Part shown: one piece after another, positions 1 to 64,000 of the stretch | How positions within the stretch are numbered: the stretch's first letter is position 1 | Layout of the letters: each line of letters opens with the position of its first letter | NCBI RefSeq assembly: GCF_044377035.1 | Contig: NZ_JBILJW010000002.1 | Span: 66,380-130,379 of the forward strand | Direction: 5' to 3' | From: Silanimonas sp. | GTDB lineage: Bacteria; Pseudomonadota; Gammaproteobacteria; Xanthomonadales; Xanthomonadaceae | DNA: 64,000 bases | Translations under genes and position numbers: made by a program | Notes under the pieces: generated by a model | Told to the model about the DNA's origin: nothing | The model's database searches: none | The model's input: only the letters and a program-made list of their open reading frames with translations

Positions 1-722
1 AGTACATCGGCTACATCGACGTGATGCAGGAGCTGCGCTTCGAGCTCGCCGCCGAATACCTGGTGATGGCCGCGATCCTCGCCGAGATCAAGTCGCGCAT
101 GCTGCTGCCGCGCCCGCCGAGCGAGGAAGGCGTCGAATCGGATCCGCGCGCCGAGCTGGTGCGCCGACTTCAGGAGTACGAGCGCTTCAAGAAGGCCGCC
201 GAGGACATCGACACCCTGCCCCGCCTCGAGCGCGACACGGTGGTGGTGCACGCCGACCCGGGCGAAAAGCAGACCCGCGTCGAACCGCCCTCGGTGGACC
301 TGCGTGAGATGCTGCTGGCCCTGCGCGACGTGATGAAGCGTGCCGAGCTCTTCAGCCACCACGCCATCAAGCGCGAGGCGCTCAGCGTCCGCCAGCGGAT
401 GGGCGAGGTGCTGGGCCGGCTCTCGGCCACCACGTTCACCGAGTTCAGCACCCTGTTCGTCGCCGAGGAAGGCCGGCTGGGCGTGGTGGTGAACTTCCTC
501 GCGATCCTCGAACTGGCCAAGGAGCGCCTGATCGAGATCGTCCAGGAAGACCCGCTCGCCGCCATCTACGTGCGGGCGCTGTCCGAGCGCCTCGACAAGG
601 ACGGCGGACCGGCCAACGGCGACGACGTCAGCTCCGACGACAACGAACCCCGCAGCGACGCGGGCGCGGAAGCGCCCTCGGCCCTGCCCACCGACGGCGA
701 CAGCGGCCTCGAACCGGCCTGA
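1..722 (+). CDS. scpA: Segregation and condensation protein A (ScpA), 5' partial
   Basis: ORF 21..722 stays open to the window edge in the same frame (codons from base 3: YIGYIDVMQEL). The ELAAEYLVMAAILAEIKSRMLLP motif is typical of the ScpA kleisin. scpB follows 11 nt later. Confidence 0.85.
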   Translation, partial: YIGYIDVMQELRFELAAEYLVMAAILAEIKSRMLLPRPPSEEGVESDPRAELVRRLQEYERFKKAAEDIDTLPRLERDTVVVHADPGEKQTRVEPPSVDLREMLLALRDVMKRAELFSHHAIKREALSVRQRMGEVLGRLSATTFTEFSTLFVAEEGRLGVVVNFLAILELAKERLIEIVQEDPLAAIYVRALSERLDKDGGPANGDDVSSDDNEPRSDAGAEAPSALPTDGDSGLEPA

Positions 723-733
723 TCCCGCCACCC

Positions 734-1531
734 ATGACGATCCCGATGAGCACCGAAGACACTCCGGTCGAATTCGAACTGCAGTCGCCGCCCAAAGAGG
801 CGCCGCTGTCGGACAACCGCCTCGTCGAGCGCATCGTCGAGGCCGCCGTGCTGGCTGCGACGCACCCGATGACGGTTGCGCAGCTTTACGCGCTGTTCCC
901 CGAAGACCAGCCCGCGCCGCGCGGCAGCATCGAGCAGGCCATCGAGGCCTTGCAGGCCGCCTGCGCCTCCCGCGGCGTGATGCTGGTCGAAGTGGCCTCG
1001 GGCTTCCGCTTCCAGGTGCAGCGCGACGTGCAGCCCTGGGTCGCGCGCATGTTCGCCGAACGCCCGCAGCGCTACACGCGCGCGACGCTCGAAACGCTGG
1101 CCCTGATCGCCTACCGCCAGCCGATCACCCGCGGCGAGATCGAGGCGATCCGCGGCGTGGCGGTGAACGCCAACATCATCAAGATGCTCGAGGAGCGCGA
1201 GTGGATCCGCGTGGTCGGGCACCGTGACGTGCCGGGCCGTCCGGCCCTGTTCGGCACCACCAAGCTCTTCCTCGACTACTTCAACCTGAAGTCGCTGGAC
1301 GAACTGCCGCCGCTGTCGGAAATCCGCGACCTCGGCGAACTCGAACCGCAGCTGCCCTTCGAGGATCCCCTGCCCGTGCAGGCCCTCGCGGCCGCGATGC
1401 CCGACGCGGCGGAATCCGCGGAATACCCCGCCCCCGTCGCTGATGACGCGGGCGCCATCGATGACGTCGTGACGACGTCCGACCCCACCCCTGACGAGAG
1501 CGACGACGCGGTTTCCGACCGCACGCCTTGA
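734..1531 (+). CDS. scpB: Segregation and condensation protein B (ScpB)
   Basis: 265-aa ORF. IAYRQPITRGEIEAIRGV ... GRPALFGTTKLFLDYF matches the ScpB winged-helix pattern. Sits in the canonical scpA-scpB-rluB order. Confidence 0.85.
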   Translation: MTIPMSTEDTPVEFELQSPPKEAPLSDNRLVERIVEAAVLAATHPMTVAQLYALFPEDQPAPRGSIEQAIEALQAACASRGVMLVEVASGFRFQVQRDVQPWVARMFAERPQRYTRATLETLALIAYRQPITRGEIEAIRGVAVNANIIKMLEEREWIRVVGHRDVPGRPALFGTTKLFLDYFNLKSLDELPPLSEIRDLGELEPQLPFEDPLPVQALAAAMPDAAESAEYPAPVADDAGAIDDVVTTSDPTPDESDDAVSDRTP

Positions 1532-1536
1532 GCCCG

Positions 1537-3201
1537 ATGAGCAAAGACACCCAACGCAAGACCCTCTCGCTGAAGCGCGAGGCCTCCGTGGCCGACCCGG
1601 CCGCCCCCGCCATCGAAGAGCGCCTGCACAAGGTGCTGGCCCAGGCTGGCCTCGGCTCGCGCCGCTCGCTCGAAGAACGCATCTCGCGCGGCGAAGTCCG
1701 CGTCAACGGCGAGGTCGCCGAGCTCGGCCGCATCGTCAAGGGCGGCGACCGCATCGAACTCGACGGCAAGACCTTCATGGCCACCGCGCTCACCGAGCCC
1801 GCGGCCGTGCTGCTCTACAACAAGCCCGAAGGCCAGGTCACGACGCGCGAAGACCCCGAAGGCCGCCCGACGATCTTCGAAGCGCTGCCGCGCCTGAAGG
1901 GCGCCCGCTGGATCGCCGTCGGCCGCCTCGACATCAACACCACCGGCCTGCTGCTGCTCACCACCGACGGCGAGCTGGCCAATGCCCTGATGCACCCCTC
2001 GAGCGAAGTCGAGCGCGAGTACGTCTGCCGCATCCACGGCGAAGTGCCGGAAGCGGTCGTCGAGCGCCTGAAGCGCGGCGTCCAGCTGGACGACGGCCCG
2101 GCCAAGTTCGACGAGATCGAAGCCATCGGCAGCAGTGATTCGCACGCATGGTTCCGCGTGGTCATCAAGGAAGGCCGCAACCGCGAAGTGCGCCGCCTGT
2201 GGGACAGCCAGGGCTTCCAGGTCAGTCGCCTGAAGCGCGTGCGCTACGGCAACGTCGTGCTGCCGCGCGAACTGCTGCGCGGCCACAGCACGGAAATGTC
2301 GGCCGACCAGGTCGAGGCCCTGCGCCGCGAGTTCAAGCTGGAGAACCAGAACGCCGTGCTCACGCTGCAGCCGGTGATCGGCCAGCGCCGCGCCAGCAAG
2401 CAAGCCATCGAAGTCCGTCGCGACCAGCGCGGTCCGTCCTACGTGAACGGCGCGCTGGACCAGGAAGAGCGCGAGCTGCGCCGCTTCGACCACATCCGCG
2501 AGGAGCGCCCGGCCCGGGGCCGCGGCAAGCCCGGCGGCAAGGTGTACGGCAAGAAGGGCGCGAAGGCCTTCGTCGGCCCGATGGGCAGTGATGCCCCGGC
2601 CGAGAGCCGCGGCCCGCGGCCGGCCGGCAAGCCCTTCGGCAAGAAGCCGTTCGGTAAGAAGCAGGACGGCGCCCCGGGCGCCAAGCCTTTCGGCGAGCGC
2701 GCAGCCGGTGCCGGCAAGCCTTGGGGCGACCGCCCAGCCAAGCCGAGCCAGAGCAAGCCCTACGCCGGCAAGCCGCGCGGCCCGAAGGCCGTGGCCGGCG
2801 GCGTGGACAGCGCCTCGGGCGCGTTCCGCAGCTGGTACGTGCCGGAAGGCGTCGAGACCGGTTCGAAGGTGGCCCCGCCGCGCAAGCCGCGCGGTGACCG
2901 TCCGTTCGGCAAGCCGGCCGGCGACGGCGGTTTCGCCCGCGGCCCACGCCCCGAAGGCGGCGGCCCCGGCCGCGGCCCGCGTGGTGAGGGTGGTCCCGCC
3001 CGCGGCCCGCGCGGTGAGGGTGGCCCCGGCCGCGGCCCGCGTGGTCCCGGCGGCGGCGGCCAAGGCGCTCGAGGTCCGGGCGGCGGTGGCCCGCGCGGCC
3101 CGGGTGGTCCCGGCGGCGGCGCACCGCGTGGCGGGCAGCGCAAGCCCGGCCGCGGCGGCCAAGGACCGCGCCTCCCCGAAGGCGCCCCCGACATCGACTG
3201 A
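1537..3201 (+). CDS. rluB: 23S rRNA pseudouridine synthase RluB with long Arg/Gly/Pro-rich C-terminal tail
   Basis: S4 domain (LHKVLAQAGLGSRRSLEERI) and RsuA/RluB core (GRLDINTTGLLLLTTDGELAN, GRNREVRR). ATG at 1537; the track starts at a TTG at 1528 that overlaps the scpB stop. The roughly 250-300-aa tail is low-complexity G/R/P/K. Confidence 0.85.
   Translation: MSKDTQRKTLSLKREASVADPAAPAIEERLHKVLAQAGLGSRRSLEERISRGEVRVNGEVAELGRIVKGGDRIELDGKTFMATALTEPAAVLLYNKPEGQVTTREDPEGRPTIFEALPRLKGARWIAVGRLDINTTGLLLLTTDGELANALMHPSSEVEREYVCRIHGEVPEAVVERLKRGVQLDDGPAKFDEIEAIGSSDSHAWFRVVIKEGRNREVRRLWDSQGFQVSRLKRVRYGNVVLPRELLRGHSTEMSADQVEALRREFKLENQNAVLTLQPVIGQRRASKQAIEVRRDQRGPSYVNGALDQEERELRRFDHIREERPARGRGKPGGKVYGKKGAKAFVGPMGSDAPAESRGPRPAGKPFGKKPFGKKQDGAPGAKPFGERAAGAGKPWGDRPAKPSQSKPYAGKPRGPKAVAGGVDSASGAFRSWYVPEGVETGSKVAPPRKPRGDRPFGKPAGDGGFARGPRPEGGGPGRGPRGEGGPARGPRGEGGPGRGPRGPGGGGQGARGPGGGGPRGPGGPGGGAPRGGQRKPGRGGQGPRLPEGAPDID
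2971..3051 (+). repeat. In-frame 30-nt tandem repeat (about 2.7 units) inside the rluB tail
   Basis: cgcggcccgcgtggtgagggtggtcccgcc / cgcggcccgcgcggtgagggtggccccggc / cgcggcccgcgtggtcccggc, encoding RGPRGEGGP(A/G) units. Confidence 0.6.
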
Positions 3202-3225
3202 ACCCCACCGGCACGCTGACCGACC

Positions 3226-3996
3226 ATGACGACGGCCTCCGACCCCCGCGGCCTCGAGGCCGACGTCCTCGCCCGGGACTGGTTCTACCGGTTCACCCTG
3301 CCCTCGGGCGCGGTGACCGGCAGCGCCCACGCACCCGACATCCTGGCCATCCATGACACGCGTTGGTCGATGGCGGTCGAGGCCCTGCGGCGCGCGTTCC
3401 CCGAGGGCGCGTCGCGGGCGAGTGCGATCGACCTCGCCTGCCACCAGGGCTGGTTCTCGCTGAAGCTTCGCGAGTTCGGCTTCGGCTCCGTGCACGGCAT
3501 CGACGCGCGGCAGCAGCACGTCGAGGACGCGCGGTTGATCGCTGCGGCTACTGGAATGGAGCACGTTGCGTTCTCGCGCGGCGATGTCCATGGACTGTCG
3601 GCGGCGATCGTCGGCACGCACGACCTCGTGCTCTGCTTCGGCCTGCTCTACCACCTCGAGAACCCGGTCGGTGCGCTGCGAGTAGCCCGGGCGCTGTGCA
3701 AGCGCCTGTGCCTGATCGAGACACAGGTGGCCCCCGGCCAGACCGGCGTCGTCGACTACGGCAGCTACCGTTTCGTGAAGCCCATCGAGGGCAGCTTCGT
3801 CATCGTCGACGAGACCGACGAAACGCATGGCCCGGAAGCATCGACGCTGGGCATCAGCCTGATCCCCAGCCTCGAGGCGATGCACTTCATCCTGCGCAAG
3901 GTGGGCTTCTCGAAGGTCGAACTGCTGCCCGTGCCGGAGAACGGCTACGAGCAGCTGAAGTACGGCAAGCGGGTGGTGTTGGCGGCGTGGGTGTAG
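3226..3996 (+). CDS. Class I SAM-dependent methyltransferase (CmoB/DUF1698-like)
   Basis: 256-aa ORF. IDLACHQGWFS (motif I-like) and LVLCFGLLYHLENP are typical of Rossmann-fold methyltransferases. Substrate unknown. Confidence 0.7.
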   Translation: MTTASDPRGLEADVLARDWFYRFTLPSGAVTGSAHAPDILAIHDTRWSMAVEALRRAFPEGASRASAIDLACHQGWFSLKLREFGFGSVHGIDARQQHVEDARLIAAATGMEHVAFSRGDVHGLSAAIVGTHDLVLCFGLLYHLENPVGALRVARALCKRLCLIETQVAPGQTGVVDYGSYRFVKPIEGSFVIVDETDETHGPEASTLGISLIPSLEAMHFILRKVGFSKVELLPVPENGYEQLKYGKRVVLAAWV

Positions 3997-4023
3997 CGCG
4001 GCGCAACGCGCGCCGGGTTAGCG

Positions 4024-4356
4024 TCACTCCAGGCGGACGAGGCTCGCCCGCACCAGCCGCCCAGCGACGGTCCCCGACAGTTCCATCGTGTCGCGGGCCG
4101 TGAATTCGAGCCGCAAAGTGCCGATCGTGGCATCACGCTGCTCCTCCGGCACGAATTGCGGCGTGCCCCACGCGCCCGGGTTCGTCCGGCGCCAGACGGC
4201 GCCTTGCAGCACGTCCGGGGACGACCAACGCTCCTGCAGGAAGAACCAGGTCGGCTGCCCATCCACGAAGATGAAGCCGAGCACCAGCACCTGCCCCCCG
4301 TAGGATTGGATGGCCAACCCCCAGCCGCTGTTCGCTGGCACGTACCAGTTGCCGCT
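4024..4356 (-). repeat. Single copy of the W[YF]xPxxSGxG ... TW[YF][YF]LQ module (esterase C terminus)
   Basis: SGNWYVPANSGWGLAIQSYGGQVLVLGFIFVDGQPTWFFLQ compares with GGYYNPGRSGSGLFVYPAG..WAGLWYTYLQDGTPTWYYLQ in the giants. Confidence 0.55.
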
Positions 4357-5307
4357 GTAGTCGTGGCTGGCGAACCCTTGGGGATCGAGCGACTGGAAGG
4401 CGTCCCGGTAGTAGGCCCAGAAGCGATCGCCCAGCGCCTCCATCAAGCCCGGCACCACATGCCCGACCCCGGGCACTTCGACGTACTCGTGGGCGATACC
4501 GAGCTGGGTGAGGCGCGCGTGGAAGTCCCGGTTGCCCTGCAGCGTGAAATCCTGGGTCCCGATCACTTGTCGGATGCGTGGTGGATGCCGCTCCAGTGAC
4601 GCCACGCTGGCCGCGGCGAGCGTAGACGGGCTCTGCGCCTCGAAGTACGCGGGATCGCCGCCATACACCTCTTCGAGGATGCGCCGGCGCAGTTCGATCG
4701 GTTGCAAGCCCGGCCGGTCCTCGAGCAGATCGCGCTGGAGCGGCCCCGCACCCAGCATCGAGAAGCCGGCGAAAACGCCTTGAAAGCGGAGACCCAAGCG
4801 AGCGGCGCCGTAACCGCCCATGCTGAAACCGTCGAGCAGGCGCCCACGACGCTCGGGAAGCGTCCGGAAGGTGCCGTCCACCACGGGAACCAGCTCGTGG
4901 ACCAGCGCCGATTCCACGGGTTGGAGCCCACTCCGCGCGTCGCACCACATCCCGTAGGGCAAGCCGTTCGGAAACACCACGATGAGGGGGGGAATCCGTC
5001 CCTCGGCGATGGCCTCGTGGAAACGCGACGCCACCGTGGGGATGCCCTCCGTCGGCGTCCCGCTCCCATGCAGCCAGTACACCACCGGGAAACGGCGCCA
5101 CGGTTGCGCCGCGTACGCCGTGGGTAAGTAGACGTGGTAGCTGATCGGACCGCTGGCCACGGCGCTGTCGAATTGCCGGTACTCCACCAGGGGCGAGGCG
5201 ACCGGCGGCGTCACCCAAGCCGGGCGGACTTGCGCCCGGCCGGACTCGGGAAGGAGAAGCCCAGCGGTCAGGGCGAACATCACCACGATCGCAAGGAAGG
5301 GTCGCAT
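4024..5307 (-). CDS. Secreted esterase (esterase D / putative esterase family) with one C-terminal copy of the novel module
   Basis: Start chosen at MRPFLAIVVMFALTAGLLLPESGRA (signal-like; track start is 5370). Core: VVYWLHGSG ... LLDGFSMGGYGA (GxSxG nucleophile elbow). The last ~110 aa resemble the module at the ends of the four giant proteins. Confidence 0.75.
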   Translation of the reverse strand: MRPFLAIVVMFALTAGLLLPESGRAQVRPAWVTPPVASPLVEYRQFDSAVASGPISYHVYLPTAYAAQPWRRFPVVYWLHGSGTPTEGIPTVASRFHEAIAEGRIPPLIVVFPNGLPYGMWCDARSGLQPVESALVHELVPVVDGTFRTLPERRGRLLDGFSMGGYGAARLGLRFQGVFAGFSMLGAGPLQRDLLEDRPGLQPIELRRRILEEVYGGDPAYFEAQSPSTLAAASVASLERHPPRIRQVIGTQDFTLQGNRDFHARLTQLGIAHEYVEVPGVGHVVPGLMEALGDRFWAYYRDAFQSLDPQGFASHDYSGNWYVPANSGWGLAIQSYGGQVLVLGFIFVDGQPTWFFLQERWSSPDVLQGAVWRRTNPGAWGTPQFVPEEQRDATIGTLRLEFTARDTMELSGTVAGRLVRASLVRLE

Positions 5308-5391
5308 CACAGGGCTCCGGAAAGCGATGGCAATCCAGGAGAAACGCGCCGGGGCAAATGGCGTTGACATGCCGCTACGGCAAGGGCCGTC

Positions 5392-6252
5392 CTATGGCCC
5401 CAGGTCGAAGGCATCCGCATCCAGCTGCGCCGGGAAGCGTTCGCGGTGCCCCCGGAGCTGCTCGGCGCTGAAGGTCGCTTCCAGTACGCGGACCTCGGCA
5501 TCCGCTTCGACGAGCGGCTGGCCGAGCGGGTCCAGCGCGGCCGAATCACCGCTGTAGGCGATGCCATTGCCGTCGGTGCCGACGCGGTTCACGCCGATGA
5601 CGGCCGCGAGGTTCTCGATGGCGCGGGCGCGAAGCAGCGTCTTCCACGGGTAGGCGCGCGCGGCGGGCCAGTTGGCGACGAACAATGCAAGGTCGTAATC
5701 GAACGCACCGGGGCGCGTCGCGTCGAAGCGGTTGCGGATGTACACCGGGAAGCGCAGGTCGTAGCAGACCTGCAGGAAGATCCGCCAGCCCCGCCAATCG
5801 ACGAACACGCGCCGGTCGCCGGCCGCATAGCGCTCGTGCTCCTTGGCCATGCGGAACAGGTGGCGCTTGTCGTAGTGCACGAGCGCGCCGTCGGGCGTGG
5901 CGAACAGCAGGCGGTTGTAGACGCCCGGCGCGATGCCTTCCGATTCGGCCTGCGCGCCTTCAATACGCAATTGCACGCTGCCGCAGACGGCGGCGTCGAG
6001 CGCCCTCGCCTGCTCCTTGATCCACGCGACCGTCGGCCCCTGCATGTCTTCGGCGCTGGCGAGCGCTTCGTTGCTGAAGCCGGAGGTGAACGTCTCCGGC
6101 AACACCACGAGATCGGTGCGGCCGGCCAGCGGCGCGATCAAGCCGCCGTAGTAGGCGCGGTTGCCCGCCGGGTCGTGCCAGCGGGTGTCGCCCTGCACGA
6201 GGGCGATGCGGAGGTCGCGGTCGGGGCCGTTCGAGGACGAGGCATCACTCAT
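5392..6252 (-). CDS. Carbon-nitrogen hydrolase, omega-amidase (YafV-like)
   Basis: Nitrilase-superfamily motifs VLPETF (Glu) and CYDLRFP (Cys). Start at ATG 6252 (MSDASSS), 10 nt after the aminotransferase stop. The longer track ORF (to 6387) overlaps the upstream gene. Confidence 0.8.
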   Translation of the reverse strand: MSDASSSNGPDRDLRIALVQGDTRWHDPAGNRAYYGGLIAPLAGRTDLVVLPETFTSGFSNEALASAEDMQGPTVAWIKEQARALDAAVCGSVQLRIEGAQAESEGIAPGVYNRLLFATPDGALVHYDKRHLFRMAKEHERYAAGDRRVFVDWRGWRIFLQVCYDLRFPVYIRNRFDATRPGAFDYDLALFVANWPAARAYPWKTLLRARAIENLAAVIGVNRVGTDGNGIAYSGDSAALDPLGQPLVEADAEVRVLEATFSAEQLRGHRERFPAQLDADAFDLGP

Positions 6253-6262
6253 CGCCGCGGCC

Positions 6263-7414
6263 TCAGAGCTTGGCCAACCGCTCGATGGCGGCATCCAGCG
6301 TGGCCTCGTTCTTGGCGAAGCACAGGCGCGCAAGGCGCTGCCCGGTCGGCGACGTCTCGTAGAACGGCGACAACGGAATCGCAGCAACGCCCTTCTCGAT
6401 GGTCAACCAGCGGCAGAACGCGAGATCGTCGAGATCGCTCACCGCCGAGTAATCCACCAGCTGGAAGTAGCCACCCGGCACCGGCAACGCCTTGAGCTTC
6501 GTCGTGGCGAGCTGAGCAGCGAAGCGGTCGCGCTTGGCCTGGTAGAAGGCGCCGAGTTCCTCGTAGTGCTCGGGGTGCTGCTCGATCATCTCGGCGAAGG
6601 CCCACTGCGCCGGGGCGAAGGTGCAGAAGGTATTGTACTGGTGGACCTTGCGGAATTCGGCGGTCAGCGCGGGCGGCGCGACGCAGTAGCCCACCTTCCA
6701 TCCGGTGCAGTGGTAGGTCTTTCCGAAGCTGCTGATGACGAAGGCGCGCGCGGCCAATTCCGGGTAGCGCAGCACGCTCTCGTGGATACGGCCGTCGAAC
6801 ACGATGTGTTCGTAGACCTCGTCCGACAACAGCAGCACGTGCGGGAAATCGGCGACGAAACGCTTCAGCTCGGCGATGTCGCCCGCGTCGAACATCGCAC
6901 CCGACGGGTTGTGCGGCGTGTTGAACATGAACAGCCGCGTCCTCGGGGTCACGGCGGCGCGCACGGCGGCCCAGTCCACGCCGAAGGTGGCCGGATCCAG
7001 CGGCACGTGCACCGCACGGCCACCGGCGAGGTCGATGGCGGGCTCGTAGCAGTCGTAGCAGGGGTCGAGGACGATGACTTCCTCGCCGGGGCGAACGACG
7101 GCCGCGATCGCGTCGAAGATCGCTTCGCTGGCGCCGGAGGTCACGGTGATCTCCGTTTCCGGGTCCGGGCGATGCCCGTAGCAGCGCAGGGTCTTGTCGG
7201 CGATCGCCTTCCGCAGCGGCGGCACGCCGGCCATGTGCGCGTACTGGTTCTTCCCTTCGGCCATGGCCCGGGCGAGCGCGTCGCGAAGCGGCACCGGCAC
7301 TTCGAAGTCCGGGAAACCCTGACCGAGGTTGACCGCGCCGTGCTCGGCAGCGAGCACGCTCATCACGGTGAAAATGGTGGTGCCGACCTTCGGCAGCTTG
7401 GTGTCGATCCGCAT
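6263..7414 (-). CDS. PLP-dependent aminotransferase (methionine/glutamine transaminase, YbdL-like)
   Basis: KLPKVGTTIFTVMS ... NLGQGFPDF N terminus and the SSFGKTYHCTGWKVGY PLP-lysine motif. ATG 7414 is preferred over the TTG at 7444 because a terminator hairpin lies at 7426..7455. Confidence 0.85.
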   Translation of the reverse strand: MRIDTKLPKVGTTIFTVMSVLAAEHGAVNLGQGFPDFEVPVPLRDALARAMAEGKNQYAHMAGVPPLRKAIADKTLRCYGHRPDPETEITVTSGASEAIFDAIAAVVRPGEEVIVLDPCYDCYEPAIDLAGGRAVHVPLDPATFGVDWAAVRAAVTPRTRLFMFNTPHNPSGAMFDAGDIAELKRFVADFPHVLLLSDEVYEHIVFDGRIHESVLRYPELAARAFVISSFGKTYHCTGWKVGYCVAPPALTAEFRKVHQYNTFCTFAPAQWAFAEMIEQHPEHYEELGAFYQAKRDRFAAQLATTKLKALPVPGGYFQLVDYSAVSDLDDLAFCRWLTIEKGVAAIPLSPFYETSPTGQRLARLCFAKNEATLDAAIERLAKL

Positions 7415-7425
7415 CGCAACGCCTT

Positions 7426-7455
7426 GAAATGAAAGGGCCGGCAATCAGCCGGCCC
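7426..7455 (-). terminator. Rho-independent terminator after the 2030-aa gene
   Basis: Minus strand reads GGGCCGGC-tgatt-GCCGGCCC followed by TTTCATTTC. Confidence 0.55.
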
Positions 7456-7518
7456 GGAATGATAAACGCTCGGCGCCGAGACGACCGGCCCAGGCCGATC
7501 CCTCGGCAAGGGCGATCC

Positions 7519-9249
7519 TCAATTCACCGGGCAACCTTGCAGGCTGCCAAGCGGCGTCACCACATCGCTCGCCGCCCACGTGCCCGGCACGCCCGCCGTG
7601 TAGGTGCCGCTGAGCTGGATGCCTTGCAGCGTCCCGGAAGCGAAGGTGCGGGTGAAGGTTCCGATGCGCGAACGCACCGGATCACCCGTCCGCACGCAGA
7701 GCGGGCATGCACCGGTGTTCTGCTCCAGGTTGAGCGTCTGCGTGGCTGCGCCGATGCCGCTGCGTTCGGCGATGAGGTAACGGGGCACGCCGCGGGCGTC
7801 ATAACCGAACACCGTGTAGAACTCGTAGTTCGGGAACAACTGGACGCTGTAGCCACTGCCCGACCTCGCCGGATCGAACCAGTGCCCGCTCGCGTTAAGC
7901 GTCGCGCCCGCGAACGTCGGACACCCGCCGCCGAAGTTCTCGTAGGCCTCGCTGCCCACTTCCCCGTCCAGGGTGTAGCTGAGGGTGAAGGCACTGGTCG
8001 ATGTCGGCGTGATCGTCGCGTGGCCAATGGCGGTCAGCTGGTTCCTCGTCCCGAACCAGGCACTCCGGTAGACCACGCCACGCCAGATGCCGTTCGCTCC
8101 AGGCGCCGCTTCCTGCAGGTAGTACCAGGTTGGCGTGCCATCCTGCAGATACGTGTACCAGAGACCCGCCCAAGCCGCGCCGGCCGGATACACGAACAGT
8201 CCCGAGCCGCTGCGACCCGGGTTGTAGTAGCCCCCCGGCCGCACGCGCGGGGCGGTTCCGACCACGGTGGCGCGCAAGGAAAGCGCGACGGCGCCCGAAC
8301 CGGGGTTCGCGACCACCGCATACCAGCGGCCGGGCGCCGGGTTGGCGATCACCACCGACTCGTTGCCACCGAAGACGTCCGAGCGGCCTTCCGGCGTCGT
8401 GGACGGCGCGCGAGGCACCAACGGCTGCGCCGCGCTGCTGGCCGCGGCCGGAGCGCGAACGGCCGACAGCGCGATGCCGGCGGCGGACTGCGTGGTGATC
8501 CGGAGTTCGGTCGCACCCGCCGGCACGTCGATGAACGCGTGGTCCAGCGTTTCACCCTGACGCATCCTGAAGGTGCGAGCGACACCATCCTGCAGCGCGA
8601 CAGCCGTCGATTCCGCGGCCGTGCGCTTCACCTCGACGGGCACCACGGCCTGGACCACACCGTCCACGATCATCCGAATGGCCCCCCAACGTCGCTCGGT
8701 CGCCAGCAGGGTCGGGTCGTTCCATTGCAGGCGGACCGGCGTCGACGCCCCGGCAGGTGCATTGCCAGGCGCGGTCGCGACGAGGGAACCATCGCCAACC
8801 GACAGCGGAATTTCGGCGGAAGACACCCCGATCGTCTGCCGCACGCCGGCACGGTTGTGAACCACGACCCAGTAGTCGAGAGGCAGGTTGGCCGTCGGCG
8901 TCAGGGGAACGTCGCAGCGCTCGCCAACGCCACTGCTGGCCGCGCATTCGACCTCCAGCACGGAAGGCTGGCCGTCGCCGTTGCCGTCGATACCGACGTA
9001 TAGGTCGACGTCACCGGCCAAACCCGCGGCCTCGACCACGAGATGCCGTTCCACGGGGGTGGCGGACGCCGCGATGCGACGCATCTGGAACGACGTCCCT
9101 TCGAACGAGCGGTCCCACGGGGACTCCGGCGTCGTATCGAGGTTCGTGACCAGCGACCATCCCGAGGGCGCATGCAAGGCGCTGGCGTTGAACAGGACAT
9201 TGCTCAGCGGACGCAGTCCGATGCCCTGCAGGTCGCGGAACCCGCTGCC
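7519..9249 (-). repeat. Shared C-terminal cassette, copy A (~576 aa; tandem novel module = 7519..8241)
   Basis: Colinear with the C termini of the ORFs ending at 33597, 37718 and 41941. The last 240 aa are 194/240 identical to copy B by hand alignment. Confidence 0.8.
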
Positions 9250-12200
9250 CGTCGGCACCTCGAGGCGGATCGGCCCCACGCCACCGCCGATCGACGGGGA
9301 CACCGTGATCTGCATTTCCGCCGCGCTGCAGCGCGGCGCCGCCCCGCCTTCGCAGAGCTGGTAGCGCAGCCGATCGATGCCGCTCCACGACGCCGCAGGC
9401 ACGTAACGGATGAGGTCGTCGGCGGGGCCAGGAAGCGGCCCCGCCACGATGGACGCCGTACCCGGCGACGGGCTGGAAACAATCACCAAACGACCGCCGG
9501 CAAGCGCGGCCGAAGAATAGACGTCGTTAGCTACGACGGCCATGGTCGTCGCTGGACCGTTCTCGGCCACCCAGAGCCGGTCGGGCCTCGCCACGATGAC
9601 GTTGATGTCGACGATCACCAGCGGGTCGGCGAACGCCACCACCTGCAGGTTGCCATCGCTGGCGGTGATGCGCGCGCTGATCCGACGGCCGACATCGGCA
9701 TCCGCGACCTGGTAGGTCTCGCCCGTCGCACCGGGGATGGGGATGCCGTCGCGCAACCACTCACGGTTTACTGTCACGGCGTCGCCGTCCGGGTCGCGGG
9801 CGCCGTAGGCCTGGAGCGTCAGTACCTCGCGCGGCCGCGGCACACCGCTGATCCGGGGCACCGCGTCGAACTGAGGGGGATCGGGGACCGGCGCGAGGCG
9901 AAGGGTCCACTGTGCGGACGTCGCCGCGGTGCCGGCGCCCATCGAGGTGCCGACGTTCACACGCAAGGCCACGTCGCCATTCGCGTCAGCACTCGGGGTG
10001 TAGGTGAACGCCGGCCGCGCCGCGAGCGCGACGACCCGCGCGGCCTCGCCTTCGACGGAAATCCAGCCGCTCGACGGGGAGATGGTCAGTCCGCTGGTAT
10101 CGCCCGACACCGACCATGCGCCGCCGGTGACCTCGAGTCGCAAACCAATCCGGGCAGAGTCTGGCTCGTCGACGGTGAAGGCCGGGATGAGCAGCGGCTG
10201 GTCCTCGACGCCCTCGATCACAAGCTGCATCGGGGAAATCGTCGGCGGGTCGTCCCTCTCGACAACGAAAATCGATCCCACCTGTGCCGTTGCCGTCGCG
10301 CCCGGGGCACCGGCAATGGCGCCGAGATTGCGCGTTCCGCCACGCACCAACGGCCCTTCGGTGAAGAAGGACACCGTGGCGAGGGCACTGCTGCACTGGG
10401 CAGGCGTGAGCGTGCCGCCCACCGGGGCCAAATCGAGACGCATGGCGACTGCGTTCCAGCGCGCGTTGGGCGCGTCCGAACCGAGGCGATCGGTAGCGGG
10501 GTTGCCGCCACCCGAAATCACGGCCGCGCAGATGGCGATGTCACTGTCGACGTCGTCGACCCTGGCATCGATGCCCAGGCGCTGCGGCGCATCGCCTTCG
10601 GTGTAGTAGGCGGAGCGCGGGTTCGCATAGATCGTCGGCGCATCGTCGACAGGCGTGATGCGGATCGTGCGGGTCAGCGCGCCTGACGCCGAATCGCCAG
10701 GCCCCCCTTGGTCGCGGACCGTGAACGTGAGCGTGACGTCACGCGTGTCGTTGGGCTCGGTGCGGAAAAGAACGCGGCCGGCGGCCAAAGCGGCACGGAC
10801 CTCGGCCACGGAGCCGGCCAGACTGGCTTCCCGCGACGACCAGCCCGAGGGGCTGACCTTAAGGGAACCGCGGTCGACGGCAAAAGCCACATAGATCGTG
10901 CCGCGGCTGTCGGCGTCGAAAAAGTCGAAGCCCTGCAGGCTCAATTCCACGTCTTCAGTTGCCTGCAGCGCGTCCGGCCCCGAGGGCACGGGCGGATCGT
11001 TGAACGGCTGAACACGGAGCGGGATGTCCATCGGCGTGGACTTCACGTCGCCGTCAACGGCTTCGAAACGCACAGTGCGGTCGAGCGCTGCGGCCACCTC
11101 GGCTCGGTTGCTGTAGCCCACACGGCGAATCGCCTCGCGCCAATGGGCGAGGGTCGCGGTTCCGGACGGCGACCGCAACGACAGGGTCGCCGACGCCGCA
11201 TTGAAGCTGGCTCCGATGTCGCCGATGGCCCCGCCCGGAGTGATCTCGAGGCCTTCACCCGCGACGGCATCGAGGATCCGCACGTCGACGCGAGACGGCC
11301 GGTCACCTTCGAGGTCACACAGCAGCGCACCCGGCGCCAGCACCACGGCAGGAGCATCCTCAACCGCCGCGATGACGTCCGTCGCCTCGCGGCTCAGCGA
11401 CGGCTCGGTGTTGACTGGCAAGGCGAGGCTTCCCACGCGCATTGGCGCACGATCAAGGCCCACCGGCCGTCCCACGGCAACGAGGGTCCGCGACGAGGTG
11501 TCCCAAGTGGCGCCGTAGATTTGACTGCCGGTGGCCGCAACGAGCGGGCGCAGGGTGCAACCGTCCCACAGCCGGGCGCCATCGAAGCGCTGTTCGCCAT
11601 ACGGCGCGCGCAAGGCGCCGACAAGCAGGGCGCCCCCACCCGGCAGGGGCATCACGCCGTTCGGGCTACCAAAGACGTCCTTCCCCAAGGGTGACCATGT
11701 CCGCGTCGCCGGGCTCCAGCGGAACAGGGGCGTCGCGGGCTGGCCGAAGCTGAACTCGTTGGCGTACTGGGTGCCAAGCAGCGTGCCGGTCTCCGTATCC
11801 CAGGCCGTCGCAGTGAGACCGCCCGGAGATCGCTCCATCGCCTGCCAAGCCGCACCGTCCCAGAGGGCAATACCCGGGCTGCTGACACCACCCGCTGTGG
11901 AAAAAGCGCCAGTCACGAACAGCGCGCCGTCCGCGTCCCGAAGCGAGGCGTGTCCCACCGGGCCGCTCAATCCGGACTGAAGTCGATTCCAGCGCGTGCC
12001 ATCCCACATGGCGATGTTGCTCACGCCGGCATCGCCCGCATCGTCGAACTCGCCCATGGCGAACAGACGGCCACGCGCCGGATCCAGTAAGAGTTTGCTC
12101 ACGGAGAGGGAATCATCCGCGCGCAAGCCTGAGCCCAGCGGCTGCCAGCGAGCGCCGTCCCAAACAGCGATGTTAGCGGCCGCGACGCCCCCGGCGACGG

Positions 12201-13611
12201 CAAACCTGCCGGCGGCATACAGGCGACGGGTCGATCGATCCCACGCCAGTGCGGTCACGGAGTCGTCCCGCACGACGCCGACGCCAGCACCGAGGGCCAC
12301 CCAGCGGGCACCGTCCCAACGCGCCACGCGCGCGGCGGCCACCCCATCGATCGCAGTGAAGTCGCCACCGACGTAGAGATCCCCGGTGTCCGGGTCACGC
12401 ACCACTTCGTTGACACGGCCCGACGTGCCGGGATCGAAGGCGGACCAGTTGCCACCGGCCAAGGCCGCGACATTGTTCGCCGTGATCCCGCCGATCTCCC
12501 GGAACATGCCACCGACGACAAGTCGGCCCTGCGTGGCATCCCAGGTCACCGAAGCGACAAAGTCCTCCGAACTGCCTGCGAGCACCTGCCAAGACGCCCC
12601 GTTCCAGACATGAAGCGCGGTGTACTGCGTGTCGACGTTGATCAGGGCGTACAGGCGGCCATGCACCGGATCGATGGCCAGTTCGCCACCGCTCTCCCAC
12701 CCGTTGGCGCTGGAGCGTCCATCGCCGACGGTGGACCACGTCGTACCGTCCCACTGGATCACGGCCAAACGATCGAAGTCCCCTTCCCGCGTGCTCGTGG
12801 CGTTGAGGTAAACGCGACCGCTGACGGGGTGGACGGCGACGTGGCCCGGCGCGAGATCGAACTCCGCGGAAGCCACGCCCGTCCACGCCGTGCCGTTCCA
12901 GTAGGCGAATCCTTCCGCGGGAATACCGCCATCGACCCGATCAAACGCGCCGGACACATAGAGGCGTCCGTTCGACGGCGACCACGCCAACGACTGCGCG
13001 TAACCATTCCCGTCGAGGCCAGCGCCGAGCGACTGCCAGCGCGTGCCATCCCAGCGGCCGACGCCATTCAACGCCCTGCCTTCGATGGCGTCGAACGCCC
13101 CTCCAGCGTAAAGATGGCCCGTGGCCGGATCCACGGCGAGCGAGCGGATGCCGGGTGGCGAAACGTAGCCGTCCGGCGTACCGGTCGCGCGAAGTGCAGA
13201 CCAGCGGGTCCCGTCCCACATCGCCAAACCGTTGGCGCGAACGCCACCAATCTCGGTAAAGGTGCCAGCGACGTAAAGCCGGCCACGGGAGCCATCCCAA
13301 GCCATCGCAGTGATCGAGAGTTGCGCACCAACCGCGTGGCCGAGGCCCCGCCAGCGGCTGCCGTTCCAATGCGCGATGCCGAGAGCGGCCTCGTCCTTGA
13401 CGCCGGTAAACCAGCCGGCGATGAACACCTGCCCGTTCCCAGCGGCTGTGTGCGTCACCAGACTGTCGATCTCGCCCGATGCACGCCGCTGCCAGTCGAG
13501 GCCGGGGATCGCGGGTTCCACCGCCGCCGTGGCGACGTTGACGAACAGCACAGCGAACAGCGCGGCGAAAGCGAGCCACCGCGGAGCGCGGTGAACGTCC
13601 TTGTCGAACAT
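7519..13611 (-). CDS. Giant secreted protein A (2030 aa): signal peptide, about 14 propeller blades, cadherin-like repeats, shared C-terminal cassette
   Basis: Uninterrupted 6.1-kb ORF with a GAGGA SD 7 nt upstream. N terminus WLAFAALFAVLFVNVATAAV. About 14 repeats of ~50 aa of the type LAWD..xGRLYVGGxFxxxGGVxAxxIAxWDGxxWxxLGxG. Then domains bounded by NDPP/VDDAPT/DDPPT/VPDPP. Two PPC-like domains plus a tandem novel module at the end. Confidence 0.85.
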   Translation of the reverse strand: MFDKDVHRAPRWLAFAALFAVLFVNVATAAVEPAIPGLDWQRRASGEIDSLVTHTAAGNGQVFIAGWFTGVKDEAALGIAHWNGSRWRGLGHAVGAQLSITAMAWDGSRGRLYVAGTFTEIGGVRANGLAMWDGTRWSALRATGTPDGYVSPPGIRSLAVDPATGHLYAGGAFDAIEGRALNGVGRWDGTRWQSLGAGLDGNGYAQSLAWSPSNGRLYVSGAFDRVDGGIPAEGFAYWNGTAWTGVASAEFDLAPGHVAVHPVSGRVYLNATSTREGDFDRLAVIQWDGTTWSTVGDGRSSANGWESGGELAIDPVHGRLYALINVDTQYTALHVWNGASWQVLAGSSEDFVASVTWDATQGRLVVGGMFREIGGITANNVAALAGGNWSAFDPGTSGRVNEVVRDPDTGDLYVGGDFTAIDGVAAARVARWDGARWVALGAGVGVVRDDSVTALAWDRSTRRLYAAGRFAVAGGVAAANIAVWDGARWQPLGSGLRADDSLSVSKLLLDPARGRLFAMGEFDDAGDAGVSNIAMWDGTRWNRLQSGLSGPVGHASLRDADGALFVTGAFSTAGGVSSPGIALWDGAAWQAMERSPGGLTATAWDTETGTLLGTQYANEFSFGQPATPLFRWSPATRTWSPLGKDVFGSPNGVMPLPGGGALLVGALRAPYGEQRFDGARLWDGCTLRPLVAATGSQIYGATWDTSSRTLVAVGRPVGLDRAPMRVGSLALPVNTEPSLSREATDVIAAVEDAPAVVLAPGALLCDLEGDRPSRVDVRILDAVAGEGLEITPGGAIGDIGASFNAASATLSLRSPSGTATLAHWREAIRRVGYSNRAEVAAALDRTVRFEAVDGDVKSTPMDIPLRVQPFNDPPVPSGPDALQATEDVELSLQGFDFFDADSRGTIYVAFAVDRGSLKVSPSGWSSREASLAGSVAEVRAALAAGRVLFRTEPNDTRDVTLTFTVRDQGGPGDSASGALTRTIRITPVDDAPTIYANPRSAYYTEGDAPQRLGIDARVDDVDSDIAICAAVISGGGNPATDRLGSDAPNARWNAVAMRLDLAPVGGTLTPAQCSSALATVSFFTEGPLVRGGTRNLGAIAGAPGATATAQVGSIFVVERDDPPTISPMQLVIEGVEDQPLLIPAFTVDEPDSARIGLRLEVTGGAWSVSGDTSGLTISPSSGWISVEGEAARVVALAARPAFTYTPSADANGDVALRVNVGTSMGAGTAATSAQWTLRLAPVPDPPQFDAVPRISGVPRPREVLTLQAYGARDPDGDAVTVNREWLRDGIPIPGATGETYQVADADVGRRISARITASDGNLQVVAFADPLVIVDINVIVARPDRLWVAENGPATTMAVVANDVYSSAALAGGRLVIVSSPSPGTASIVAGPLPGPADDLIRYVPAASWSGIDRLRYQLCEGGAAPRCSAAEMQITVSPSIGGGVGPIRLEVPTGSGFRDLQGIGLRPLSNVLFNASALHAPSGWSLVTNLDTTPESPWDRSFEGTSFQMRRIAASATPVERHLVVEAAGLAGDVDLYVGIDGNGDGQPSVLEVECAASSGVGERCDVPLTPTANLPLDYWVVVHNRAGVRQTIGVSSAEIPLSVGDGSLVATAPGNAPAGASTPVRLQWNDPTLLATERRWGAIRMIVDGVVQAVVPVEVKRTAAESTAVALQDGVARTFRMRQGETLDHAFIDVPAGATELRITTQSAAGIALSAVRAPAAASSAAQPLVPRAPSTTPEGRSDVFGGNESVVIANPAPGRWYAVVANPGSGAVALSLRATVVGTAPRVRPGGYYNPGRSGSGLFVYPAGAAWAGLWYTYLQDGTPTWYYLQEAAPGANGIWRGVVYRSAWFGTRNQLTAIGHATITPTSTSAFTLSYTLDGEVGSEAYENFGGGCPTFAGATLNASGHWFDPARSGSGYSVQLFPNYEFYTVFGYDARGVPRYLIAERSGIGAATQTLNLEQNTGACPLCVRTGDPVRSRIGTFTRTFASGTLQGIQLSGTYTAGVPGTWAASDVVTPLGSLQGCPVN

Positions 13612-13627
13612 CGAATCCTCGATTACA

Positions 13628-13636
13628 GGGGGGGGG
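13628..13636 (-). repeat. Homopolymeric G9 (C9 on the coding strand) 17 nt upstream of the giant-A start codon
   Basis: Coding strand reads ...gggttgattCCCCCCCCCtgtaatcGAGGAttcgATG. It lies in the 69-nt gap between the cysB stop and the giant-A start. Confidence 0.8.
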
Positions 13637-13680
13637 AATCAACCCGTGACTTTAACAGACGCTCAACCGAGCCACCCCGC

Positions 13681-14667
13681 TCAGTTCGTGATCGCTTGGC
13701 TCAACTCCACCCAGCTCGGCGGCGTCGGCCACACGGATTCCTGGTGCCCGCCCAGCACGCGCTGCAGGTCGTGGCGGTCCAACTGCGGGGCCACGTGGCG
13801 GAACAGGTCGAAGGCGTAGCGTCGCAGCACGCGCTCCTTGGGCACCACGGCCCAGGCCGTGCATTCGGGCAACACCTCCGGCGCAGGCAGCACGGCGAGA
13901 TCGCTGTCGAAGACCGAGCTCACCGCCATCTCGGCGAGGATGCCCACGCCCAGTCCGGCGCGCACATAGGTCTTGATCAGGTCCGCGTCGTGCGCGGTCA
14001 TCGCCACCGTGGGGCTCAGGCCGACATCGCTGAAGGCGCGGCGCAGTGAGCTCTCGGGCTGGCTGGTGCTGTGGTAGCTGACGAGCGGATGCGCGGCGAG
14101 GTCCTCGAGCGTCGGCGCGCGGCCGAGCTTGGCCAGCGCATGCTCCTTCGGCACGACGACGATGCGGCGCCAACGATACAGCGGGATGGCATACCCACCG
14201 GCCGGAACGCTGCCGACGCTGCTGACAATGGCGATGTCGGCATTGCCCTTCGCGAGATGCGGCAGCACGTCGTTGTCGGCCAGCGACTGCAGCTGCACGC
14301 CCACCTGCGGGTACTCGCGATTCAGCGCGCCAATCGCAGCCGGCAGCACAAAGCGGGCCTGCGTGTGGGTGGTGGCGATGTGCAGCGTTCCGGCCGCTTC
14401 GCCGCGCTGGTTGGCGGCGAAGGCGCGGATGTTCGCGGCCTCGGCGACGGCGCGACGCGCGTGCGCCAAGACGACCTGCCCGGCTTCGGTGATCGATTCG
14501 AGGCTGCGGCCCTTGCGCTGGAACAGCAGAAAGCCGAGCTCGTCCTCCAGCTGCTTGAGCTGTTTGGAGATGCCGGGTTGGGTGGCATGCACCCTGTCCG
14601 CGGCCGTGGTGATGTTCAGGCCGGCGTCGACGATGGCGATGAGGTAGCGGAGCTGGGTGAGGGTCAT
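13681..14667 (-). CDS. cysB: LysR-family transcriptional regulator CysB
   Basis: MTLTQLRYLIAIVDAGLNITTAADRVHATQPGISKQLKQLEDELG aligns from residue 1 with E. coli CysB (MKLQQLRYIVEVV...TSQPGISKQVRMLEDELG). IATTHTQARF and DADLIKTYVRAGLGVGI are also conserved. The track start at 14718 adds 17 unsupported residues. Confidence 0.85.
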   Translation of the reverse strand: MTLTQLRYLIAIVDAGLNITTAADRVHATQPGISKQLKQLEDELGFLLFQRKGRSLESITEAGQVVLAHARRAVAEAANIRAFAANQRGEAAGTLHIATTHTQARFVLPAAIGALNREYPQVGVQLQSLADNDVLPHLAKGNADIAIVSSVGSVPAGGYAIPLYRWRRIVVVPKEHALAKLGRAPTLEDLAAHPLVSYHSTSQPESSLRRAFSDVGLSPTVAMTAHDADLIKTYVRAGLGVGILAEMAVSSVFDSDLAVLPAPEVLPECTAWAVVPKERVLRRYAFDLFRHVAPQLDRHDLQRVLGGHQESVWPTPPSWVELSQAITN

Positions 14668-14715
14668 GGGAGCGAAGCCGTGGCAGGGGCCGGCGGCGTG
14701 GTCGCGCCGGAAGTC

Positions 14716-14741
14716 CATCCATTCATCGCGATGAAACGATA
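14716..14741. promoter_or_regulatory. 26-bp box with perfect 14-bp palindrome TTCATCGCGATGAA (copy 1, cysB/cysG divergent region)
   Basis: catccaTTCATCGCGATGAAacgata. Palindrome at 14722..14735, about 55 nt upstream of the cysB ATG. A 23/26 inverted copy lies at 17333..17358. Confidence 0.4.
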
Positions 14742-14868
14742 AATATTCCGAGACGTCCAGTCCCTACTGATAACCGCAAGGTATATGCACCGCGCCGAGC
14801 GGCATTTCCAGCCCTCGGCCCGCGCGGACTAGCGTGCCCAGACCGGACACCACCGACCGCCTCTGCTC

Positions 14869-16335
14869 ATGCCCTCCCCGCTTTTCCCCGTCTTCCTCGA
14901 CCTCGCCGGCCGCCGCGTGCTGCTGGTGGGCGGTGGCGTGGTGGCGAAGCGGAAGGCCGAGGCCCTGATGGAGGCCGGCGCCGACGTGGTGGTCGGCGCC
15001 CCTGAGTTGGAGCCCGAGCTGGCACAGGCGGTGGCCGAGGGACGCCTTGCCCATCGCCCGGGCCCCTTCCATCCGGGCTGGCTGGACGGCGCGTGGCTGG
15101 TGATCGCCGCCACCGACAACCCCGAGGTCAATGCCGCCATCGCACGCGAGGCCGAGGCCCGTCGTCTCTGGGTCAACGTCGTCGACGACGCGCCGCGCTG
15201 CACCTTCCAGGTGCCGGCGCGCGTCGAGCGCGGGCCGCTGCAGATCGCGATCAGCAGCCGCGGCGAAGCGCCGATGCTCGCGCGTTGGCTGCGGGAACGC
15301 CTCGAAACCGAATTGGATCCGGCGCTTGGCGACCTCGCCGAGTGGTTGGGGTCGAAGCGAGAGGACTTGCGTTCGCGATTCCCGCAAACCGCGCGCCGCC
15401 GTCAAGTGATCGAAGCGCTGATCCGCGGACCGGCCGCCGACGCCCTGCGCAACGGTGATCTCGCCGAAGCCGAAGCCGCCTTCGCGGCCGCCCTCGATGA
15501 AGACACGATGCCCCGCGGCCGCGTGATCCTCGTGGGCGCCGGCCCGGGAGACCCCGGCCTGCTGACACTTCGCGGATTGCGTGCGCTCAACCAGGCCGAT
15601 GTGGTCCTGCACGACCGGCTCGTCAGCGCCGACGTCCTCGCCCTCGCCCGCCGCGATGCCGAGACCATCGAGGTTGCCAAGGAAGCCGGCACGCACCACA
15701 CCACCCAGCAGCGCATCCACGAATTGCTCATCGAGCACGCCAAGGCCGGCAAGACGGTCGTCCGGCTCAAGGGCGGCGATCCCTTCGTGTTTGGTCGCGG
15801 CGGCGAAGAACTGGAAGCGCTGCGCGCCGAAGGCATCCCGTACGAGGTCGTACCGGGCATCACCGCGGCCGTCGCCTGCGGCGCCTACGCCGGCATCCCG
15901 CTCACGCACCGCGACCACGCGCAGTCGGTTCGACTCGTCACCGCACACTGCCGCAATTCCATCGACACGCTGGATTGGGCTGCGCTCGCACAGGAGCGCC
16001 AGACGCTGGCGGTCTACATGGGTGTGCAAGGCCTCGACACCATCCGCGACCGCCTCATCGCCCACGGCCGAGCGCCAACCACGCCCTTCGCATTGGTCGA
16101 AAACGGCAGCCGCGCGAACCAGCGCGTCGTGCTCGGAACGCTCGCCGACCTGCCCGAACGCGCGCTCGCCGAGAACGTGCGCTCCCCGGCCCTGCTCATC
16201 CTCGGCGAAGTCGCGGCCCTTGCCAGCGACCTGCACTGGTTCGGCGATCCCCCCAACGGCGCGGTTTCGCCGACACTCGCCGCAACCCTTTCCTCACCCT
16301 CCCCTACAACTGCCGCGCTCACCCTCGCCGCTTAG
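14869..16335 (+). CDS. cysG: Siroheme synthase CysG (precorrin-2 dehydrogenase/ferrochelatase plus uroporphyrinogen-III methyltransferase)
   Basis: N-terminal Rossmann motif [15 protein letters not shown]. Methyltransferase motifs [14 protein letters not shown] and [16 protein letters not shown]. 488 aa. Confidence 0.9.
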
Positions 16336-16353
16336 CCTCCTACGGATCCTGAC

Positions 16354-17319
16354 ATGGCCCTTTTTGATTCCATTCTCGACACCATCGGCCGCACGCCCAT
16401 CGTCAAGCTCTCGCGCATCGCGCCGAAGCACGTCGAGCTCTACGTCAAGGTCGAAGCCTTCAACCCCGGCGGGTCGGTGAAGGACCGCCTCGCCCTCGCC
16501 ATCGTCCTCGACGCCGAGAAGAAGGGACTGCTGAAGCCCGGCGATACCATCGTGGAAGCCACCTCGGGCAACACCGGCGTCGCGCTGGCCATGGTGGCCG
16601 CGGCGCGCGGCTACAAGTTCGTCGCCGTGATGACGGAAACCTTCTCGGTCGAGCGCCGCAAGCTGATGCGCGCTTACGGCGCCAAGGTGATCCTCACACC
16701 GGCCGCCGAGCGCGGCAGCGGCATGGTGCGCAAGGCGAAGGAACTCGCGGAGAAGCACGGCTGGTTCCTCGCCCGCCAGTTCGAGAACGAGGCGAATCCC
16801 GCGTGGCACCGCAACACCACGGGCCCGGAAATCCTGCAGGACTTCGTCGGCAAGCGGCTCGACTACTTCGTCAGCGGCTGGGGCACCGGCGGCACGCTGA
16901 CCGGCGTCGGCCAGACCCTGAAACTCGCCCGTCCCGACGTGAAGATCGTCAGCACCGAACCGGCAGGCGCGCAGCTGCTCGGGGGCAAGGAATGGCAGCC
17001 GCACAAGATCCAGGGCTGGACCCCGGACTTCATCCCCGCGGTGCTCGACCGCAGCGTCGTGGACGACATCAAGCCGATCGAGGACCTCGTCGCGCGTGAC
17101 ACCGCTCGGCGCCTCGCGGCCGAGGAAGGCGTCTTCGTGGGCCTCTCCGCCGGCGCCACGCTGGCCGCGGCGCTGCAGGTCGCCAACGAAGCCCCGGCGG
17201 GCTCGGTGATCCTCGCCATGCTTCCCGACACCGGCGAGCGCTACCTCAGCACGATCCTGTTCGAGGGCGTCAACGAAGGCTCCGACGACGAATGGCTGGC
17301 CTCGCTCGACGCGGCGTGA
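16354..17319 (+). CDS. cysK: Cysteine synthase A (O-acetylserine sulfhydrylase)
   Basis: IGRTPIVKLSR ... KVEAFNPGGSVKDR (PLP lysine) ... TSGNTG. 18 nt after cysG, so a likely operon. Confidence 0.9.
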   Translation: MALFDSILDTIGRTPIVKLSRIAPKHVELYVKVEAFNPGGSVKDRLALAIVLDAEKKGLLKPGDTIVEATSGNTGVALAMVAAARGYKFVAVMTETFSVERRKLMRAYGAKVILTPAAERGSGMVRKAKELAEKHGWFLARQFENEANPAWHRNTTGPEILQDFVGKRLDYFVSGWGTGGTLTGVGQTLKLARPDVKIVSTEPAGAQLLGGKEWQPHKIQGWTPDFIPAVLDRSVVDDIKPIEDLVARDTARRLAAEEGVFVGLSAGATLAAALQVANEAPAGSVILAMLPDTGERYLSTILFEGVNEGSDDEWLASLDAA

Positions 17320-17332
17320 TGCCGAAAAGTCA

Positions 17333-17358
17333 TATCTTTTCATCGCGATAAAGGGATG
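17333..17358. promoter_or_regulatory. Second (inverted) copy of the 26-bp TTCATCGCGAT box
   Basis: tatcttttcatcgcgataaagggatg. Its reverse complement matches 14716..14741 at 23/26 positions. It lies 14 nt after the cysK stop and about 35 nt before the riboswitch-like element. Confidence 0.4.
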
Positions 17359-17392
17359 ACAAGCGCCGCAGGTCGGTCCAAGATGGCTGCAC

Positions 17393-17515
17393 ACACCATC
17401 CAGACCGGCTGAGGGACAGGCCCGAAGACGCCGGGGCAAGCACCGACCGCATCCCGCGGCGGCGCGCTGCCAACGCCTGCGGCGAGGCCTTCGGGCCAAA
17501 GCCGGTCGATGGGTC
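17393..17515 (+). promoter_or_regulatory. SAM-I-clan (S-box-like) riboswitch aptamer candidate in the metX leader
   Basis: ccAUC-CAGAccGGCuGAGGGAcaGGCCCgaAGAcGCCgGGGCAAGC ... GGCCAAAGCCGGUC-GAUGG. The core GAGGGA/GGCCC/AGA..GCC/GCAA and a closing helix ccauc/gaugg match the S-box consensus. It lies in the 272-nt gap upstream of methionine genes. Confidence 0.55.
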
Positions 17516-17591
17516 GTCAGGGAGCCTGCAGGCAGGCACTCCCGATGGCCGTCGCCGGCCACCGCGGGGGGGATGGGCACCGGAGCCCGCC

Positions 17592-18659
17592 ATGTCCGCC
17601 ACCGCCCTTGCCGAAGCCGCCCACGACGAACCCTTCTGTCGCGCGGCCACTCTCCCCGCCGCCGACGGCGTCCTCGCCAGCACCCTTTCGCTGCGCCACG
17701 CCGGACTGCAGCGCGTGAATCTCCGTTGGCGCCTCGTCGGTGCCGAAGGCACGCCGGTGCATGCCGTGCTGGGCGGCATTTCGGCCACGCGCCATGTCGC
17801 TGCGCTGCGCGCCGACGAGCCCGAGGGCTGGTGGCAGGTCCAGTTCGGCGCGGATCGCACCTTTGATCCGTCGTGCTGTCGGGTGCTGAGCTTCGATTGG
17901 GTCGGCCGCGACGGCACGCTCGACGCACCGATCAGCAGCGCCGACCAGGCCGATGCGCTTGCCGTTCTGCTCGACCACCTTGGCATCGCGCGCCTCGCGT
18001 CGATCGTCGGCAGCAGCTACGGCGCCATGGTCGGCCTCGCCTTCGCCGAACGCTATCCGGCACTGGTCGAGCGTCTTGTCGTCATCAGCGGTGCGGATCG
18101 CGCCGACCCGTATTCAGCGGCCTGGCGCGCCCTGCAGCGCCGCGTGCTGGAACTCGGCCGCGACGGCCCGGAAGCCGTTGCCCTCGCCCGCCAGTTCGCG
18201 ATGCTCAGCTACCGCACACCGGAGGAATTCGCGGCCCGCTTCGACGCCGAACCGACCTGGGACGGCGATCGTTTGCGCTGCGCCGCGCAGGACTACCTCG
18301 ACGCGGCCGGCTCGCGCTTCGCCGCCGTGTTCAGCCCGATCGCTTTCCGCCGGTTGTCCGAGTCGATCGACCAGCACCGCGTCAATCCGTCGCGCATCAC
18401 CACGCCGACCACCGTCATCGCCGTCGAACAGGACCGCCTCGTCCCGCTCGACGACCTGCGCCGCCTGTCCCGCCAGCTGGCCGGCCCGGCGAGGCTGAAG
18501 GTGATCCGCTCGATCTACGGCCACGACGCCTTCCTGAAGGAACCCGAGCAGATCGGCCGCCTGTTGGCGCTGGCGCTCGGGCCGACGGCCGACGCTGGCC
18601 CGTCGTCGCGCGTTCCCGCTTCCTCTCCCATCGCATCGTCCCCGCAGGCCCACGCATGA
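17592..18659 (+). CDS. metX: MetX-family homoserine O-acyltransferase (short form)
   Basis: Alpha/beta-hydrolase acyltransferase: SIVGSSYGAMVGLAFAERYP (nucleophile elbow) and C-terminal IYGHDAFLKE. Stop overlaps the next gene's start (ATGA). Acyl-CoA specificity cannot be read from sequence. Confidence 0.75.
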   Translation: MSATALAEAAHDEPFCRAATLPAADGVLASTLSLRHAGLQRVNLRWRLVGAEGTPVHAVLGGISATRHVAALRADEPEGWWQVQFGADRTFDPSCCRVLSFDWVGRDGTLDAPISSADQADALAVLLDHLGIARLASIVGSSYGAMVGLAFAERYPALVERLVVISGADRADPYSAAWRALQRRVLELGRDGPEAVALARQFAMLSYRTPEEFAARFDAEPTWDGDRLRCAAQDYLDAAGSRFAAVFSPIAFRRLSESIDQHRVNPSRITTPTTVIAVEQDRLVPLDDLRRLSRQLAGPARLKVIRSIYGHDAFLKEPEQIGRLLALALGPTADAGPSSRVPASSPIASSPQAHA

Positions 18660-19852
18660 GCAGCTTCGAATCCGCCACCCGCGCCGTCCGCGCCGGCATC
18701 GACCGCGACACCGCCCACGGGGCCGTCGTCCCGCCAATCGTGCTGTCGTCGAACTTCAGCTTCGAGGGCTTCGGCAAGAAGCGCCGCTACGACTACACGC
18801 GCAGCGGCAACCCGACGCGCGACCTGCTGGGCGAGGCGCTCGCCGAACTCGAAGGCGGCGCCGGTGGCGTGGTCACGGCGACCGGCATGGCCGCGATCAC
18901 GTTGGTGCTGAGCCTGCTCGAACCCGGTCAGCGCCTCGTGGTCCCGCACGACGCCTACGGCGGCAGCTGGCGGCTGTTCAACGCGCTGGCGAAGAAGGGC
19001 GCCTTCGAACTCGTCACCATCGACTTCACCTGTCCGCGCCAGCTCGCGGCGGCGCTCGACCCGGCGCCGGCCATCGTTTGGATCGAGACGCCATCGAACC
19101 CGCTGCTGCGCATCACCGACCTTCGCTTCGTCGCGGAGGCCGCGAAGCGCGTCGGCGCGCTGGTGGTGGTCGACAACACTTTCCTCTCACCTGCCCTGCA
19201 GACGCCGATCGACTTCGGCGCCGACCTCGTCGTGCATTCCACGACGAAGTACATCAACGGCCACAGCGACGTGGTGGGCGGCGCCGTGGTGGCGAAGACG
19301 CCGGAGCTGCACGAGCGCCTCACCTGGTGGGCGAACGCGCTGGGCCTCACCGGCTCGCCGTTCGACGCCTTCCTGACCCTGCGCGGCCTTCGCACGTTGG
19401 ATGCCCGTCTGCGCGTGCACGAGGAGAACGCCCACGGACTGCTCGACCTGCTGGTCGGCCATGAGGCCGTGGCCGCCGTGCACTACCCGGGGCTGGCCTC
19501 GCACACGGGCCACGCGCTGGCCGCGCGCCAGCAGAAGGGCTTCGGCGCAATGCTGAGCTTCGAGCTGCGCGGTGGGGAAGCGGCCGCCCGCGCCTTCTGC
19601 GACGGGCTCGACTGCTTCACCCTGGCCGAGTCGCTGGGCGGCGTGGAGAGCCTCGTCGCCCACCCGCCGACCATGACCCATGCGGCGATGAGCGCCGAAG
19701 CCCGCGCCGCCGCCGGCATCCGCGACGGCCTGCTGCGGCTGTCGGTGGGCATCGAGCACGTGCGCGACTTGCGCGCGGATCTGGCCGGCGGGCTGGAGCG
19801 TGCGGCGCGGGTGGTCGAGGCATCGGTGGTGCGGGAGGCAGTGATCGCCTGA
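18656..19852 (+). CDS. Cys/Met-metabolism PLP enzyme (cystathionine gamma-synthase / O-acylhomoserine sulfhydrylase, MetB/MetZ-like)
   Basis: MSSFESATRAVRAGIDRD ... YTRSGNPTR ... HSTTKYINGHSDVVGG (PLP lysine). Start at ATG 18656 inside the longer track ORF 17873..19852. Confidence 0.85.
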   Translation: MSSFESATRAVRAGIDRDTAHGAVVPPIVLSSNFSFEGFGKKRRYDYTRSGNPTRDLLGEALAELEGGAGGVVTATGMAAITLVLSLLEPGQRLVVPHDAYGGSWRLFNALAKKGAFELVTIDFTCPRQLAAALDPAPAIVWIETPSNPLLRITDLRFVAEAAKRVGALVVVDNTFLSPALQTPIDFGADLVVHSTTKYINGHSDVVGGAVVAKTPELHERLTWWANALGLTGSPFDAFLTLRGLRTLDARLRVHEENAHGLLDLLVGHEAVAAVHYPGLASHTGHALAARQQKGFGAMLSFELRGGEAAARAFCDGLDCFTLAESLGGVESLVAHPPTMTHAAMSAEARAAAGIRDGLLRLSVGIEHVRDLRADLAGGLERAARVVEASVVREAVIA

Positions 19853-19968
19853 GGCCCGACATCGAGGGTCGCCACGTCGTTCCGAGCCGGTCCTCGCCCC
19901 GGATTTGCTAGGCTTGGCGCCCCTTTACGAGACCTTCCGACCGACCCGCAAGGCCGGTCGCGCGCCGC

Positions 19969-22776
19969 ATGGACAAGAGCTTCGAGCCGAGCACCTTCGA
20001 ATCCCGCTGGTACGCCCACTGGGAGGGCAGCGGCCTGTTCAAGCCCTCGGGCGACGCCGCCAAGCCGGCCTACAGCATCCTGCTGCCGCCGCCGAACGTC
20101 ACCGGCACGCTGCACATGGGCCACGCGTTCCAGCACACGCTGATGGACACGCTGGTGCGCTACCACCGCATGCGCGGCTTCGACACCCTGTGGCAGCTCG
20201 GCACCGACCACGCGGGCATCGCGACCGAGATGGTGGTCTCGCGCAACCTCCATCTGGCCGGCCAGGGCGAGACCCGCGACGGCCTCGGTCGCGAGGCCTT
20301 CGTCGGCAAGGTGTGGGAGTGGAAGAAAGAATCCGGCGACACCATCGAGCGCCAGATGCGTCGCATGGGCAGCTCGGGCGACTGGTCGCGCAGCGTCTTC
20401 ACCATGGACCCGATGCCGTCCAAGGCCGTCGTCGAGACCTTCGTGAAGCTGCATGAGCAGGGCCTGATCTACCGCGGCCAGAAGCTGGTCAACTGGGACC
20501 CGGTGCTGAAGACCGCGATCTCCGACCTCGAAGTGGTGAGCGAGGAAGAGAGCGGCCACCTGTGGTCGATCCGCTACCCGCTCGTCGACGCCACCTACGA
20601 GCACGTCGAGACCGACGCCGACGGCGTGGAAACGCGCGAAACCCGCGACTACCTCGTCGTGGCCACTACTCGCCCGGAGACCCTGCTCGGCGACGTCGCC
20701 GTGATGGTGCACCCGGAGGACGAACGCTACGCCCACCTCGTCGGCCAGCACGTGCGCCTGCCGCTGTGCGGCCGCACGATCCCGGTGATCGCCGACGACT
20801 ACGTCGACCGCGCCTTCGGCACCGGCGTGGTGAAGGTCACCCCGGCGCACGACTTCAACGACTACGCGGTCGGCCAGCGCCACGGCCTGCCGATGATCAA
20901 CCTGTTCACCGACACCGCCCACCTCAACGACGCCGCGCCCGCGCGCTTCGTCGGCCTCGACCGCTTCGACGCGCGCAAGGCCGTACTGGCGGAACTGGAA
21001 AGTGAAGGCCTGCTGGTCGAAGCCAAGCCGCACAAGCTGATGGTGCCGCGCGGCGACCGCACCGGTCAGGTGATTGAGCCCTACCTCACGGACCAGTGGT
21101 TCGTGAAGATGGACGAGTTCGCGAAAAAGGGCCTCGATGCCGTGGAAAGCGGCCGCGTGCGTTTCGTACCCGAGAACTGGATCAACACCTACCGCCATTG
21201 GCTGGAGAACATCCAGGACTGGTGCATCAGCCGCCAGCTCTGGTGGGGCCACCGCATCCCGGCGTGGTACGACGATTCGGGCAAGGTCTACGTCGGCCGC
21301 GACGAGGCCGAGGTGCGCGCCACGCATGGCCTCGCCGCCGGCGTCGCCCTGCGCCAGGACAGCGACGTGCTGGAGACGTGGTTCAGCTCGGCGATCTGGC
21401 CGCACTCGACGATGGGCTGGCCGGACGCGAACGCGATGGCGGAGCGCGGCTTCGACCGCTACCTGCCCTCGTCGGTGTTGGTCACCGGCTTCGACATCAT
21501 CTTCTTCTGGGTCGCCCGGATGATCATGATGACCGAGCACTTCACCGGCGACGTGCCCTTCAAGGACGTCTACATCACCGGCCTCGTCCGCGACAAGGAC
21601 GGCCAGAAGATGTCGAAGTCGAAGGGCAACGTGCTCGATCCGATCGACCTGATCGACGGCATCAGCATCGAGGCCCTGGTCGCCAAGCGCACCAGCGGCC
21701 TGATGAAGCCGACCGACGCGCCGAAGATCGAGAAGGCCACGCGCAAGGAATTCCCGGAAGGCATCCCGGCCTTCGGCGCCGACGCCCTGCGTTTCACCTT
21801 CGCCTCGCTGGCCACGCATGGCCGCGACATCAAGTTCGACCTCGCCCGCTGCGAGGGCTACAAGAACTTTTGCAACAAGCTGTGGAACGCCGCGCGCTTC
21901 GTGCTGATGAACACCGAGGGCTTCAGCGCGTCAGGCGTGCCGGTGCCGACGACGGACGCCGAGCGCTGGATCCTCGACCGCCTGCAGCAGCTGCTGCGCG
22001 AGGTCGAAACGCAGTTCGCCGCCTACCGCTTCGACCTCGCCTCGCAGGCGATGTACGAGTTCGTCTGGAACGAGGTCTGCGACTGGTTCCTAGAACTGAG
22101 CAAGCCGGCCCTGCAGGGCAGCGACGACGCTGCGATCGCGTCCACGCGCCACACCCTGCTCTACGTGATCGAGCAGAGCCTGCGCGTGCTGCACCCGCTG
22201 ATCCCGTTCGTGACGGAAGAGATCTGGTCGCACGTCGCACCGAAGCTTGGGCTGACCGGCGGTTCGATCAGCGTGCAGGCCTACCCGCAATTCGATGCCG
22301 CGCTCACCGACGCCCGCGCCGCCGTCGACATCGAGTGGCTGAAGGCCGCGATCACCGCGCTGCGTTCGGTGCGCAGCCAGCTCGGCGTGCCGCCGGGCAA
22401 GGCCGTGCCCCTGCTGCTCGCCGGCAAGGGTGACGCCGCGCAGATCGAGCGCCACGCCGGTGGCCTCAAGTTCCTCGCCAAGCTCGAGTCGATCGATTGG
22501 GTGCAGGGCGAACCGCCGGCCTCCGCGGCTGCCGTGCTGGGCGAACTCACCCTGCTGGTCCCGCTGGCCGGCCTTGTCGACCTGGACGCCGAGCGCACCC
22601 GCCTCGACAAGGAGATCAAGCGCGTCGAGGGCGAAATCGCCAAGTGCCACGGGAAGCTCGGCTCGGAGACCTTCGTGGCCAATGCGCCCGAAGCGGTGGT
22701 GGCCCAGGAGCGCAAGCGCCTCGCCGAGTGGACGACGATGCTGGACGGCCTCAAGGCCAACCGCAGCCGACTGTGA
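19969..22776 (+). CDS. valS: Valine-tRNA ligase
   Basis: 935 aa. HIGH motif [19 protein letters not shown] motif KMSKSKGN, C-terminal coiled coil. Confidence 0.95.
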
Positions 22777-22831
22777 ACCGGCGCCTGCCGCGCACTGGCA
22801 GGCTCCACCGCTTTCGGGCAGGGTGCGCCGC

Positions 22832-23488
22832 ATGACCGATCTCAGCCTCCACGGCCTCGCCCATGCCCTGCGTGACGAACGCTGGAGCGCCATCACCCAT
22901 GGCGCCGGCGCCGTGCTCGGCGCCATCGGCGGCGTCGTGCTGATCACGCTTGCCGCGCTGTGGGGCGACGGCTGGCAGCTCGCCAGCGCGATCGTCTTCA
23001 GCGTCACGCTGATCCTGCTCTACACAGCCTCGGCCTTCTACCACGCAGCCCCCTTCAAGACGGCGCTGAAGGCGCGGCTGAAGGTGCTCGACCACTGCGC
23101 CATCTACCTGCTGATCGCTGGCACGTACACGCCGATCTCGCTGGTCGGCTTGCGCGAGCACGGCGGCTGGTGGCTGTTCGGTGCGATCTGGACGCTCGCG
23201 GTCGGCGGCGTGGTGTTCAAGCTCCTCACCCGCGGCCGCTTCAAGCTGCTGTCGACCTTGATCTACATCGCGATGGGTTGGCTGGCCATCGTGGCGATCA
23301 AGCCGATGACCGAACAGCTGAGCACATGGGCCTTGGTCTGGATCTTCTCCGGCGGCGTCGCCTACACGCTGGGAACGCTGTTCTACATGAGCCGCCGCAT
23401 CCGCTACACGCACACGATCTGGCACGGCTTCGTTCTCGCGGGCAGCGCACTCCACTTCGCCGCCGTCGCCACCCAGGTCTGGGCCTGA
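22832..23488 (+). CDS. Hemolysin III / PAQR family membrane protein
   Basis: ERWSAITHGAG ... SAFYHA ... LDHCAIYLLIAGTYTP ... HTIWHGFVLAGSALHF. Start at ATG 22832 within track ORF 22430..23488. Confidence 0.85.
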   Translation: MTDLSLHGLAHALRDERWSAITHGAGAVLGAIGGVVLITLAALWGDGWQLASAIVFSVTLILLYTASAFYHAAPFKTALKARLKVLDHCAIYLLIAGTYTPISLVGLREHGGWWLFGAIWTLAVGGVVFKLLTRGRFKLLSTLIYIAMGWLAIVAIKPMTEQLSTWALVWIFSGGVAYTLGTLFYMSRRIRYTHTIWHGFVLAGSALHFAAVATQVWA

Positions 23489-23490
23489 GC

Positions 23491-23979
23491 TCAGGCCGGC
23501 GGTGCCGAGCCCGGCGCCACCAGTTCCAAGGCCATGACGATCGCATCCTCGCGGCCGTCCTTCGCTGGGTAGTAGCGCGGCCGCTGCCCGATCTTCATGA
23601 AGCCCTCGCTCGCGTAAAGCGCGATCGCATTCGGGTTCGAAGGCCGCACCTCGAGGAACACGCGATCGGCCATGTGCCAGCGCGCGAGATCCACCATCCG
23701 TCGCAACAGGCGACGGCCGAGGCCATGCCCCTGCCAGGCGGGATCGACGCAGAGGTTCAGCAGATGCGCTTCATCGGCACCGACGCTGAGCACGCCGTAG
23801 CCCATCAAGCCATCCGGCGATTCCGCCACCCAGCAGGCGTAACCCGCGCCGAGGCAGTCACGGAAGATCCCGGCCGTCCAAGGGAAGGCATAGGCCCGCT
23901 CCTCCATGGCCGCCACCTGGGGCACGTCGACCTGCCGCATCGGCCGGAACTGCACCGCCTGCTGCAGCTGGGCCGCCAA
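23491..23979 (-). CDS. rimI: Ribosomal-protein-alanine N-acetyltransferase RimI (GNAT)
   Basis: ERAYAFPWTAGIF ... LLNLCVDPAWQGHGLGRRLL ... LEVRPSNPNAIALYASEGF ... YYPAKDGREDAIVMAL parallels E. coli RimI. TTG start at 23979, alternative ATG at 23940. Confidence 0.8.
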   Translation of the reverse strand: MAAQLQQAVQFRPMRQVDVPQVAAMEERAYAFPWTAGIFRDCLGAGYACWVAESPDGLMGYGVLSVGADEAHLLNLCVDPAWQGHGLGRRLLRRMVDLARWHMADRVFLEVRPSNPNAIALYASEGFMKIGQRPRYYPAKDGREDAIVMALELVAPGSAPPA

Positions 23980-23982
23980 GGC

Positions 23983-24234
23983 TCAGCCCCCGCGGCGCCA
24001 GTCGCGCACGCGCCGCCAGAGGGCACGCTTGAAGGCGGCATCGGCGGGGCGACCCGCCGGCGACGGCCATTCTGCCCACAAAGCGCCAACCCAACGCTCC
24101 AGCCCTCCGCGCAAGCGGGGTGGCAACGCCACGGCAGCCAAGGGTTCGGCCACCCCGGCGCCACCGGACCGACGTTGCACCGGCGCATGGCCCAAGGCCT
24201 CCAGCACACGGCGCTGCAACGGCGACCAGGTCAC
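23983..24234 (-). CDS. Hypothetical 83-aa protein in the position occupied by holD (DNA pol III psi) upstream of rimI in enterobacteria
   Basis: GTG at 24234 overlaps the pssA stop (GTGA). The stop lies 3 nt before the rimI TTG. Sequence: TWSPLQRRVLEALGH ... AFKRALWRRVRDW. Assignment rests on synteny only. Confidence 0.35.
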   Translation of the reverse strand: MTWSPLQRRVLEALGHAPVQRRSGGAGVAEPLAAVALPPRLRGGLERWVGALWAEWPSPAGRPADAAFKRALWRRVRDWRRGG

Positions 24235-25010
24235 GCCGACGCCACTGCCGAGCGACGACGCTGCCACAGCCAGCCGATCGGGCCGCTGACGATGTAGACG
24301 ATCGCCACGGCGAAGATGACCTTCGGTGCGTCGATGAGCAGCGCCACCAGCACGGCGACCACCAGCACCATGAACCAGAACGGCACACGGTCTCCGGGCC
24401 AGCCCTTGAAGCTGAAGAAGCGGATCCGGCTCACCATCAGCAGCGCGCAGGCGGTCGTGACGGCCAAGGCCGCCCAGCGCATCTCGTCGCCGCTCCAGCC
24501 CAGTTCCGTGAAGCACCAGACCACACTGATCATCGTGCCGGCCGACGCCGGGCTGGCGAGGCCGATGAACCAACGCTTGTCCGTGCTGCCCGCCGAAACG
24601 TTGAAGCGGGCCAGACGCAGGGCAGCACAAGCTACGTAGAGGAAGGCGGCTGCCCAGCCCACCTTGCCCCACACACCGCCATCGAGCGCGAGCTGGGCGA
24701 GGGCCCAGTGGTACATCACCAGAGCGGGCGCCATGCCGAAGCTGAGCAGATCGGACAGCGAGTCGTACTGCACGCCGAACTCGCTGGTGGTGCCGGTCAT
24801 ACGCGCCACGCGGCCGTCGAGGCCATCGAACACGCCCGCGACGATCACGGCGATGCACGCCGCCTCGAAGCGGCCATTCGCTGCGGCCAGGATCGCGTAG
24901 AAGCCCGCGAACATGTTCGCCGTGGTCAGCAGGTTGGGCAGCAGGTAGATGTGGCGGCTGCGCGGTCGCGGCGGCGCAGCGGGGGCGAGGTCGTCGGGCT
25001 TGGGGTCCAT
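24231..25010 (-). CDS. pssA: CDP-diacylglycerol-serine O-phosphatidyltransferase
   Basis: CDP-alcohol phosphatidyltransferase motif DGLDGRVARMTGTTSEFGVQYDSLSDL, multiple TM segments. Start at ATG 25010 (MDPKPDD) inside track ORF 24231..25265. Confidence 0.85.
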   Translation of the reverse strand: MDPKPDDLAPAAPPRPRSRHIYLLPNLLTTANMFAGFYAILAAANGRFEAACIAVIVAGVFDGLDGRVARMTGTTSEFGVQYDSLSDLLSFGMAPALVMYHWALAQLALDGGVWGKVGWAAAFLYVACAALRLARFNVSAGSTDKRWFIGLASPASAGTMISVVWCFTELGWSGDEMRWAALAVTTACALLMVSRIRFFSFKGWPGDRVPFWFMVLVVAVLVALLIDAPKVIFAVAIVYIVSGPIGWLWQRRRSAVASA

Positions 25011-25097
25011 GGCGCGAGTGTAGCCGCTGGGCCGGCCGCCCTGCCCCATCCGGCCCGATGGCGCTACCATGGGCGGAGTCCTGTTGGAGCGGTCCCC

Positions 25098-25499
25098 ATG
25101 CGTTTGCTTGCCGGCCTGATCACCCTCCTCGCCCTCGCGGCGGTGTCTTCCCCCCTGCAAGCGCAGGATCCGGTCTACACGTGGGTGGACCGTAACGGCG
25201 TGCGCCATTACGCCCAGACGCCCCCGGACGGGGTGCAATACGAAACCCGTGGCGTGCGAAACCAAACGGTGGGGACCGATGCGACGAAAGCCCCCGAATC
25301 TGCGGGCCCAGAGCGTCCCGAGGATCGCGTTTCGTGCGAGCGAGCGCGCCTTGCGCTGGACCAGCTGAAGTCGGACGCGCCGCTACAGATGGACCGCGAC
25401 GGCGACGGGCGGCCTGAGCCTCTCGACGCCACCCAGCGCGCGGAACAGAAGCGTTTGGCGGAGCAGGCTGTTCGCGCCTACTGCAACCCCGGCGAGTAA
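25098..25499 (+). CDS. DUF4124-like secreted protein
   Basis: Signal peptide MRLLAGLITLLALAAVSSPLQA followed by VYTWVDRNGVRHYAQTPP, the DUF4124 signature. ATG 25098 inside track ORF 24120..25499. Confidence 0.7.
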   Translation: MRLLAGLITLLALAAVSSPLQAQDPVYTWVDRNGVRHYAQTPPDGVQYETRGVRNQTVGTDATKAPESAGPERPEDRVSCERARLALDQLKSDAPLQMDRDGDGRPEPLDATQRAEQKRLAEQAVRAYCNPGE

Positions 25500-25587
25500 T
25501 CGGCCTGGGCCACCGGCGGGAACGAGGGCGCTCTTGCCCCTGTTCGGCGGCTAGAATGCGGGCTTTGCGTCTTTAGAACGAGCCCGC

Positions 25588-27306
25588 ATGCGCCTTTCGC
25601 AGTTCCACCTCAGCACCACCAAGGAAACCCCCGCCGACGCCGAAGTGATCAGCCACCAGCTGATGCTGCGGGCAGGGATGATCAAGAAGCTCGGCGCCGG
25701 CCTCTACACCTGGACCCCACTCGGCTTGCGCGCGCTGCGCAAGGTCGAGGCCGTGGTGCGCGAGGAAATGGAGCGCGCCGGCGCTATCGAAGTGCTGATG
25801 CCGGCCGTCCAGCCGCGCGAGCTCTGGGAAGAGACCAACCGCTGGGCCAAGTTCGGCGGCCAGCTGCTGAAGATCACCGACCGCAAGCAGCAGGAATACT
25901 GCTTCGGCCCCACGCACGAGGAAGTCATCACCGACTTCGCGCGCCAAGAGCTCGCCAGCTACAAGCAGCTGCCGAAGAACTTCTTCCAGATCCAGACCAA
26001 GTTCCGCGACGAGATCCGCCCGCGCTTCGGCGTGATGCGCGCCCGCGAGTTCCTGATGAAGGACGCCTACTCGTTCCACGTCACGCCCGACTGCATGGCG
26101 CGCGAGTACCAGAACATGTACGACGCCTACACGCGCATCTTCACGCGCCTAGGCTTGATGTTCCGCGCCGTGAACGCCGACACCGGCGCTATCGGTGGTT
26201 CGGCCTCGCACGAATTCCACGTGCTGGCCGATTCGGGCGAAGACGCGATTGCGTTCTCCGACACGTCGCACTACGCGGCGAACGTGGAGCTGGCCGAGGC
26301 TGTGGCACCTGCCGCGCCGCGTGCTGCCGCTTCGGAAGCAATGACCAAGGTGGCCACCCCCACGCAGAAGACCTGCGAGGCCGTGGCGGAATTGCTGGGC
26401 CTGCCGCTGACGCGCACCGTGAAGTCCATCGCTGTCGTCGGTGACGCCAAGCTGCTGGGCGGCACGGGCTTCGTGCTGGCCCTCGTTCGCGGCGACCACG
26501 CCGTCAACGAGATCAAGCTGTCGAAGATCGCCGGTCTCGCCGAGCTCCGGCTTGCCACCGAAGAGGAAATCCGCGCCCACCTCGGCGCCTCGCCGGGCTT
26601 CCTGGGCCCGGTCGCGCCCAAGCAGCCGATCACCGTCGTCGCCGACCGCACCGTCGCCGCAATGGGCGACTTCGTCGTGGGCGCGAATGAGGACGGCTTC
26701 CACCTCGCCAGCGTGAACTTCGGCCGCGACCTGCCCGAGCCGACGCTCGTGGCCGACATCCGCAACGTCGTGGAGGGCGATCCCTCGCCGGACGGCCATG
26801 GCACGATCAAGCTGGCCCGCGGCATCGAAGTCGGCCACGTGTTCCAGCTTGGCCAGAAGTACGCCGAGGCGATGAAGGCCACGGTGTTGAACGCCGAAGG
26901 CAAGGCCCAGGTCATGTACATGGGCTGCTACGGCATCGGCGTCTCGCGCATCGTCGCGGCGGGCATCGAGCAGAACTTCGACGCCAGCGGCATCCGCTGG
27001 CCGGAGGCGATGGCGCCCTGGCGCGTCGCGGTCTGCATGATCAACCCGAAGGGCGACGCGACGGTCACCGCCGCCGCCGAGGCGCTGTACAACGACCTCG
27101 CCGCCCGCGGCGTCGAGGTGGTGCTCGACGACCGTGGCCTGCGTCCGGGCCAGATGTTCGCCGACATCGAACTGATCGGCCTGCCGCACCGCGTCGTCGT
27201 CTCCGAGCGCGGACTGGCGGCTGGCACCTTCGAGTACCGCGCCCGCTCCGCTGCGGAATCGGAGAACCTCAGCCGCGAGCAGGTGTTCGAGCGCCTCGGC
27301 CTGTAA
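25588..27306 (+). CDS. proS: Proline-tRNA ligase
   Basis: 572 aa with class II motifs and an editing-domain insertion. [32 protein letters not shown] is a typical bacterial ProS N terminus. Confidence 0.95.
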
Positions 27307-27328
27307 TCCCCCGGGAAAACCCAGCCAC

Positions 27329-27360
27329 GAAAACGCCGCGGCCTTCGCGGCGTTTTCATT
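27329..27360 (+). terminator. Rho-independent terminator of proS
   Basis: gAAAACGCCGCGgcctCGCGGCGTTTTcattt. Confidence 0.75.
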
Positions 27361-27391
27361 TCACTCGCGGCTGATTAGTATCGGGATTCCC

Positions 27392-27417
27392 CCGGATTAT
27401 CCGTCTCGATAATCCGG
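27392..27417. promoter_or_regulatory. Perfect 10-bp inverted repeat CCGGATTATC-n6-GATAATCCGG upstream of hns
   Basis: Located about 35-60 nt upstream of the hns ATG in a locally AT-richer stretch. Confidence 0.4.
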
Positions 27418-27451
27418 ATACCCCCTACCCACACCCCGCAAGGAGCCCTGC

Positions 27452-27832
27452 ATGGCCGTTGATCTGGATGGACTGTCGCCCAAGGAACTCGACGCGCTGA
27501 TTTCCAAAGCCAAGCAGCGCAAGCAGACGCTGGCCAAGCGCTCTTCGCATGCCGAGGTGAGCAAGGCGCTGGAGGCCACGGCCCGGAAGCACGGCTGGAC
27601 GCTGGCCGAATTGCTCAGCGCCGGCCGCGGCACGGGTGCGCCCAAGGCGGCGAAGGCCGCCAAGCCGGCCGCCGCACCGAAATCGCGCAAGTCGGCGACG
27701 AAGGGCACCAAGGTCGCCGCGAAGTACCGCCATCCGGAAACCGGCCAGACCTGGTCGGGCCGGGGCATCCTGCCGAAATGGATGACCGAGGAAATCGCCA
27801 AGGGTCGCAAGCGCGAGGATTTCGCGATCTGA
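27452..27832 (+). CDS. hns: H-NS family nucleoid-associated protein
   Basis: 126 aa. N-terminal coiled coil (LSPKELDALISKAKQRKQ). C-terminal DNA-binding motif YRHPETGQTWSGRGILPKWM. Confidence 0.85.
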   Translation: MAVDLDGLSPKELDALISKAKQRKQTLAKRSSHAEVSKALEATARKHGWTLAELLSAGRGTGAPKAAKAAKPAAAPKSRKSATKGTKVAAKYRHPETGQTWSGRGILPKWMTEEIAKGRKREDFAI

Positions 27833-27860
27833 GCGCGGCGCCCTCCCTGTCCTTCCGCAT

Positions 27861-27890
27861 GACGCCGGCCTCGCGCCGGCGTCGCCGTTT
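27861..27890 (+). terminator. Terminator hairpin between convergent hns and the ThrE-family gene
   Basis: GACGCCGGCctcgcGCCGGCGTCgccgtttt. Confidence 0.6.
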
Positions 27891-29138
27891 TCAGAGATAG
27901 CGGCGCGGCGGCACCAGCAGGTTGCCGAACAGCAAGCCCGCGACGAGGGCGATCAGGGCGCTCAACACCGCCACGGCGGTGTCGAGCCCCAGCACCACGT
28001 CACGCTCCATCACGAAGTTCAGGCTGCGGAAACCCACGCTGCCCGGCACCAGCAGGATGATGCCGGACACCCGCAGCAGCGCCCCCGGCCGGCGGAAGAT
28101 CCGCCCGAAGGCGTTCGAGACCATGGCCACGCCGAGCCCCGCGAGGAACACGCCACCGGCGAACGCTTCCGACGACAGGCCCGGAATCTGGCCGCCGAGG
28201 CGCGTGAGCCCGTAGCCGATCCACGCCCCGGCCATCACCACGAGGAAATCCCGGCGCGCTGCGCCGAACAGCACGGCGAAGGCCGCCGAACCGACGAGCA
28301 GGCCCACCCATTCGGCCCAGGCCGGGAGCTGGGGCGCGCTGATCAACTGCGGTTGCCATCCGAGGGCATGCGCCGCCTGCGTGGCGACGATGGTGCCGAA
28401 GGTCAGTTTCAGCAGGGCCACTGTGGCCCCGGCGAAACGCGCGGTGCCCGAGGCCCAGTTCTGGCTGCTGAGCTCGGCCACCGCGGTGGTGAGCATGAGG
28501 CCGGGCATCAGCACGATCAGCGAGGCGATGACGACCGTCTGCAACGACAGCGGGGTGAGGAAGGCGGCGATCGCCGAGGCCGTCAGGGTGGCGAGCAGTG
28601 CGGCGATGGCATCAGAGGCCTCGTGCAGTCGCGGGCGGCTCGACGAGGCCACGCAAAGCAGGCCGATCATCAGCCCGATCACCGCGGACGCCGCGACATC
28701 CGCCCAACTGGTGCGCAGCAGGGCCGCGACCGAGCCCGAGGCCAAACCGAACGCCAGCACGGTGATCGCCAACTTCTCCCGCCCCATCGGCCGGTCGAGC
28801 GCCGTGAGCGCCTGCAGGCCTTCGTCCACCTCCATGCGGCCGTCGGTCACGCGTTCGGCGATGTCGTCCACCATCGCCAGCGCCTTGAGGTTGATGTCGC
28901 CCGGGGCCAAGCGCAGCACGCGGGTGATCTCGGCGCCATCGTTCTTCTGCGGGCTCGAGAAGGACAGGATGATGCCGGTCGGGTTGCACCAGATCTCGGT
29001 GCGCACACCGAGGCGCTTCGACACCGTCAGCACCGCGCCTTCAAGGCGGTCGGTCGACATGCCGCAGGCGTGCAGGCGGCGCGCCAGGTCGATGATGAAG
29101 TTGCAGCGCTGGCGGAACGGGCTGGTGGCGGCACTCAT
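27891..29138 (-). CDS. Threonine/serine exporter family protein (ThrE; YjjP/YjjB-like fusion)
   Basis: NFIIDLARRLHACGMSTDRLEGAVLTVSKRLG followed by about 10 TM segments. Start at ATG 29138 (MSAATSPF) inside track ORF 27891..29432. Confidence 0.8.
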   Translation of the reverse strand: MSAATSPFRQRCNFIIDLARRLHACGMSTDRLEGAVLTVSKRLGVRTEIWCNPTGIILSFSSPQKNDGAEITRVLRLAPGDINLKALAMVDDIAERVTDGRMEVDEGLQALTALDRPMGREKLAITVLAFGLASGSVAALLRTSWADVAASAVIGLMIGLLCVASSSRPRLHEASDAIAALLATLTASAIAAFLTPLSLQTVVIASLIVLMPGLMLTTAVAELSSQNWASGTARFAGATVALLKLTFGTIVATQAAHALGWQPQLISAPQLPAWAEWVGLLVGSAAFAVLFGAARRDFLVVMAGAWIGYGLTRLGGQIPGLSSEAFAGGVFLAGLGVAMVSNAFGRIFRRPGALLRVSGIILLVPGSVGFRSLNFVMERDVVLGLDTAVAVLSALIALVAGLLFGNLLVPPRRYL

Positions 29139-29178
29139 GGCGCGAAAGCATGGCAGAAAGCCGTGCCCATCAACGACA

Positions 29179-30072
29179 ATGTCGCGCATGGGCCTCGGTG
29201 AACTGCTTTCCTTGCTGTCCGCGGCCGTCTGGGCCGTGGGCGTGATCCTGTACCGCCAGCTCGGCGCGACGCTGCCGCCGCTGCAGTTGAACCTGCTGAA
29301 GAACAGCCTGGTCCTCGGCATGGTGCTGGTGAGCCTGCCGCTGCTGCACGGCTTCGCCTTGCCCGATTTCAGCGCAACCCAGCTGGGGCTGGCCCTGCTG
29401 AGCGGCTTCATCGGCATCGCCATTGCCGACACCCTCTACTTCCGCGCCCTCAACCAGCTCGGCGCCGGACGCATGGGCGTGCTGGGCAACTTCTACAGCC
29501 CGGCGGTGATCCTGCTCAGCGTGGTCTTCCTCGACGAGCGCCTGAGCCTCGTGCAGATGGTCGGCTTCGGCCTCGTCAGCCTCGGTGTGTATCTGGTCGC
29601 CGAGCGACGCCCCGACGATGCGGGCGGCGGCCGGGCCCTGCTCAAGGGATTGGCGATCGGCTTCTGCGCCATCCTGCTGATGGCCGTGGCCATCGTCCTC
29701 GTGAAGCGCACGCTCGAAGCCCAGCCGCTGATGTGGGTGACCGCGGTGCGCATGACCGGCGCCGTGGTCGGCCTCTGGGTGCTGGCTCTCGTGTTCCGCC
29801 GTCGGCTCGGGCCGGCGTTGCCGCCGCTCGCTGGCGTGCCGTGGCGGAAACTGCTGGTCGCGGCCTTCGTCGGGCAGTTCCTTTCGATGGTCTTCTGGCT
29901 CGGCGGCTACAAGTTCACCTCGGCCTCGGTGGCGGCTATCCTCAACGAGAGCGCGTCGGTCTTCATCCTGCTGCTGGCTTGGGCCTGGCTGAAGGAACCT
30001 CTGAGCCGTCGCGCGCTCGCCGGCGTGGCGCTCACGGTCGCCGGCGTGAGTTGCATGCTGCTGCCCGCCTGA
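29179..30072 (+). CDS. EamA/DMT superfamily transporter
   Basis: 10-TM pattern with duplicated EamA halves (LSAAVWAVGVILYRQLG ...; FVGQFLSMVFWLGGYKFTSASVAAILNE). ATG at 29179 or 29188, divergent from the ThrE-family gene with only ~40 nt between starts. Confidence 0.8.
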   Translation: MSRMGLGELLSLLSAAVWAVGVILYRQLGATLPPLQLNLLKNSLVLGMVLVSLPLLHGFALPDFSATQLGLALLSGFIGIAIADTLYFRALNQLGAGRMGVLGNFYSPAVILLSVVFLDERLSLVQMVGFGLVSLGVYLVAERRPDDAGGGRALLKGLAIGFCAILLMAVAIVLVKRTLEAQPLMWVTAVRMTGAVVGLWVLALVFRRRLGPALPPLAGVPWRKLLVAAFVGQFLSMVFWLGGYKFTSASVAAILNESASVFILLLAWAWLKEPLSRRALAGVALTVAGVSCMLLPA

Positions 30073-30081
30073 AGGAGCCGA

Positions 30082-31197
30082 ATGGCCGAGACGCCGCACC
30101 TGCGCGAAGACCCCGATCAGCCCGGGTGCTGGCGTGCCGGCGGCGATTGGACGCTGGCGCATGCGGCCCGTCTGGAGGCCCTGCCTGCACCTCGCGGCGG
30201 CCCCGAAACCGCGCTGATCGACGCCCGCGGCATCGGCCAGATGGATGCCAGCGGCGCGATGCTGCTTTGGCGGCTCTCGCGCGACGCGGGGCTTGACGGC
30301 GGGGACGCGCTGCGACTCCGCGAAGAGCACGCCCCGCTGTTCTCCGCGGTGCAAGGCATCTGCCTGAACCCACCACGCGCCGTGGTCAAGGACTACGGCG
30401 TTCGCGCCATGCTCTCGCGCATCGGCGCGACGGTGGAGGACTACACCCGTGAGGTGATCGCGCTGGTCGCCTTTGGCGGCGAAGCGCTGTTGACGGCGCT
30501 GCGCATCGGCTGGAACCCGCGGCGATGGCGCATCACCTCGACGATCGCCCACATGGAGTCGGTCGGGCTGGATGCCGTGCCACTGGTGCTGCTGCTCAGC
30601 TTCATGGTCGGCGCCGTCGTGGCCTTCCTCGGCGCCGAGGTGCTGGCGGAGTTCGGTGCCGAGATCTACGTCGTCGAACTGATCGGCATCAGCTTCCTCC
30701 GCGAGTTCGGCGTGCTGCTTACCGCCGTGCTGCTCGCCGGCCGGACGGCCAGCGCCTTCACTGCCCAGATCGGCGCGATGCAATCGGGCGAGGAAATCGA
30801 CGCCATCCGCACCCTCGGTCTCGACCCGATGGAACTGCTGGTCTTGCCGCGCGTCGTCGCGCTTGTGCTGATGCTGCCGCTGCTCACCTTCCTCGCCATG
30901 ATGGCGGGCATCGCCGGCGGCGTGACCATCGGAACGACGATGCTCGGCATCTCGCCGGAGATGTTCATCGCCCGGCTGCACGAAACCATCGAAGTCCGGC
31001 ATTTCTTCACCGGCATGGCGAAGGCCCCGGTGTTCGCCCTAGTCATCGGCCTGATCGGCTGCCTCGAAGGCATGCAGGTGCAGGGCACCGCGCAGTCGGT
31101 GGGCGAACGCACGACCTCCAGCGTCGTGCAGACGATCTCGCTGGTCATCGTCATCGATGCCTTCGCCGCGCTGTGGTTCATGGAGATGGGCTGGTGA
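30082..31197 (+). CDS. MlaE-family ABC transporter permease with N-terminal STAS-like extension
   Basis: C-terminal FLREFGVLLTAVLLAGRTASAFTAQIGAMQSGEEIDAIRTLGLDP is the MlaE signature region. A ~110-aa N-terminal soluble extension is present. Confidence 0.85.
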   Translation: MAETPHLREDPDQPGCWRAGGDWTLAHAARLEALPAPRGGPETALIDARGIGQMDASGAMLLWRLSRDAGLDGGDALRLREEHAPLFSAVQGICLNPPRAVVKDYGVRAMLSRIGATVEDYTREVIALVAFGGEALLTALRIGWNPRRWRITSTIAHMESVGLDAVPLVLLLSFMVGAVVAFLGAEVLAEFGAEIYVVELIGISFLREFGVLLTAVLLAGRTASAFTAQIGAMQSGEEIDAIRTLGLDPMELLVLPRVVALVLMLPLLTFLAMMAGIAGGVTIGTTMLGISPEMFIARLHETIEVRHFFTGMAKAPVFALVIGLIGCLEGMQVQGTAQSVGERTTSSVVQTISLVIVIDAFAALWFMEMGW

Positions 31198-32000
31198 GCG
31201 CCGCCAAGGTCCCTGTGAAGCCCCGCCCCTGCGATTTCTCCACGCCGGCGATCGAAGTGCGCGGCCTCGTGAACGCCTTCGGCTCGCAGGTCGTGCACGA
31301 CGGCGTCGACCTGACGGTGAACCGTGGCGAGATCGTCGGGGTGGTCGGCGGTTCGGGTTCGGGCAAGTCGGTACTGATGCGCGCCATCCTCGGTCTGCGG
31401 CGCCCACAAGCCGGCTCGGTGCGGGTGTTCGGCATCGACGCGCTGGCCGACGACGAGGCCAGCCGACTGGCCATCGAGACGCAGACCGGCGTGCTGTTCC
31501 AGGGCGGCGCGCTGTTCTCCTCGCTGAGCGTGCTCGAGAACATCATGGTGCCGCTCAAGGAGCACCACGAACTCTCCGACGACCTGATGCACGCGCTGTG
31601 CTGGATGAAGATGCGCCTCGCCGGCCTACCCTCCTCGGCGGCCGAGAAGCTCCCCGCCCAGCTCTCCGGCGGCATGAAGAAGCGCGCGGGCTTGGCACGA
31701 GCGCTCGCCCTCGACCCGCCCCTGCTCTTCCTCGACGAACCCACCGCCGGCCTCGATCCCATCGGCGCCGCCGCCTTCGACGACCTCATCCTCAACCTCA
31801 AGCGCTCGCTGGGCTTGACGGTGTTCCTCATCACCCACGATCTCGACACGCTGTACGCCATCTGCGACCGCGTGGCCGTGCTGGCCGACCGCAAGGTCGT
31901 CGCCTGTGCGCCGATCGCCGAGATCGAACGCTTCGAGCACCCTTGGGTGCAGGAGTACTTCCACGGACCGCGCGGCCGCGCCGCGCGACGCGAGGCCTGA
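31194..32000 (+). CDS. ABC transporter ATP-binding protein (MlaF-like)
   Basis: Walker A GGSGSGKS, signature LSGGMKKRAGLARAL, Walker B LLFLDEPTAGLD. GTG start overlaps the permease stop (GTGA). Confidence 0.85.
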   Translation: MSAAKVPVKPRPCDFSTPAIEVRGLVNAFGSQVVHDGVDLTVNRGEIVGVVGGSGSGKSVLMRAILGLRRPQAGSVRVFGIDALADDEASRLAIETQTGVLFQGGALFSSLSVLENIMVPLKEHHELSDDLMHALCWMKMRLAGLPSSAAEKLPAQLSGGMKKRAGLARALALDPPLLFLDEPTAGLDPIGAAAFDDLILNLKRSLGLTVFLITHDLDTLYAICDRVAVLADRKVVACAPIAEIERFEHPWVQEYFHGPRGRAARREA

Positions 32001-32003
32001 ACC

Positions 32004-32963
32004 ATGGAAACCAAAGCCCACCACGTGTTGATCGGCGCCTTCACCCTCGCGGTGGCGGTGCTGGCGATGCTGTTCGCCCTCTGGGCGGCGAAAACCGTCT
32101 CCGACCGCCAATGGGACGAGTACGAAGTCGTCTTCACCGAAGCCGTCACTGGCCTCACGCGCGGCGGCGTGGTGCAGTACAACGGCATCGCCGTGGGTGA
32201 CGTCACCGAACTGAAACTCGACGCCGCCGACCCGAGCAAGGTGGTCGCCCGCATCCGCGTCGGCGCCGGCACGCCGGTAAAGACCGACACGACGGCGAAG
32301 CTCGCCTTCGTCGGCCTGACGGGCCTGGTGCAGATCCAGCTCAGCGGCGGCAGCCCGCAGAGCCCGATGCTCAAGGACGCTCGCGAGGGCGAGGACGGCC
32401 TGCCGCGGATCGCCGCTCAGGAGTCGGCCTTCGCGAAGCTGCTGAACTCTTCCGAAGACATCACCACGACCGCCAGCGACGTGCTGATCCGCATCAACCG
32501 CATGCTCAACGACGAAACCGTCGAGAACGTCTCGAAGACGATGGCCAACCTCGAGCAGGTGACCGGCACGCTCGCAGCCGAGCGTGGCGAGATCGCCCAG
32601 CTTCTGCGCGATGCGCGCTCATCGGCGGAGCGCCTCGACCGCGTGCTGGCCACTGCGGAATCCACGATGGGTGGGCTCGACCGCAGCGTGGCCGCGCTGG
32701 ACAAGGACCTGCCGCAGATCCTCGCCAAGCTCGACCGCACGCTGACCGAGTTCGAGGCGCTGTCGGGCAATGCGAATGCCTTGGTCGCCGAGAACCGCGG
32801 GGCCGTGCAGCAGTTCAGCCGGGACGGCCTCACCCAGGTCGGCCCCACGCTCGCGGAACTGCGCAGCGTGCTGCGCCAGTTGAACCGCGCCGCCGCCAAG
32901 ATCGAAGAACGCCCGTCCAGCCTCGTGCTGGGCAGCTCCACGCCTGAGGAGTTCACGCCGTGA
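32004..32963 (+). CDS. MlaD/MCE-domain substrate-binding protein
   Basis: N-terminal TM (VLIGAFTLAVAVLAMLFALWAA), MCE fold (GLTRGGVVQYNGIAVGDV), long C-terminal helical region. Confidence 0.85.
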   Translation: METKAHHVLIGAFTLAVAVLAMLFALWAAKTVSDRQWDEYEVVFTEAVTGLTRGGVVQYNGIAVGDVTELKLDAADPSKVVARIRVGAGTPVKTDTTAKLAFVGLTGLVQIQLSGGSPQSPMLKDAREGEDGLPRIAAQESAFAKLLNSSEDITTTASDVLIRINRMLNDETVENVSKTMANLEQVTGTLAAERGEIAQLLRDARSSAERLDRVLATAESTMGGLDRSVAALDKDLPQILAKLDRTLTEFEALSGNANALVAENRGAVQQFSRDGLTQVGPTLAELRSVLRQLNRAAAKIEERPSSLVLGSSTPEEFTP

Positions 32964-33571
32964 GCCTGCGCCGAACCGCCCTGCCCCTCGTCCTCGCCGC
33001 CTCGCTCTCGGGCTGCCTCTCGCTCGGCGACAAGGCCGAGCTCGTCGTTTACGCACCGCAGGTGTCGGTGACCGCGGACGAGGCCTGGCCGAAGGTCGAC
33101 CGCACGCTGGCCATCAGCGAACCGAATGCCAGCGCCCTGCTCGACAGCAACCGCATCGCCGTGCGGCCAAAGCCGGCGACGCTGCAGGTCTACAGCGGCG
33201 CGATCTGGGCCGACAGCGCACCGGATCTCGTGCAATCGGCGCTGGTGGGAGCCTTCGCCGAGCACGGCCGCTTCCAGGCCGTCGTGCGCCCAACGGACGG
33301 CCTGGGCGCCGACCTGCTGCTGCGCCTCGACCTTCGCCACTTCGAAGCGGTGTATGCCGAGGACGCGAAAACGCCCACCGTTGTCGTCGAACTGCAGGCG
33401 ACGCTGGTGGACCAACGCACGCATCGCGTGATCGGCAGCCGCCGTTTCCGCGGGGAGCAGTCCACCGAGCGCGAGAAGCTGCCGTCGGTGGTGCCTGCGT
33501 TCGAAGCCGCCCTGGGTGAGGTGGCCACGGCGATGATGCCGTGGGTCCTCGAGACCGCGAAGGACGACTGA
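32960..33571 (+). CDS. ABC-transport auxiliary lipoprotein (PqiC/DUF330-like)
   Basis: Lipobox LAASLSGC. GTG start overlaps the MlaD-like stop. Usual fourth gene of this MCE operon type. Confidence 0.75.
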   Translation: MSLRRTALPLVLAASLSGCLSLGDKAELVVYAPQVSVTADEAWPKVDRTLAISEPNASALLDSNRIAVRPKPATLQVYSGAIWADSAPDLVQSALVGAFAEHGRFQAVVRPTDGLGADLLLRLDLRHFEAVYAEDAKTPTVVVELQATLVDQRTHRVIGSRRFRGEQSTEREKLPSVVPAFEAALGEVATAMMPWVLETAKDD

Positions 33572-33589
33572 GCCCGCGTACCGCGGGCT
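33571..33589. terminator. Hairpin between the convergent lipoprotein gene and giant gene B
   Basis: AGCCCGCGtaCCGCGGGCT in a 25-nt convergent gap. No clear T-tract. Confidence 0.4.
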
Positions 33590-33596
33590 GGCGCCT

Positions 33597-35339
33597 TCAG
33601 TTCCCCGCGCAGCCTTGCAGGGTGCCGAGCGGCGTCACCGCGTCGTTCGCCGCCCACGTGCCCGCCACGCCGGCCGTGTAGGTGCCGGTGAGCTGGATGC
33701 GCTGCAGCGTGCCGCTGCCCACCGTTCGCGTCAGCGTCCCCACCGAGTTGCGCACCGGGTTGCCCGTGCGCGTGCACAGCGGGCAGGCACCGGTGTTCTG
33801 GTCGAGGCTCATCGACTGCGTCGCCGTGCCAATGCCACTCCGCTCCGCGATGAGGTACCGCGGCACGCCCTGCGCGTCGTAACCGAACACCGTGTAGAAC
33901 TCGTAGTTCGGGAACAGCTGCACGCTGTAGCCCGAACCTGCCCGTGCCGGATCGAACCAGTGGCCGCTGGCGTTCAAGGGCGCACCCGCGAACGTCGGAC
34001 AACCGCCGCCGAAGTTCTCGTAGGCCTCGCTGCCGGTCTCGCCGTCCAGCGTGTAGCTGAAGGTGAAGGCACTCGTCGAACGCGGCGTCACCGTCGCCTC
34101 GCCCACGGGGGTGAGGAAGTTGCTGCTGCCGTTCCACGCACTTCGGTAGATCGTGCCGCGCCAGATGCCGGTAGCACCCGGTGCTGGAGCCTGCAGGTAG
34201 TACCAGGTCGGCGTGCCGTCCTGCAGGTAGGTGTACCAGAGCCCGGCCCACTCGCTGCCCGCGGGGTAGAGGAACAAGCCGTTGCCCGAGCGCTGCGGGT
34301 TGTAGAACCCGCCGGGGCGCAGTTGAAGGCCGGTGCCGGTCAGCGTGGCGCGCACCGTCAGGTCGGCCGTGGTGCCGGCGGCGTTCACCGGCGTCACGTA
34401 CCAGCGCCCCGCGGCGGGGTTGTTGACCGTGAGCGATTCATTACCCGAGGGCGTCACGGAACTCGCGCTCGCGAGATTGCGCGCCGGCGCGCTCGGCACG
34501 CTCGGCGTGGCGCTGCTTGCCGCGGGCGTGTCGATGCGCGCGAGATACAGGTCAACGTTCGTCGCGCTGGTCGTGGTTGCATCGAGTCGCGTCGTGCCCG
34601 GCGGCACGTCGATATAGAGGCCCTCGTTCGCCGCCGAGTCGGCCAAGGCCATCGCGTGGTCGATGCCGCTCTGCAGGGCAAAGGGCACCGCCGCACCGGC
34701 GCCACGCTCGATCCGTACCGGCACCCAGCCCAGCGACGTGTTCGCGTCCGACTTCACTTCCAGCCAGCCGCCGCGCACCTGCCCGGGCGCCATCGTGGCG
34801 TCGTTCCAAATCAGACGCATCGCGAACTCCGCATTGGCCGCCACAGCACCGGGGCCCGTGGCAACGAGCTGACGCTGGGCTAGCGGACGGTCCACCGGCA
34901 CCTCGAACAGCTCGGCACGCGCATTCTGCGCGCCGCTCCGCGAATGCAGTAGCACCCAATAGCGTGACGGCGTGTTCGCCGCCTGCGACACAGCAAGCTC
35001 GCAGCGCTCCGACACAGCAGACATCGCCGAAGAGCAAGCAACTTCATTGCTGTCAGCCTGGCCGTTGTTGTTCGCATCGAGTCCGAGGTACACGTCCACG
35101 TCCCCGCCCGAGAGCGAGATGGCATCGACGAACACCCGCCACGTGCGGGCGGAGGGTCCCGCGGCGAAGGTGCGCAGGGTCGTCGACGTGCCACCGGCGT
35201 CAAACGGAGTTTCCGGCGTCGTGTCGGCCGTCAGCGATGGCGACACCAGCGCTGGCGCCACCAGACCGTGGGCGTCGAACCGCGCGCTTGGGAGCGCAGA
35301 AATCCCCGAAAGCTCGATGTCATGCAGACCACGATCGCG
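33597..35339 (-). repeat. Shared C-terminal cassette, copy B (~580 aa; tandem novel module = 33597..34319)
   Basis: Colinear with copies A, C and D. Ends ...TPLGTLQGCAGN. Confidence 0.8.
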
Positions 35340-37691
35340 CGCCGCTATTGGGGCGACCATCGACTCCGCAACCGGGCGTCGCAGGATCTGGACTTCGGCC
35401 TCGCTGCAGCGACCACCGAAGTCGCAAAGGCGGTAACGAAGGCTGTCTTCACGCACGGGCGACGTCGGCGAATAGCTGATGCGATCGTCTGATGCGTCAC
35501 CGGACAACTCGCCAGCAGAAATGCTTGCCGAACCATTTACTGGAGCGCGGACAATGGAGAGAGCGCCTCCGAGGAGACTCCCGGGGTTGAATTCGTCATT
35601 GTCGAGTGACGGGAGTATCGCCTGTGTCGTGCCAACCATCAGGACAAAGCGATCGTTGCGAGCGGCCAACGACGGAACACCATTTCCGTCGTCGTTGAGG
35701 ATACGAATCAGCCCCTCCGCATCCGCGAGTCGCGCATTTGTCGGGGCCGATGCGATCACGTGGAACTGCTCGTCGATCTCTTCCAGCGTGTCGCCATAAA
35801 CGACAAAGTCGAAGGACCCACGCGACTCTCCCTGAGGGATGACGACGGTCACCGAAGAAGCGTCGTAGTCTTCGCCAGCCGTTGCCGAGCCATTGATGGC
35901 CCGCATCGATACGGATACTCCACCCGGTGGTGCGGGTTGGGAGAGATCGACAGCAACGCCCATGCGGGATAGCGTCACGTCGCCCTCGCGCACGCTGGCA
36001 TTTCCAACGCTAAGCCATACAACTCCTGGCGGCCCTACTTGCACGTTCCACGTCCGCCGATGCACGAGGTCCGTTCCCGCCATCGCTGCTCGCACCAGCG
36101 CCGTCGTGTCGGTGGCGCGCAATTCCACCTGCCGCGTCGCCGGGCCACCCGTGCCGGGCTGGAAGGTGAACGTGGTGCCATTCGCGCCGCTGACGGCCAC
36201 GCCGTCGACGTACCACTGCAGGCTCACCGAATCCGGCTGCGGGCGCAGCACGCTCGCGGAGAACACCTGCGATCCGCCGGCCGCCACGTTGACGGTCGTT
36301 GCACTGGAGGGGCTCTCGCTGCCCGGCTCGATCAGGTCGATACCGGCCGATGGCGTCCCCCAACCTCCGCGATACAGCCGCAGCACGTACTCCTGCGAGC
36401 ACACGGAACAGAACTGCCCGCCGAGGCTGCGCATGGCGCAGTTGTTCGCGGGGCGGTGCATGCCGGTGGTCTGGTAACGCGCGCCGACGAACAGGCCGAC
36501 GCCCGCCGTGCCGGCTGGCGTGGGAATCGCGTTGCCCGGCGTGATCCACGACGCCCACTTGATGCTTCCAGCGACGGTCTGGTCGGTGACGTTCGCTTCG
36601 CAGGCGCGCGTGCCGCTGATATCGCTGCAGGCCGGAAAGCCGGGATAAGCGGTGGTGTACTCATCGGCCAGGCGATGGAAGGTGTGGCCGTACTCGTGCA
36701 CGACGATCAGCCGCGCACTGGTGTTGGTGGTGGTGACGGAGATGCTGCCGCCGGCGCCGCCGTACACCGGGTCGTTCACCAGCACGATGATCTCATCCCA
36801 GTTCGGGCTGGCACTCGCCGCCGCCAGCACCTTGCTGTTGTTGACCGTGACCAAGCGGTGGATCTGGCTGGTGCAGAAGCGGCCGTCGAACGCGGTGTTG
36901 ACGAAGGTGTTGGCACGCGGGTCGGTCTGCGCGGCCGTTTCGGCGCAGCAGCTCGTCGTGGTGCAGCCCGCTTGGTAAGGCGGGTGGTCGGCGCCGCTCT
37001 GCGCCGATGCGGTGAACAGCGAAGTCCAGTTCACGAAGCTGGCGTACTCGCGGTAGGGCGAGAAGCCGAACATCGCCACGCGCATGTTCTCGACGTCGGT
37101 GGCGAAAGTCGCCGCTTCGGCGGCGGTGTAGCCGTCGCCCATCACCAGCACGTCCACGCGATTCGATGACGGACCACTGGCGGTACCGCGCCCGTCACCC
37201 GACGCGCTCTGGGCGTCGGCCTCGGGAATTGCGGGAATCGGCAACAAGGCCGCTTCGCGCTCCACGACGGCGAGATCCAGCGTCGTTTCGCGGCCGAGGT
37301 TGGACAACGTGAGTTCGCCATCGACACCGGCCGGAACGCGGACCACGAACGCGCGCTCCACATCGGGGGCGACACGGCTTTCGATGGCGCCATCGACGCC
37401 GTTGGCGGCGAACTCCCCTCGGACGAAGCGGGGCACGTCGACGACCGTGCGCCAGCCCTCGGCCTCAACGACGAGTTGATCGGGGTTGGCGCGAGCCAGG
37501 GCCAACGCACCGGCACTTGCCACGGCGCGATCGCCGTCGAGGGCCACGCGACGGTGGAAGACCGGCTCGGGCCGGCCGTCGGCATCGAGCCGCACGACGA
37601 GGTAGTGCCCCGCGAGGTCCTCCCGGACCGGCAGCGCCGCGGTCGGCGCCGCCACGAGCGCCGCGGCGATCGCCGGGGCGCTCCACCGCAT
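33597..37691 (-). CDS. Giant secreted protein B (~1364 aa): M64 (IgA-peptidase-like) zinc metallopeptidase, Calx-beta, cadherin-like, shared C-terminal cassette
   Basis: Start at MRWSAPAIAAALVAAPTAALP (track start 37775). M64 pattern VDVLVMGDGYTAAE ... VNDPVYGGAGG ... HEYGHTFHRLADEY (HEYGH at 36684..36698). Calx-beta-like: INGSATAGEDYDASSVTVVIPQGESRGSFDFVVYGDTLEEIDEQF. Confidence 0.85.
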   Translation of the reverse strand: MRWSAPAIAAALVAAPTAALPVREDLAGHYLVVRLDADGRPEPVFHRRVALDGDRAVASAGALALARANPDQLVVEAEGWRTVVDVPRFVRGEFAANGVDGAIESRVAPDVERAFVVRVPAGVDGELTLSNLGRETTLDLAVVEREAALLPIPAIPEADAQSASGDGRGTASGPSSNRVDVLVMGDGYTAAEAATFATDVENMRVAMFGFSPYREYASFVNWTSLFTASAQSGADHPPYQAGCTTTSCCAETAAQTDPRANTFVNTAFDGRFCTSQIHRLVTVNNSKVLAAASASPNWDEIIVLVNDPVYGGAGGSISVTTTNTSARLIVVHEYGHTFHRLADEYTTAYPGFPACSDISGTRACEANVTDQTVAGSIKWASWITPGNAIPTPAGTAGVGLFVGARYQTTGMHRPANNCAMRSLGGQFCSVCSQEYVLRLYRGGWGTPSAGIDLIEPGSESPSSATTVNVAAGGSQVFSASVLRPQPDSVSLQWYVDGVAVSGANGTTFTFQPGTGGPATRQVELRATDTTALVRAAMAGTDLVHRRTWNVQVGPPGVVWLSVGNASVREGDVTLSRMGVAVDLSQPAPPGGVSVSMRAINGSATAGEDYDASSVTVVIPQGESRGSFDFVVYGDTLEEIDEQFHVIASAPTNARLADAEGLIRILNDDGNGVPSLAARNDRFVLMVGTTQAILPSLDNDEFNPGSLLGGALSIVRAPVNGSASISAGELSGDASDDRISYSPTSPVREDSLRYRLCDFGGRCSEAEVQILRRPVAESMVAPIAARDRGLHDIELSGISALPSARFDAHGLVAPALVSPSLTADTTPETPFDAGGTSTTLRTFAAGPSARTWRVFVDAISLSGGDVDVYLGLDANNNGQADSNEVACSSAMSAVSERCELAVSQAANTPSRYWVLLHSRSGAQNARAELFEVPVDRPLAQRQLVATGPGAVAANAEFAMRLIWNDATMAPGQVRGGWLEVKSDANTSLGWVPVRIERGAGAAVPFALQSGIDHAMALADSAANEGLYIDVPPGTTRLDATTTSATNVDLYLARIDTPAASSATPSVPSAPARNLASASSVTPSGNESLTVNNPAAGRWYVTPVNAAGTTADLTVRATLTGTGLQLRPGGFYNPQRSGNGLFLYPAGSEWAGLWYTYLQDGTPTWYYLQAPAPGATGIWRGTIYRSAWNGSSNFLTPVGEATVTPRSTSAFTFSYTLDGETGSEAYENFGGGCPTFAGAPLNASGHWFDPARAGSGYSVQLFPNYEFYTVFGYDAQGVPRYLIAERSGIGTATQSMSLDQNTGACPLCTRTGNPVRNSVGTLTRTVGSGTLQRIQLTGTYTAGVAGTWAANDAVTPLGTLQGCAGN

Positions 37692-37717
37692 CCAGCGCGT
37701 CCATGCGCCGCCGCCGA

Positions 37718-41797
<4,080 letters not shown>

Positions 41798-41880
41798 CAC
41801 GGGGGCGGCATCCTTCGGAGTCCCCCCGATGGTAGCGAAGCCCGCTCTCCGTCTTGTCAACGAATCACAGCGTCCGTCAC

Positions 41881-41911
41881 AAAACGACACCCCGGCGTGG
41901 GCCGGGGTGTC
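41881..41911 (-). terminator. Rho-independent terminator after giant gene D
   Basis: Minus strand reads GACACCCCGGCccacGCCGGGGTGTCgtttt, 30 nt after the stop of gene D. A TTGACA hexamer follows before gene C. Confidence 0.7.
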
Positions 41912-41940
41912 GGGTCAAGCGCGAGGCACGAGGAGCGCGG

Positions 41941-43707
41941 TCAGGGCGTGCAGCCCTGCAGGCTGCCGAGGGCGCCGACCGATTCGTTGGCCGTCCAGGT
42001 GCCCTGCACGCCATTCACGAACGTTCCGCTCAGGGTGATGTTCGAGAACGTGCCACCGGAGAAACCGCGCGAGAACGTACCGATGGTGTTGCGGGTCGGC
42101 GTGCCGGTGCGGTTGCAGAGCGGGCAAAAGCCGTTGATCTGCTCGAGGTCGGCGGTCGCCGTCGCGCCGCCGAAGCTCGTGCGCTCGGCGATCAGGTAGC
42201 GCGGGATGCCCAGGCCGTCGTAGGCGAACACCGTGTAGAACTCGTAGTTCGGGAACATCTGCACGCTGTAGCCCGAGCCGGCGGTGGCCGGGTTGAACCA
42301 GTGCGAGCTCACGTTGAGCGGGCTACCCGACAGCGTCGGGCAGCCGCCACCGAAGTTGCGGAAGGCCTCCGAGCCGGTCTCGCCGTCGAGGTTGTACGAG
42401 AACGTGAACTCATTGGTGGCCGTCGGGCTGACGGTGGCGCTGCCCACTTCCACCAAGGTGTTCGCGCTGCCGTTCCAGGCACTGCGGAACAGCTGCCCCG
42501 ACCAGAAGCCGTTCGCTCCCGGCGCGGCGCCCTGCAGGTAGTACCAGGTCGGCGTGCCATCGGCGAGGAACGTGTACCAGAGGCCCGCGAGCTGGCTGCC
42601 CGCCGGATACAGGAAGAACCCGTGGCCGCTGCGTTCCGGGTTGAAGTAGCCGCCCGGACGGATGCTCGGCGCGGTGCCGGCGATCGTGGCGCGGAGCGTG
42701 AGGCTGGCCGTGGTGCCCGAGGCGTTCACCGGGGTCAGGTACCAGCGGCCCGCGGCCGGGTTCGCCACGGTCACCGTTTCATTACCGCTGGTCGTCGTGG
42801 CGCTCGCGGTGGCGGTGTTGCGTGCCGGCGCCGCAGCGATCGTCGGGATCGCCGCGGCCGGCACGATCGGTGCGACGCGTGCGAGGTAGAGATCGACGTT
42901 CGCGCTGCTCGTCGTGGTGACCGTGAGCTGGGTCGCTCCCGCCGGCACGTCGATGTAGGCGAATTCCTGCGAGGCCCCGGCGGCCAGCAGGATCTGGCGG
43001 TCCACGCCCGCCGACATCGCGAACGGCGACGGCGTGGCCGAGTTGCGCGTCAGCTTGAACGGCACGCGGATCGCGTTCACGCCCGGGCCGCGATCAACGA
43101 TGAGGAAGCCGAAGCGCGACTGCCCGTTGAGGAAGGTCGGATCGTCATACACGAGGCGCGCGGTGAACGCCGCGTTGGCCGGCACATTGCCCGGGCCGGT
43201 GGCCTTCTGGCGCGCCGATGGCAGGTTGTCGATGGCGGCCATCTCGAGCCGTGCGTCGTTGCGCGCGCCGGTGCTGCTTGCGGTCCAGTTCTGCACCAGA
43301 CCCCAAACCGTGATCGGCACGTTGTTGCCGGGGTGGGTGACGGTGATCGAGCAGGCTTCGGTCGCGCCCGACGAGGTGCTGGTGCAGCGCTCCTCGGCCT
43401 CTTCCGGCTGGCCGTCGCCGTCGCTGTCGACGCCGACAAACAGATCGAAGTCCTGCGCGGCGGGCGACGAGGCCGGGGCCAGCGTCACGTTGACCTGGAC
43501 CGTGTGGGTCTGCCCGTCATTGAAGTTGATCGGCACGTTCTGGAAGAACACGCCATCGGTGAGGCTGTCGTAGGGGTCGCCGTTGGTGCTGTCCTGCAGC
43601 AGCCCTTCCTGCTTCGCCACCGGCACCGCGAGATCGGTGGCGGCGAAGCGGGCGTTGTTGAGGCTGATGATGTTGCTGAGGTCGAAATCGACATAGCCGC
43701 GATCGCC
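41941..43707 (-). repeat. Shared C-terminal cassette, copy D (~588 aa; tandem novel module = 41941..42660)
   Basis: Colinear with copies A, B and C. Ends ...GALGSLQGCTP. Confidence 0.8.
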
Positions 43708-45648
43708 GCTGACGTTGCGGACCTGAAGCGGCGGCACTGCGCCCGACGATAGGTATACGGCCACCGGCAGCGTGAGGTCCGGCGTACCGCCGCCCACGCG
43801 ACGCAGCGTGACCGAACCGTAGGCCCAGGTGTTCAGCGCGCTCTGCGCGTTCGTGCTGAAGCGGAACGACAGCGCCTGCGAACCACTGCCGCTGAGCGTA
43901 AAGGTGCTCGGCGTGGTCGTCAGCGACAGGCCCGCCGGCAGGCTCGCGATGACCTGGTACTGCCCACCGGCGGCCCCCGGCATCACCGAAACGGTGCGAT
44001 CGAGCGTGCAGGTCTCGACGCAGTTGGCGGCGGCGAGCGACGGCAGGTTCAGCGTGGAAGCCGTGCCCTCGCTGGCATTGCGGAAGGCGCCGACGGGGAC
44101 GTTGAAGGCCAGCGAGGCGTTGGCGGCCTTCTCGAGGTCGACCGTGCCCGCGCCGCGGCCGTGCGGCGTGGTGGCAAGGCCATCAGCGAATTCGACGATG
44201 GTGGACGCGCGTGCAGTAAGCGCCAGCGCCGAGGCGATCTGGTCGGCGTTCCAGCTGGGGCGTGCGGCACTGAGCAGGGCCGCGGCACCTGCCACGTGCG
44301 GCGAGGCCATCGATGTGCCGCTGAGCTGGATGATGTCGTTGCCGGTACGACCGGCGGCGCGGATTGAAACGCCCGGCGCCGCGACGTCGGGCTTGAGCGC
44401 GCCGAGCGGCGAGACCGGGCCACGGCCGCTGAAGGTGGCGAGGCGATCGCCGGGACCGGTGCGGTCGTGCGTGACGGCGGCGACGCTGATCACCCAAGGG
44501 GCGTTCGACGGCGAACCGAGCGAACCCGGATCGGGGCCGTCGTTGCCGGCCGCGACGGCGACCACGATGCCGGCCTCGCGGGCGGCGAGGAAGGCTTCCT
44601 CGTCCGAGTTCACCGCGCCGCCGACAGTCAGCCAGGGGTCTGACGATCCGCCCCCGATCGAGTAATTGATGACGTCGACCTGGTCGGCGACAGCGCGGTT
44701 GATCGCGGCCAGCAGCTGGCTGCCCGAGTTCGGGCCGCAGGAGCGGCTGTCCGGCGTGGAGCCGCAGCCGCGGTAGGCAATCAGGTTGGCGCGCGGCGCG
44801 ACGCCGCTGAGGTCGACCACTTGGCCGCTGATCGTGCTGGTGATCGGGTTGCCCACGGCCGTGGCGGCGACGTGCGTGCCGTGGCCGTCCGGGTCCGCGG
44901 TGAATGCCGAGGTGCCGTTCGTGCCGCCGGTGACGAAGTCGTAGACGCCGATCAACTTGTTGTTGCAGACGCCGGCGTTGGCCGGGGTGGCGCACCAACC
45001 CAGCAGCGCGCCCTTGGGGTTGGTGTGTGTGTAGCCGGCGGCCGTCGCCGCGAAGGACACGTGGGTCGGGTTCACGCCGGAGTCGATGACACCGACGACG
45101 ACGCCTTCGCCGCGGCTGGTGACGCCGGCGCTGCCGGTCCAGATCGACGGTGCCTTGATCCAGCTCGGACCGCGTTCCGTCATCGCGCGACGCTCGAAAT
45201 CGGGCGTCACGGCGCGAATGCCGGGCATGTCGGCCAGGGCCTCGGCCTCGGCGGGCGTCAGGTCGAGTGCGACGCCGTTGAGGGCGTGCTCATAGATGAA
45301 CTTCGGCACGAGGTCGCGGCCCACGGCAGCGGAGGCCGCGTCGAGGCGCTGCTCGCGCAAGGTACCGATGTAGGCCAGGTAGGCCTCGGCTTCGGGACGC
45401 TCCGGGTCGTACTTGGCCTGGCCGGTCAGCGAAATGGCGACCGGTGCCAGCGCCGGGCGACGCCCGTCCTTGGCTTGGAAACCACGGAACAGCGGAGCGG
45501 CAGGTTCGTCGAAGCTGACGATGTACGAGCCACGCACGTGGGCCGACGCGGCGGAGGCGGCAGCCAGCGGGCGGTCGCTGCGCGCATCGACAGGCGCGGC
45601 AAGGGGAAGCGCCAGCGTGATCGCGGCGGCGAGGGTAAGCAATCGCAT
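41941..45648 (-). CDS. Giant secreted protein D (~1235 aa): S8 subtilisin-like serine protease with I9 propeptide (no PA insert), shared C-terminal cassette
   Basis: Start at MRLLTLAAAITLALPLAAP with an AGGA SD 7 nt upstream (track start 45672). Motifs VVVGVIDSGVNPTHVSF, DGHGTHVAATAVGN, SGTSMASPHVAGAAALL. Confidence 0.85.
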   Translation of the reverse strand: MRLLTLAAAITLALPLAAPVDARSDRPLAAASAASAHVRGSYIVSFDEPAAPLFRGFQAKDGRRPALAPVAISLTGQAKYDPERPEAEAYLAYIGTLREQRLDAASAAVGRDLVPKFIYEHALNGVALDLTPAEAEALADMPGIRAVTPDFERRAMTERGPSWIKAPSIWTGSAGVTSRGEGVVVGVIDSGVNPTHVSFAATAAGYTHTNPKGALLGWCATPANAGVCNNKLIGVYDFVTGGTNGTSAFTADPDGHGTHVAATAVGNPITSTISGQVVDLSGVAPRANLIAYRGCGSTPDSRSCGPNSGSQLLAAINRAVADQVDVINYSIGGGSSDPWLTVGGAVNSDEEAFLAAREAGIVVAVAAGNDGPDPGSLGSPSNAPWVISVAAVTHDRTGPGDRLATFSGRGPVSPLGALKPDVAAPGVSIRAAGRTGNDIIQLSGTSMASPHVAGAAALLSAARPSWNADQIASALALTARASTIVEFADGLATTPHGRGAGTVDLEKAANASLAFNVPVGAFRNASEGTASTLNLPSLAAANCVETCTLDRTVSVMPGAAGGQYQVIASLPAGLSLTTTPSTFTLSGSGSQALSFRFSTNAQSALNTWAYGSVTLRRVGGGTPDLTLPVAVYLSSGAVPPLQVRNVSGDRGYVDFDLSNIISLNNARFAATDLAVPVAKQEGLLQDSTNGDPYDSLTDGVFFQNVPINFNDGQTHTVQVNVTLAPASSPAAQDFDLFVGVDSDGDGQPEEAEERCTSTSSGATEACSITVTHPGNNVPITVWGLVQNWTASSTGARNDARLEMAAIDNLPSARQKATGPGNVPANAAFTARLVYDDPTFLNGQSRFGFLIVDRGPGVNAIRVPFKLTRNSATPSPFAMSAGVDRQILLAAGASQEFAYIDVPAGATQLTVTTTSSANVDLYLARVAPIVPAAAIPTIAAAPARNTATASATTTSGNETVTVANPAAGRWYLTPVNASGTTASLTLRATIAGTAPSIRPGGYFNPERSGHGFFLYPAGSQLAGLWYTFLADGTPTWYYLQGAAPGANGFWSGQLFRSAWNGSANTLVEVGSATVSPTATNEFTFSYNLDGETGSEAFRNFGGGCPTLSGSPLNVSSHWFNPATAGSGYSVQMFPNYEFYTVFAYDGLGIPRYLIAERTSFGGATATADLEQINGFCPLCNRTGTPTRNTIGTFSRGFSGGTFSNITLSGTFVNGVQGTWTANESVGALGSLQGCTP

Positions 45649-45843
45649 TGGGGGGTCCTGCAGAAGGGGCATGGAGGCGGAAGGCCGGTCCGAGTGTAAC
45701 GTCCGATTGACACGAATCCATCATCGCGGCCGGCGGCTTCGCCGACCGCCAAGCGGGTCACAGTGCGGAAACGCGCCAGGGACGGACGGGATGACACCCT
45801 CCGCGTGGACACCCGACCTCGGCGGCCGCTAGCATCCGCGCCG

Positions 45844-46485
45844 ATGGATTCCGCGCCTGCGGCCCTGCTCGTCGCGCGGGGCCTCACCTACCACCGCAAT
45901 CAGGACCCGATCTTCGGGCCGCTCGATCTTCACGTCGATGCCGGAGAAGCCGTGTTGGTCCGGGGCGGCAATGGCGCCGGGAAAACCACCCTGCTCAAGG
46001 TGCTCGCCGGCCTGCTGGAGGCCACGGGCGGAAGCGCGACCCTGCTGGGTGCTCCTGTCGATACCGACCACCTCGCCCGCCACTGCGCCTACCTCGGGCA
46101 TCGGCTGGGCCACAAGGCCGAACTCGGCTGCGTCGACAACCTCCGCTACGCCGCCACGCTTCAAGGCCGCTCTTGCACCGAGGCTCAGCTCGAGGCGGCA
46201 CTGGCCGCCACCGGCCTGGCCGGCTACGAGGACACCCCCGCCGGGCGGATGAGCGCCGGCCAGAACAAGCGGCTGGCGCTGGCGCGCCTCTCGTTGCATC
46301 CGGGCAAGCTTTGGCTGATGGACGAGCCCTACGCGAACCTCGACCTCGACGGCATCGCCCTGGTCGACCGCATGGTCGGCGCCCACACGGCGGCGGGCGG
46401 GGCGGCCTTCATCACCACCCATGGGGCCTATGCGGCCCCGCCGGGCCGGGTGCGGCTGATCGAACTCCAAGGCGGCCGGGCATGA
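45844..46485 (+). CDS. ccmA: Heme exporter ATP-binding protein CcmA
   Basis: Walker A GGNGAGKTT, signature MSAGQNKRLALARL, Walker B LWLMDEP. First gene of the ccm cluster. ATG 45844 inside track ORF 45763..46485. Confidence 0.9.
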   Translation: MDSAPAALLVARGLTYHRNQDPIFGPLDLHVDAGEAVLVRGGNGAGKTTLLKVLAGLLEATGGSATLLGAPVDTDHLARHCAYLGHRLGHKAELGCVDNLRYAATLQGRSCTEAQLEAALAATGLAGYEDTPAGRMSAGQNKRLALARLSLHPGKLWLMDEPYANLDLDGIALVDRMVGAHTAAGGAAFITTHGAYAAPPGRVRLIELQGGRA

Positions 46486-47186
46486 GCGGCGGACCGATCC
46501 CGGCATCCCCGGTGGGCTGGACCGAGGTGGCCCGCGCCCAGCTCCGCCGTGACCTCACCCTCGTTTGGGTCCGTCGCGGGGATGCCCTGCAGCCCCTGCT
46601 GTTCGCCTTGATGACCGCCAGCCTGTTCCCGCTGGCCCTCGGCGCCGAACCCGGCAAGTTGGCGCCCCTCGCCGCGGGCGTGCTGTGGGTGTGCGTGCTG
46701 CTGTCCGGGCTGCTGGGCCTCGATGCCTTGTTCCGTACCGACACCGAGGACGGTGGCCTTGAGCAGATGCTGCTTTCGCCGTCGCCCTTGGCCCTGCTCG
46801 TCGGCATGCGCGTTCTCGTGCACTGGCTGACCACCGCCCTGCCCTTGCTGCTGGTCGCGCCGCTGCTGGCCTCGATGCTGCAGTTGCCGATGTCGCTGCT
46901 GCCGATCCTGATGGCCTCGCTCGCCCTCGGCACGCCCCTGCTCAGCCTGATCGGTGCCGTGGTCGCAGCACTCACGGTCGGCGTAAAGCGCTCTGGTATC
47001 CTGCTGCCCTTGCTCGCCCTGCCGCTGTATGTGCCGGTACTCGTCTTCGGCGCAGGCAGCGTTGCGGCCGCGGCCGAGGGCTATGACGCGCTCGGCGCCC
47101 TGTTGCTTCTGGCCGGGGCGCTGGTGCTGGCGCTCGTGCTCGCGCCTCTCGCCGCGGCAGCGGCCCTTCGGATCGCGCACACATGA
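46482..47186 (+). CDS. ccmB: Heme exporter membrane protein CcmB
   Basis: ATGA overlap with ccmA. FRTDTEDGGLEQMLLSP is the CcmB signature. 6 TM segments. Confidence 0.9.
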   Translation: MSGGPIPASPVGWTEVARAQLRRDLTLVWVRRGDALQPLLFALMTASLFPLALGAEPGKLAPLAAGVLWVCVLLSGLLGLDALFRTDTEDGGLEQMLLSPSPLALLVGMRVLVHWLTTALPLLLVAPLLASMLQLPMSLLPILMASLALGTPLLSLIGAVVAALTVGVKRSGILLPLLALPLYVPVLVFGAGSVAAAAEGYDALGALLLLAGALVLALVLAPLAAAAALRIAHT

Positions 47187-47935
47187 ATGCCCTGCTGCTC
47201 TGGTTCCATCGCACCGGCTCGCCGCCCAACTTCGACCGCTTCTGCGCCCGCTGGACGCCCTGGTGCTTCGCCGCCGCCGTCGTCCTGCTGCTGCCGGGCC
47301 TCTACGGCGCGCTGTTCTCGGTGCCGACCGACTACAAGCAGGGCGACAGCTTCCGCATCCTCTACATCCACGTGCCGGCGGCGTGGTCGGCGATGTTCAT
47401 CTTCGTCGCGATGGCGGTGCAGGCCTTCATCGCGCTGGTCTGGCGCATCAAGGCCTGCGAGACCCTGGCCGTGGCCGCCGCGCCCGTCGGGGCCGCCTTC
47501 GCGGCCATCACGCTGATCACCGGCTCGATCTGGGGCCGCCCCACCTGGGGCACGTGGTGGGAGTGGGACCCGCGCCTCACCTCGATGCTGGTGATGTTTT
47601 TCCTCTACATCGGCGTGATCGCGCTCCACAACGCCATCGAGGACCGCCGGGCCGCGGCCCGCGCCGCGTGTTTCCTGGCGCTCATCGGCGTGATCAACGT
47701 GCCGATCGTGCATTTCTCCGTGGACTGGTGGAACAGCCTGCACCAGGGCGACACCATCAACCTGACGCGCGGCGAATCGCAGATGCATGCCTCGATGCTG
47801 TGGCCGCTGATCCTCACCACGCTGGCCACGAAGTTCTGGTTCGTGGGCTCCCTGCTGCAGCGGGCCCGCGTGCTGAACCTTGAGAACGAGTCCGCCCAGC
47901 CCTGGGCCAAGGCCCTGGCCATGGAGGCGCGCTGA
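47183..47935 (+). CDS. ccmC: Heme exporter/heme lyase subunit CcmC
   Basis: WWD motif WGTWWEWDPRLTS. 250 aa. ATGA overlap with ccmB. Confidence 0.9.
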   Translation: MNALLLWFHRTGSPPNFDRFCARWTPWCFAAAVVLLLPGLYGALFSVPTDYKQGDSFRILYIHVPAAWSAMFIFVAMAVQAFIALVWRIKACETLAVAAAPVGAAFAAITLITGSIWGRPTWGTWWEWDPRLTSMLVMFFLYIGVIALHNAIEDRRAAARAACFLALIGVINVPIVHFSVDWWNSLHQGDTINLTRGESQMHASMLWPLILTTLATKFWFVGSLLQRARVLNLENESAQPWAKALAMEAR

Positions 47936-48096
47936 TGGAGCATCTTCACGGCTGGTTCGTCGCCGCGGCCTACGCGATCGCCCTGGTGATCCTGCTCGCC
48001 GACGCGTTCTTGCCACGGATCAAGTTCAAATCGCTGCTGCGCGGCATCCTGCTGCGCGAACGCCGCGCCTCCGCTTCGAAGAACGAGTCCCCATGA
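47935..48096 (+). CDS. ccmD: Heme exporter protein CcmD (53 aa; absent from the ORF track)
   Basis: My translation: MEHLHGWFVAAAYAIALVILLADAFLPRIKFKSLLRGILLRERRASASKNESP. Single TM. The ATG shares one base with the ccmC TGA, and the stop overlaps the ccmE ATG (ATGA). Canonical position. Confidence 0.8.
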   Translation: MEHLHGWFVAAAYAIALVILLADAFLPRIKFKSLLRGILLRERRASASKNESP

Positions 48097-48620
48097 ACCC
48101 CACCCGCCAACGCCGCCTCTGGATGGCCCTGCTGGTCCTGCTTGCCGCCTCCGTCGGCGGCGGGCTCATCGTCTGGGCCCTGCAGCGCAACGTCACCTTC
48201 CTCCATTCCCCGACCGCCGTTCGCGATGGCCAGGTGCCGGAAGATGCGCGCTTCCGATTGGGTGGCGTGCTGCTCGAGGGCAGCGTGAAGCGCGAGACCG
48301 GCTCGCTGCGCGTCGCCTTCGAGGTGACCGACCGCTTCAACAACTATCCGGTGGTCTACGACGGCATCCTCCCGGACATGTTCCGCGAGGGCACCAGCGT
48401 CATCGCCACGGGCCGAATCCGCGACGGCCAACTGGTGGCCGACGAAGTGCTGGCCAAGCACGACGAGCAGTACATGCCGAAGGAAGTCGCCGACGCGATC
48501 GCCGCGGCGAAGGAACAAGGCGAGGCCAAGGCTGCCGCCGATGCGCCCACCTATGGCGATGCGCCGCCCGACGCTGCGGCACCGCCGGCTGAAGCGACGA
48601 CCTCGGGCGGCACGTACTGA
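48093..48620 (+). CDS. ccmE: Cytochrome c heme chaperone CcmE
   Basis: MNPTRQRRLWMALLVLLAAS anchor, OB-fold, heme-binding LAKHDEQYMPKEV (HxxxY). Ala/Pro-rich C-terminal tail. Confidence 0.9.
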   Translation: MNPTRQRRLWMALLVLLAASVGGGLIVWALQRNVTFLHSPTAVRDGQVPEDARFRLGGVLLEGSVKRETGSLRVAFEVTDRFNNYPVVYDGILPDMFREGTSVIATGRIRDGQLVADEVLAKHDEQYMPKEVADAIAAAKEQGEAKAAADAPTYGDAPPDAAAPPAEATTSGGTY

Positions 48621-50572
48621 TGCTGCCCGAACTCGGAAACCTAGCGCTTCTGCTGGCGCTGCTGCTGGCGGTGGCGATGTCGACACTGCCGCTGGCTGGT
48701 GCCCATCGGGGCAACACCGCGTGGATGAACCTCGCGCGCCCGCTGGCCTACGGGCAACTGGCGCTGCTCTCGGTGTCCTACGCCGCGCTGACATGGGCCT
48801 TCATCGACCACGATCTTTCGGTGGCCTACGTCGCGAACAACTCGCACATCAACCTGCCGATGCTTTACCAGATCAGCGCGGTTTGGGGCGGGCATGAAGG
48901 CTCGCTGCTGCTCTGGGTGCTGATCCTCGGCATCTGGATCGCCGCGGTGGCGCGTTTCTCGCGCTCGCTGCCGCTGCCGGTGATCGCCCGCGTGCTGGCC
49001 GTGATGGGCCTGATCTCCGTCGGCTTCCTCAGCTTCACCGCCTTTACTTCCAACCCGTTCGAGCGCCTGCTGCCGGCCGCGACCGAAGGACGGGACCTAA
49101 ACCCGTTGCTCCAGGACCCGGGCCTGATCTTCCACCCGCCGCTGCTTTACATCGGCTACGTCGGTTTCGCGGTGGCGTTCGCGTTCGCGGTCGCCGCCCT
49201 TCTCGACGGCCGCGTCGATGCGCAATGGGTGCGCTGGTCGCGCCCTTGGACCAATGTGGCGTGGGCCTTCCTGACGCTGGGCATCGGCCTCGGCAGCTAC
49301 TGGGCTTACTACGAGTTGGGCTGGGGCGGCTGGTGGTTCTGGGACCCGGTCGAGAACGCCAGCTTCATGCCTTGGCTGGTGGGCACGGCCCTGCTGCATT
49401 CGCAGGCGGTCTCGGAGAAGCGCGGCAGCTTCCACGGCTGGACCCTTCTGCTCGCCATCGCCGCGTTCTCGCTGTCCCTGCTCGGCACCTTCCTCGTGCG
49501 CTCGGGCGTGCTCACCTCGGTGCACGCGTTCGCCAGCGACCCGCAGCGCGGCCTCTACATCCTCGGTTTCCTGCTGGTCGTCGTCGGCGGCTCGCTGGCG
49601 CTCTATGCGAAGCGCGCGCCGAAGGCGGAAGCGGCGCAGCCCTTCGCCGGGAGCTCGCGCGAGACGCTGCTGCTGGTCAACAACCTGCTGCTCACCGCCG
49701 CGGCGGCGATGGTGCTGCTCGGCACGCTCTTCCCGCTGCTCGTCGATGCCCTGAAGCTCGGCCAGATCTCGGTCGGCCCACCCTACTTCGGCCTGCTGTT
49801 CACCCTGCTGATGGCGCCGGTCGTGCTGCTGGTGCCCTTTGGCCCGGTGACGCGCTGGGGCCGGGAGGATGCCGGTGCTGTTGGACGGATGATGGCGCCG
49901 TGGCTGGTTCTGGGCCTCGCGGCCATGTTCCTCGTGTTCTTCACCTGGCCCGAAGGCTCCTTCAAGACGGCGGCCGGCGTCGGTGGTGGCCTTTGGGTGA
50001 TCGCCGGAACCGCGGTTTTCCTGTGGCGGCGCCTTAAGACCCAGCGCCAGAAACTCACCGCCGAGATGGCCGGCATGGTGCTGGCGCATGCCGGCATCGG
50101 CGTGTTCGTGATCGGCGTGCTGGTGCTGGAAAGCACGATGATCGAGCGCGACGTGGCGGCCAAGCCGGGCATGAGCTTCGAGGTGCGCGAATACACCTTC
50201 GCCTTCGACGGCGTCGCGCCGCAGAAGGGCCCGAACTTCGACGCCGACGTCGGCACGGTGCGGCTCTTCAAGGACGGCGAACTCATCGCCACCCTGAAGC
50301 CCGAGAAGCGCTTCTACCCGGTGTCGGGACAGATGATGACCGAGGCCTACTACGAAGCCGGGTTGTTCCGCGACGTGTACGTGGCGCTCGGTGATCCGCT
50401 CGATGCGCAGAAGACCGAATGGGCCGTGCGCCTGTACGTGAAGCCCTACATCCGCTGGATCTGGTTCGGCGCCTTGATGATGGCTATCGGCGGCTTCGTC
50501 GTCGCCTTCGACCGTCGCTTCCGCAAACCGGTGAATGCCCCGGCCGCCACGGCACCGGCCGAGGCGCTGTGA
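48620..50572 (+). CDS. ccmF: Cytochrome c heme lyase subunit CcmF
   Basis: 650 aa. WWD motif WGGWWFWDPVENAS. Multi-TM. Confidence 0.95.
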   Translation: MLPELGNLALLLALLLAVAMSTLPLAGAHRGNTAWMNLARPLAYGQLALLSVSYAALTWAFIDHDLSVAYVANNSHINLPMLYQISAVWGGHEGSLLLWVLILGIWIAAVARFSRSLPLPVIARVLAVMGLISVGFLSFTAFTSNPFERLLPAATEGRDLNPLLQDPGLIFHPPLLYIGYVGFAVAFAFAVAALLDGRVDAQWVRWSRPWTNVAWAFLTLGIGLGSYWAYYELGWGGWWFWDPVENASFMPWLVGTALLHSQAVSEKRGSFHGWTLLLAIAAFSLSLLGTFLVRSGVLTSVHAFASDPQRGLYILGFLLVVVGGSLALYAKRAPKAEAAQPFAGSSRETLLLVNNLLLTAAAAMVLLGTLFPLLVDALKLGQISVGPPYFGLLFTLLMAPVVLLVPFGPVTRWGREDAGAVGRMMAPWLVLGLAAMFLVFFTWPEGSFKTAAGVGGGLWVIAGTAVFLWRRLKTQRQKLTAEMAGMVLAHAGIGVFVIGVLVLESTMIERDVAAKPGMSFEVREYTFAFDGVAPQKGPNFDADVGTVRLFKDGELIATLKPEKRFYPVSGQMMTEAYYEAGLFRDVYVALGDPLDAQKTEWAVRLYVKPYIRWIWFGALMMAIGGFVVAFDRRFRKPVNAPAATAPAEAL

Positions 50573-51111
50573 TGGGCCGCTGGCTGCCACTGGGCCTCTT
50601 CCTCGCGCTGGCCGTGCTGCTCGGCACGGGGGTGGTCATGAATGCGGGCAAGTCGCAGACCGACATCGATTCGCCGCTGATCGGCCAACCCGCCCCGGAC
50701 TTCGCGTTGCCGGATTTCAACGACCCGTCGACGACGGTCCGCAAGACCGACCTGCTCGGCAAGCCCTACCTCGTCAACATCTGGGCGAGCTGGTGTGCAA
50801 GCTGCCGCGTGGAGCACCCGGTCATCACCGACATCGCGAACAGCGGTCGCCTGCATGTGGTCGGCTACAACTACAAGGACGCGCCGGAAGACGCCGCACG
50901 CTGGCTGCAGCAGTTCGGCAACCCCTTCCACCGCATCATTGCCGACGTCGAAGGCGCCGCCGCGATCGACTGGGGCATCTACGGCGCGCCCGAGACCTTC
51001 CTGGTGGATGCGAAGGGCATCGTGCGCTGGAAGCACGTCGGCCCGGTGACGCCCGACGTGGTCGAAACGCAGCTGTGGCCCCTGCTGACCACGCTGGAGA
51101 GCGAAGGATGA
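50572..51111 (+). CDS. ccmG: Thiol:disulfide interchange protein CcmG/DsbE
   Basis: Thioredoxin fold with WASWCASCRVEHP (CxxC) and GVYGAPETF-type motif (GIYGAPETFLVD). ATG 50572 inside track ORF 50419..51111. Confidence 0.9.
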   Translation: MGRWLPLGLFLALAVLLGTGVVMNAGKSQTDIDSPLIGQPAPDFALPDFNDPSTTVRKTDLLGKPYLVNIWASWCASCRVEHPVITDIANSGRLHVVGYNYKDAPEDAARWLQQFGNPFHRIIADVEGAAAIDWGIYGAPETFLVDAKGIVRWKHVGPVTPDVVETQLWPLLTTLESEG

Positions 51112-51542
51112 ACACGCTACGCCACGTCGTTGTCGCGCTCGCACTGCTGCTCGCCGGCACCGTTGCCGCGCTGCATCCGAAGGACTTCCAGAGCCCGGAG
51201 GAAGAAGCCCGCTATCGCGCGATCGCCAAAGAGCTGCGCTGCGTGATGTGCCAGAACCAGTCGTTGGCCGACTCGCCGGCAGGCGTCGCCGACGACATGC
51301 GCCGCCAGGTGCTCACGCTCATCCGCGAAGGCAAGAGCGATGCGGAGATCACCGCGTTCTTCCGGGCGCGCTACGGCGATTTCATCCTCTATCGCCCGCA
51401 AGTGAACCCGGTGACCTGGGCGCTGTGGTTCGGACCGGGTCTGCTGCTCCTCGTCGGTGCCGGCGTGGTGGTGTCGATCGTCCGCCGCCAGAAGACCGAC
51501 GCGCCCGCCGCTCCGCCCGCCGAAGACCGCCAGGACTGGTGA
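51108..51542 (+). CDS. ccmH: Cytochrome c biogenesis protein CcmH
   Basis: LRCVMCQNQSLADS (LRCxxCQNQ motif). ATGA overlap with ccmG. Confidence 0.9.
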   Translation: MNTLRHVVVALALLLAGTVAALHPKDFQSPEEEARYRAIAKELRCVMCQNQSLADSPAGVADDMRRQVLTLIREGKSDAEITAFFRARYGDFILYRPQVNPVTWALWFGPGLLLLVGAGVVVSIVRRQKTDAPAAPPAEDRQDW

Positions 51543-51549
51543 CCCGCTG

Positions 51550-52713
51550 ATGCTCGCTTTCCTCCTTGGCGCCACCGCGCTGATCGCCCTCGCCCTCGCC
51601 TTCGTGTTGCCGACGCTGTGGAACAGCGCGCGTCGCAGCGCATTCGCCCTGCTGGTCGCCGTGCCGATCAGCGCAGCCGCGCTTTACGCCGGTTTCGGCA
51701 CGCCGGATGCGCTCGACCCGGCGAATCGTGCCGTGCCGGAATCGATCGAGCAGGCCGTCGTGCAGCTCGAACGCCGCCTCGAGCGCGAACCGGACAGCCT
51801 CGAAGGCTGGGTGCTGCTTGGCCGTACCCGCAAGAACCAGGGCCGCGAGACCGCCTCGGCCGGCGATTTCGCCGCCGCCATGCCGCATTTCGCTGCCGCG
51901 GCCGCGGCGTTCCGCAAAGCACGCGTGCTTGCGCCGCACGAGCCTGATTTGCTCGTGGAAACCGCCGAGGCCATCTCGCTCTCGAACGCCGAGCGCGCCT
52001 TCGGCCCCGAGGGGACGGCACTGCTCGACGAGGCGCTCGCGAAGGTGCCGAACCACCAACGTGCGCTGTGGTTCCGCGGCATCGCCGCCCTGCAGGCCGG
52101 CGATGGCGCTGGCGCGGTAGCGCGCTGGGAAGCGCTGCTGCCGATGGTCGACGCGGCGACGGCCCAAGCACTCGTCGAGCAGATCGGCGGCGCCCGCGAA
52201 GCCGCCGGCCTGCCGCCGATGGACCCCGCCTTGATCGCCGCAGCCGACGCCGCGCGGGCCAACGCGCCCGTCGCAGCGGACGCCCCCCCGACCACTGCGC
52301 CAACGACGAACGAGCCAGCGCCCGGGACGCCTGGAACCCTGACGGTAACGATCAGCGCCGACGCCGAGGCGGTTGCCGCCTTGCCGCCGCAGGCCGTGCT
52401 GTTCGTGTTCGCCCGCAATGCCGATGCCGCCGGTCCGCCGGTGGCGGCGCGGCGCGTGCCGGCCGCGCGACTGCCGATCACGATCACGCTCAGCGACGCC
52501 GACCGGCTGATGCCCACGTCGACGCTTTCCGCCACGCCGCGCGTCGAGGTCTCCGCCCGTTTTGCCCGCTCCGGCTCGGTGCAGCCGGAAGCCGGCGATC
52601 TCGTCGCGCCTCCCGTCGTGGTCGAACTGGCGCAGGCCGCGCCGATCTCGCTGGCGCTGGCGCCGAGCGACGCCCCCACCGACGCCGCGCGCGCGCCGAC
52701 GTTCGGCCCTTAA
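51550..52713 (+). CDS. ccmI: Cytochrome c biogenesis TPR protein CcmI/CycH
   Basis: Two N-terminal TM segments, then TPR-like repeats (LEGWVLLGRTRKNQGR ...). Position directly after ccmH. Ala/Pro-rich C-terminal half. Confidence 0.75.
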   Translation: MLAFLLGATALIALALAFVLPTLWNSARRSAFALLVAVPISAAALYAGFGTPDALDPANRAVPESIEQAVVQLERRLEREPDSLEGWVLLGRTRKNQGRETASAGDFAAAMPHFAAAAAAFRKARVLAPHEPDLLVETAEAISLSNAERAFGPEGTALLDEALAKVPNHQRALWFRGIAALQAGDGAGAVARWEALLPMVDAATAQALVEQIGGAREAAGLPPMDPALIAAADAARANAPVAADAPPTTAPTTNEPAPGTPGTLTVTISADAEAVAALPPQAVLFVFARNADAAGPPVAARRVPAARLPITITLSDADRLMPTSTLSATPRVEVSARFARSGSVQPEAGDLVAPPVVVELAQAAPISLALAPSDAPTDAARAPTFGP

Positions 52714-52743
52714 GCTGAGCGGCCCCGGCGCGTCCTCTCACGA

Positions 52744-53886
52744 ATGACCGAATTCATTCCACCCGGCACGCGATTCATCGCGCTGCCCTCGCCCTTCCCG
52801 ATGAAGCGCGGTGGCGCGCTGCTCAGTGCGCGGCTTGCCTTCGAGACCTGGGGCGACTTGAACGCCGCGCGTGACAACGCCTTGCTGATCCTGCCGGGCC
52901 TTTCCCCGAACGCCCATGCCGCGAGCAACGACGGCAACGCGGCGGAGGGATGGTGGGAGGGCATGCTCGGACCGGGCAAGGCCATCGACACGACCCGCTG
53001 GTTCGTCATCTGCGTGAACCCGCTCGGCAGTTGCAAGGGCTCGACGGGGGCGGCCTCGGCGCATCCGGACGACAGCGAGCTTTACCGCCTGCGCTTTCCC
53101 GACCTGAGCGTCGAGGACGGCGCGGATGCGGCGGCGCACCTCGTGCGCGCGCTGGGCATCGACCGCCTCGACACGGTGATCGGCAACTCCATGGGCGGCA
53201 TGAGCGCGCTGGCGCTGCTACTGCGCCATCCGGGCATCGCCCGCCGCCACGTCAACATCAGCGGCAGTGCCCGTTCGCTGCCCTTCTCCATCGCCATCCG
53301 CTCGCTGCAGCGCGAGGCCATCCGCCTCGACCCGCGCTGGGCGGACGGCCAGTACACCGAAGCCAGCTACCCCGAGAGCGGCATGCGCATGGCGCGCAAG
53401 CTTGGCGTGGTCACTTATCGCTCAGCGATGGAATGGGACGGCCGCTTCGGCCGCGTGAAGTTCGACGCCGAGTGCCGCGAGGACGACCCCTTCGGCCCGG
53501 AGTTCGAGGTGGAGCGCTACCTCGAAGGCCACGCCCAGCGCTTCGTGCGCCAGTTCGACCCGAACGCCTACCTCTACCTTTCCCGCTCGATGGACTGGTT
53601 CGACGCCGCCGACTACGCGCCGGGCGCCTCGCGTGGCGACGGGGCCGACGAAGACGCCAAGGTCATCGCCGCCCTGGCGACGGTGCGGCTCGAGAAGGCA
53701 CTGGCCATCGGCGTGCATACCGACATCCTTTTCCCACTGCAGCAGCAGGAGCAGATTGCCGAGGGCTTCCGCGCCGGTGGCGTCGACAGCCGCTTCCTGC
53801 CCCTGCCCTCGCCGCAAGGCCATGACGCCTTCTTGGTCGATCTCGCGCGGTTCGGACCGGCGGTGCGCGACTTCCTCGAGGCCTGA
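52744..53886 (+). CDS. Second MetX-family O-acyltransferase (full-length type, 380 aa)
   Basis: FPMKRGGALLSARLAFETWGDLNAARDNALLILPGLSPNAHAAS ... WWEGMLGPGKAIDTTRWFVICVNPLGSCKGSTG ... VIGNSMGGMSALA ... GHDAFLVD. Classical MetX architecture. Acceptor/acyl specificity not determinable by eye. Confidence 0.8.
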   Translation: MTEFIPPGTRFIALPSPFPMKRGGALLSARLAFETWGDLNAARDNALLILPGLSPNAHAASNDGNAAEGWWEGMLGPGKAIDTTRWFVICVNPLGSCKGSTGAASAHPDDSELYRLRFPDLSVEDGADAAAHLVRALGIDRLDTVIGNSMGGMSALALLLRHPGIARRHVNISGSARSLPFSIAIRSLQREAIRLDPRWADGQYTEASYPESGMRMARKLGVVTYRSAMEWDGRFGRVKFDAECREDDPFGPEFEVERYLEGHAQRFVRQFDPNAYLYLSRSMDWFDAADYAPGASRGDGADEDAKVIAALATVRLEKALAIGVHTDILFPLQQQEQIAEGFRAGGVDSRFLPLPSPQGHDAFLVDLARFGPAVRDFLEA

Positions 53887-53908
53887 GGGGCTATACTTCG
53901 CGGGCCCG

Positions 53909-53995
53909 GCCGGGCTGGCGGAATCGGTAGACGCAGCGGACTCAAAATCCGCCGCCCTTAAAAGCGTGTGGGTTCGAGTCCCACGCCCGGCACCA
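53909..53995 (+). tRNA. tRNA-Leu (anticodon CAA)
   Basis: Acceptor stem GCCGGGC/GCCCGGC, D-arm GGCGGAATCGGTAGACGC, anticodon loop cuCAAaa, long variable arm, T-arm GTGGGTTCGAGTCCCAC, encoded CCA. Confidence 0.9.
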
Positions 53996-54006
53996 CATCC
54001 AACGAC

Positions 54007-54037
54007 GAACCCCGCCGCGCGCGGGGTTCATCGTTTT
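54007..54037 (+). terminator. Rho-independent terminator after tRNA-Leu
   Basis: GAACCCCGCcgcgcGCGGGGTTCatcgtttt. Confidence 0.7.
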
Positions 54038-54050
54038 CCGGCCGACAACC

Positions 54051-54557
54051 TCAAGCCTCGCCGCGAATCGCGCGCAGTGCCGCCTCGAGCAGCGCGGGCG
54101 CCGACACCGTCGCATCGAGATGCACCACGCCGTCCTCGCCCACGGGCGGATCGAATCGCCCCGCCACGGCATGCGCCAGGCCCGGCTGGCGGTCGCGTGG
54201 CGCATCGTGGTGGTCGGTGGCGATGCGTTTCGCCGCGACGTCGGGCGGCAGGTCGAGCCAGAGCAGCACGAAGGGCGCACCGAGCGACGCCGCCAATTCG
54301 TGCAGCTCGTGGCGCTCCGCACGGGTCGCCAGCGTGGCACCGTCCACGACCACCTTGGCCCCGGTGCGCAGCAGCAGGCTGACATCGAGGCGTACGATCT
54401 CGAAGGCTGCCCGCTTTGCCGCGCGATCGTCCCACTCCGGGAATTCGGCCATGCGGATCGTGTCGCGCGAGACGATCTCGGCATGCAGGCGCACCTGCAG
54501 GCCTTTCGCGAGCGTGGACTTTCCGGCGCCGGGCAATCCGGCGAGGGCGATCAACAT
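54051..54557 (-). CDS. P-loop kinase-like protein (AAA_33 type)
   Basis: MLIALAGLPGAGKSTLA Walker A at the extreme N terminus. 168 aa. No other recognisable domain. Confidence 0.65.
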   Translation of the reverse strand: MLIALAGLPGAGKSTLAKGLQVRLHAEIVSRDTIRMAEFPEWDDRAAKRAAFEIVRLDVSLLLRTGAKVVVDGATLATRAERHELHELAASLGAPFVLLWLDLPPDVAAKRIATDHHDAPRDRQPGLAHAVAGRFDPPVGEDGVVHLDATVSAPALLEAALRAIRGEA

Positions 54558-54624
54558 GAGGCGTCGGATCGGTGCGGCGTGCTTCGAACCATAGCCCGAC
54601 CGCGATGCCGTTTACGAGACGCCG

Positions 54625-55092
54625 TCACCATTCCGGCCACCAGCCCCGTCCACTTCGCGCATAGCGATCGGCCGCGCGCTCGAAGCGGTTGCGGGCGCTG
54701 ATGCCACCCGAGATCAGATAAGCGAAGGGGAACAGCGGCCCCAGCACCAGCGCCTGCCGCACATGCGCCAATTCGTGGCGGCCGAGATGCACGCGCTCGG
54801 TCCGGAACAGGGCCGGCGAATCGCGACGCGCGGCGTCGCGGGCCCGGTAGCTCGGCACGCGGAGATCGAGCGTCGGCAGGCGGCTGAGCACCACCTGCCC
54901 CAGCGCGAGGGCGCCCATCGGGCCGAACGGAAACCGCGTGACCACCAGCATGGGGCCGAGGGTCGAGAACCGCGCGCCGAAGGGCCAGGCCATGAGGCCC
55001 ATCACCAGCATCGGCGCGGTCAGCGGCAGGGCCCAGAGCGCGCCGGCGACGCCGGAAATCGCGCGTGCGAGGCGCCGGAGCGACGCGGCCAT
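54625..55092 (-). CDS. Hypothetical membrane protein with HExxH motif
   Basis: 155 aa. Two or three hydrophobic segments, GRHELAHVRQ (HExxH), Trp-rich end GRGWWPEW. Last gene of a tightly packed 4-gene minus-strand cluster. Confidence 0.55.
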   Translation of the reverse strand: MAASLRRLARAISGVAGALWALPLTAPMLVMGLMAWPFGARFSTLGPMLVVTRFPFGPMGALALGQVVLSRLPTLDLRVPSYRARDAARRDSPALFRTERVHLGRHELAHVRQALVLGPLFPFAYLISGGISARNRFERAADRYARSGRGWWPEW

Positions 55093-55096
55093 CGCT

Positions 55097-55873
55097 TCAA
55101 TCCGCGGCGAAGAAGCGACGCAAGGATGCGTCGTACTCGGGGAACACCTGCACGTTGCTGTGCTGCGCCTGCTCGAGGCGAAGCGCCTCGGGGGTCCGGG
55201 GCATGGCGGCGATCAGCGCCTCCGCATGTGCGGGTGGCGTGACATTGTCCTGGCCGGCGATGACGACGAAGGTCGGCATGCCGAGCTTCGGTGCGCGGCG
55301 CCAGCTCTCGAACGGATCCTTGAGCAGCCACGCCAGCGGTACCCACGGGTAATGCCCCTGCCCCACCCGCAGCACGCTGTCGAACGGCGTCACCAGGGCG
55401 AGCCGGCGCACCGGGCGCACCGCGGCCACGTGCACCGCGACGCCGCTGCCGAGGCTACGGCCGAACACATCGACGTCCGCATACGATCGCGCCACGTGGT
55501 CGAACAGCGCGATGGCGTCGGCGGCCAGCGCGGCCTCGCTGGGCTCGCCGCCGCTGTGCCCGTAGCCTCGGTAGGACACGAGGTAGACGCTGTGATCCGG
55601 CGCCCAGGTCGCGACGTCGTCGCGACTCAGGGAGATGTCTTCGCCATTGCCGCCGAAATACAGCAGGGCCCGCGGCTGGCCCGGATTCACCACCCAGCCG
55701 CGAAGCGTCGCGCCCTCGGCCTCGAACTGGAACTCCGGCGCCAGCGGCGGATTGCGCGTCAACTGCGGATAGAACAGCAGGCTGCGCTGCTTGCTGTACA
55801 TCAGGGCGACCAGGGCCGCATACAGGCAGGCCGCCATGCCGATGAAGAGACCGAGCGTGCGCCAGGCGCTCAT
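55097..55873 (-). CDS. Alpha/beta hydrolase (membrane-anchored)
   Basis: N-terminal TM, LLYFGGNGED, nucleophile elbow FGRSLGSG, late D/H region (VIAGQDNV ... AQHSN). Confidence 0.75.
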   Translation of the reverse strand: MSAWRTLGLFIGMAACLYAALVALMYSKQRSLLFYPQLTRNPPLAPEFQFEAEGATLRGWVVNPGQPRALLYFGGNGEDISLSRDDVATWAPDHSVYLVSYRGYGHSGGEPSEAALAADAIALFDHVARSYADVDVFGRSLGSGVAVHVAAVRPVRRLALVTPFDSVLRVGQGHYPWVPLAWLLKDPFESWRRAPKLGMPTFVVIAGQDNVTPPAHAEALIAAMPRTPEALRLEQAQHSNVQVFPEYDASLRRFFAAD

Positions 55874-56451
55874 GGGCGCACCGATTCGACCGATTCCACC
55901 CGGCCGTCGCTGAGCATGACGCGGGCGAGGAAGCGCGAGTCATCGCGGCGGAACCACCACTCCTCGCGAGGCCTCGGCTGGACGCGGGCCTGGCCGAAAC
56001 CGTCGCGGATGATCTGGTCGGCATAGGTCGTGCGGCGACGGAGTGGCGCACCGCAGCGCAGCACCACTTCGCCCTCGCTGAGGCCGCGCTGCAGTGCGGT
56101 GGACGTGCAGCGCCCGCCCACGCGCGGCTGCCCGTAGCCGAGGGTTTCCTCGGCCTCCAGCACGCCGTCGACGAAACGCAGGCGCACCGTGAGCCGACTG
56201 GGCCCGAAGTTGTAGTACCAGTCCTCGATGCGGCGCTCGACGCGCTGCTCGATCAGGCCGCCCTCGCCGCGGATCAGGAACTCGCCGCGGGGCGCACGCC
56301 AGTAGGGTTCGCCGCAGCGCGACAGCACCTGCGCGTCGAGCGCACCGCGATCGACCACGCGCGAGCCGCAGCGCAGGGCACTGGCCGGCATCGCGGTGGA
56401 GAACGCCGCAGCGCCGAGCAGCACGAGCAGCGGCGCGCGGCGCAGTGACAT
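55870..56451 (-). CDS. DUF2845-like periplasmic protein (two repeats)
   Basis: Signal peptide, then two copies of the pattern C-G-x-x-V-x-x-G-x-x-x-x-x-V-L-x-x-CG-x-P (RCGSRVVDRGALDAQVLSRCGEP and RCTSTALQRGLSEGEVVLRCGAP). Overlaps both neighbours. Confidence 0.6.
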   Translation of the reverse strand: MSLRRAPLLVLLGAAAFSTAMPASALRCGSRVVDRGALDAQVLSRCGEPYWRAPRGEFLIRGEGGLIEQRVERRIEDWYYNFGPSRLTVRLRFVDGVLEAEETLGYGQPRVGGRCTSTALQRGLSEGEVVLRCGAPLRRRTTYADQIIRDGFGQARVQPRPREEWWFRRDDSRFLARVMLSDGRVESVESVRP

Positions 56452-57938
56452 CAGCCGCGGCAGCCGGAGAGGCTGAGGCGCTGGCCCGGCCGCAAGGCGT
56501 AGGGCGAGCGCAGGCCGTTCACGCGAGCGACGGTCTGCGCGCTGCAGCCATGCCGGCGCGCGATGCCGCTGAGCGTATCGCCGCGGCGCACCGTGTAGCG
56601 CGAGCCCGTGGCCACGGCCTCACGCGGCGCCGGCCCCGCCTCGGGCTTGCGCGCATTCACGAGGGCCAGCGCCCGCTCGGCACGCGAGCCACTGACGCAA
56701 CCGGCGTCGTAGAGCGGCATCACGACGACCGGCACGCGGAGCTCGGTGCCGGCCGGCAGCACGGCTTCCGGCAGCCAGCGCGGGTTGAGGTTGCGCAGCG
56801 CGCGGAAGTAGCCGTAGCGCGATTCGCCGTTGCCAATGCAGATGGTGAGCTGGTTGATCGACGCCGGCTGCTTCAATGCCAGCACGGTGGCCGCCCCGTT
56901 CACCGACGGGAATTCGAGGCCGTACTCCTCCGGGTGCAGGAACAGCCACGCCGCCGACAGGATGTAGGGCACGTAGTCGCGGGTTTCCTTCGGCAGCGCG
57001 TTGTAGACCGCCGGGTCCCAGAACGACTTGCCGGGGTTCTGCCGCGCTAGGCGGCCGACGCGTCCTTCGCCACCGTTGTAGGCGGCGAGCGCCAGCTCGA
57101 GGTTGTGGCCCAGCTCGGCGAAGCGCTCGTTGAGGTACTGCGTGCTGGCTCGCGAGGCGAGCTGCGGCTCGAAGCGGGTGTCGTAGCCGTCCTGCCAGCC
57201 GAGGCCGAAACGCCGCCCGGTGGCCGGCATGAACTGCATCAGGCCCGCCGCGCCCGCGGGGGAAATCGCGTGCACGCGGCCGCCGGATTCGCGGGCCATG
57301 ATCGCGAACAGCAGGGCCTCCGGAAGGCCCGCCCGCTCGTACTCCGGCCACATCAGGAAGCGCATGTACTGGTACTGCTCGTGCGCGTTGATGAGCTGCG
57401 GGCGCAGGGCGGTGAGCCATTCCGCCATCGCGGCACGCACGGCTTCGTTCTGCACGATCAACTCGCGCAGGTCGCGGCCGTTCAGCTGGTTCAGCGTGTC
57501 GGCGGCGTTCGGGAATGCCTCGACGACCGGCGAAGCCTGCGCCGGCCCTGCCGCCGCCGGATCAGCTTCGGCCTCGTTCGCGCCCTCGCCCGCCACGCTT
57601 GTGCGGGCGCCGAGCAGGGCGTCGAAGCGGGACACCAGGCGATCGGCCTCGCAGCCCTCGATGCGCCTGCAGCGCTCCACCAGGTCGAACATCCGGTCCA
57701 TGGCGCGCTGCGCCGCGCGCTTGCCCGGGCGACGCTCGCCGCCGGCCGCCTGCGCCACGCCGTCGCGGTAGGCCTTCGCCGCCGCCTCGAAATCCACGTA
57801 CAGGGATTCCTGCTCGGCCTCCGTGCCGGGATCCGCCGACGACGGCGCCGCCATCACCGCGGGGACACAGGCCAAGGCCACCACCGCCAACGCGGAAGGG
57901 AGCCCCGGGACGCAACGCAGGAAACGACGCATGGACAC
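56451..57938 (-). CDS. Lytic murein transglycosylase with C-terminal LysM (MltD-like)
   Basis: SLT domain motifs LLFAIMARESGG ... AGLMQFMPATG ... AAYNGGEGRV. C-terminal LysM YTVRRGDTLSGIARRHG ... PGQRLSL. Signal peptide present. Confidence 0.85.
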   Translation of the reverse strand: MSMRRFLRCVPGLPSALAVVALACVPAVMAAPSSADPGTEAEQESLYVDFEAAAKAYRDGVAQAAGGERRPGKRAAQRAMDRMFDLVERCRRIEGCEADRLVSRFDALLGARTSVAGEGANEAEADPAAAGPAQASPVVEAFPNAADTLNQLNGRDLRELIVQNEAVRAAMAEWLTALRPQLINAHEQYQYMRFLMWPEYERAGLPEALLFAIMARESGGRVHAISPAGAAGLMQFMPATGRRFGLGWQDGYDTRFEPQLASRASTQYLNERFAELGHNLELALAAYNGGEGRVGRLARQNPGKSFWDPAVYNALPKETRDYVPYILSAAWLFLHPEEYGLEFPSVNGAATVLALKQPASINQLTICIGNGESRYGYFRALRNLNPRWLPEAVLPAGTELRVPVVVMPLYDAGCVSGSRAERALALVNARKPEAGPAPREAVATGSRYTVRRGDTLSGIARRHGCSAQTVARVNGLRSPYALRPGQRLSLSGCRG

Positions 57939-58058
57939 TCGCAGGAACGCTCGAAAACAAGGCTTGCAGCCTACCGGCGCCCCGCCCCCCGCTCAACCGG
58001 AATCCGACAGCGGAACGACGACCGCTACACTCGCGCGGACCCCACGCGGAACGGAACC

Positions 58059-59585
58059 GTGACGACGCCAGCCCCCGACGCCCTCCTGCTCGGCCATGCC
58101 GAAGACCGCCCCATCACGCTGCCGCTGAAGTTCGGCAATCGCCACGGCCTGATCGCTGGCGCGACGGGAACGGGCAAGACCGTCTCCGTGCTTCGCCTCG
58201 TCGAAGGCTTTGCCAAGGCGGGCGTGCCCGTGGTGATCGCCGACGTGAAGGGCGATGTCGCGGGGCTCGGCATGGCCGGCGCGATGAACCCGAAACTGCA
58301 GGCGCGCCTGGACGCCCTGAAACTCTCGGATTTCGGCTTCGCGGCGCTGCCCGTCGCGTTCTGGGACCTGTTCGGCGTGAACGGCCATCCGCTGCGCACG
58401 ACGGTGAGCGAGATCGGCCCGACCTTGCTGTCGCGGATCCTCGAGCTGTCCGACGCCCAGGGCGGTGTGCTCGACATCGCCTTCGCCCTCGCCGATGCGG
58501 AAGGGCTGCTGCTGCTCGACATGGACGACCTGCGCGCCTTGCTGGGCTTCATCGGCGAGAACCGCGAGCTCATCTCGAAGACCTATGGCCTCGTCTCGTC
58601 GCAGAGCCTCGCCGCGCTGCAGCGGGCGCTGCTGAAGTTCGAGCAGGAGGGCGCGCGCAGCCTTCTCGGCGAACCGGCCCTGCAGCTCGGCGACCTGATG
58701 CGCACGGCCCCCGACGGCCGCGGCACGGTGAACGTGATCGCCGCCGAGACTCTGGTGTTGAAGCCGCGCCTGTACGCGAGCTTCCTGCTGTGGCTGCTGT
58801 CCGAACTGTTCGAGACCCTTCCCGAGGTCGGCGACCTCGACAAGCCGAAGCTGGTGTTCGTGTTCGACGAAGCCCACCTGCTGTTCGCCGACTGCCCGCC
58901 CTCGCTGCAGCAACGCATCGAGCAGGTCGTGCGCCTGATCCGCTCGAAGGGCGTGGGCGTGTACTTCTGCACGCAGAGCCCCTCCGACATCCCGGACGTC
59001 GTGCTGGCCCAGCTGGGCCATCGCATCCAGCATGCGCTGCGCGCCTTCACCCCGCGCGACCAGAAGGCCGTGCGCGTCGCCGCCGAGACCTTCGTGCCCA
59101 ACCCGGCCCTCGACACGGCCCGAGCGATTTCCGAACTGGGCGTTGGCGAAGCGCTGGTCTCGACCCTGCAGGGCGGCGGCCAGCCATCGATGGTCGAACG
59201 CACCCTGATGGCGCCGCCTGGCTGCCGTCTCGGTGCGATCTCTCCGGACGAACGCGCGGCGCTGCGTGCACAGAGCGGCTTGGCCGGCCGTTACGACACA
59301 CCGCTGGATCGCGATTCGGCCTCGGAAATGCTCGAACGCCGCGCGGCGCAGGCGGCAACCGAGGCAGGTCGTGATGACGGCGCGCCGGCATCGACTCGCG
59401 GCAGCGGCAGCGCCACGCCCGAGGCCAAGCCGGGCGGCCGCCTCAACGATTTCCTCTGGGGCACGGGCCGTCGGCAGGGCGCCGTCGAAGCCATGACGAA
59501 ATCCGCGGCACGCACGGTCGGCAACCAACTGGGCCGCTCGCTGCTGCGCGGCCTGCTCGGGGGCTTATTGGGTGGGCGTCGGTGA
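58059..59585 (+). CDS. HerA-like ATPase (YjgR/DUF853 family)
   Basis: GNRHGLIAGATGTGKTVS Walker A, VFVFDEAHLLF Walker B, YFCTQSPSDIP. GTG 58059 inside track ORF 57105..59585. 508 aa, close to my recollection of E. coli YjgR at roughly 500 aa. Confidence 0.8.
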   Translation: MTTPAPDALLLGHAEDRPITLPLKFGNRHGLIAGATGTGKTVSVLRLVEGFAKAGVPVVIADVKGDVAGLGMAGAMNPKLQARLDALKLSDFGFAALPVAFWDLFGVNGHPLRTTVSEIGPTLLSRILELSDAQGGVLDIAFALADAEGLLLLDMDDLRALLGFIGENRELISKTYGLVSSQSLAALQRALLKFEQEGARSLLGEPALQLGDLMRTAPDGRGTVNVIAAETLVLKPRLYASFLLWLLSELFETLPEVGDLDKPKLVFVFDEAHLLFADCPPSLQQRIEQVVRLIRSKGVGVYFCTQSPSDIPDVVLAQLGHRIQHALRAFTPRDQKAVRVAAETFVPNPALDTARAISELGVGEALVSTLQGGGQPSMVERTLMAPPGCRLGAISPDERAALRAQSGLAGRYDTPLDRDSASEMLERRAAQAATEAGRDDGAPASTRGSGSATPEAKPGGRLNDFLWGTGRRQGAVEAMTKSAARTVGNQLGRSLLRGLLGGLLGGRR

Positions 59586-60715
59586 ACGAGGACTGGCGCA
59601 CGCGCGGCCAAGTGCATGACCGCGGCGTCGCCGACCAGCCGCCGTACTGGCGCGATGCCGAGCACGTCATCCGCTACCCCTGGCTGGGGAGCAACGGCAT
59701 GGTCATCGGCGTGCTGTCGATGATCGCCAGCGTCCAGATCGTGCCGGTGATCGGCGCGTTCGCCTCGCTGTTCCTGCTCCTCGCGGTGCCGAAGCACGCG
59801 TTGGAAGTCCTGCGCGATTCCGCCCATGGCCACCGCGAACCTCCGCGCTTCGGCCTCGATGTCGGCGATCGCGCGGTGTTCGCGTTCCTGGCACTGCTCC
59901 TCGCCTTCGCCGTCGTTCATCTCGCGCTGACGATGTTCGCACCCGGTCCCTGGCCCGCCGCGTGGCGGCTGCTGATGGCGACGGTGCTGCCCCTGATCGC
60001 GATGTCGCTCGCCATCGATGAGCACATCGGCCGCGCCATCAATCCAGTGTTCTGGGTGGAGGTGCTGGCCCGCGTCGGCCTGCCCTACCTCGGCGCCATC
60101 CTCCTCGTCTGGCTGGGGCTCGGCTTCGGACTGCAGGGGGCGGCCTGGCTCGACCGCGTGCTGCCCCCGTTCTTCGGTGCGATGGTCTCCACCGCCATCG
60201 CCCTGTGGGTGCTGTTCATGGCCGCGCACGTGTGTGGCCGGCTGGTGTTCCAGTACCGGGATGCCCTGGGCTTCACGCCGTCGGGGCCGGAACAACCGGA
60301 GAAGCTGCACTTCAGCCGCGATCATCGGCTTGAGGACCGCATCACGGCGATGCTCCGTGATGGGAAGACCGCCGAGGCGAGGAAGGCGCTGGAGGAAGAA
60401 CTCCGCGAGCGCGCCGTGTCGACGCGCCTGCATCGCCATTACCGGCAGCTGCTTCGCGACGCCCGCGACACCCCCGCGCTTCTCGCGCACGGCCGGCAAT
60501 GGCTGCACCAGAAGATCGTCGAAGGCGATGCGCGGGGGGCACTGTCCCTCGTGCAGGAATGCCTCGATCTTGACCCTTCCTTCACGCCACTCGAAACCAC
60601 CGACTGGCCCCCGGTCATCGCCGCGGCCGAACGCGCTGGCCTCCAGCGCCTCGCGGAAGCGGCGCGCAGCGCACAGTTGGGGCGGCCTCCGGCACAATCG
60701 GGCCCTTCCTCCTGA
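59582..60715 (+). CDS. Hypothetical polytopic membrane protein with helical (TPR-like) C-terminal domain
   Basis: GTG start overlaps the YjgR-like stop (GTGA). About 6 TM segments, then a soluble helical region ([30 protein letters not shown]...). Confidence 0.6.
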
Positions 60716-60726
60716 AACCCTCTCCG

Positions 60727-62286
60727 ATGTCCGCCTCCGACGCCCTTCCCGCCGCGGCGCCGCGCACCGCCGTCGACCGCTTCCTCGCCATCGTCGAGCG
60801 CGCCGGCAACCTGCTGCCGCACCCGGCCACGCTGTTCTTCCTGCTCACGGTCTTCGTGGTGATCGCCAGTGCGATCGCCGCGCAGTTCGACCTCAGCGTC
60901 GCCCACCCGAAGACCGGCGAACCGGTGGTGCCCGTCAACCTGCTCAGCGTCGACGGCCTGCAGCGCATCATGGGTGGGTTGGTTACCAACTTCACCGGCT
61001 TCGCCCCGCTCGGCACCGTGTTGGTGGCCCTGATCGGCATCGGCGTGGCCGAGCACAGCGGCTTCATCGGGGCCTGCCTGCGCATCGTCGTGCTGAACGC
61101 GCCGCGCTTCCTGCTCACGCCGATCGTGGTGTTCGCGGGCGTGATGTCGAACATGGCCAGCGAGATCGGCTACGTGCTGCTGGTGCCGCTGGCCGGCCTG
61201 CTCTACGTGGCCGCCGGTCGCCACCCGATCCTTGGCATCGCCGCGGCCTTCGCCGGCGTCTCCGGCGGCTATTCCGCCAACCTGCTGCTCGGCACGATCG
61301 ACCCGTTGCTCTCCGGCCTGTCGCAGGAAGCCGCCCGCATCGTCGATCCGACGTACACGGTCAGCGCCGCGGCAAACATGTATTTCATGCAGGTCTCGAC
61401 ACCGCTGATCACCCTGCTCGGCTGGTGGGTTACCGAGAAGATCGTCGCCCGCCGCTTCCCCGACGGCAGCTATGGCAAAGGCGACGAGAAGATCGAGCCG
61501 ATCTCCGGGGCCGAGAAGCGCGGCCTCGCGTGGGCGGGCATCGCCACGGTGATTTTCACTGCCGCACTGCTCGCCGCGACGGTTCCCGAGGGGGGCTGGC
61601 TGCGCATCCCGGGCGAGCCCGACACGCTGAAGGCCCTCGCGCCGTTCCTGGGCGGCATCGTCGCGCTGATCTTCATCGGCGGCGCGCTGATCGGCATCGC
61701 CTACGGCGTCGGCGCAGGCACCATCAAGAGCGATGCCGACGTCATCAAGGGCATGTCGACCTCGATGGGCACCTTGGCGAGCTACCTCGTGCTGGTGTTC
61801 TTCGCCGCGCAGTTCGTCGCCCTGTTCAACTGGACGAACCTCGGCCTGATTTTCGCGGTGGAAGGCGCCGAGACACTGAAGTCGCTGGGCCTGCCGAAGA
61901 TCCCACTGCTGCTCGGCTTCATCCTGCTCACGGCGACGGTGAATCTGGCGATGGGCTCGGCCTCGGCCAAGTGGGCCCTGATGGCGCCCGTGTTCATTCC
62001 GATGTTCATGCTGCTCGGCTATTCGCCGGAAGTGACGCAGACGGCTTACCGCGTGGGCGATTCGGTCACCAACATCATCTCGCCGATGATGAGCTACTTC
62101 GCCATCGTCATTGCCTTCCTGCAGCGCTACGAACCGAAGGCCGGCATCGGCACCGTGGTCGCCACGATGATCCCCTATTCGATCACCTTCCTGATCGGCT
62201 GGTCGGCGCTGTTCGCGCTTTGGATCGGATTCGGCTGGGAGCTTGGGCCCAACGCCCCCCTCGTCTACGTGCCGACCGGCGGCTGA
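60727..62286 (+). CDS. AbgT family transporter
   Basis: 519 aa. N terminus [27 protein letters not shown] and multi-TM body typical of AbgT/MtrF. Confidence 0.85.
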
Positions 62287-62786
62287 TGCCGCGCTGGCGT
62301 CCGCCGCAATGGCCCTCGACCGCACTGATCACGCGCGAGGGCTTCGAGCGGCTCAAGGCTGAACTCGACGAACTGTGGCGGGTCCGCCGGCCGGAGGTGG
62401 TCAAGGCCCTGGCCGCCGCCGCGGCCGAAGGCGACCGCTCGGAGAACGCGGAGTACACCTACCGCAAGAAGCAGCTCGGCGAGATCGATCGCCGGGTTCG
62501 CTACCTGTCGAAGCGGATCGAGGTGTTGAAGGTCGTCGAGGCTCACCCCGCCGATCCGCAGGCGGTGTTCTTCGGCGCGTGGCTCACGGTGGAACGCGAA
62601 GATAGCGGTGCGGAAAGCACCTACCGCATCGTCGGCCCGGACGAGATCGATGCGGCCAAGGGCTGGATCAGCATCGATTCCCCGCTGGCGCGGGCCGCGC
62701 TGAAGAAGCGCATCGACGACGAGTTCGAAGCCGCCCTGCCCGCCGGACCGGCGCGTTTCATCGTCGTCGACGTGCGCTACGCCTGA
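62286..62786 (+). CDS. greB: Transcription elongation factor GreB
   Basis: [17 protein letters not shown] ... [30 protein letters not shown] ... [12 protein letters not shown]-type motif ([14 protein letters not shown]). The ATG shares one base with the upstream TGA. Confidence 0.85.
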
Positions 62787-64000
62787 TCAGTACACCTCGC
62801 GCTCGTGGATGGCGCGGCGGTCGCCTTGGTACACGCCAAAGCCGATCCGCGCCGTCGGCACGGTGCTGCCTGTCCCGCGCCAGTTGAACTGCAGCCAGAC
62901 GGGCACGGTGGGCGTCAGGTCGAGGATGCCGACGTTGCCAGCGCCCGGAGCGCGAAGCCACAGCGTGAAATTGCCGCCGGCGCCCACCGGCGGCGTCGCC
63001 GTGTAGCGGCGGGCGACCGGCCCGGCAACGCTGCAGCCCTGCCCGCTCGCCCCGGGGCTGCCGCTGTCCTGCACACAGGTCTCGGAGGGCAACAGGGTGT
63101 CACTGGCGTTGGCATCCGCCAGCGGAGCGATGCCCACGCCGCTACACGCATCCGCCGTGTTGGCAACGAAGGTCGTCCCATTGAAGAACTCGGCGCGCAT
63201 GGGCACCTGCAGGTCGAGCACCTCGGGGCCGAAAGCGTTGGCCACCGCAATGCGCCCCCAGCGCTGGACGCTGCCACCGATGCCGGCGGTCGTCAGTGGG
63301 TCACAACCGTCGAGGGCGGCCGTGTCGAAGCAGACGCCGTCGCTGTCCGTCAGATCGGCCGCCGTCAACGTCAGCGTCGCCAGGGCGTTGAAGGGGACTT
63401 CGGGCGCGGCCGGCTTCGCGTAGGTGAGGCGATCACCGCTGACGGTGACCAGCCCGGTACCGTCGAACGGTGCCGCGGTGTTCTCCGCCACCGTTCCGGC
63501 GCCACCGTTCGTTGTGCGCGACAGCGTTGCCAGCGTGCCCGCGGCCGAACTGGTGTAGGAGCGGTTCGCCAACGCGCCGCCGAAACGCCAGAACGCGTTG
63601 GCGGCGCCTCCGGCGTTGACGTAGTTGCCGGTGACGGCACCCAGCGCGTTCAAGCCGCTCACCGTCAACGCAGGGTTGGTGCCGAAGCTGAACTCCTGCC
63701 CCACGTAGCCGAAGCTTCCCGCCGCGCAGGCGTTGGCCAACGTGGGGATGTTCGGCGTGACCGCGAGACGCGCAGGAATGAAGCGGCCGACGTTCGCCAA
63801 GGCCGCACCGACGACGTTGGGCACGTTCCCGGGAGCCGGCTGCGACGGCGTGCCGTAGCCGAGGTAATCACCGTCAGCGAGCTCCGGGATCAAGGTGATG
63901 ATGCCCACCTCGTCCCAGCGCCAGTCGCCGGTGGCCGTGCCATTGGCGAACGCCCCGAAACCCGTCGACAGGCTCGCCACCGGGTCGGGGTTGAGGCCGC
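62787..64000 (-). CDS. C-terminal part of an MshQ-like (DUF6701-type) large surface/pilus-associated protein, 5' end outside window
   Basis: The ORF is open to the window edge. Gly/Thr/Ala-rich beta-type sequence ending ARIGFGVYQGDRRAIHEREVY, which resembles the conserved MshQ C terminus. Family assignment is from memory of that motif only. Confidence 0.5.
   Translation of the reverse strand, partial: GLNPDPVASLSTGFGAFANGTATGDWRWDEVGIITLIPELADGDYLGYGTPSQPAPGNVPNVVGAALANVGRFIPARLAVTPNIPTLANACAAGSFGYVGQEFSFGTNPALTVSGLNALGAVTGNYVNAGGAANAFWRFGGALANRSYTSSAAGTLATLSRTTNGGAGTVAENTAAPFDGTGLVTVSGDRLTYAKPAAPEVPFNALATLTLTAADLTDSDGVCFDTAALDGCDPLTTAGIGGSVQRWGRIAVANAFGPEVLDLQVPMRAEFFNGTTFVANTADACSGVGIAPLADANASDTLLPSETCVQDSGSPGASGQGCSVAGPVARRYTATPPVGAGGNFTLWLRAPGAGNVGILDLTPTVPVWLQFNWRGTGSTVPTARIGFGVYQGDRRAIHEREVY

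Follow-up and report, generated by a model that had tools for sequence, protein, structure and literature searches.

A shared C-terminal cassette ending in a predicted double β-barrel marks a family of large exoproteins in Silanimonas and related Lysobacteraceae

Four large proteins, three of them proteases and one an adhesin-like propeller protein, encoded within a 64,000-nt stretch of Silanimonas sp. DNA (the whole stretch that was analysed, hereafter the window) end in the same cassette of about 590 aa, which is composed of a front of about 350 aa and a terminal module of about 240 aa. The cassette was found on several types of head in Silanimonas, Arenimonas and related genomes, which agrees with the initial annotation, where these exoproteins were regarded as a family defined by its tail. 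The terminal module, a predicted double barrel, constitutes a new domain family in an architecture of known type, and its function is a matter of prediction. We tentatively read the four proteins as Sec/T2SS exoproteins, the tail of which may well be a retained targeting or retention module common to all of them.

The existence of four carrier genes on the minus strand, reported previously, was confirmed by the ORF list of the window (4/4, with the same ends). The positions of their start codons may be off by a few dozen codons, and the N-termini, judged by eye only, are signal-peptide-like. The features are as follows:

7519..13611, minus strand: gene A, propeller of about 13-14 blades, cadherin-like repeats, Big_9 and cassette (2030 aa)
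7522..8241, minus strand: gene A terminal double-barrel module (HMM)
8242..9300, minus strand: gene A cassette front (alignment), the most divergent of the four fronts
33597..37691, minus strand: gene B, M64 zinc peptidase, Calx-beta, Big_9-like domain and cassette (1364 aa from ATG)
33600..34319, minus strand: gene B terminal module, 240 aa, two predicted tandem 8-stranded barrels (HMM, 315 bits)
34320..35381, minus strand: gene B cassette front, 354 aa, with entry strand, PPC-like sandwich 1 with Cys pair, middle β-sandwich and PPC sandwich 2
37718..41797, minus strand: gene C, I9, S8 subtilase with PA insert and cassette (1359 aa)
37721..38437, minus strand: gene C terminal double-barrel module (HMM, 299 bits)
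38438..39508, minus strand: gene C cassette front (alignment)
41885..41912, minus strand: intrinsic-terminator-like hairpin, 12-bp stem and T run, immediately 3' of gene D, ahead of the start of gene C
41941..45648, minus strand: gene D, I9, S8 subtilase, fn3_6 and cassette (1235 aa)
41944..42660, minus strand: gene D terminal double-barrel module (HMM, 302 bits)
42661..43755, minus strand: gene D cassette front, two Pfam PPC stretches (39.8 bits)

The heads that had been described were recovered with Pfam: gene B carries an M64 peptidase (Peptidase_M64, E 5e-38) with Calx-beta, gene C an S8 domain with PA insert, gene D an S8 domain with fn3_6, and gene A Rax2/DUF5122 propeller repeats followed by Cadherin_4/5 and Big_9. 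The HEYGH motif of the gene B peptidase was located at 36684-36698, where it had been placed. A 14-blade propeller had been proposed for gene A; 11 clear W[DN]G..W motifs with a spacing of about 50 aa and two double-length gaps were counted, and therefore the number of blades is about 13-14. The spacing of 26 nt between genes B and C, also noted before, follows from the coordinates, and the terminator assigned to gene D at 41881..41911 corresponds to the hairpin listed above (41912..41885).

The last approximately 600 aa of the four proteins align colinearly with an overall identity of 44-55%, which rises to about 65-80% in the final 240 aa, so that the common tail claimed in the initial annotation is real and measures about 590 aa. 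Its order is constant: a PPC-like sandwich, a small β-sandwich, a PPC sandwich and then a tandem pair of 8-stranded β-barrels. An HMM search with the terminal module returned exactly four matches in the 64,000-nt window, those of genes A-D, each scoring 295-315 bits, which is far beyond chance. The conserved Cys pair described for the first PPC-like domain is invariant across a 42-sequence alignment.

According to its model, the front of the cassette is made up of three PPC/jelly-roll β-sandwiches of an ordinary binding type. The PPC family (PF04151) has a Pfam gathering score of 25.9 bits, which gene D exceeds (30.2 bits for the whole protein and 39.8 bits, in two stretches, for the isolated cassette front); the scores of genes B, C and A (23.6, 21.3 and 18.9 bits) are below this cut-off, yet their fronts are homologous to that of gene D by alignment. 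The DxDxY...W motif is present in both PPC-type sandwiches. The AF2 model of the gene B front (pLDDT 92.7, pTM 0.88) was matched best by Foldseek to the s3a-s3b collagen-binding domains of ColG (PDB 5iku, E=2.6e-7), and also to the SIDT1/2 ectodomains and other tandem binding sandwiches. The cassette thus resembles PPC and ColG regions in its two PPC-type sandwiches, in this motif, in its location C-terminal to secreted peptidases and in its fold. It differs from the usual PPC arrangement, however, in the fixed order of five domains, the additional sandwich and the 240-aa double barrel, in its occurrence on non-protease heads and in its existence as a stand-alone protein. The front 60% of the tail is an ordinary series of PPC-type binding sandwiches, and only the last approximately 240 aa are left without an assignment.

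This terminal module is the most conserved stretch of the tail, in which numerous Trp, Tyr and Gly positions are invariant whatever the head. It had been described as a tandem pair of an unassigned module, and both parts of that description are supported: two units are predicted, and Pfam, NCBIfam and the PDB provide no name for it. The AF2 model of the gene B module (pLDDT 86, pTM 0.85) contains a first barrel with 8 strands (residues 1-102 of the final 240 aa) and a second with 8-9 strands (residues 118-235), each of about 100-120 aa with a mean strand length near 9 residues, and the two halves are related to each other by hhalign (E=4e-4). The pTM value implies that both barrels would pack together as one soluble unit. 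Searches of Pfam (E<=10), NCBIfam and the PDB, with the single sequence as well as a profile, gave chance matches only; MORN-repeat-type proteins (radial spoke head 1), matched at this level, were rejected as relatives. Foldseek comparison of the double barrel with the PDB and BFVD gave nothing at E<=1e-3. PCNA and UL44, with TM-scores near 0.15, were dismissed as structural relatives, and the nearest, weak single-domain neighbours were 8-stranded barrels that include TbpB and fHbp (E>=0.09, probability 0.2-0.5). Distant relatives of barrel 1 (E 1e-6 to 1e-9) are the widespread single-barrel 'WWNPxESGWG' hypothetical proteins (for example P0208-P0211), to which a Pfam search likewise gave no name. 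They share the pattern G-x-W-[WYF]-N-P-x-x-S-G-x-G ... W-[FY]-x-Y ... G-x-P-x-W-Y, but are about 250 aa long and consist of a small Ig-like domain followed by one barrel; PPC domains and the conserved terminal Cys are missing.

Each cassette of genes A-D contains exactly six Cys residues. Of the 231 terminal modules compared, essentially none lacks C107 or C237, while 34 have lost C179 and C182 as a pair. These features point to periplasmic oxidative folding, in which two conserved disulfides would form in the terminal module, three in the whole cassette, and one Cys pair would tie the C-terminus to barrel 2. The chain ends with [QR]GC-x1-3-stop (...QGCAGN-stop in gene B), and the tail ends display no sortase, exosortase or rhombosortase signal (LPXTG, PEP-CTERM, GlyGly-CTERM) and no hydrophobic or transmembrane segment. 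A lipidation or cleavage motif was considered for the terminal Cys and rejected, because the co-occurrence pattern over the 231 modules fits a structural disulfide.

A full HMMER scan with the terminal module, which is the basis of the count, yielded 335 representative proteins (clusters) at E<=1e-30, with thousands of weaker relatives; a word-indexed protein search returned 35-49 mostly short fragments and understates the family. The hosts are Silanimonas, Arenimonas and other Lysobacteraceae, a clade-restricted distribution, and Silanimonas or Arenimonas genomes contain at least 4-8 copies each. Across these and related genomes, the cassette follows S8, M64, M12B, NHL, RCC1 and cadherin heads. 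The terminal module ends 0-5 aa from the C-terminus in all 97 copies in loci (97/97) and in the 150 best representatives (150/150). Some carriers, about 620-640 aa long, comprise a signal peptide and the cassette with no head, and others, of about 720-740 aa, a signal peptide, Big_9 and the cassette. The stand-alone proteins suggest that the cassette has an activity of its own and is not solely an address label. The modules of genes A and B are 81% identical, whereas the gene A front is at most 45% identical to any other front; tails recombine between heads, which represents mosaic evolution. A search of the literature on secreted proteins of Silanimonas and Arenimonas gave nothing relevant.

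The initial annotation noted no partner machinery beside the copies, and this holds both in the window and among the recurrent neighbours at 73 loci. From these loci, 844 flanking ORFs were clustered and the 20 most recurrent families were annotated with Pfam; all represented housekeeping synteny or had no Pfam match, and no partner gene was found among them. The annotated genes of the window are also housekeeping ones, with no secretion or sorting gene adjoining any copy and no T2SS gene in the window; the only ABC genes adjoining carriers there are ccmA and the Mla system. Neither the annotated genes of the window nor the recurrent neighbours include one for DUF560 or another outer-membrane protein, and DUF560 is also absent from the precomputed Pfam annotations of loci L073 and L076. 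A sortase and VIT/VWA pair near the distant copy at L073 was rejected as a partner, because it is absent from the other loci and because we take it to be a self-contained proteobacterial sortase/target pair. The housekeeping neighbours in these sets argue against dedicated linked machinery.

Under the retained-module reading, which we favour tentatively, the proteins would be exported by Sec and folded in the periplasm, where the cassette, taken to be self-folding, would form its three disulfides, and would then be moved through the outer membrane in the folded state, probably via the general T2SS of Lysobacterales, which we assume here. Outside the cell, the cassette would remain attached, at least initially, as a shared non-catalytic targeting or retention module. 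Its PPC-type sandwiches may bind polymeric or protein substrates, as in other secreted peptidases, and the double barrel may bind a single common ligand, either on the surface of the producer or on a shared substrate. The conservation of the terminal module independent of the head argues for one such common partner or ligand. The cassette itself would have spread as a 3' block, moved by duplication and recombination onto different heads. Against this reading, the double barrel matched no relative of known function significantly, the position and copy number of binding modules usually vary, and PPC domains are often removed after secretion. In the protease E495, PPC domains bind protein substrates and some are kept in the mature enzyme (PMC3327674).

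A strictly terminal position combined with a multi-copy, clade-restricted distribution is equally typical of domains for secretion or sorting. It is possible, if on balance unlikely, that the double barrel serves as a signal for secretion or surface display which is read by an unlinked outer-membrane translocator or anchor of a T11SS- or T9SS-like kind, with the PPC sandwiches as pedestal or spacer. The module stands at the very C-terminus in every copy examined, at least 4-8 carriers with unrelated heads occur per genome, and each half forms a predicted 8-stranded barrel of about 105-120 aa, with TbpB and fHbp barrels among its weak neighbours. In T11SS cargo, a variable effector and a pedestal precede an 8-stranded barrel at the C-terminus, which a DUF560 outer-membrane protein recognises; this layout defines the group. 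Uncharacterised T11SS clusters are expected to use novel targeting barrels, and TbpB also has a duplicated barrel (PMC12282271). Proteins A-D resemble such Slam/DUF560 cargo in the Sec signal peptide, the variable N-terminal part, the β-rich middle and the small soluble C-terminal barrel, which is represented here by two consecutive 8-stranded units. However, the tandem barrels, probably stapled by a disulfide, and the heads, which are large hydrolases and propellers and not metal- or haem-binding proteins, set the cassette apart from TbpB, fHbp, hemophilin and Pls. A TbpBBD, lipoprotein C or hemophilin-type barrel was rejected, since no Pfam match appeared even at E<=10, the Foldseek matches (E>=0.09) are not significant and the PDB profile search gave chance matches. 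Known T11SS cargo usually adjoin their DUF560 gene, whereas none is found among the annotated genes and recurrent neighbours covered here. Moreover, cassette-only proteins would be signals with nothing to deliver, and 240 aa, or 590 aa for the whole cassette, is very large for a signal. The role in sorting, anchoring or maturation that the initial annotation had proposed for the tail was not supported, given the routine PPC-type front 60%, the lack of a sortase motif or transmembrane tail and the headless cassettes. In a rather unlikely variant, the double barrel would be the domain recognised by a so far undescribed pathway for outer-membrane export or display in the Silanimonas/Arenimonas branch of Lysobacterales, or by a T11SS-like pathway that has diverged strongly; its machinery would be unlinked, and the stand-alone cassettes would be components or regulators of it.

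The T9SS CTD is likewise a folded β domain in a strictly C-terminal position, which marks many unrelated hydrolases and adhesins per genome, and its carrier genes are scattered on the chromosome away from the machinery. It is, however, an Ig-like sandwich of about 80 aa from a different phylum: T9SS operates in Bacteroidota, and Lysobacterales are a gammaproteobacterial order outside it. This assignment was rejected, as no TIGR04183 or other NCBIfam match was obtained in any tail and the hosts are Lysobacteraceae.

It is quite improbable that the cassette is a transient C-terminal pro-region which aids periplasmic folding or T2SS passage and is then clipped off outside. PPC domains, which are recognised in the tail, are commonly missing from some mature protease forms, such as E495-M, which is without both of them (PMC3327674), and three of the four window carriers are proteases able to process themselves. 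However, the same cassette follows non-proteolytic NHL, RCC1, Rax2-like propeller and cadherin heads, a cassette alone behind a signal peptide is hard to square with a discarded folding aid, and a pro-region has no need for a terminal module more conserved than the remaining tail.

That the two barrels are embedded in the outer membrane as OmpA/OmpX-like or autotransporter-like anchors displaying a passenger is very improbable: the region is all-β, aromatic-rich and C-terminal with alternating hydrophobic/polar strands, but the barrels have just about 100-120 aa and strands near 9 residues, two probable conserved disulfides, an end of ...QGC-x(1-3) without a terminal aromatic β-signal, no autotransporter or OMP match in Pfam and a pTM that implies one soluble unit. 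A classical autotransporter (T5aSS) β-domain (PF03797, 12 strands, about 270 aa) was rejected in view of the missing Pfam match, the 2 x 8 strands and the ...GC-x1-3 end, and an RTX-type T1SS substrate (a Cys-poor class with Gly-rich nonapeptide repeats, an unstructured C-terminal signal and ABC/MFP genes alongside, but no Sec signal peptide) in view of the signal-peptide-like N-termini, the six Cys per cassette, the folded C-terminus and the ccmA/Mla genes as sole ABC neighbours.

Summarizing, the double barrel represents a sizeable domain family covered by no curated library or solved structure searched, and much of the set of large exoproteins in Silanimonas and Arenimonas, with its proteases, propeller proteins and adhesins, bears this mark. 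Both genera are frequent members of microbial communities in fresh water, of those associated with blooms and of engineered ones. With 4-5 cassette copies in each of two cultured type strains, the question is open to experiment; under either reading, the terminal-module HMM allows one-step listing of these exoproteins. Should the barrel act in sorting, it would hint at a route of secretion or anchoring that is still missing, and should it bind one common ligand, this would explain how degradative enzymes are kept on a surface by these bacteria.

The four genes of the window that end in a common cassette, a C-terminal tail of ~590 aa, were recovered by ORF calls and translations at the ends proposed for them in the initial annotation, and Pfam confirmed their heads, the parts that lie ahead of the cassette. 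The features are as follows.

7519-13611, minus strand: gene A, with Rax2/DUF5122 propeller repeats, Cadherin_4/5 and Big_9 (Pfam)
33597-37691, minus strand: gene B, with Peptidase_M64 (E 5e-38) and Calx-beta (Pfam)
36684-36698, minus strand: HEYGH of the gene B peptidase
37718-41797, minus strand: gene C, with inhibitor I9, S8 and a PA insert (Pfam)
41912..41885, minus strand: terminator between genes D and C
41941-45648, minus strand: gene D, with I9, S8 and fn3_6 (Pfam)

The terminator suspected after gene D is a 12-bp stem with a T run, and the gap between genes B and C is 26 nt. In gene A, a W[DN]G..W motif recurs every ~50 aa across residues 82-682, and this spacing points to a propeller of about 13-14 blades. 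The tails are indeed colinear: over their final ~600 residues the four proteins align in one order, with an identity of 44-55% overall and ~65-80% over the last 240 residues. A profile of the terminal part detected exactly four copies in the 64-kb window, at 295-315 bits each.

Whether the cassette consists wholly of routine named domains depends on which part is considered. The front (~354 aa), about 60% of the cassette, is a routine series of named binding-type domains. Pfam recognised two PPC (pre-peptidase C-terminal domain) stretches there (39.8 bits), both with the PPC signature DxDxY...W in the alignment. The AlphaFold model built from a 42-sequence alignment (pLDDT 92.7, pTM 0.88) contains three consecutive beta-sandwiches, the first with a Cys pair that is invariant throughout that alignment. 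In Foldseek, the front falls among tandem binding sandwiches: it matched best the collagen-binding domains s3a-s3b of ColG (5iku, E=2.6e-7), and also SIDT1/2 ectodomains, tandem CBM22 and Cry/Vip3 domains. The terminal ~240 aa, in contrast, had no match in Pfam, even at E<=10, or in NCBIfam, and none among PDB sequences with either a single-sequence or a profile query. The model of this module (pLDDT 86, pTM 0.85) is all-beta, with 8 strands at residues 1-102 and 8-9 strands at 118-235. Both halves begin with the same motif, G-x-[YW]-[FY]-[ND]-P-x-R-x-G-x-G ... [WF]-Y-x-Y ... G-x-P and match each other in hhalign (E=4e-4); therefore, the tandem pair postulated earlier is real. Foldseek against PDB and BFVD gave nothing at E<=1e-3 for the module; the high-probability local matches were single 8-stranded barrels only (designed 6czi and 6czj, and the lipocalin C8-gamma), and the TbpB and fHbp barrels matched weakly. 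The terminal double-barrel domain family is thus new. Single-barrel proteins of ~250 aa with a 'WWNPxESGWG' motif occur elsewhere, and their family is likewise unnamed. Such small secreted proteins (P0208-P0211 and L074:4028-4834) have one barrel distantly akin to barrel 1, with the motif DHWWNPQESGWG...WFVY..GQPVWYTLQ; they match no Pfam family, and in two metagenome contigs single-barrel genes lie near a gene for an RCC1/Big_2 protein.

Each cassette contains six Cys. A comparison of 231 terminal modules showed C107 and C237 near-universally present, and C179 and C182 jointly absent in 34 (~15%). We infer the disulfides C107-C237 and C179-C182, the former of which would tie the final residues of the chain to the point where barrel 2 begins. 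Nearly all members of the family end in [QR]GC-x(1-3)-stop; this ending is therefore structural, and its interpretation as a sortase-type or lipidation motif was rejected, the terminal Cys being the presumed disulfide partner. The CPLC (CxxC) motif at positions 179-182, conserved in a barrel 2 loop (gene B copy at 33774-33785, minus strand), is a candidate small disulfide loop, redox motif or metal site.

The claim that the tail defines a family of exoproteins was borne out. With the terminal-module profile, a full HMMER search through 1.84 billion representative proteins gave 4109 matches at E<=1e-3, of which 1311 reached E<=1e-10 and 335 reached E<=1e-30. In each of the 150 matches listed (172 to 3619 aa, the shortest being fragments) only 0-5 residues follow the module, and all 97 full-length copies in the fetched loci are terminal. 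Of 230 confirmed matches in species-representative genomes, the best 80 belong to Silanimonas, Arenimonas and unclassified Lysobacteraceae, Xanthomonadaceae or Lysobacterales, except for one MAG, labelled Rhizobium, that contributes three contigs; these may be mis-binned, since their G+C of ~69% is like that of Lysobacteraceae loci. The window also has ~69% G+C, and its nearest relatives are Silanimonas LE19 MAGs, with synteny to one of their loci (L001). One more distant carrier lies in gammaproteobacterial-looking surroundings of 51% G+C. Other heads include M12B reprolysin-like peptidases, NHL and RCC1 propellers and Calx-beta/cadherin arrays; one class of ~720-740 aa comprises a signal peptide, Big_9 and the cassette, and another of ~620-640 aa a signal peptide and the cassette, nothing more. 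NCBI names one member, from another domain only, 'fibronectin type III domain-containing protein'. Genomes have a lower bound of 4-8 carriers, often in tandem, two or three together in the fetched loci. In Arenimonas (L017, L028, L034, L058, L061), three cassette genes stand side by side on the same strand, and these runs, e.g. of M12B-type or NHL-type paralogues, resemble the D-C-B run of the window.

The balance of evidence tentatively favours the view that the carriers are Sec-exported exoproteins of the general type II secretion system (T2SS) with a retained non-catalytic cassette, a reading that comes close to being probable. The proteins would be exported by Sec, fold and be oxidised in the periplasm and leave through the general T2SS, and the cassette would be retained as a common targeting or retention unit, in which the PPC sandwiches may bind polymeric substrates and the invariant double barrel one common ligand. 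Such substrate binding was shown for protease E495, in which a mature form keeps one PPC that makes it more active on proteins (PMC3327674).

The sorting, anchoring or maturation tag originally proposed remains a putative role and is not the most likely one. The main rival reading, in which the terminal barrel would serve unlinked machinery as a sorting domain, seems rather unlikely, although its strict terminal position, multi-copy use behind unrelated heads and clade restriction form a typical signal signature. The effector-pedestal-8-stranded-barrel layout of cassette proteins also resembles that of type 11 secretion (T11SS) cargo (PMC12282271), but the defining marks of T11SS were not found: nothing matched TbpBBD or lipoprotein C, the structural matches fell short of significance, and the annotated window genes and recurrent neighbours include no gene of the T11SS outer-membrane family DUF560. 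The annotated genes of the window are all housekeeping (Mla/MCE ABC system, ccmA-H, valS, proS, cysG, cysK, LysR regulator, ThrE exporter and others), and clustering of 844 flanking ORFs of the fetched loci gave no family common to carriers of differing head types; therefore, the reported lack of a visible partner holds at the neighbourhood level across ~70 loci. Recurrent neighbours (ccm, ATP synthase, aminotransferase, PNPase, acetyl-CoA synthetase, aconitase, RF, a GGDEF protein and a few families without a Pfam match) reflect synteny of orthologous loci. Near one distant cassette-only gene, ~6.5 kb away, a sortase gene adjoins a VIT/VWA protein gene (L073:357-3431); the pair looks like a self-contained proteobacterial sortase/target pair and, absent from all other loci, was judged unrelated to the cassette. 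That the cassette is a cleaved pro-region is improbable, because non-protease heads and stand-alone cassette proteins favour a retained module over a discarded one. Terminal barrels acting as a membrane-embedded anchor are hardly credible.

Judged by comparison of loci, the cassette behaves like a 3' block that is mobile. Gene B and an RCC1-headed protein in a sister Silanimonas MAG (L065:6683-10720) have unrelated heads, but their terminal modules are 93% identical and their Big_9 and cassette 77%. The locus is non-syntenic; in that MAG the aminotransferase directly follows the D-C cluster, which lacks the M64 gene. This is a head swap upon a conserved tail. The terminal modules of genes A (7522-8241) and B (33600-34319), 26 kb apart, share 81% protein identity and 0.82-0.87 nucleotide identity in several 90-nt windows, but their cassette fronts share only ~50% nucleotide identity, and the gene A front has <=45% protein identity to any other; this suggests exchange between paralogues, and the pattern looks like exchange or gene conversion that did not reach beyond the final ~240 codons. 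The ccm operon of S. lenta, Silanimonas LE19-98.1A and Arenimonas (L021, L031, L066) is followed by a D-type gene and then the aminotransferase, with a C-type gene after the D-type gene and a CN-hydrolase after the aminotransferase in the two Silanimonas genomes. Compared with these loci, a ~30-kb block (7519-37691) separates gene C from the aminotransferase in the window. It spans gene A to gene B, holds LysR, cysG, cysK, valS, proS, ThrE and Mla, and has these same-strand cassette genes, with their 81% identical modules, as its two ends; a rearrangement via the repeated cassette seems possible. Moreover, the three hydrolase carriers (33597-45648) are 82-90% identical to their LE19-338.1E (L001) orthologues and the flanking housekeeping proteins 91-98%, which indicates that the carrier exoproteins evolve faster than their neighbours.

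Summarizing, secreted hydrolases with a non-catalytic C-terminal block in common are already known as an architecture, and the front of the cassette is made of ordinary PPC-type sandwiches. What is new, besides the terminal domain family, is a fixed five-domain cassette that exists also as a free protein, and a double-barrel cassette as the common tail of one clade's large exoproteins.

Follow-up and report, generated by a model that had tools for sequence, protein, structure and literature searches.

Four giant exported proteins encoded in one stretch of a Silanimonas genome end in the same C-terminal region, and the question that this locus raises is what that shared tail is and what it does for the proteins that carry it. 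The window (the whole stretch of DNA that was analysed, 64,000 nucleotides) was examined by translation, alignment, profile and fold searches, and structure prediction. We hold with high confidence the structural and family part of the explanation, i.e., that the tail is a double beta-barrel domain of a large family; its function as a shared address or anchor is put forward more tentatively.

The terminal domain and its predicted fold

The tail reported here, which ends an M64-peptidase giant, begins precisely at the R of RPGGFYNP and closes with the stop codon behind LQGCAGN (Table 1). A tblastn search with this tail detected four copies, and no more, within the window, all of them closing giant open reading frames at the 3' end (match spans 33600-34340, 7522-8262, 41950-42678, and 37727-38440; identities 65-79%; E values 1e-106 to 1e-134), three of them in further genes. 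Alignment of the four copies verified RPGG[YF][YF]N, WYT[YF]L, and TWYYLQ in module 1, SxHWF[DN]P and SGYSVQ[LM]FPNYEFYTVF in module 2, and the cysteine motifs GGxGCPT, CPLC, and QGC followed by 2-3 residues. The original prediction of a module common to all four giants is thus borne out with exact coordinates; its extent of 240 residues is correct for the tail, which is real, and too short for the whole region that the giants share, which spans ~450-840 residues depending on the pair and has the tail as its best-conserved terminal part.

Table 1. Positions of the tail, its parts, and the four giant genes in the window
Feature	Positions	Strand	Extent	Basis or remark
C-terminal double beta-barrel domain (tail) of the M64-peptidase giant	33597..34319	-	240 aa + stop	translation, alignment, AF2
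Barrel 1	33999..34319	-	tail residues 8-114	DSSP strands 10-109; matches both GLWW-relative modules
Barrel 2	33600..33998	-	tail residues 115-247	AF2 of barrel 2 alone; calycin fold neighbors
Cys114 codon	33999..34001	-	GxGC-P inter-barrel linker	146/146 aligned representatives
Cys244 codon	33609..33611	-	QGC, 3 residues ahead of stop	146/146
C186-P-L-C189 loop	33774..33785	-	accessory CxxC	covariation; missing in GLWW branch
Giant 1	33597..37775	-	ORF 1392 aa	likely start the Met of MRWSAP, ~37691
Giant 2	37718..41890	-	ORF 1390 aa	tail ~37718-38440
Giant 3	41941..45672	-	1243 aa	tail ~41941-42660
Giant 4	7519..13611	-	2030 aa	tail ~7519-8241

The tail is the end unit of a longer cassette (Ig-like, PPC-like, PPC, double barrel), and in Lysobacterales this cassette is joined to unrelated heads of Sec-exported proteins. 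All four window giants begin with a signal peptide (judged by eye), which is followed by Peptidase_M64, Calx-beta, PPC, and the tail in Giant 1; by an I9 propeptide, Peptidase_S8 with a PA insert, PPC, and the tail in Giant 2; by I9, Peptidase_S8, fn3_6, PPC, and the tail in Giant 3; and by a Rax2/DUF5122-like beta-propeller, cadherin-like and Big_9 repeats, PPC, and the tail in Giant 4. Three of the four are proteases, and the tail stands directly behind the PPC domain with no low-complexity linker.

AF2 modeled the whole tail (pLDDT 92.4, pTM 0.88) with 16-17 strands (8 + 8(9)) and zero helix, arranged as two eight-stranded up-and-down beta-barrels in which the consecutive strands of each module are connected by hairpins. 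Barrel 1 (RPGGFYNPxRSGxG...WYTYL...TWYYLQ...) closes with the linker GGGC(114)PT, and barrel 2 (SGHWFDPxxAGSGYSVQ...YEFYTVFGYD...) continues through the CPLC loop to ...LQGC(244)AGN; modeled alone, barrel 2 was again a small closed barrel of eight main strands (pLDDT 89.6, pTM 0.81). Each module of ~110-125 residues is predicted to have calycin (lipocalin/avidin-like) topology, and the two barrels to pack into one rigid unit. The best Foldseek neighbors of barrel 2 in the PDB were nitrophorin 2, sandercyanin, ApoD, an anticalin, avidin/streptavidin, and designed eight-strand barrels, with probabilities of 0.8-0.98 and TM scores of 0.38-0.52, all at E >0.001; no match reached E<=0.001, whether the query was the whole tail (PDB and BFVD) or barrel 2 (PDB). 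Structure prediction and fold search thus give the kind of lipocalin-like barrel that had been suggested from the letters. Fold matches to PCNA and UL44 were rejected as two-lobed beta artefacts (TM <0.2).

The two modules had also been described as related and in tandem. A profile-profile comparison of module 1 with module 2 gave only a weak alignment (E 8e-5 and a probability of 61% over 38 columns), and the matter is decided by cross-matches with distant members, since in BLASTP window modules 1 and 2 each matched both modules of distant relatives, down to 5e-11. Because of these cross-matches, the modules are true duplicates, connected via a distant "GLWW" branch and descended from an ancient duplication. 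The GLWW branch includes a stand-alone form, P0237, in which nothing but a signal peptide accompanies the double barrel; the gene contexts of the GLWW relatives were uninformative, one of them sitting behind a frameshifted S8 gene.

Among the four giants, pairwise identity was 61-81% in the tail vs 29-41% in the preceding 380 residues, and dN/dS was ~0.2-0.4 in the tail vs 0.65-0.93 upstream, with dS alike for the two (0.7-1.1). By identity and dN/dS no other part of the protein is as constrained as the tail and, because its low dN/dS occurs at a dS that matches the upstream region, its conservation reflects purifying selection at the protein level. Gene conversion as the source of the high tail identity was ruled out, as the tail dS equals the upstream dS.

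Searches of Pfam-A and NCBIfam to E<=10, with the tails and with whole proteins, returned nothing on the tail, and Pfam and NCBIfam returned nothing for its distant relatives either. The PDB searched by sequence held no credible solved structure for it, and a full-text search of the literature found no description of the domain; the few sources naming tail proteins call them "hypothetical protein", and cluster look-ups of distant members gave just this name and labels of Lysobacterales/Xanthomonadales MAGs. The module is thus as unassigned as was originally stated, with profile, PDB sequence, and fold searches all devoid of a credible match, and we conclude that it is an autonomous domain with no catalytic role, belonging to a large family undescribed in the libraries searched.

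Two candidate kinships were tried and rejected. A single-sequence PDB search matched only MORN-repeat proteins, over tail residues 10-51, which are G/Y/W-rich hairpins, with an E value of 7e-5 that weakened to 0.021 with the family profile; whereas MORN repeats form a sheet, the tail model is a closed barrel, Pfam MORN had no match, and the likeness is compositional only. Kinship with avidin, prompted by GxW[YF]N, received an hhalign probability of <1% in a comparison with streptavidin and avidin sequences.

Cysteines and the chain end

Only two cysteines are universal across the family (146 of 146 aligned representatives), one in the linker GxGC-P, for which the GLWW sequences examined have an equivalent in "PTC", and one near the terminus, which in 142 of 145 representatives lies within 1-3 residues of the C terminus and in the window is followed by 2-3 residues. 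The two cysteines of CPLC, invariant in the four window copies and present in most close relatives, are lost jointly in 21 of 146 representatives (3 rows read CCxC) and are absent from the distant GLWW branch. Four cysteines had been called invariant: this is true of the window, but family-wide only two are universal, so that when relatives are aligned the linker and terminal cysteines keep their conservation and the CxxC pair does not.

The covariation of the cysteines is consistent with the disulfide locking that had been proposed, and the tail barrels are probably held by disulfide bonds. Cys114 in the linker would pair with Cys244 near the terminus, a bond that would lock the last strand and protect the chain end, and a second, dispensable CxxC bond would staple a loop of barrel 2. 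Because the CPLC pair is lost jointly and is absent from the distant branch, we infer that it forms an accessory loop disulfide and not a redox or metal center. The competing idea, also raised at first, of a periplasmic or extracellular CxxC center with redox or metal-binding chemistry draws on the invariance of CPLC in the window and most close relatives and on a cytochrome c maturation operon that adjoins the giant array. It is, however, largely refuted and highly improbable: besides the joint loss of the pair, the fold is all-beta and not thioredoxin-like, no conserved set of His, Cys, or Met surrounds CPLC, and the Ccm genes are ordinary housekeeping neighbors that are not conserved beside other tail copies. 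The finding also corrects the tempting reading of the CxxC as a redox site.

The chain end is also not that of a sorting tag. Across 145 representatives, the most hydrophobic 15-residue stretch of the final 45 residues had a median hydropathy of 0.77, in agreement with the claim that there is no C-terminal transmembrane helix. The exclusion of a PEP-CTERM, GlyGly-CTERM, or LPXTG tag likewise stands, given this low terminal hydropathy and a chain that ends C-x(1-3), and NCBIfam sorting-signal models had no match to the tail. Of the 145 representatives, 91 end in Pro and only 3 in an aromatic residue (F), so the beta-signal of an outer-membrane protein is lacking, which counts against a membrane-embedded anchor or translocator, whether autotransporter-like or a 16-strand porin-like barrel. 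Although an all-beta C-terminal structure of 16-17 strands behind large passengers would suit such a barrel, it is hardly credible in view of the probable conserved disulfides, a prediction with no linker helix, the lack of any Pfam autotransporter match or of outer-membrane protein structures among close fold matches, heme- and copper-protein passengers that need to cross folded, and a barrel 2 that alone folds confidently as a small closed barrel.

Family, cargo, and function

A profile search returned 4,969 cluster representatives at E<=1e-3, 389 of them at E<=1e-30. In each of the 145 top-scoring representatives that were examined, the domain closed the protein at its C terminus, and among the top matches listed the match ended 0-5 residues from the end of the protein. 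Carriers are Silanimonas, Arenimonas, and related Lysobacterales, in a genome list that was built with a narrow alignment and is biased toward close relatives. At least nine tail copies occur in one Silanimonas MAG, and tandem arrays are conserved. A signal-peptide-like N terminus was found in 105 of 126 full-length members and a lipobox-like motif in 2 of 126. The heads include proteases (S8, M64, and M12B), propellers, adhesin-like repeats, and cytochromes; when 41 members were surveyed with Pfam, the survey identified Big_9, Calx-beta, NHL, reprolysin, S8, M64, FG-GAP, fn3, CCP_MauG, and cupredoxin domains, at least 13 members having non-protease heads.

This last count bears on whether the tail is a pro-region or intramolecular chaperone that aids folding or type II secretion and is then clipped off, leaving it absent from the mature protein. 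According to its Pfam description, PPC is removed from mature secreted peptidases, and the tail always follows a PPC-like domain, with proteases as three of the four heads in the window. The many non-protease heads nevertheless make this reading quite improbable, as do the constraint on the tail, which exceeds that on any other part of the protein, the existence of stand-alone copies, and the putative stapling at the chain end, which would be more in keeping with a durable module than with a disposable one.

In the window, a Pfam scan of 30 proteins (~2/3 of ~45 likely genes) gave only housekeeping neighbors (Mla-like, Ccm, LysR, tRNA synthetases) and no partner gene, and clustering of ORFs across 73 related loci gave only housekeeping families as recurrent neighbors, in <=11 loci.

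We tentatively favor, at a little less than even confidence, a tail that serves as a cargo-independent address or anchor for surface retention or routing. After Sec export, the tail would fold and be oxidised in the periplasm and, once folded, could act as an address or anchor whatever its cargo. It would bind one common component of the envelope, either a ligand associated with the outer membrane or LPS or an export or attachment machine, and this binding would route the whole set of exoproteins to the cell surface or retain it there; the tail itself would be neither a redox or metal center nor a membrane-embedded translocator. A shared address or anchor is the most likely role and is likelier than a redox site, and the lectin-like retention domain that was among the roles first proposed lies close to it and is a live option.

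Several observations weigh against an anchor. No partner gene was found near the tail among the window proteins scanned or in the 73 related loci, and the tail proteins have no direct linker or cleavage motif. The strict C-terminal place could stem from a structural demand that the chain end be free close to the disulfide, or from cassette shuffling among paralogues, and calycin barrels classically bind small ligands, so that substrate targeting fits equally well.

A module that targets substrates or ligands in the manner of a lectin, CBM, or lipocalin, by holding either an external polymer or a small hydrophobic ligand, has several points in its favor: calycin-like folds are typically found in proteins that bind ligands, the same tail is found on hydrolases and on adhesin-like proteins, the distant branch has the stand-alone form P0237, and of the adjacent conserved aromatics (WYTY, TWYY, YEFY) some necessarily face outward, as on sugar-binding platforms. 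Enzymes and adhesins would then be led to a common target, e.g., the surface material of other microbes or particles, and not to the envelope of the producer itself. We consider this somewhat unlikely, as binding modules of hydrolases are usually flexible in position and joined by linkers, whereas the tail is C-terminal in 145 of 145 representatives with no low-complexity linker, and as fusions to cytochromes and a cupredoxin would be odd for a polymer-targeting module.

Were the address or anchor reading true, the tail would represent a new Gram-negative mode of exoprotein display or routing and a simple sequence marker for predicting surface proteomes; were it a ligand binder, it would be a tandem calycin of a new type, whose conserved pocket could be explored. 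Either way it merits a domain-family entry. The domain is carried by ~5,000 cluster representatives, yet it is not described in Pfam, NCBIfam, or PDB, and in Silanimonas, Arenimonas, and related Lysobacterales the tail marks a whole exported set that ranges from proteases and adhesin-like giants to redox proteins.

Comparison with known systems

PPC (PF04151) likewise decorates the C-terminal part of secreted peptidases and here lies immediately upstream of the tail. Its match nevertheless stops short of the tail (residues 1054-1127 of 1392 in Giant 1), the PPC profile in Pfam has no match to the tail itself, and the tail is a separate domain, better conserved and of a different predicted fold.

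Calycins (lipocalins, avidins, and bacterial metalloprotease inhibitors), whose antiparallel barrels have eight or ten strands, resemble the tail in the eight-stranded up-and-down barrel that AF2 predicts for each module and in their signature G-x-W on the first strand, for which module 2 has GHWF and the distant relatives GLWW. W128 of S-G-H-W-F in module 2 is at least 90% conserved, and R66 and R205 are nearly invariant and could pack on the first-strand Trp; the GLWW relatives carry G-L-W-W in both modules, and window module 1 has G-G-[YF]-[YF]. No lipocalin, avidin, or Inh profile in Pfam matched the tail at E<=10. Unlike calycins, the tail has no C-terminal helix, is a fused tandem pair probably stapled at the chain end, and is always C-terminal on giant exoproteins, and the TM scores are only ~0.4-0.5 with fold E values that are not significant.

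Cargo of the type 11 secretion system (T11SS) is built from a variable effector, a pedestal, and a C-terminal eight-stranded barrel (PMC12282271), and in TbpB, fHbp, and hemophilin, as in the tail proteins, a small C-terminal barrel stands behind variable effector domains (PMC12282271). The tail might thus be a targeting barrel for a type 11 (Slam-like) or other outer-membrane route, in which an outer-membrane protein recognises the C-terminal eight-stranded barrel and moves folded cargo to the surface. Apart from this similar plan, fHbp, TbpB, and LbpB recur as weak fold matches, and the cargo includes folded cofactor proteins, which would require a route for folded substrates. The tail, however, is a tandem barrel and not a handle plus barrel and probably has disulfides, and its cargo is not lipidated, almost no tail proteins being lipoproteins; Pfam gave no TbpBBD or lipoprotein-C match, and the fHbp, TbpB, and LbpB fold matches (TM 0.15-0.31) are weaker than those to calycins. 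T11SS genes usually adjoin their cargo, but no such neighbor was found in the window, where none of the 30 Pfam-scanned proteins (~2/3 of ~45 likely genes) was DUF560, or in the 73 loci, and two T11SS surveys make no mention of Lysobacterales, Xanthomonas being named once in an aside on an endoglucanase. Such a route is therefore improbable.

The C-terminal domain (CTD) of type 9 secretion (T9SS) in Bacteroidota follows the same logic, a conserved, folded beta domain that stands strictly at the C terminus of secreted proteins of unrelated kinds and occurs as numerous paralogues in each genome. It is, however, a single Ig-like sandwich of ~70-100 residues from another phylum with known machinery, whereas the tail is a 240-residue double barrel, and its Por secretion-tail profiles in NCBIfam and Pfam had no match to the tail of Silanimonas, a member of Lysobacterales. 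It is conceivable, though we think it unlikely, that the double barrel is the signal for recognition and attachment in an undescribed Lysobacterales pathway for outer-membrane export or surface display whose machinery is encoded elsewhere in the genome; the GLWW relatives would then mark the same pathway in other bacteria, and the tail would do for this pathway what the CTD does in T9SS or the cargo barrel in T11SS.

The shared C terminus of the four giants

The window (G+C ∼69%) holds exactly four copies of the tail by tblastn, and these are the 3′ ends of four giant ORFs, all of which begin with a signal-peptide-like segment as judged by eye. The nearest relatives of this DNA are MAGs of Silanimonas (Lysobacteraceae), with 92–93% identity in the tail proteins (loci L001 and L053). 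Every motif originally quoted was found in all four copies. The 240-aa tail held up as a shared C terminus but its limit did not, as BLASTP aligns the C-terminal 450–840 residues of giant pairs at 45–52% identity, the length varying by pair. In a 41-member family alignment this cassette has the conserved order Ig-like, PPC-like, PPC (Pfam bacterial pre-peptidase C-terminal domain), tail, and within it the tail is both the last unit and the best conserved. The Ig-like part is Big_9/cadherin-like, the PPC-like domain has its own cysteine pair, and a beta domain (LxATGPG...RxxWxDP) lies between it and PPC.

Tail-bearing genes, cassettes and flanking systems in the window
Feature	Position	Strand	Detail
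Propeller giant ORF	7519-13611	-	2030 aa; before tail: beta-propeller, cadherin-like and Big_9 repeats, PPC
M64 giant ORF	33597-37775	-	1392 aa; before tail: Peptidase_M64, Calx-beta, PPC
S8 giant ORF	37718-41890	-	1390 aa; before tail: I9, Peptidase_S8 with PA insert, PPC
Second S8 giant ORF	41941-45672	-	1243 aa; before tail: I9, Peptidase_S8, fn3_6, PPC
Tail of M64 giant	33597-34319	-	First residue R of RPGGFYNP; last is stop after LQGCAGN
Cassette in four giants	7519-9600, 33597-35700, 37718-39600, 41941-44000	-	BLASTP pairs and 41-member alignment
Mla-like ABC system	30082-33571	+	MlaE, MlaD, ABC auxiliary lipoprotein; one flank of protease array
Cytochrome c maturation cluster	45763-52713	+	CcmA-like ABC ATPase, CcmC, CcmF, CcmH/CycH; other flank of array

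At 33597-45672 the two S8 genes and the M64 gene, all with the tail, form a head-to-tail array. Called mechanically, the M64 ORF opens with a GTG that overlaps the end of the S8 gene preceding it (37691-37775); since the signal-peptide-like sequence starts at the Met of MRWSAPAIAAALVA, translation probably begins near 37691, with no overlap of the two genes.

Pairwise identity is 61–81% in the tail (240 aa) versus 29–41% in the 380 residues directly upstream, with a sharp step at RPGG. dS is equal in the two parts (0.7–1.1), whereas dN/dS is ∼0.2–0.4 in the tail and 0.65–0.93 upstream. Recent gene conversion is thus discarded as the source of tail identity, and the tail is kept by purifying selection on the protein.

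Fold, duplication and cysteines

Neither Pfam-A nor NCBIfam matched the tail, even at E 10, the distant relatives of the GLWW branch (P0233–P0245) have no entry in either, and a literature search found no description of the domain, which is as unassigned as had been claimed. A single-sequence PDB search matched MORN-repeat proteins at 7e-5 over tail residues 10–51; because the match dropped to 0.021 with the family profile, we attribute it to compositional resemblance of G/Y/W hairpins and reject kinship. AlphaFold2 (29-sequence alignment) modelled the whole tail with a pLDDT of 92.4 and a pTM of 0.88 as all-beta, with eight strands in residues 10–109 and eight to nine in 126–238. Searched with Foldseek against the PDB, the whole tail had no match at E≤0.001; among the weak ones, two-lobed barrel proteins (fHbp, TbpB), retinol-binding protein and a designed eight-strand barrel (9hag, probability 0.97, TM 0.56 over 108 columns) came up repeatedly, and a viral structure library added no further fold match. 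Barrel 2 modelled alone (pLDDT 89.6, pTM 0.81) had as neighbors almost exclusively calycins and designed barrels (nitrophorin 2, b10, sandercyanin, ApoD, anticalin, streptavidin, avidin) at probability 0.5–0.98 and TM 0.36–0.52, no E-value being significant.

On these models, each module is best described as a predicted eight-stranded up-and-down barrel of calycin topology. Calycins carry a signature of G-x-W on strand A and a conserved basic residue. We take GHWF and GLWW to mirror the former, and R66 and R205, both nearly invariant, are candidates for the latter; the tail has no detectable sequence relationship to avidins. The fold, the adjacent conserved aromatics and the existence of stand-alone copies are each consistent with a calycin that binds a ligand or substrate, which we consider unlikely, though the least so of the alternatives to an address or anchor. 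A membrane-embedded barrel is largely excluded.

The two modules had been described as related. Within the tail, profile-profile alignment of module 1 (residues 5–122) with module 2 (123–247) covers only the first 38 columns (E 8e-5, probability 61%), pairing GG[YF][YF]NPxRSGxG... with SGHWFDPxxAGxGY.... It is the GLWW branch, in which both modules read GLWWxxPxGSExGWGINLxHQGDxIFxTWFTYD, that makes the duplication solid: module 1 of the window matches both modules of these relatives (e.g., P0233 at 5e-11 and 2e-8), as does module 2 (e.g., P0236 at 4e-4 and 2e-3). The branch (also loci L075 and L076) belongs to the same superfamily with far more regular repeats, ends in ..TCQ, and occurs on small proteins, either as a double barrel with nothing but a signal peptide or behind cytochrome c, an Ig-like domain (PF16158) or an S8 protease.

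Four cysteines had been called invariant. C114 (the GxGC-P linker) and C244 (terminal) are indeed present in all 146 aligned representatives; C186 and C189, the CPLC pair, are both missing in 21 of the 146, and three further rows with only one of them probably reflect alignment slippage. In the GLWW branch an inter-barrel cysteine (PTC) and a penultimate one are retained, and there is no CxxC. Joint loss is what would be expected of two partners in one disulfide, and we infer a C186–C189 bond stapling the loop locally and a C114–C244 bond that fastens the chain end to the linker between the barrels. The disulfide locking first proposed fits this joint loss and retention. An essential CxxC with redox or metal chemistry does not fit it, and the proposed chemical center is largely excluded.

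Family, cargo and genomic surroundings

The tail is a large domain family, not classified to date. A word-index search gave only 38–70 relatives, mostly fragmentary "hypothetical proteins"; an exhaustive profile search gave 389 cluster representatives at E≤1e-30, 1,614 at E≤1e-10 and 4,969 at E≤1e-3, the last perhaps slightly inflated because ∼25 poorly conserved PPC positions preceding the tail were part of the profile. Among the top matches listed, the match ends 0–5 residues from the protein end. Of the 145 top-scoring representatives, 142 have their last cysteine 1–3 residues from the C terminus, 91 end in Pro and 3 in an aromatic residue, and none has a C-terminal hydrophobic helix. A sequence heuristic recognises a signal-peptide-like N terminus in 105 of 126 full-length members and a lipobox-like motif in only 2. 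Several database relatives (P0034, P0036, P0038) are frameshift chimeras, in which barrel 1 is normal but what comes after it is either out of frame and Arg/Pro-rich or an unrelated domain; the labels PF01161 and PF22594 on them should not be taken as partner domains.

The heads in a Pfam census of 41 members include proteases (S8, M64, reprolysin-type M12B) and also NHL/teneurin and FG-GAP propellers, Calx-beta, Big_9, fn3, di-haem cytochrome c peroxidase and cupredoxin; distant relatives add cytochrome c, an Ig-like domain and an S8 fragment. Such non-protease cargo, and the fact that the tail is the most constrained part, tell against a pro-region that is cleaved off, a remote prospect in our estimation.

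The scan for close relatives, made with three narrow peptide patterns and biased for that reason, detected them only in Silanimonas, Arenimonas and unclassified Lysobacteraceae; the few named distant members are likewise Lysobacterales or Xanthomonadales MAGs. Tails of Lysobacteraceae type, 59–63% identical to the window, on "Rhizobium sp." MAG contigs (JAIBEO010000095.1, L012; JAIBEO010000152.1, L038) look like contamination from binning, not a true occurrence in Alphaproteobacteria. Silanimonas sp. LE19-41.2B has at least nine copies, the three-gene array is kept in two Silanimonas MAGs (L001 1664-10741, L002 1668-10741), and several Arenimonas loci have 2–3 tandem copies.

The window neighbors scanned are housekeeping genes: besides the flanking systems, a LysR regulator, an aminotransferase, valyl- and prolyl-tRNA synthetases, sirohaem synthase, an SLT/LysM transglycosylase and an AbgT transporter. 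A 377-aa ORF (59582-60715, +) has good coding statistics (GC3 0.86) and no Pfam match at E≤1e-4. Across 73 related loci the Ccm/Mla adjacency is not conserved, and clustering of all plausible ORFs gave no recurrent family beside the tail, the largest non-self cluster (11 of 73 loci) being housekeeping. Among the neighbors scanned and in these loci, there is no dedicated partner gene near the tail. A Slam-like or other export signal, suggested only by analogy (PMC12282271), found no profile match and no outer-membrane gene among these neighbors, and we hold it to be improbable.

Role of the tail

The tail represents a new domain family whose type of fold is known and whose architectural role is new and very regular. 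It combines strict C-terminal placement, cargo independence, signal-peptide-like N termini on most of the proteins that bear it, many paralogues per genome, stronger constraint than in the rest of the protein, two universal cysteines and a confident tandem-barrel prediction. We tentatively favor a cargo-independent address or anchor module: after folding and oxidation in the periplasm, the tail would bind one common envelope component, which would retain exoproteins at the surface or route them there. It is possibly the retention domain first proposed; of that original prediction, the unassigned, tandem and disulfide-locked character and possible retention stand, and the CxxC as chemical center does not. 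Such a combination of features is unusual among substrate-binding modules, whereas it resembles that of the T9SS CTD and the T11SS cargo barrel, which are sorting or attachment domains.
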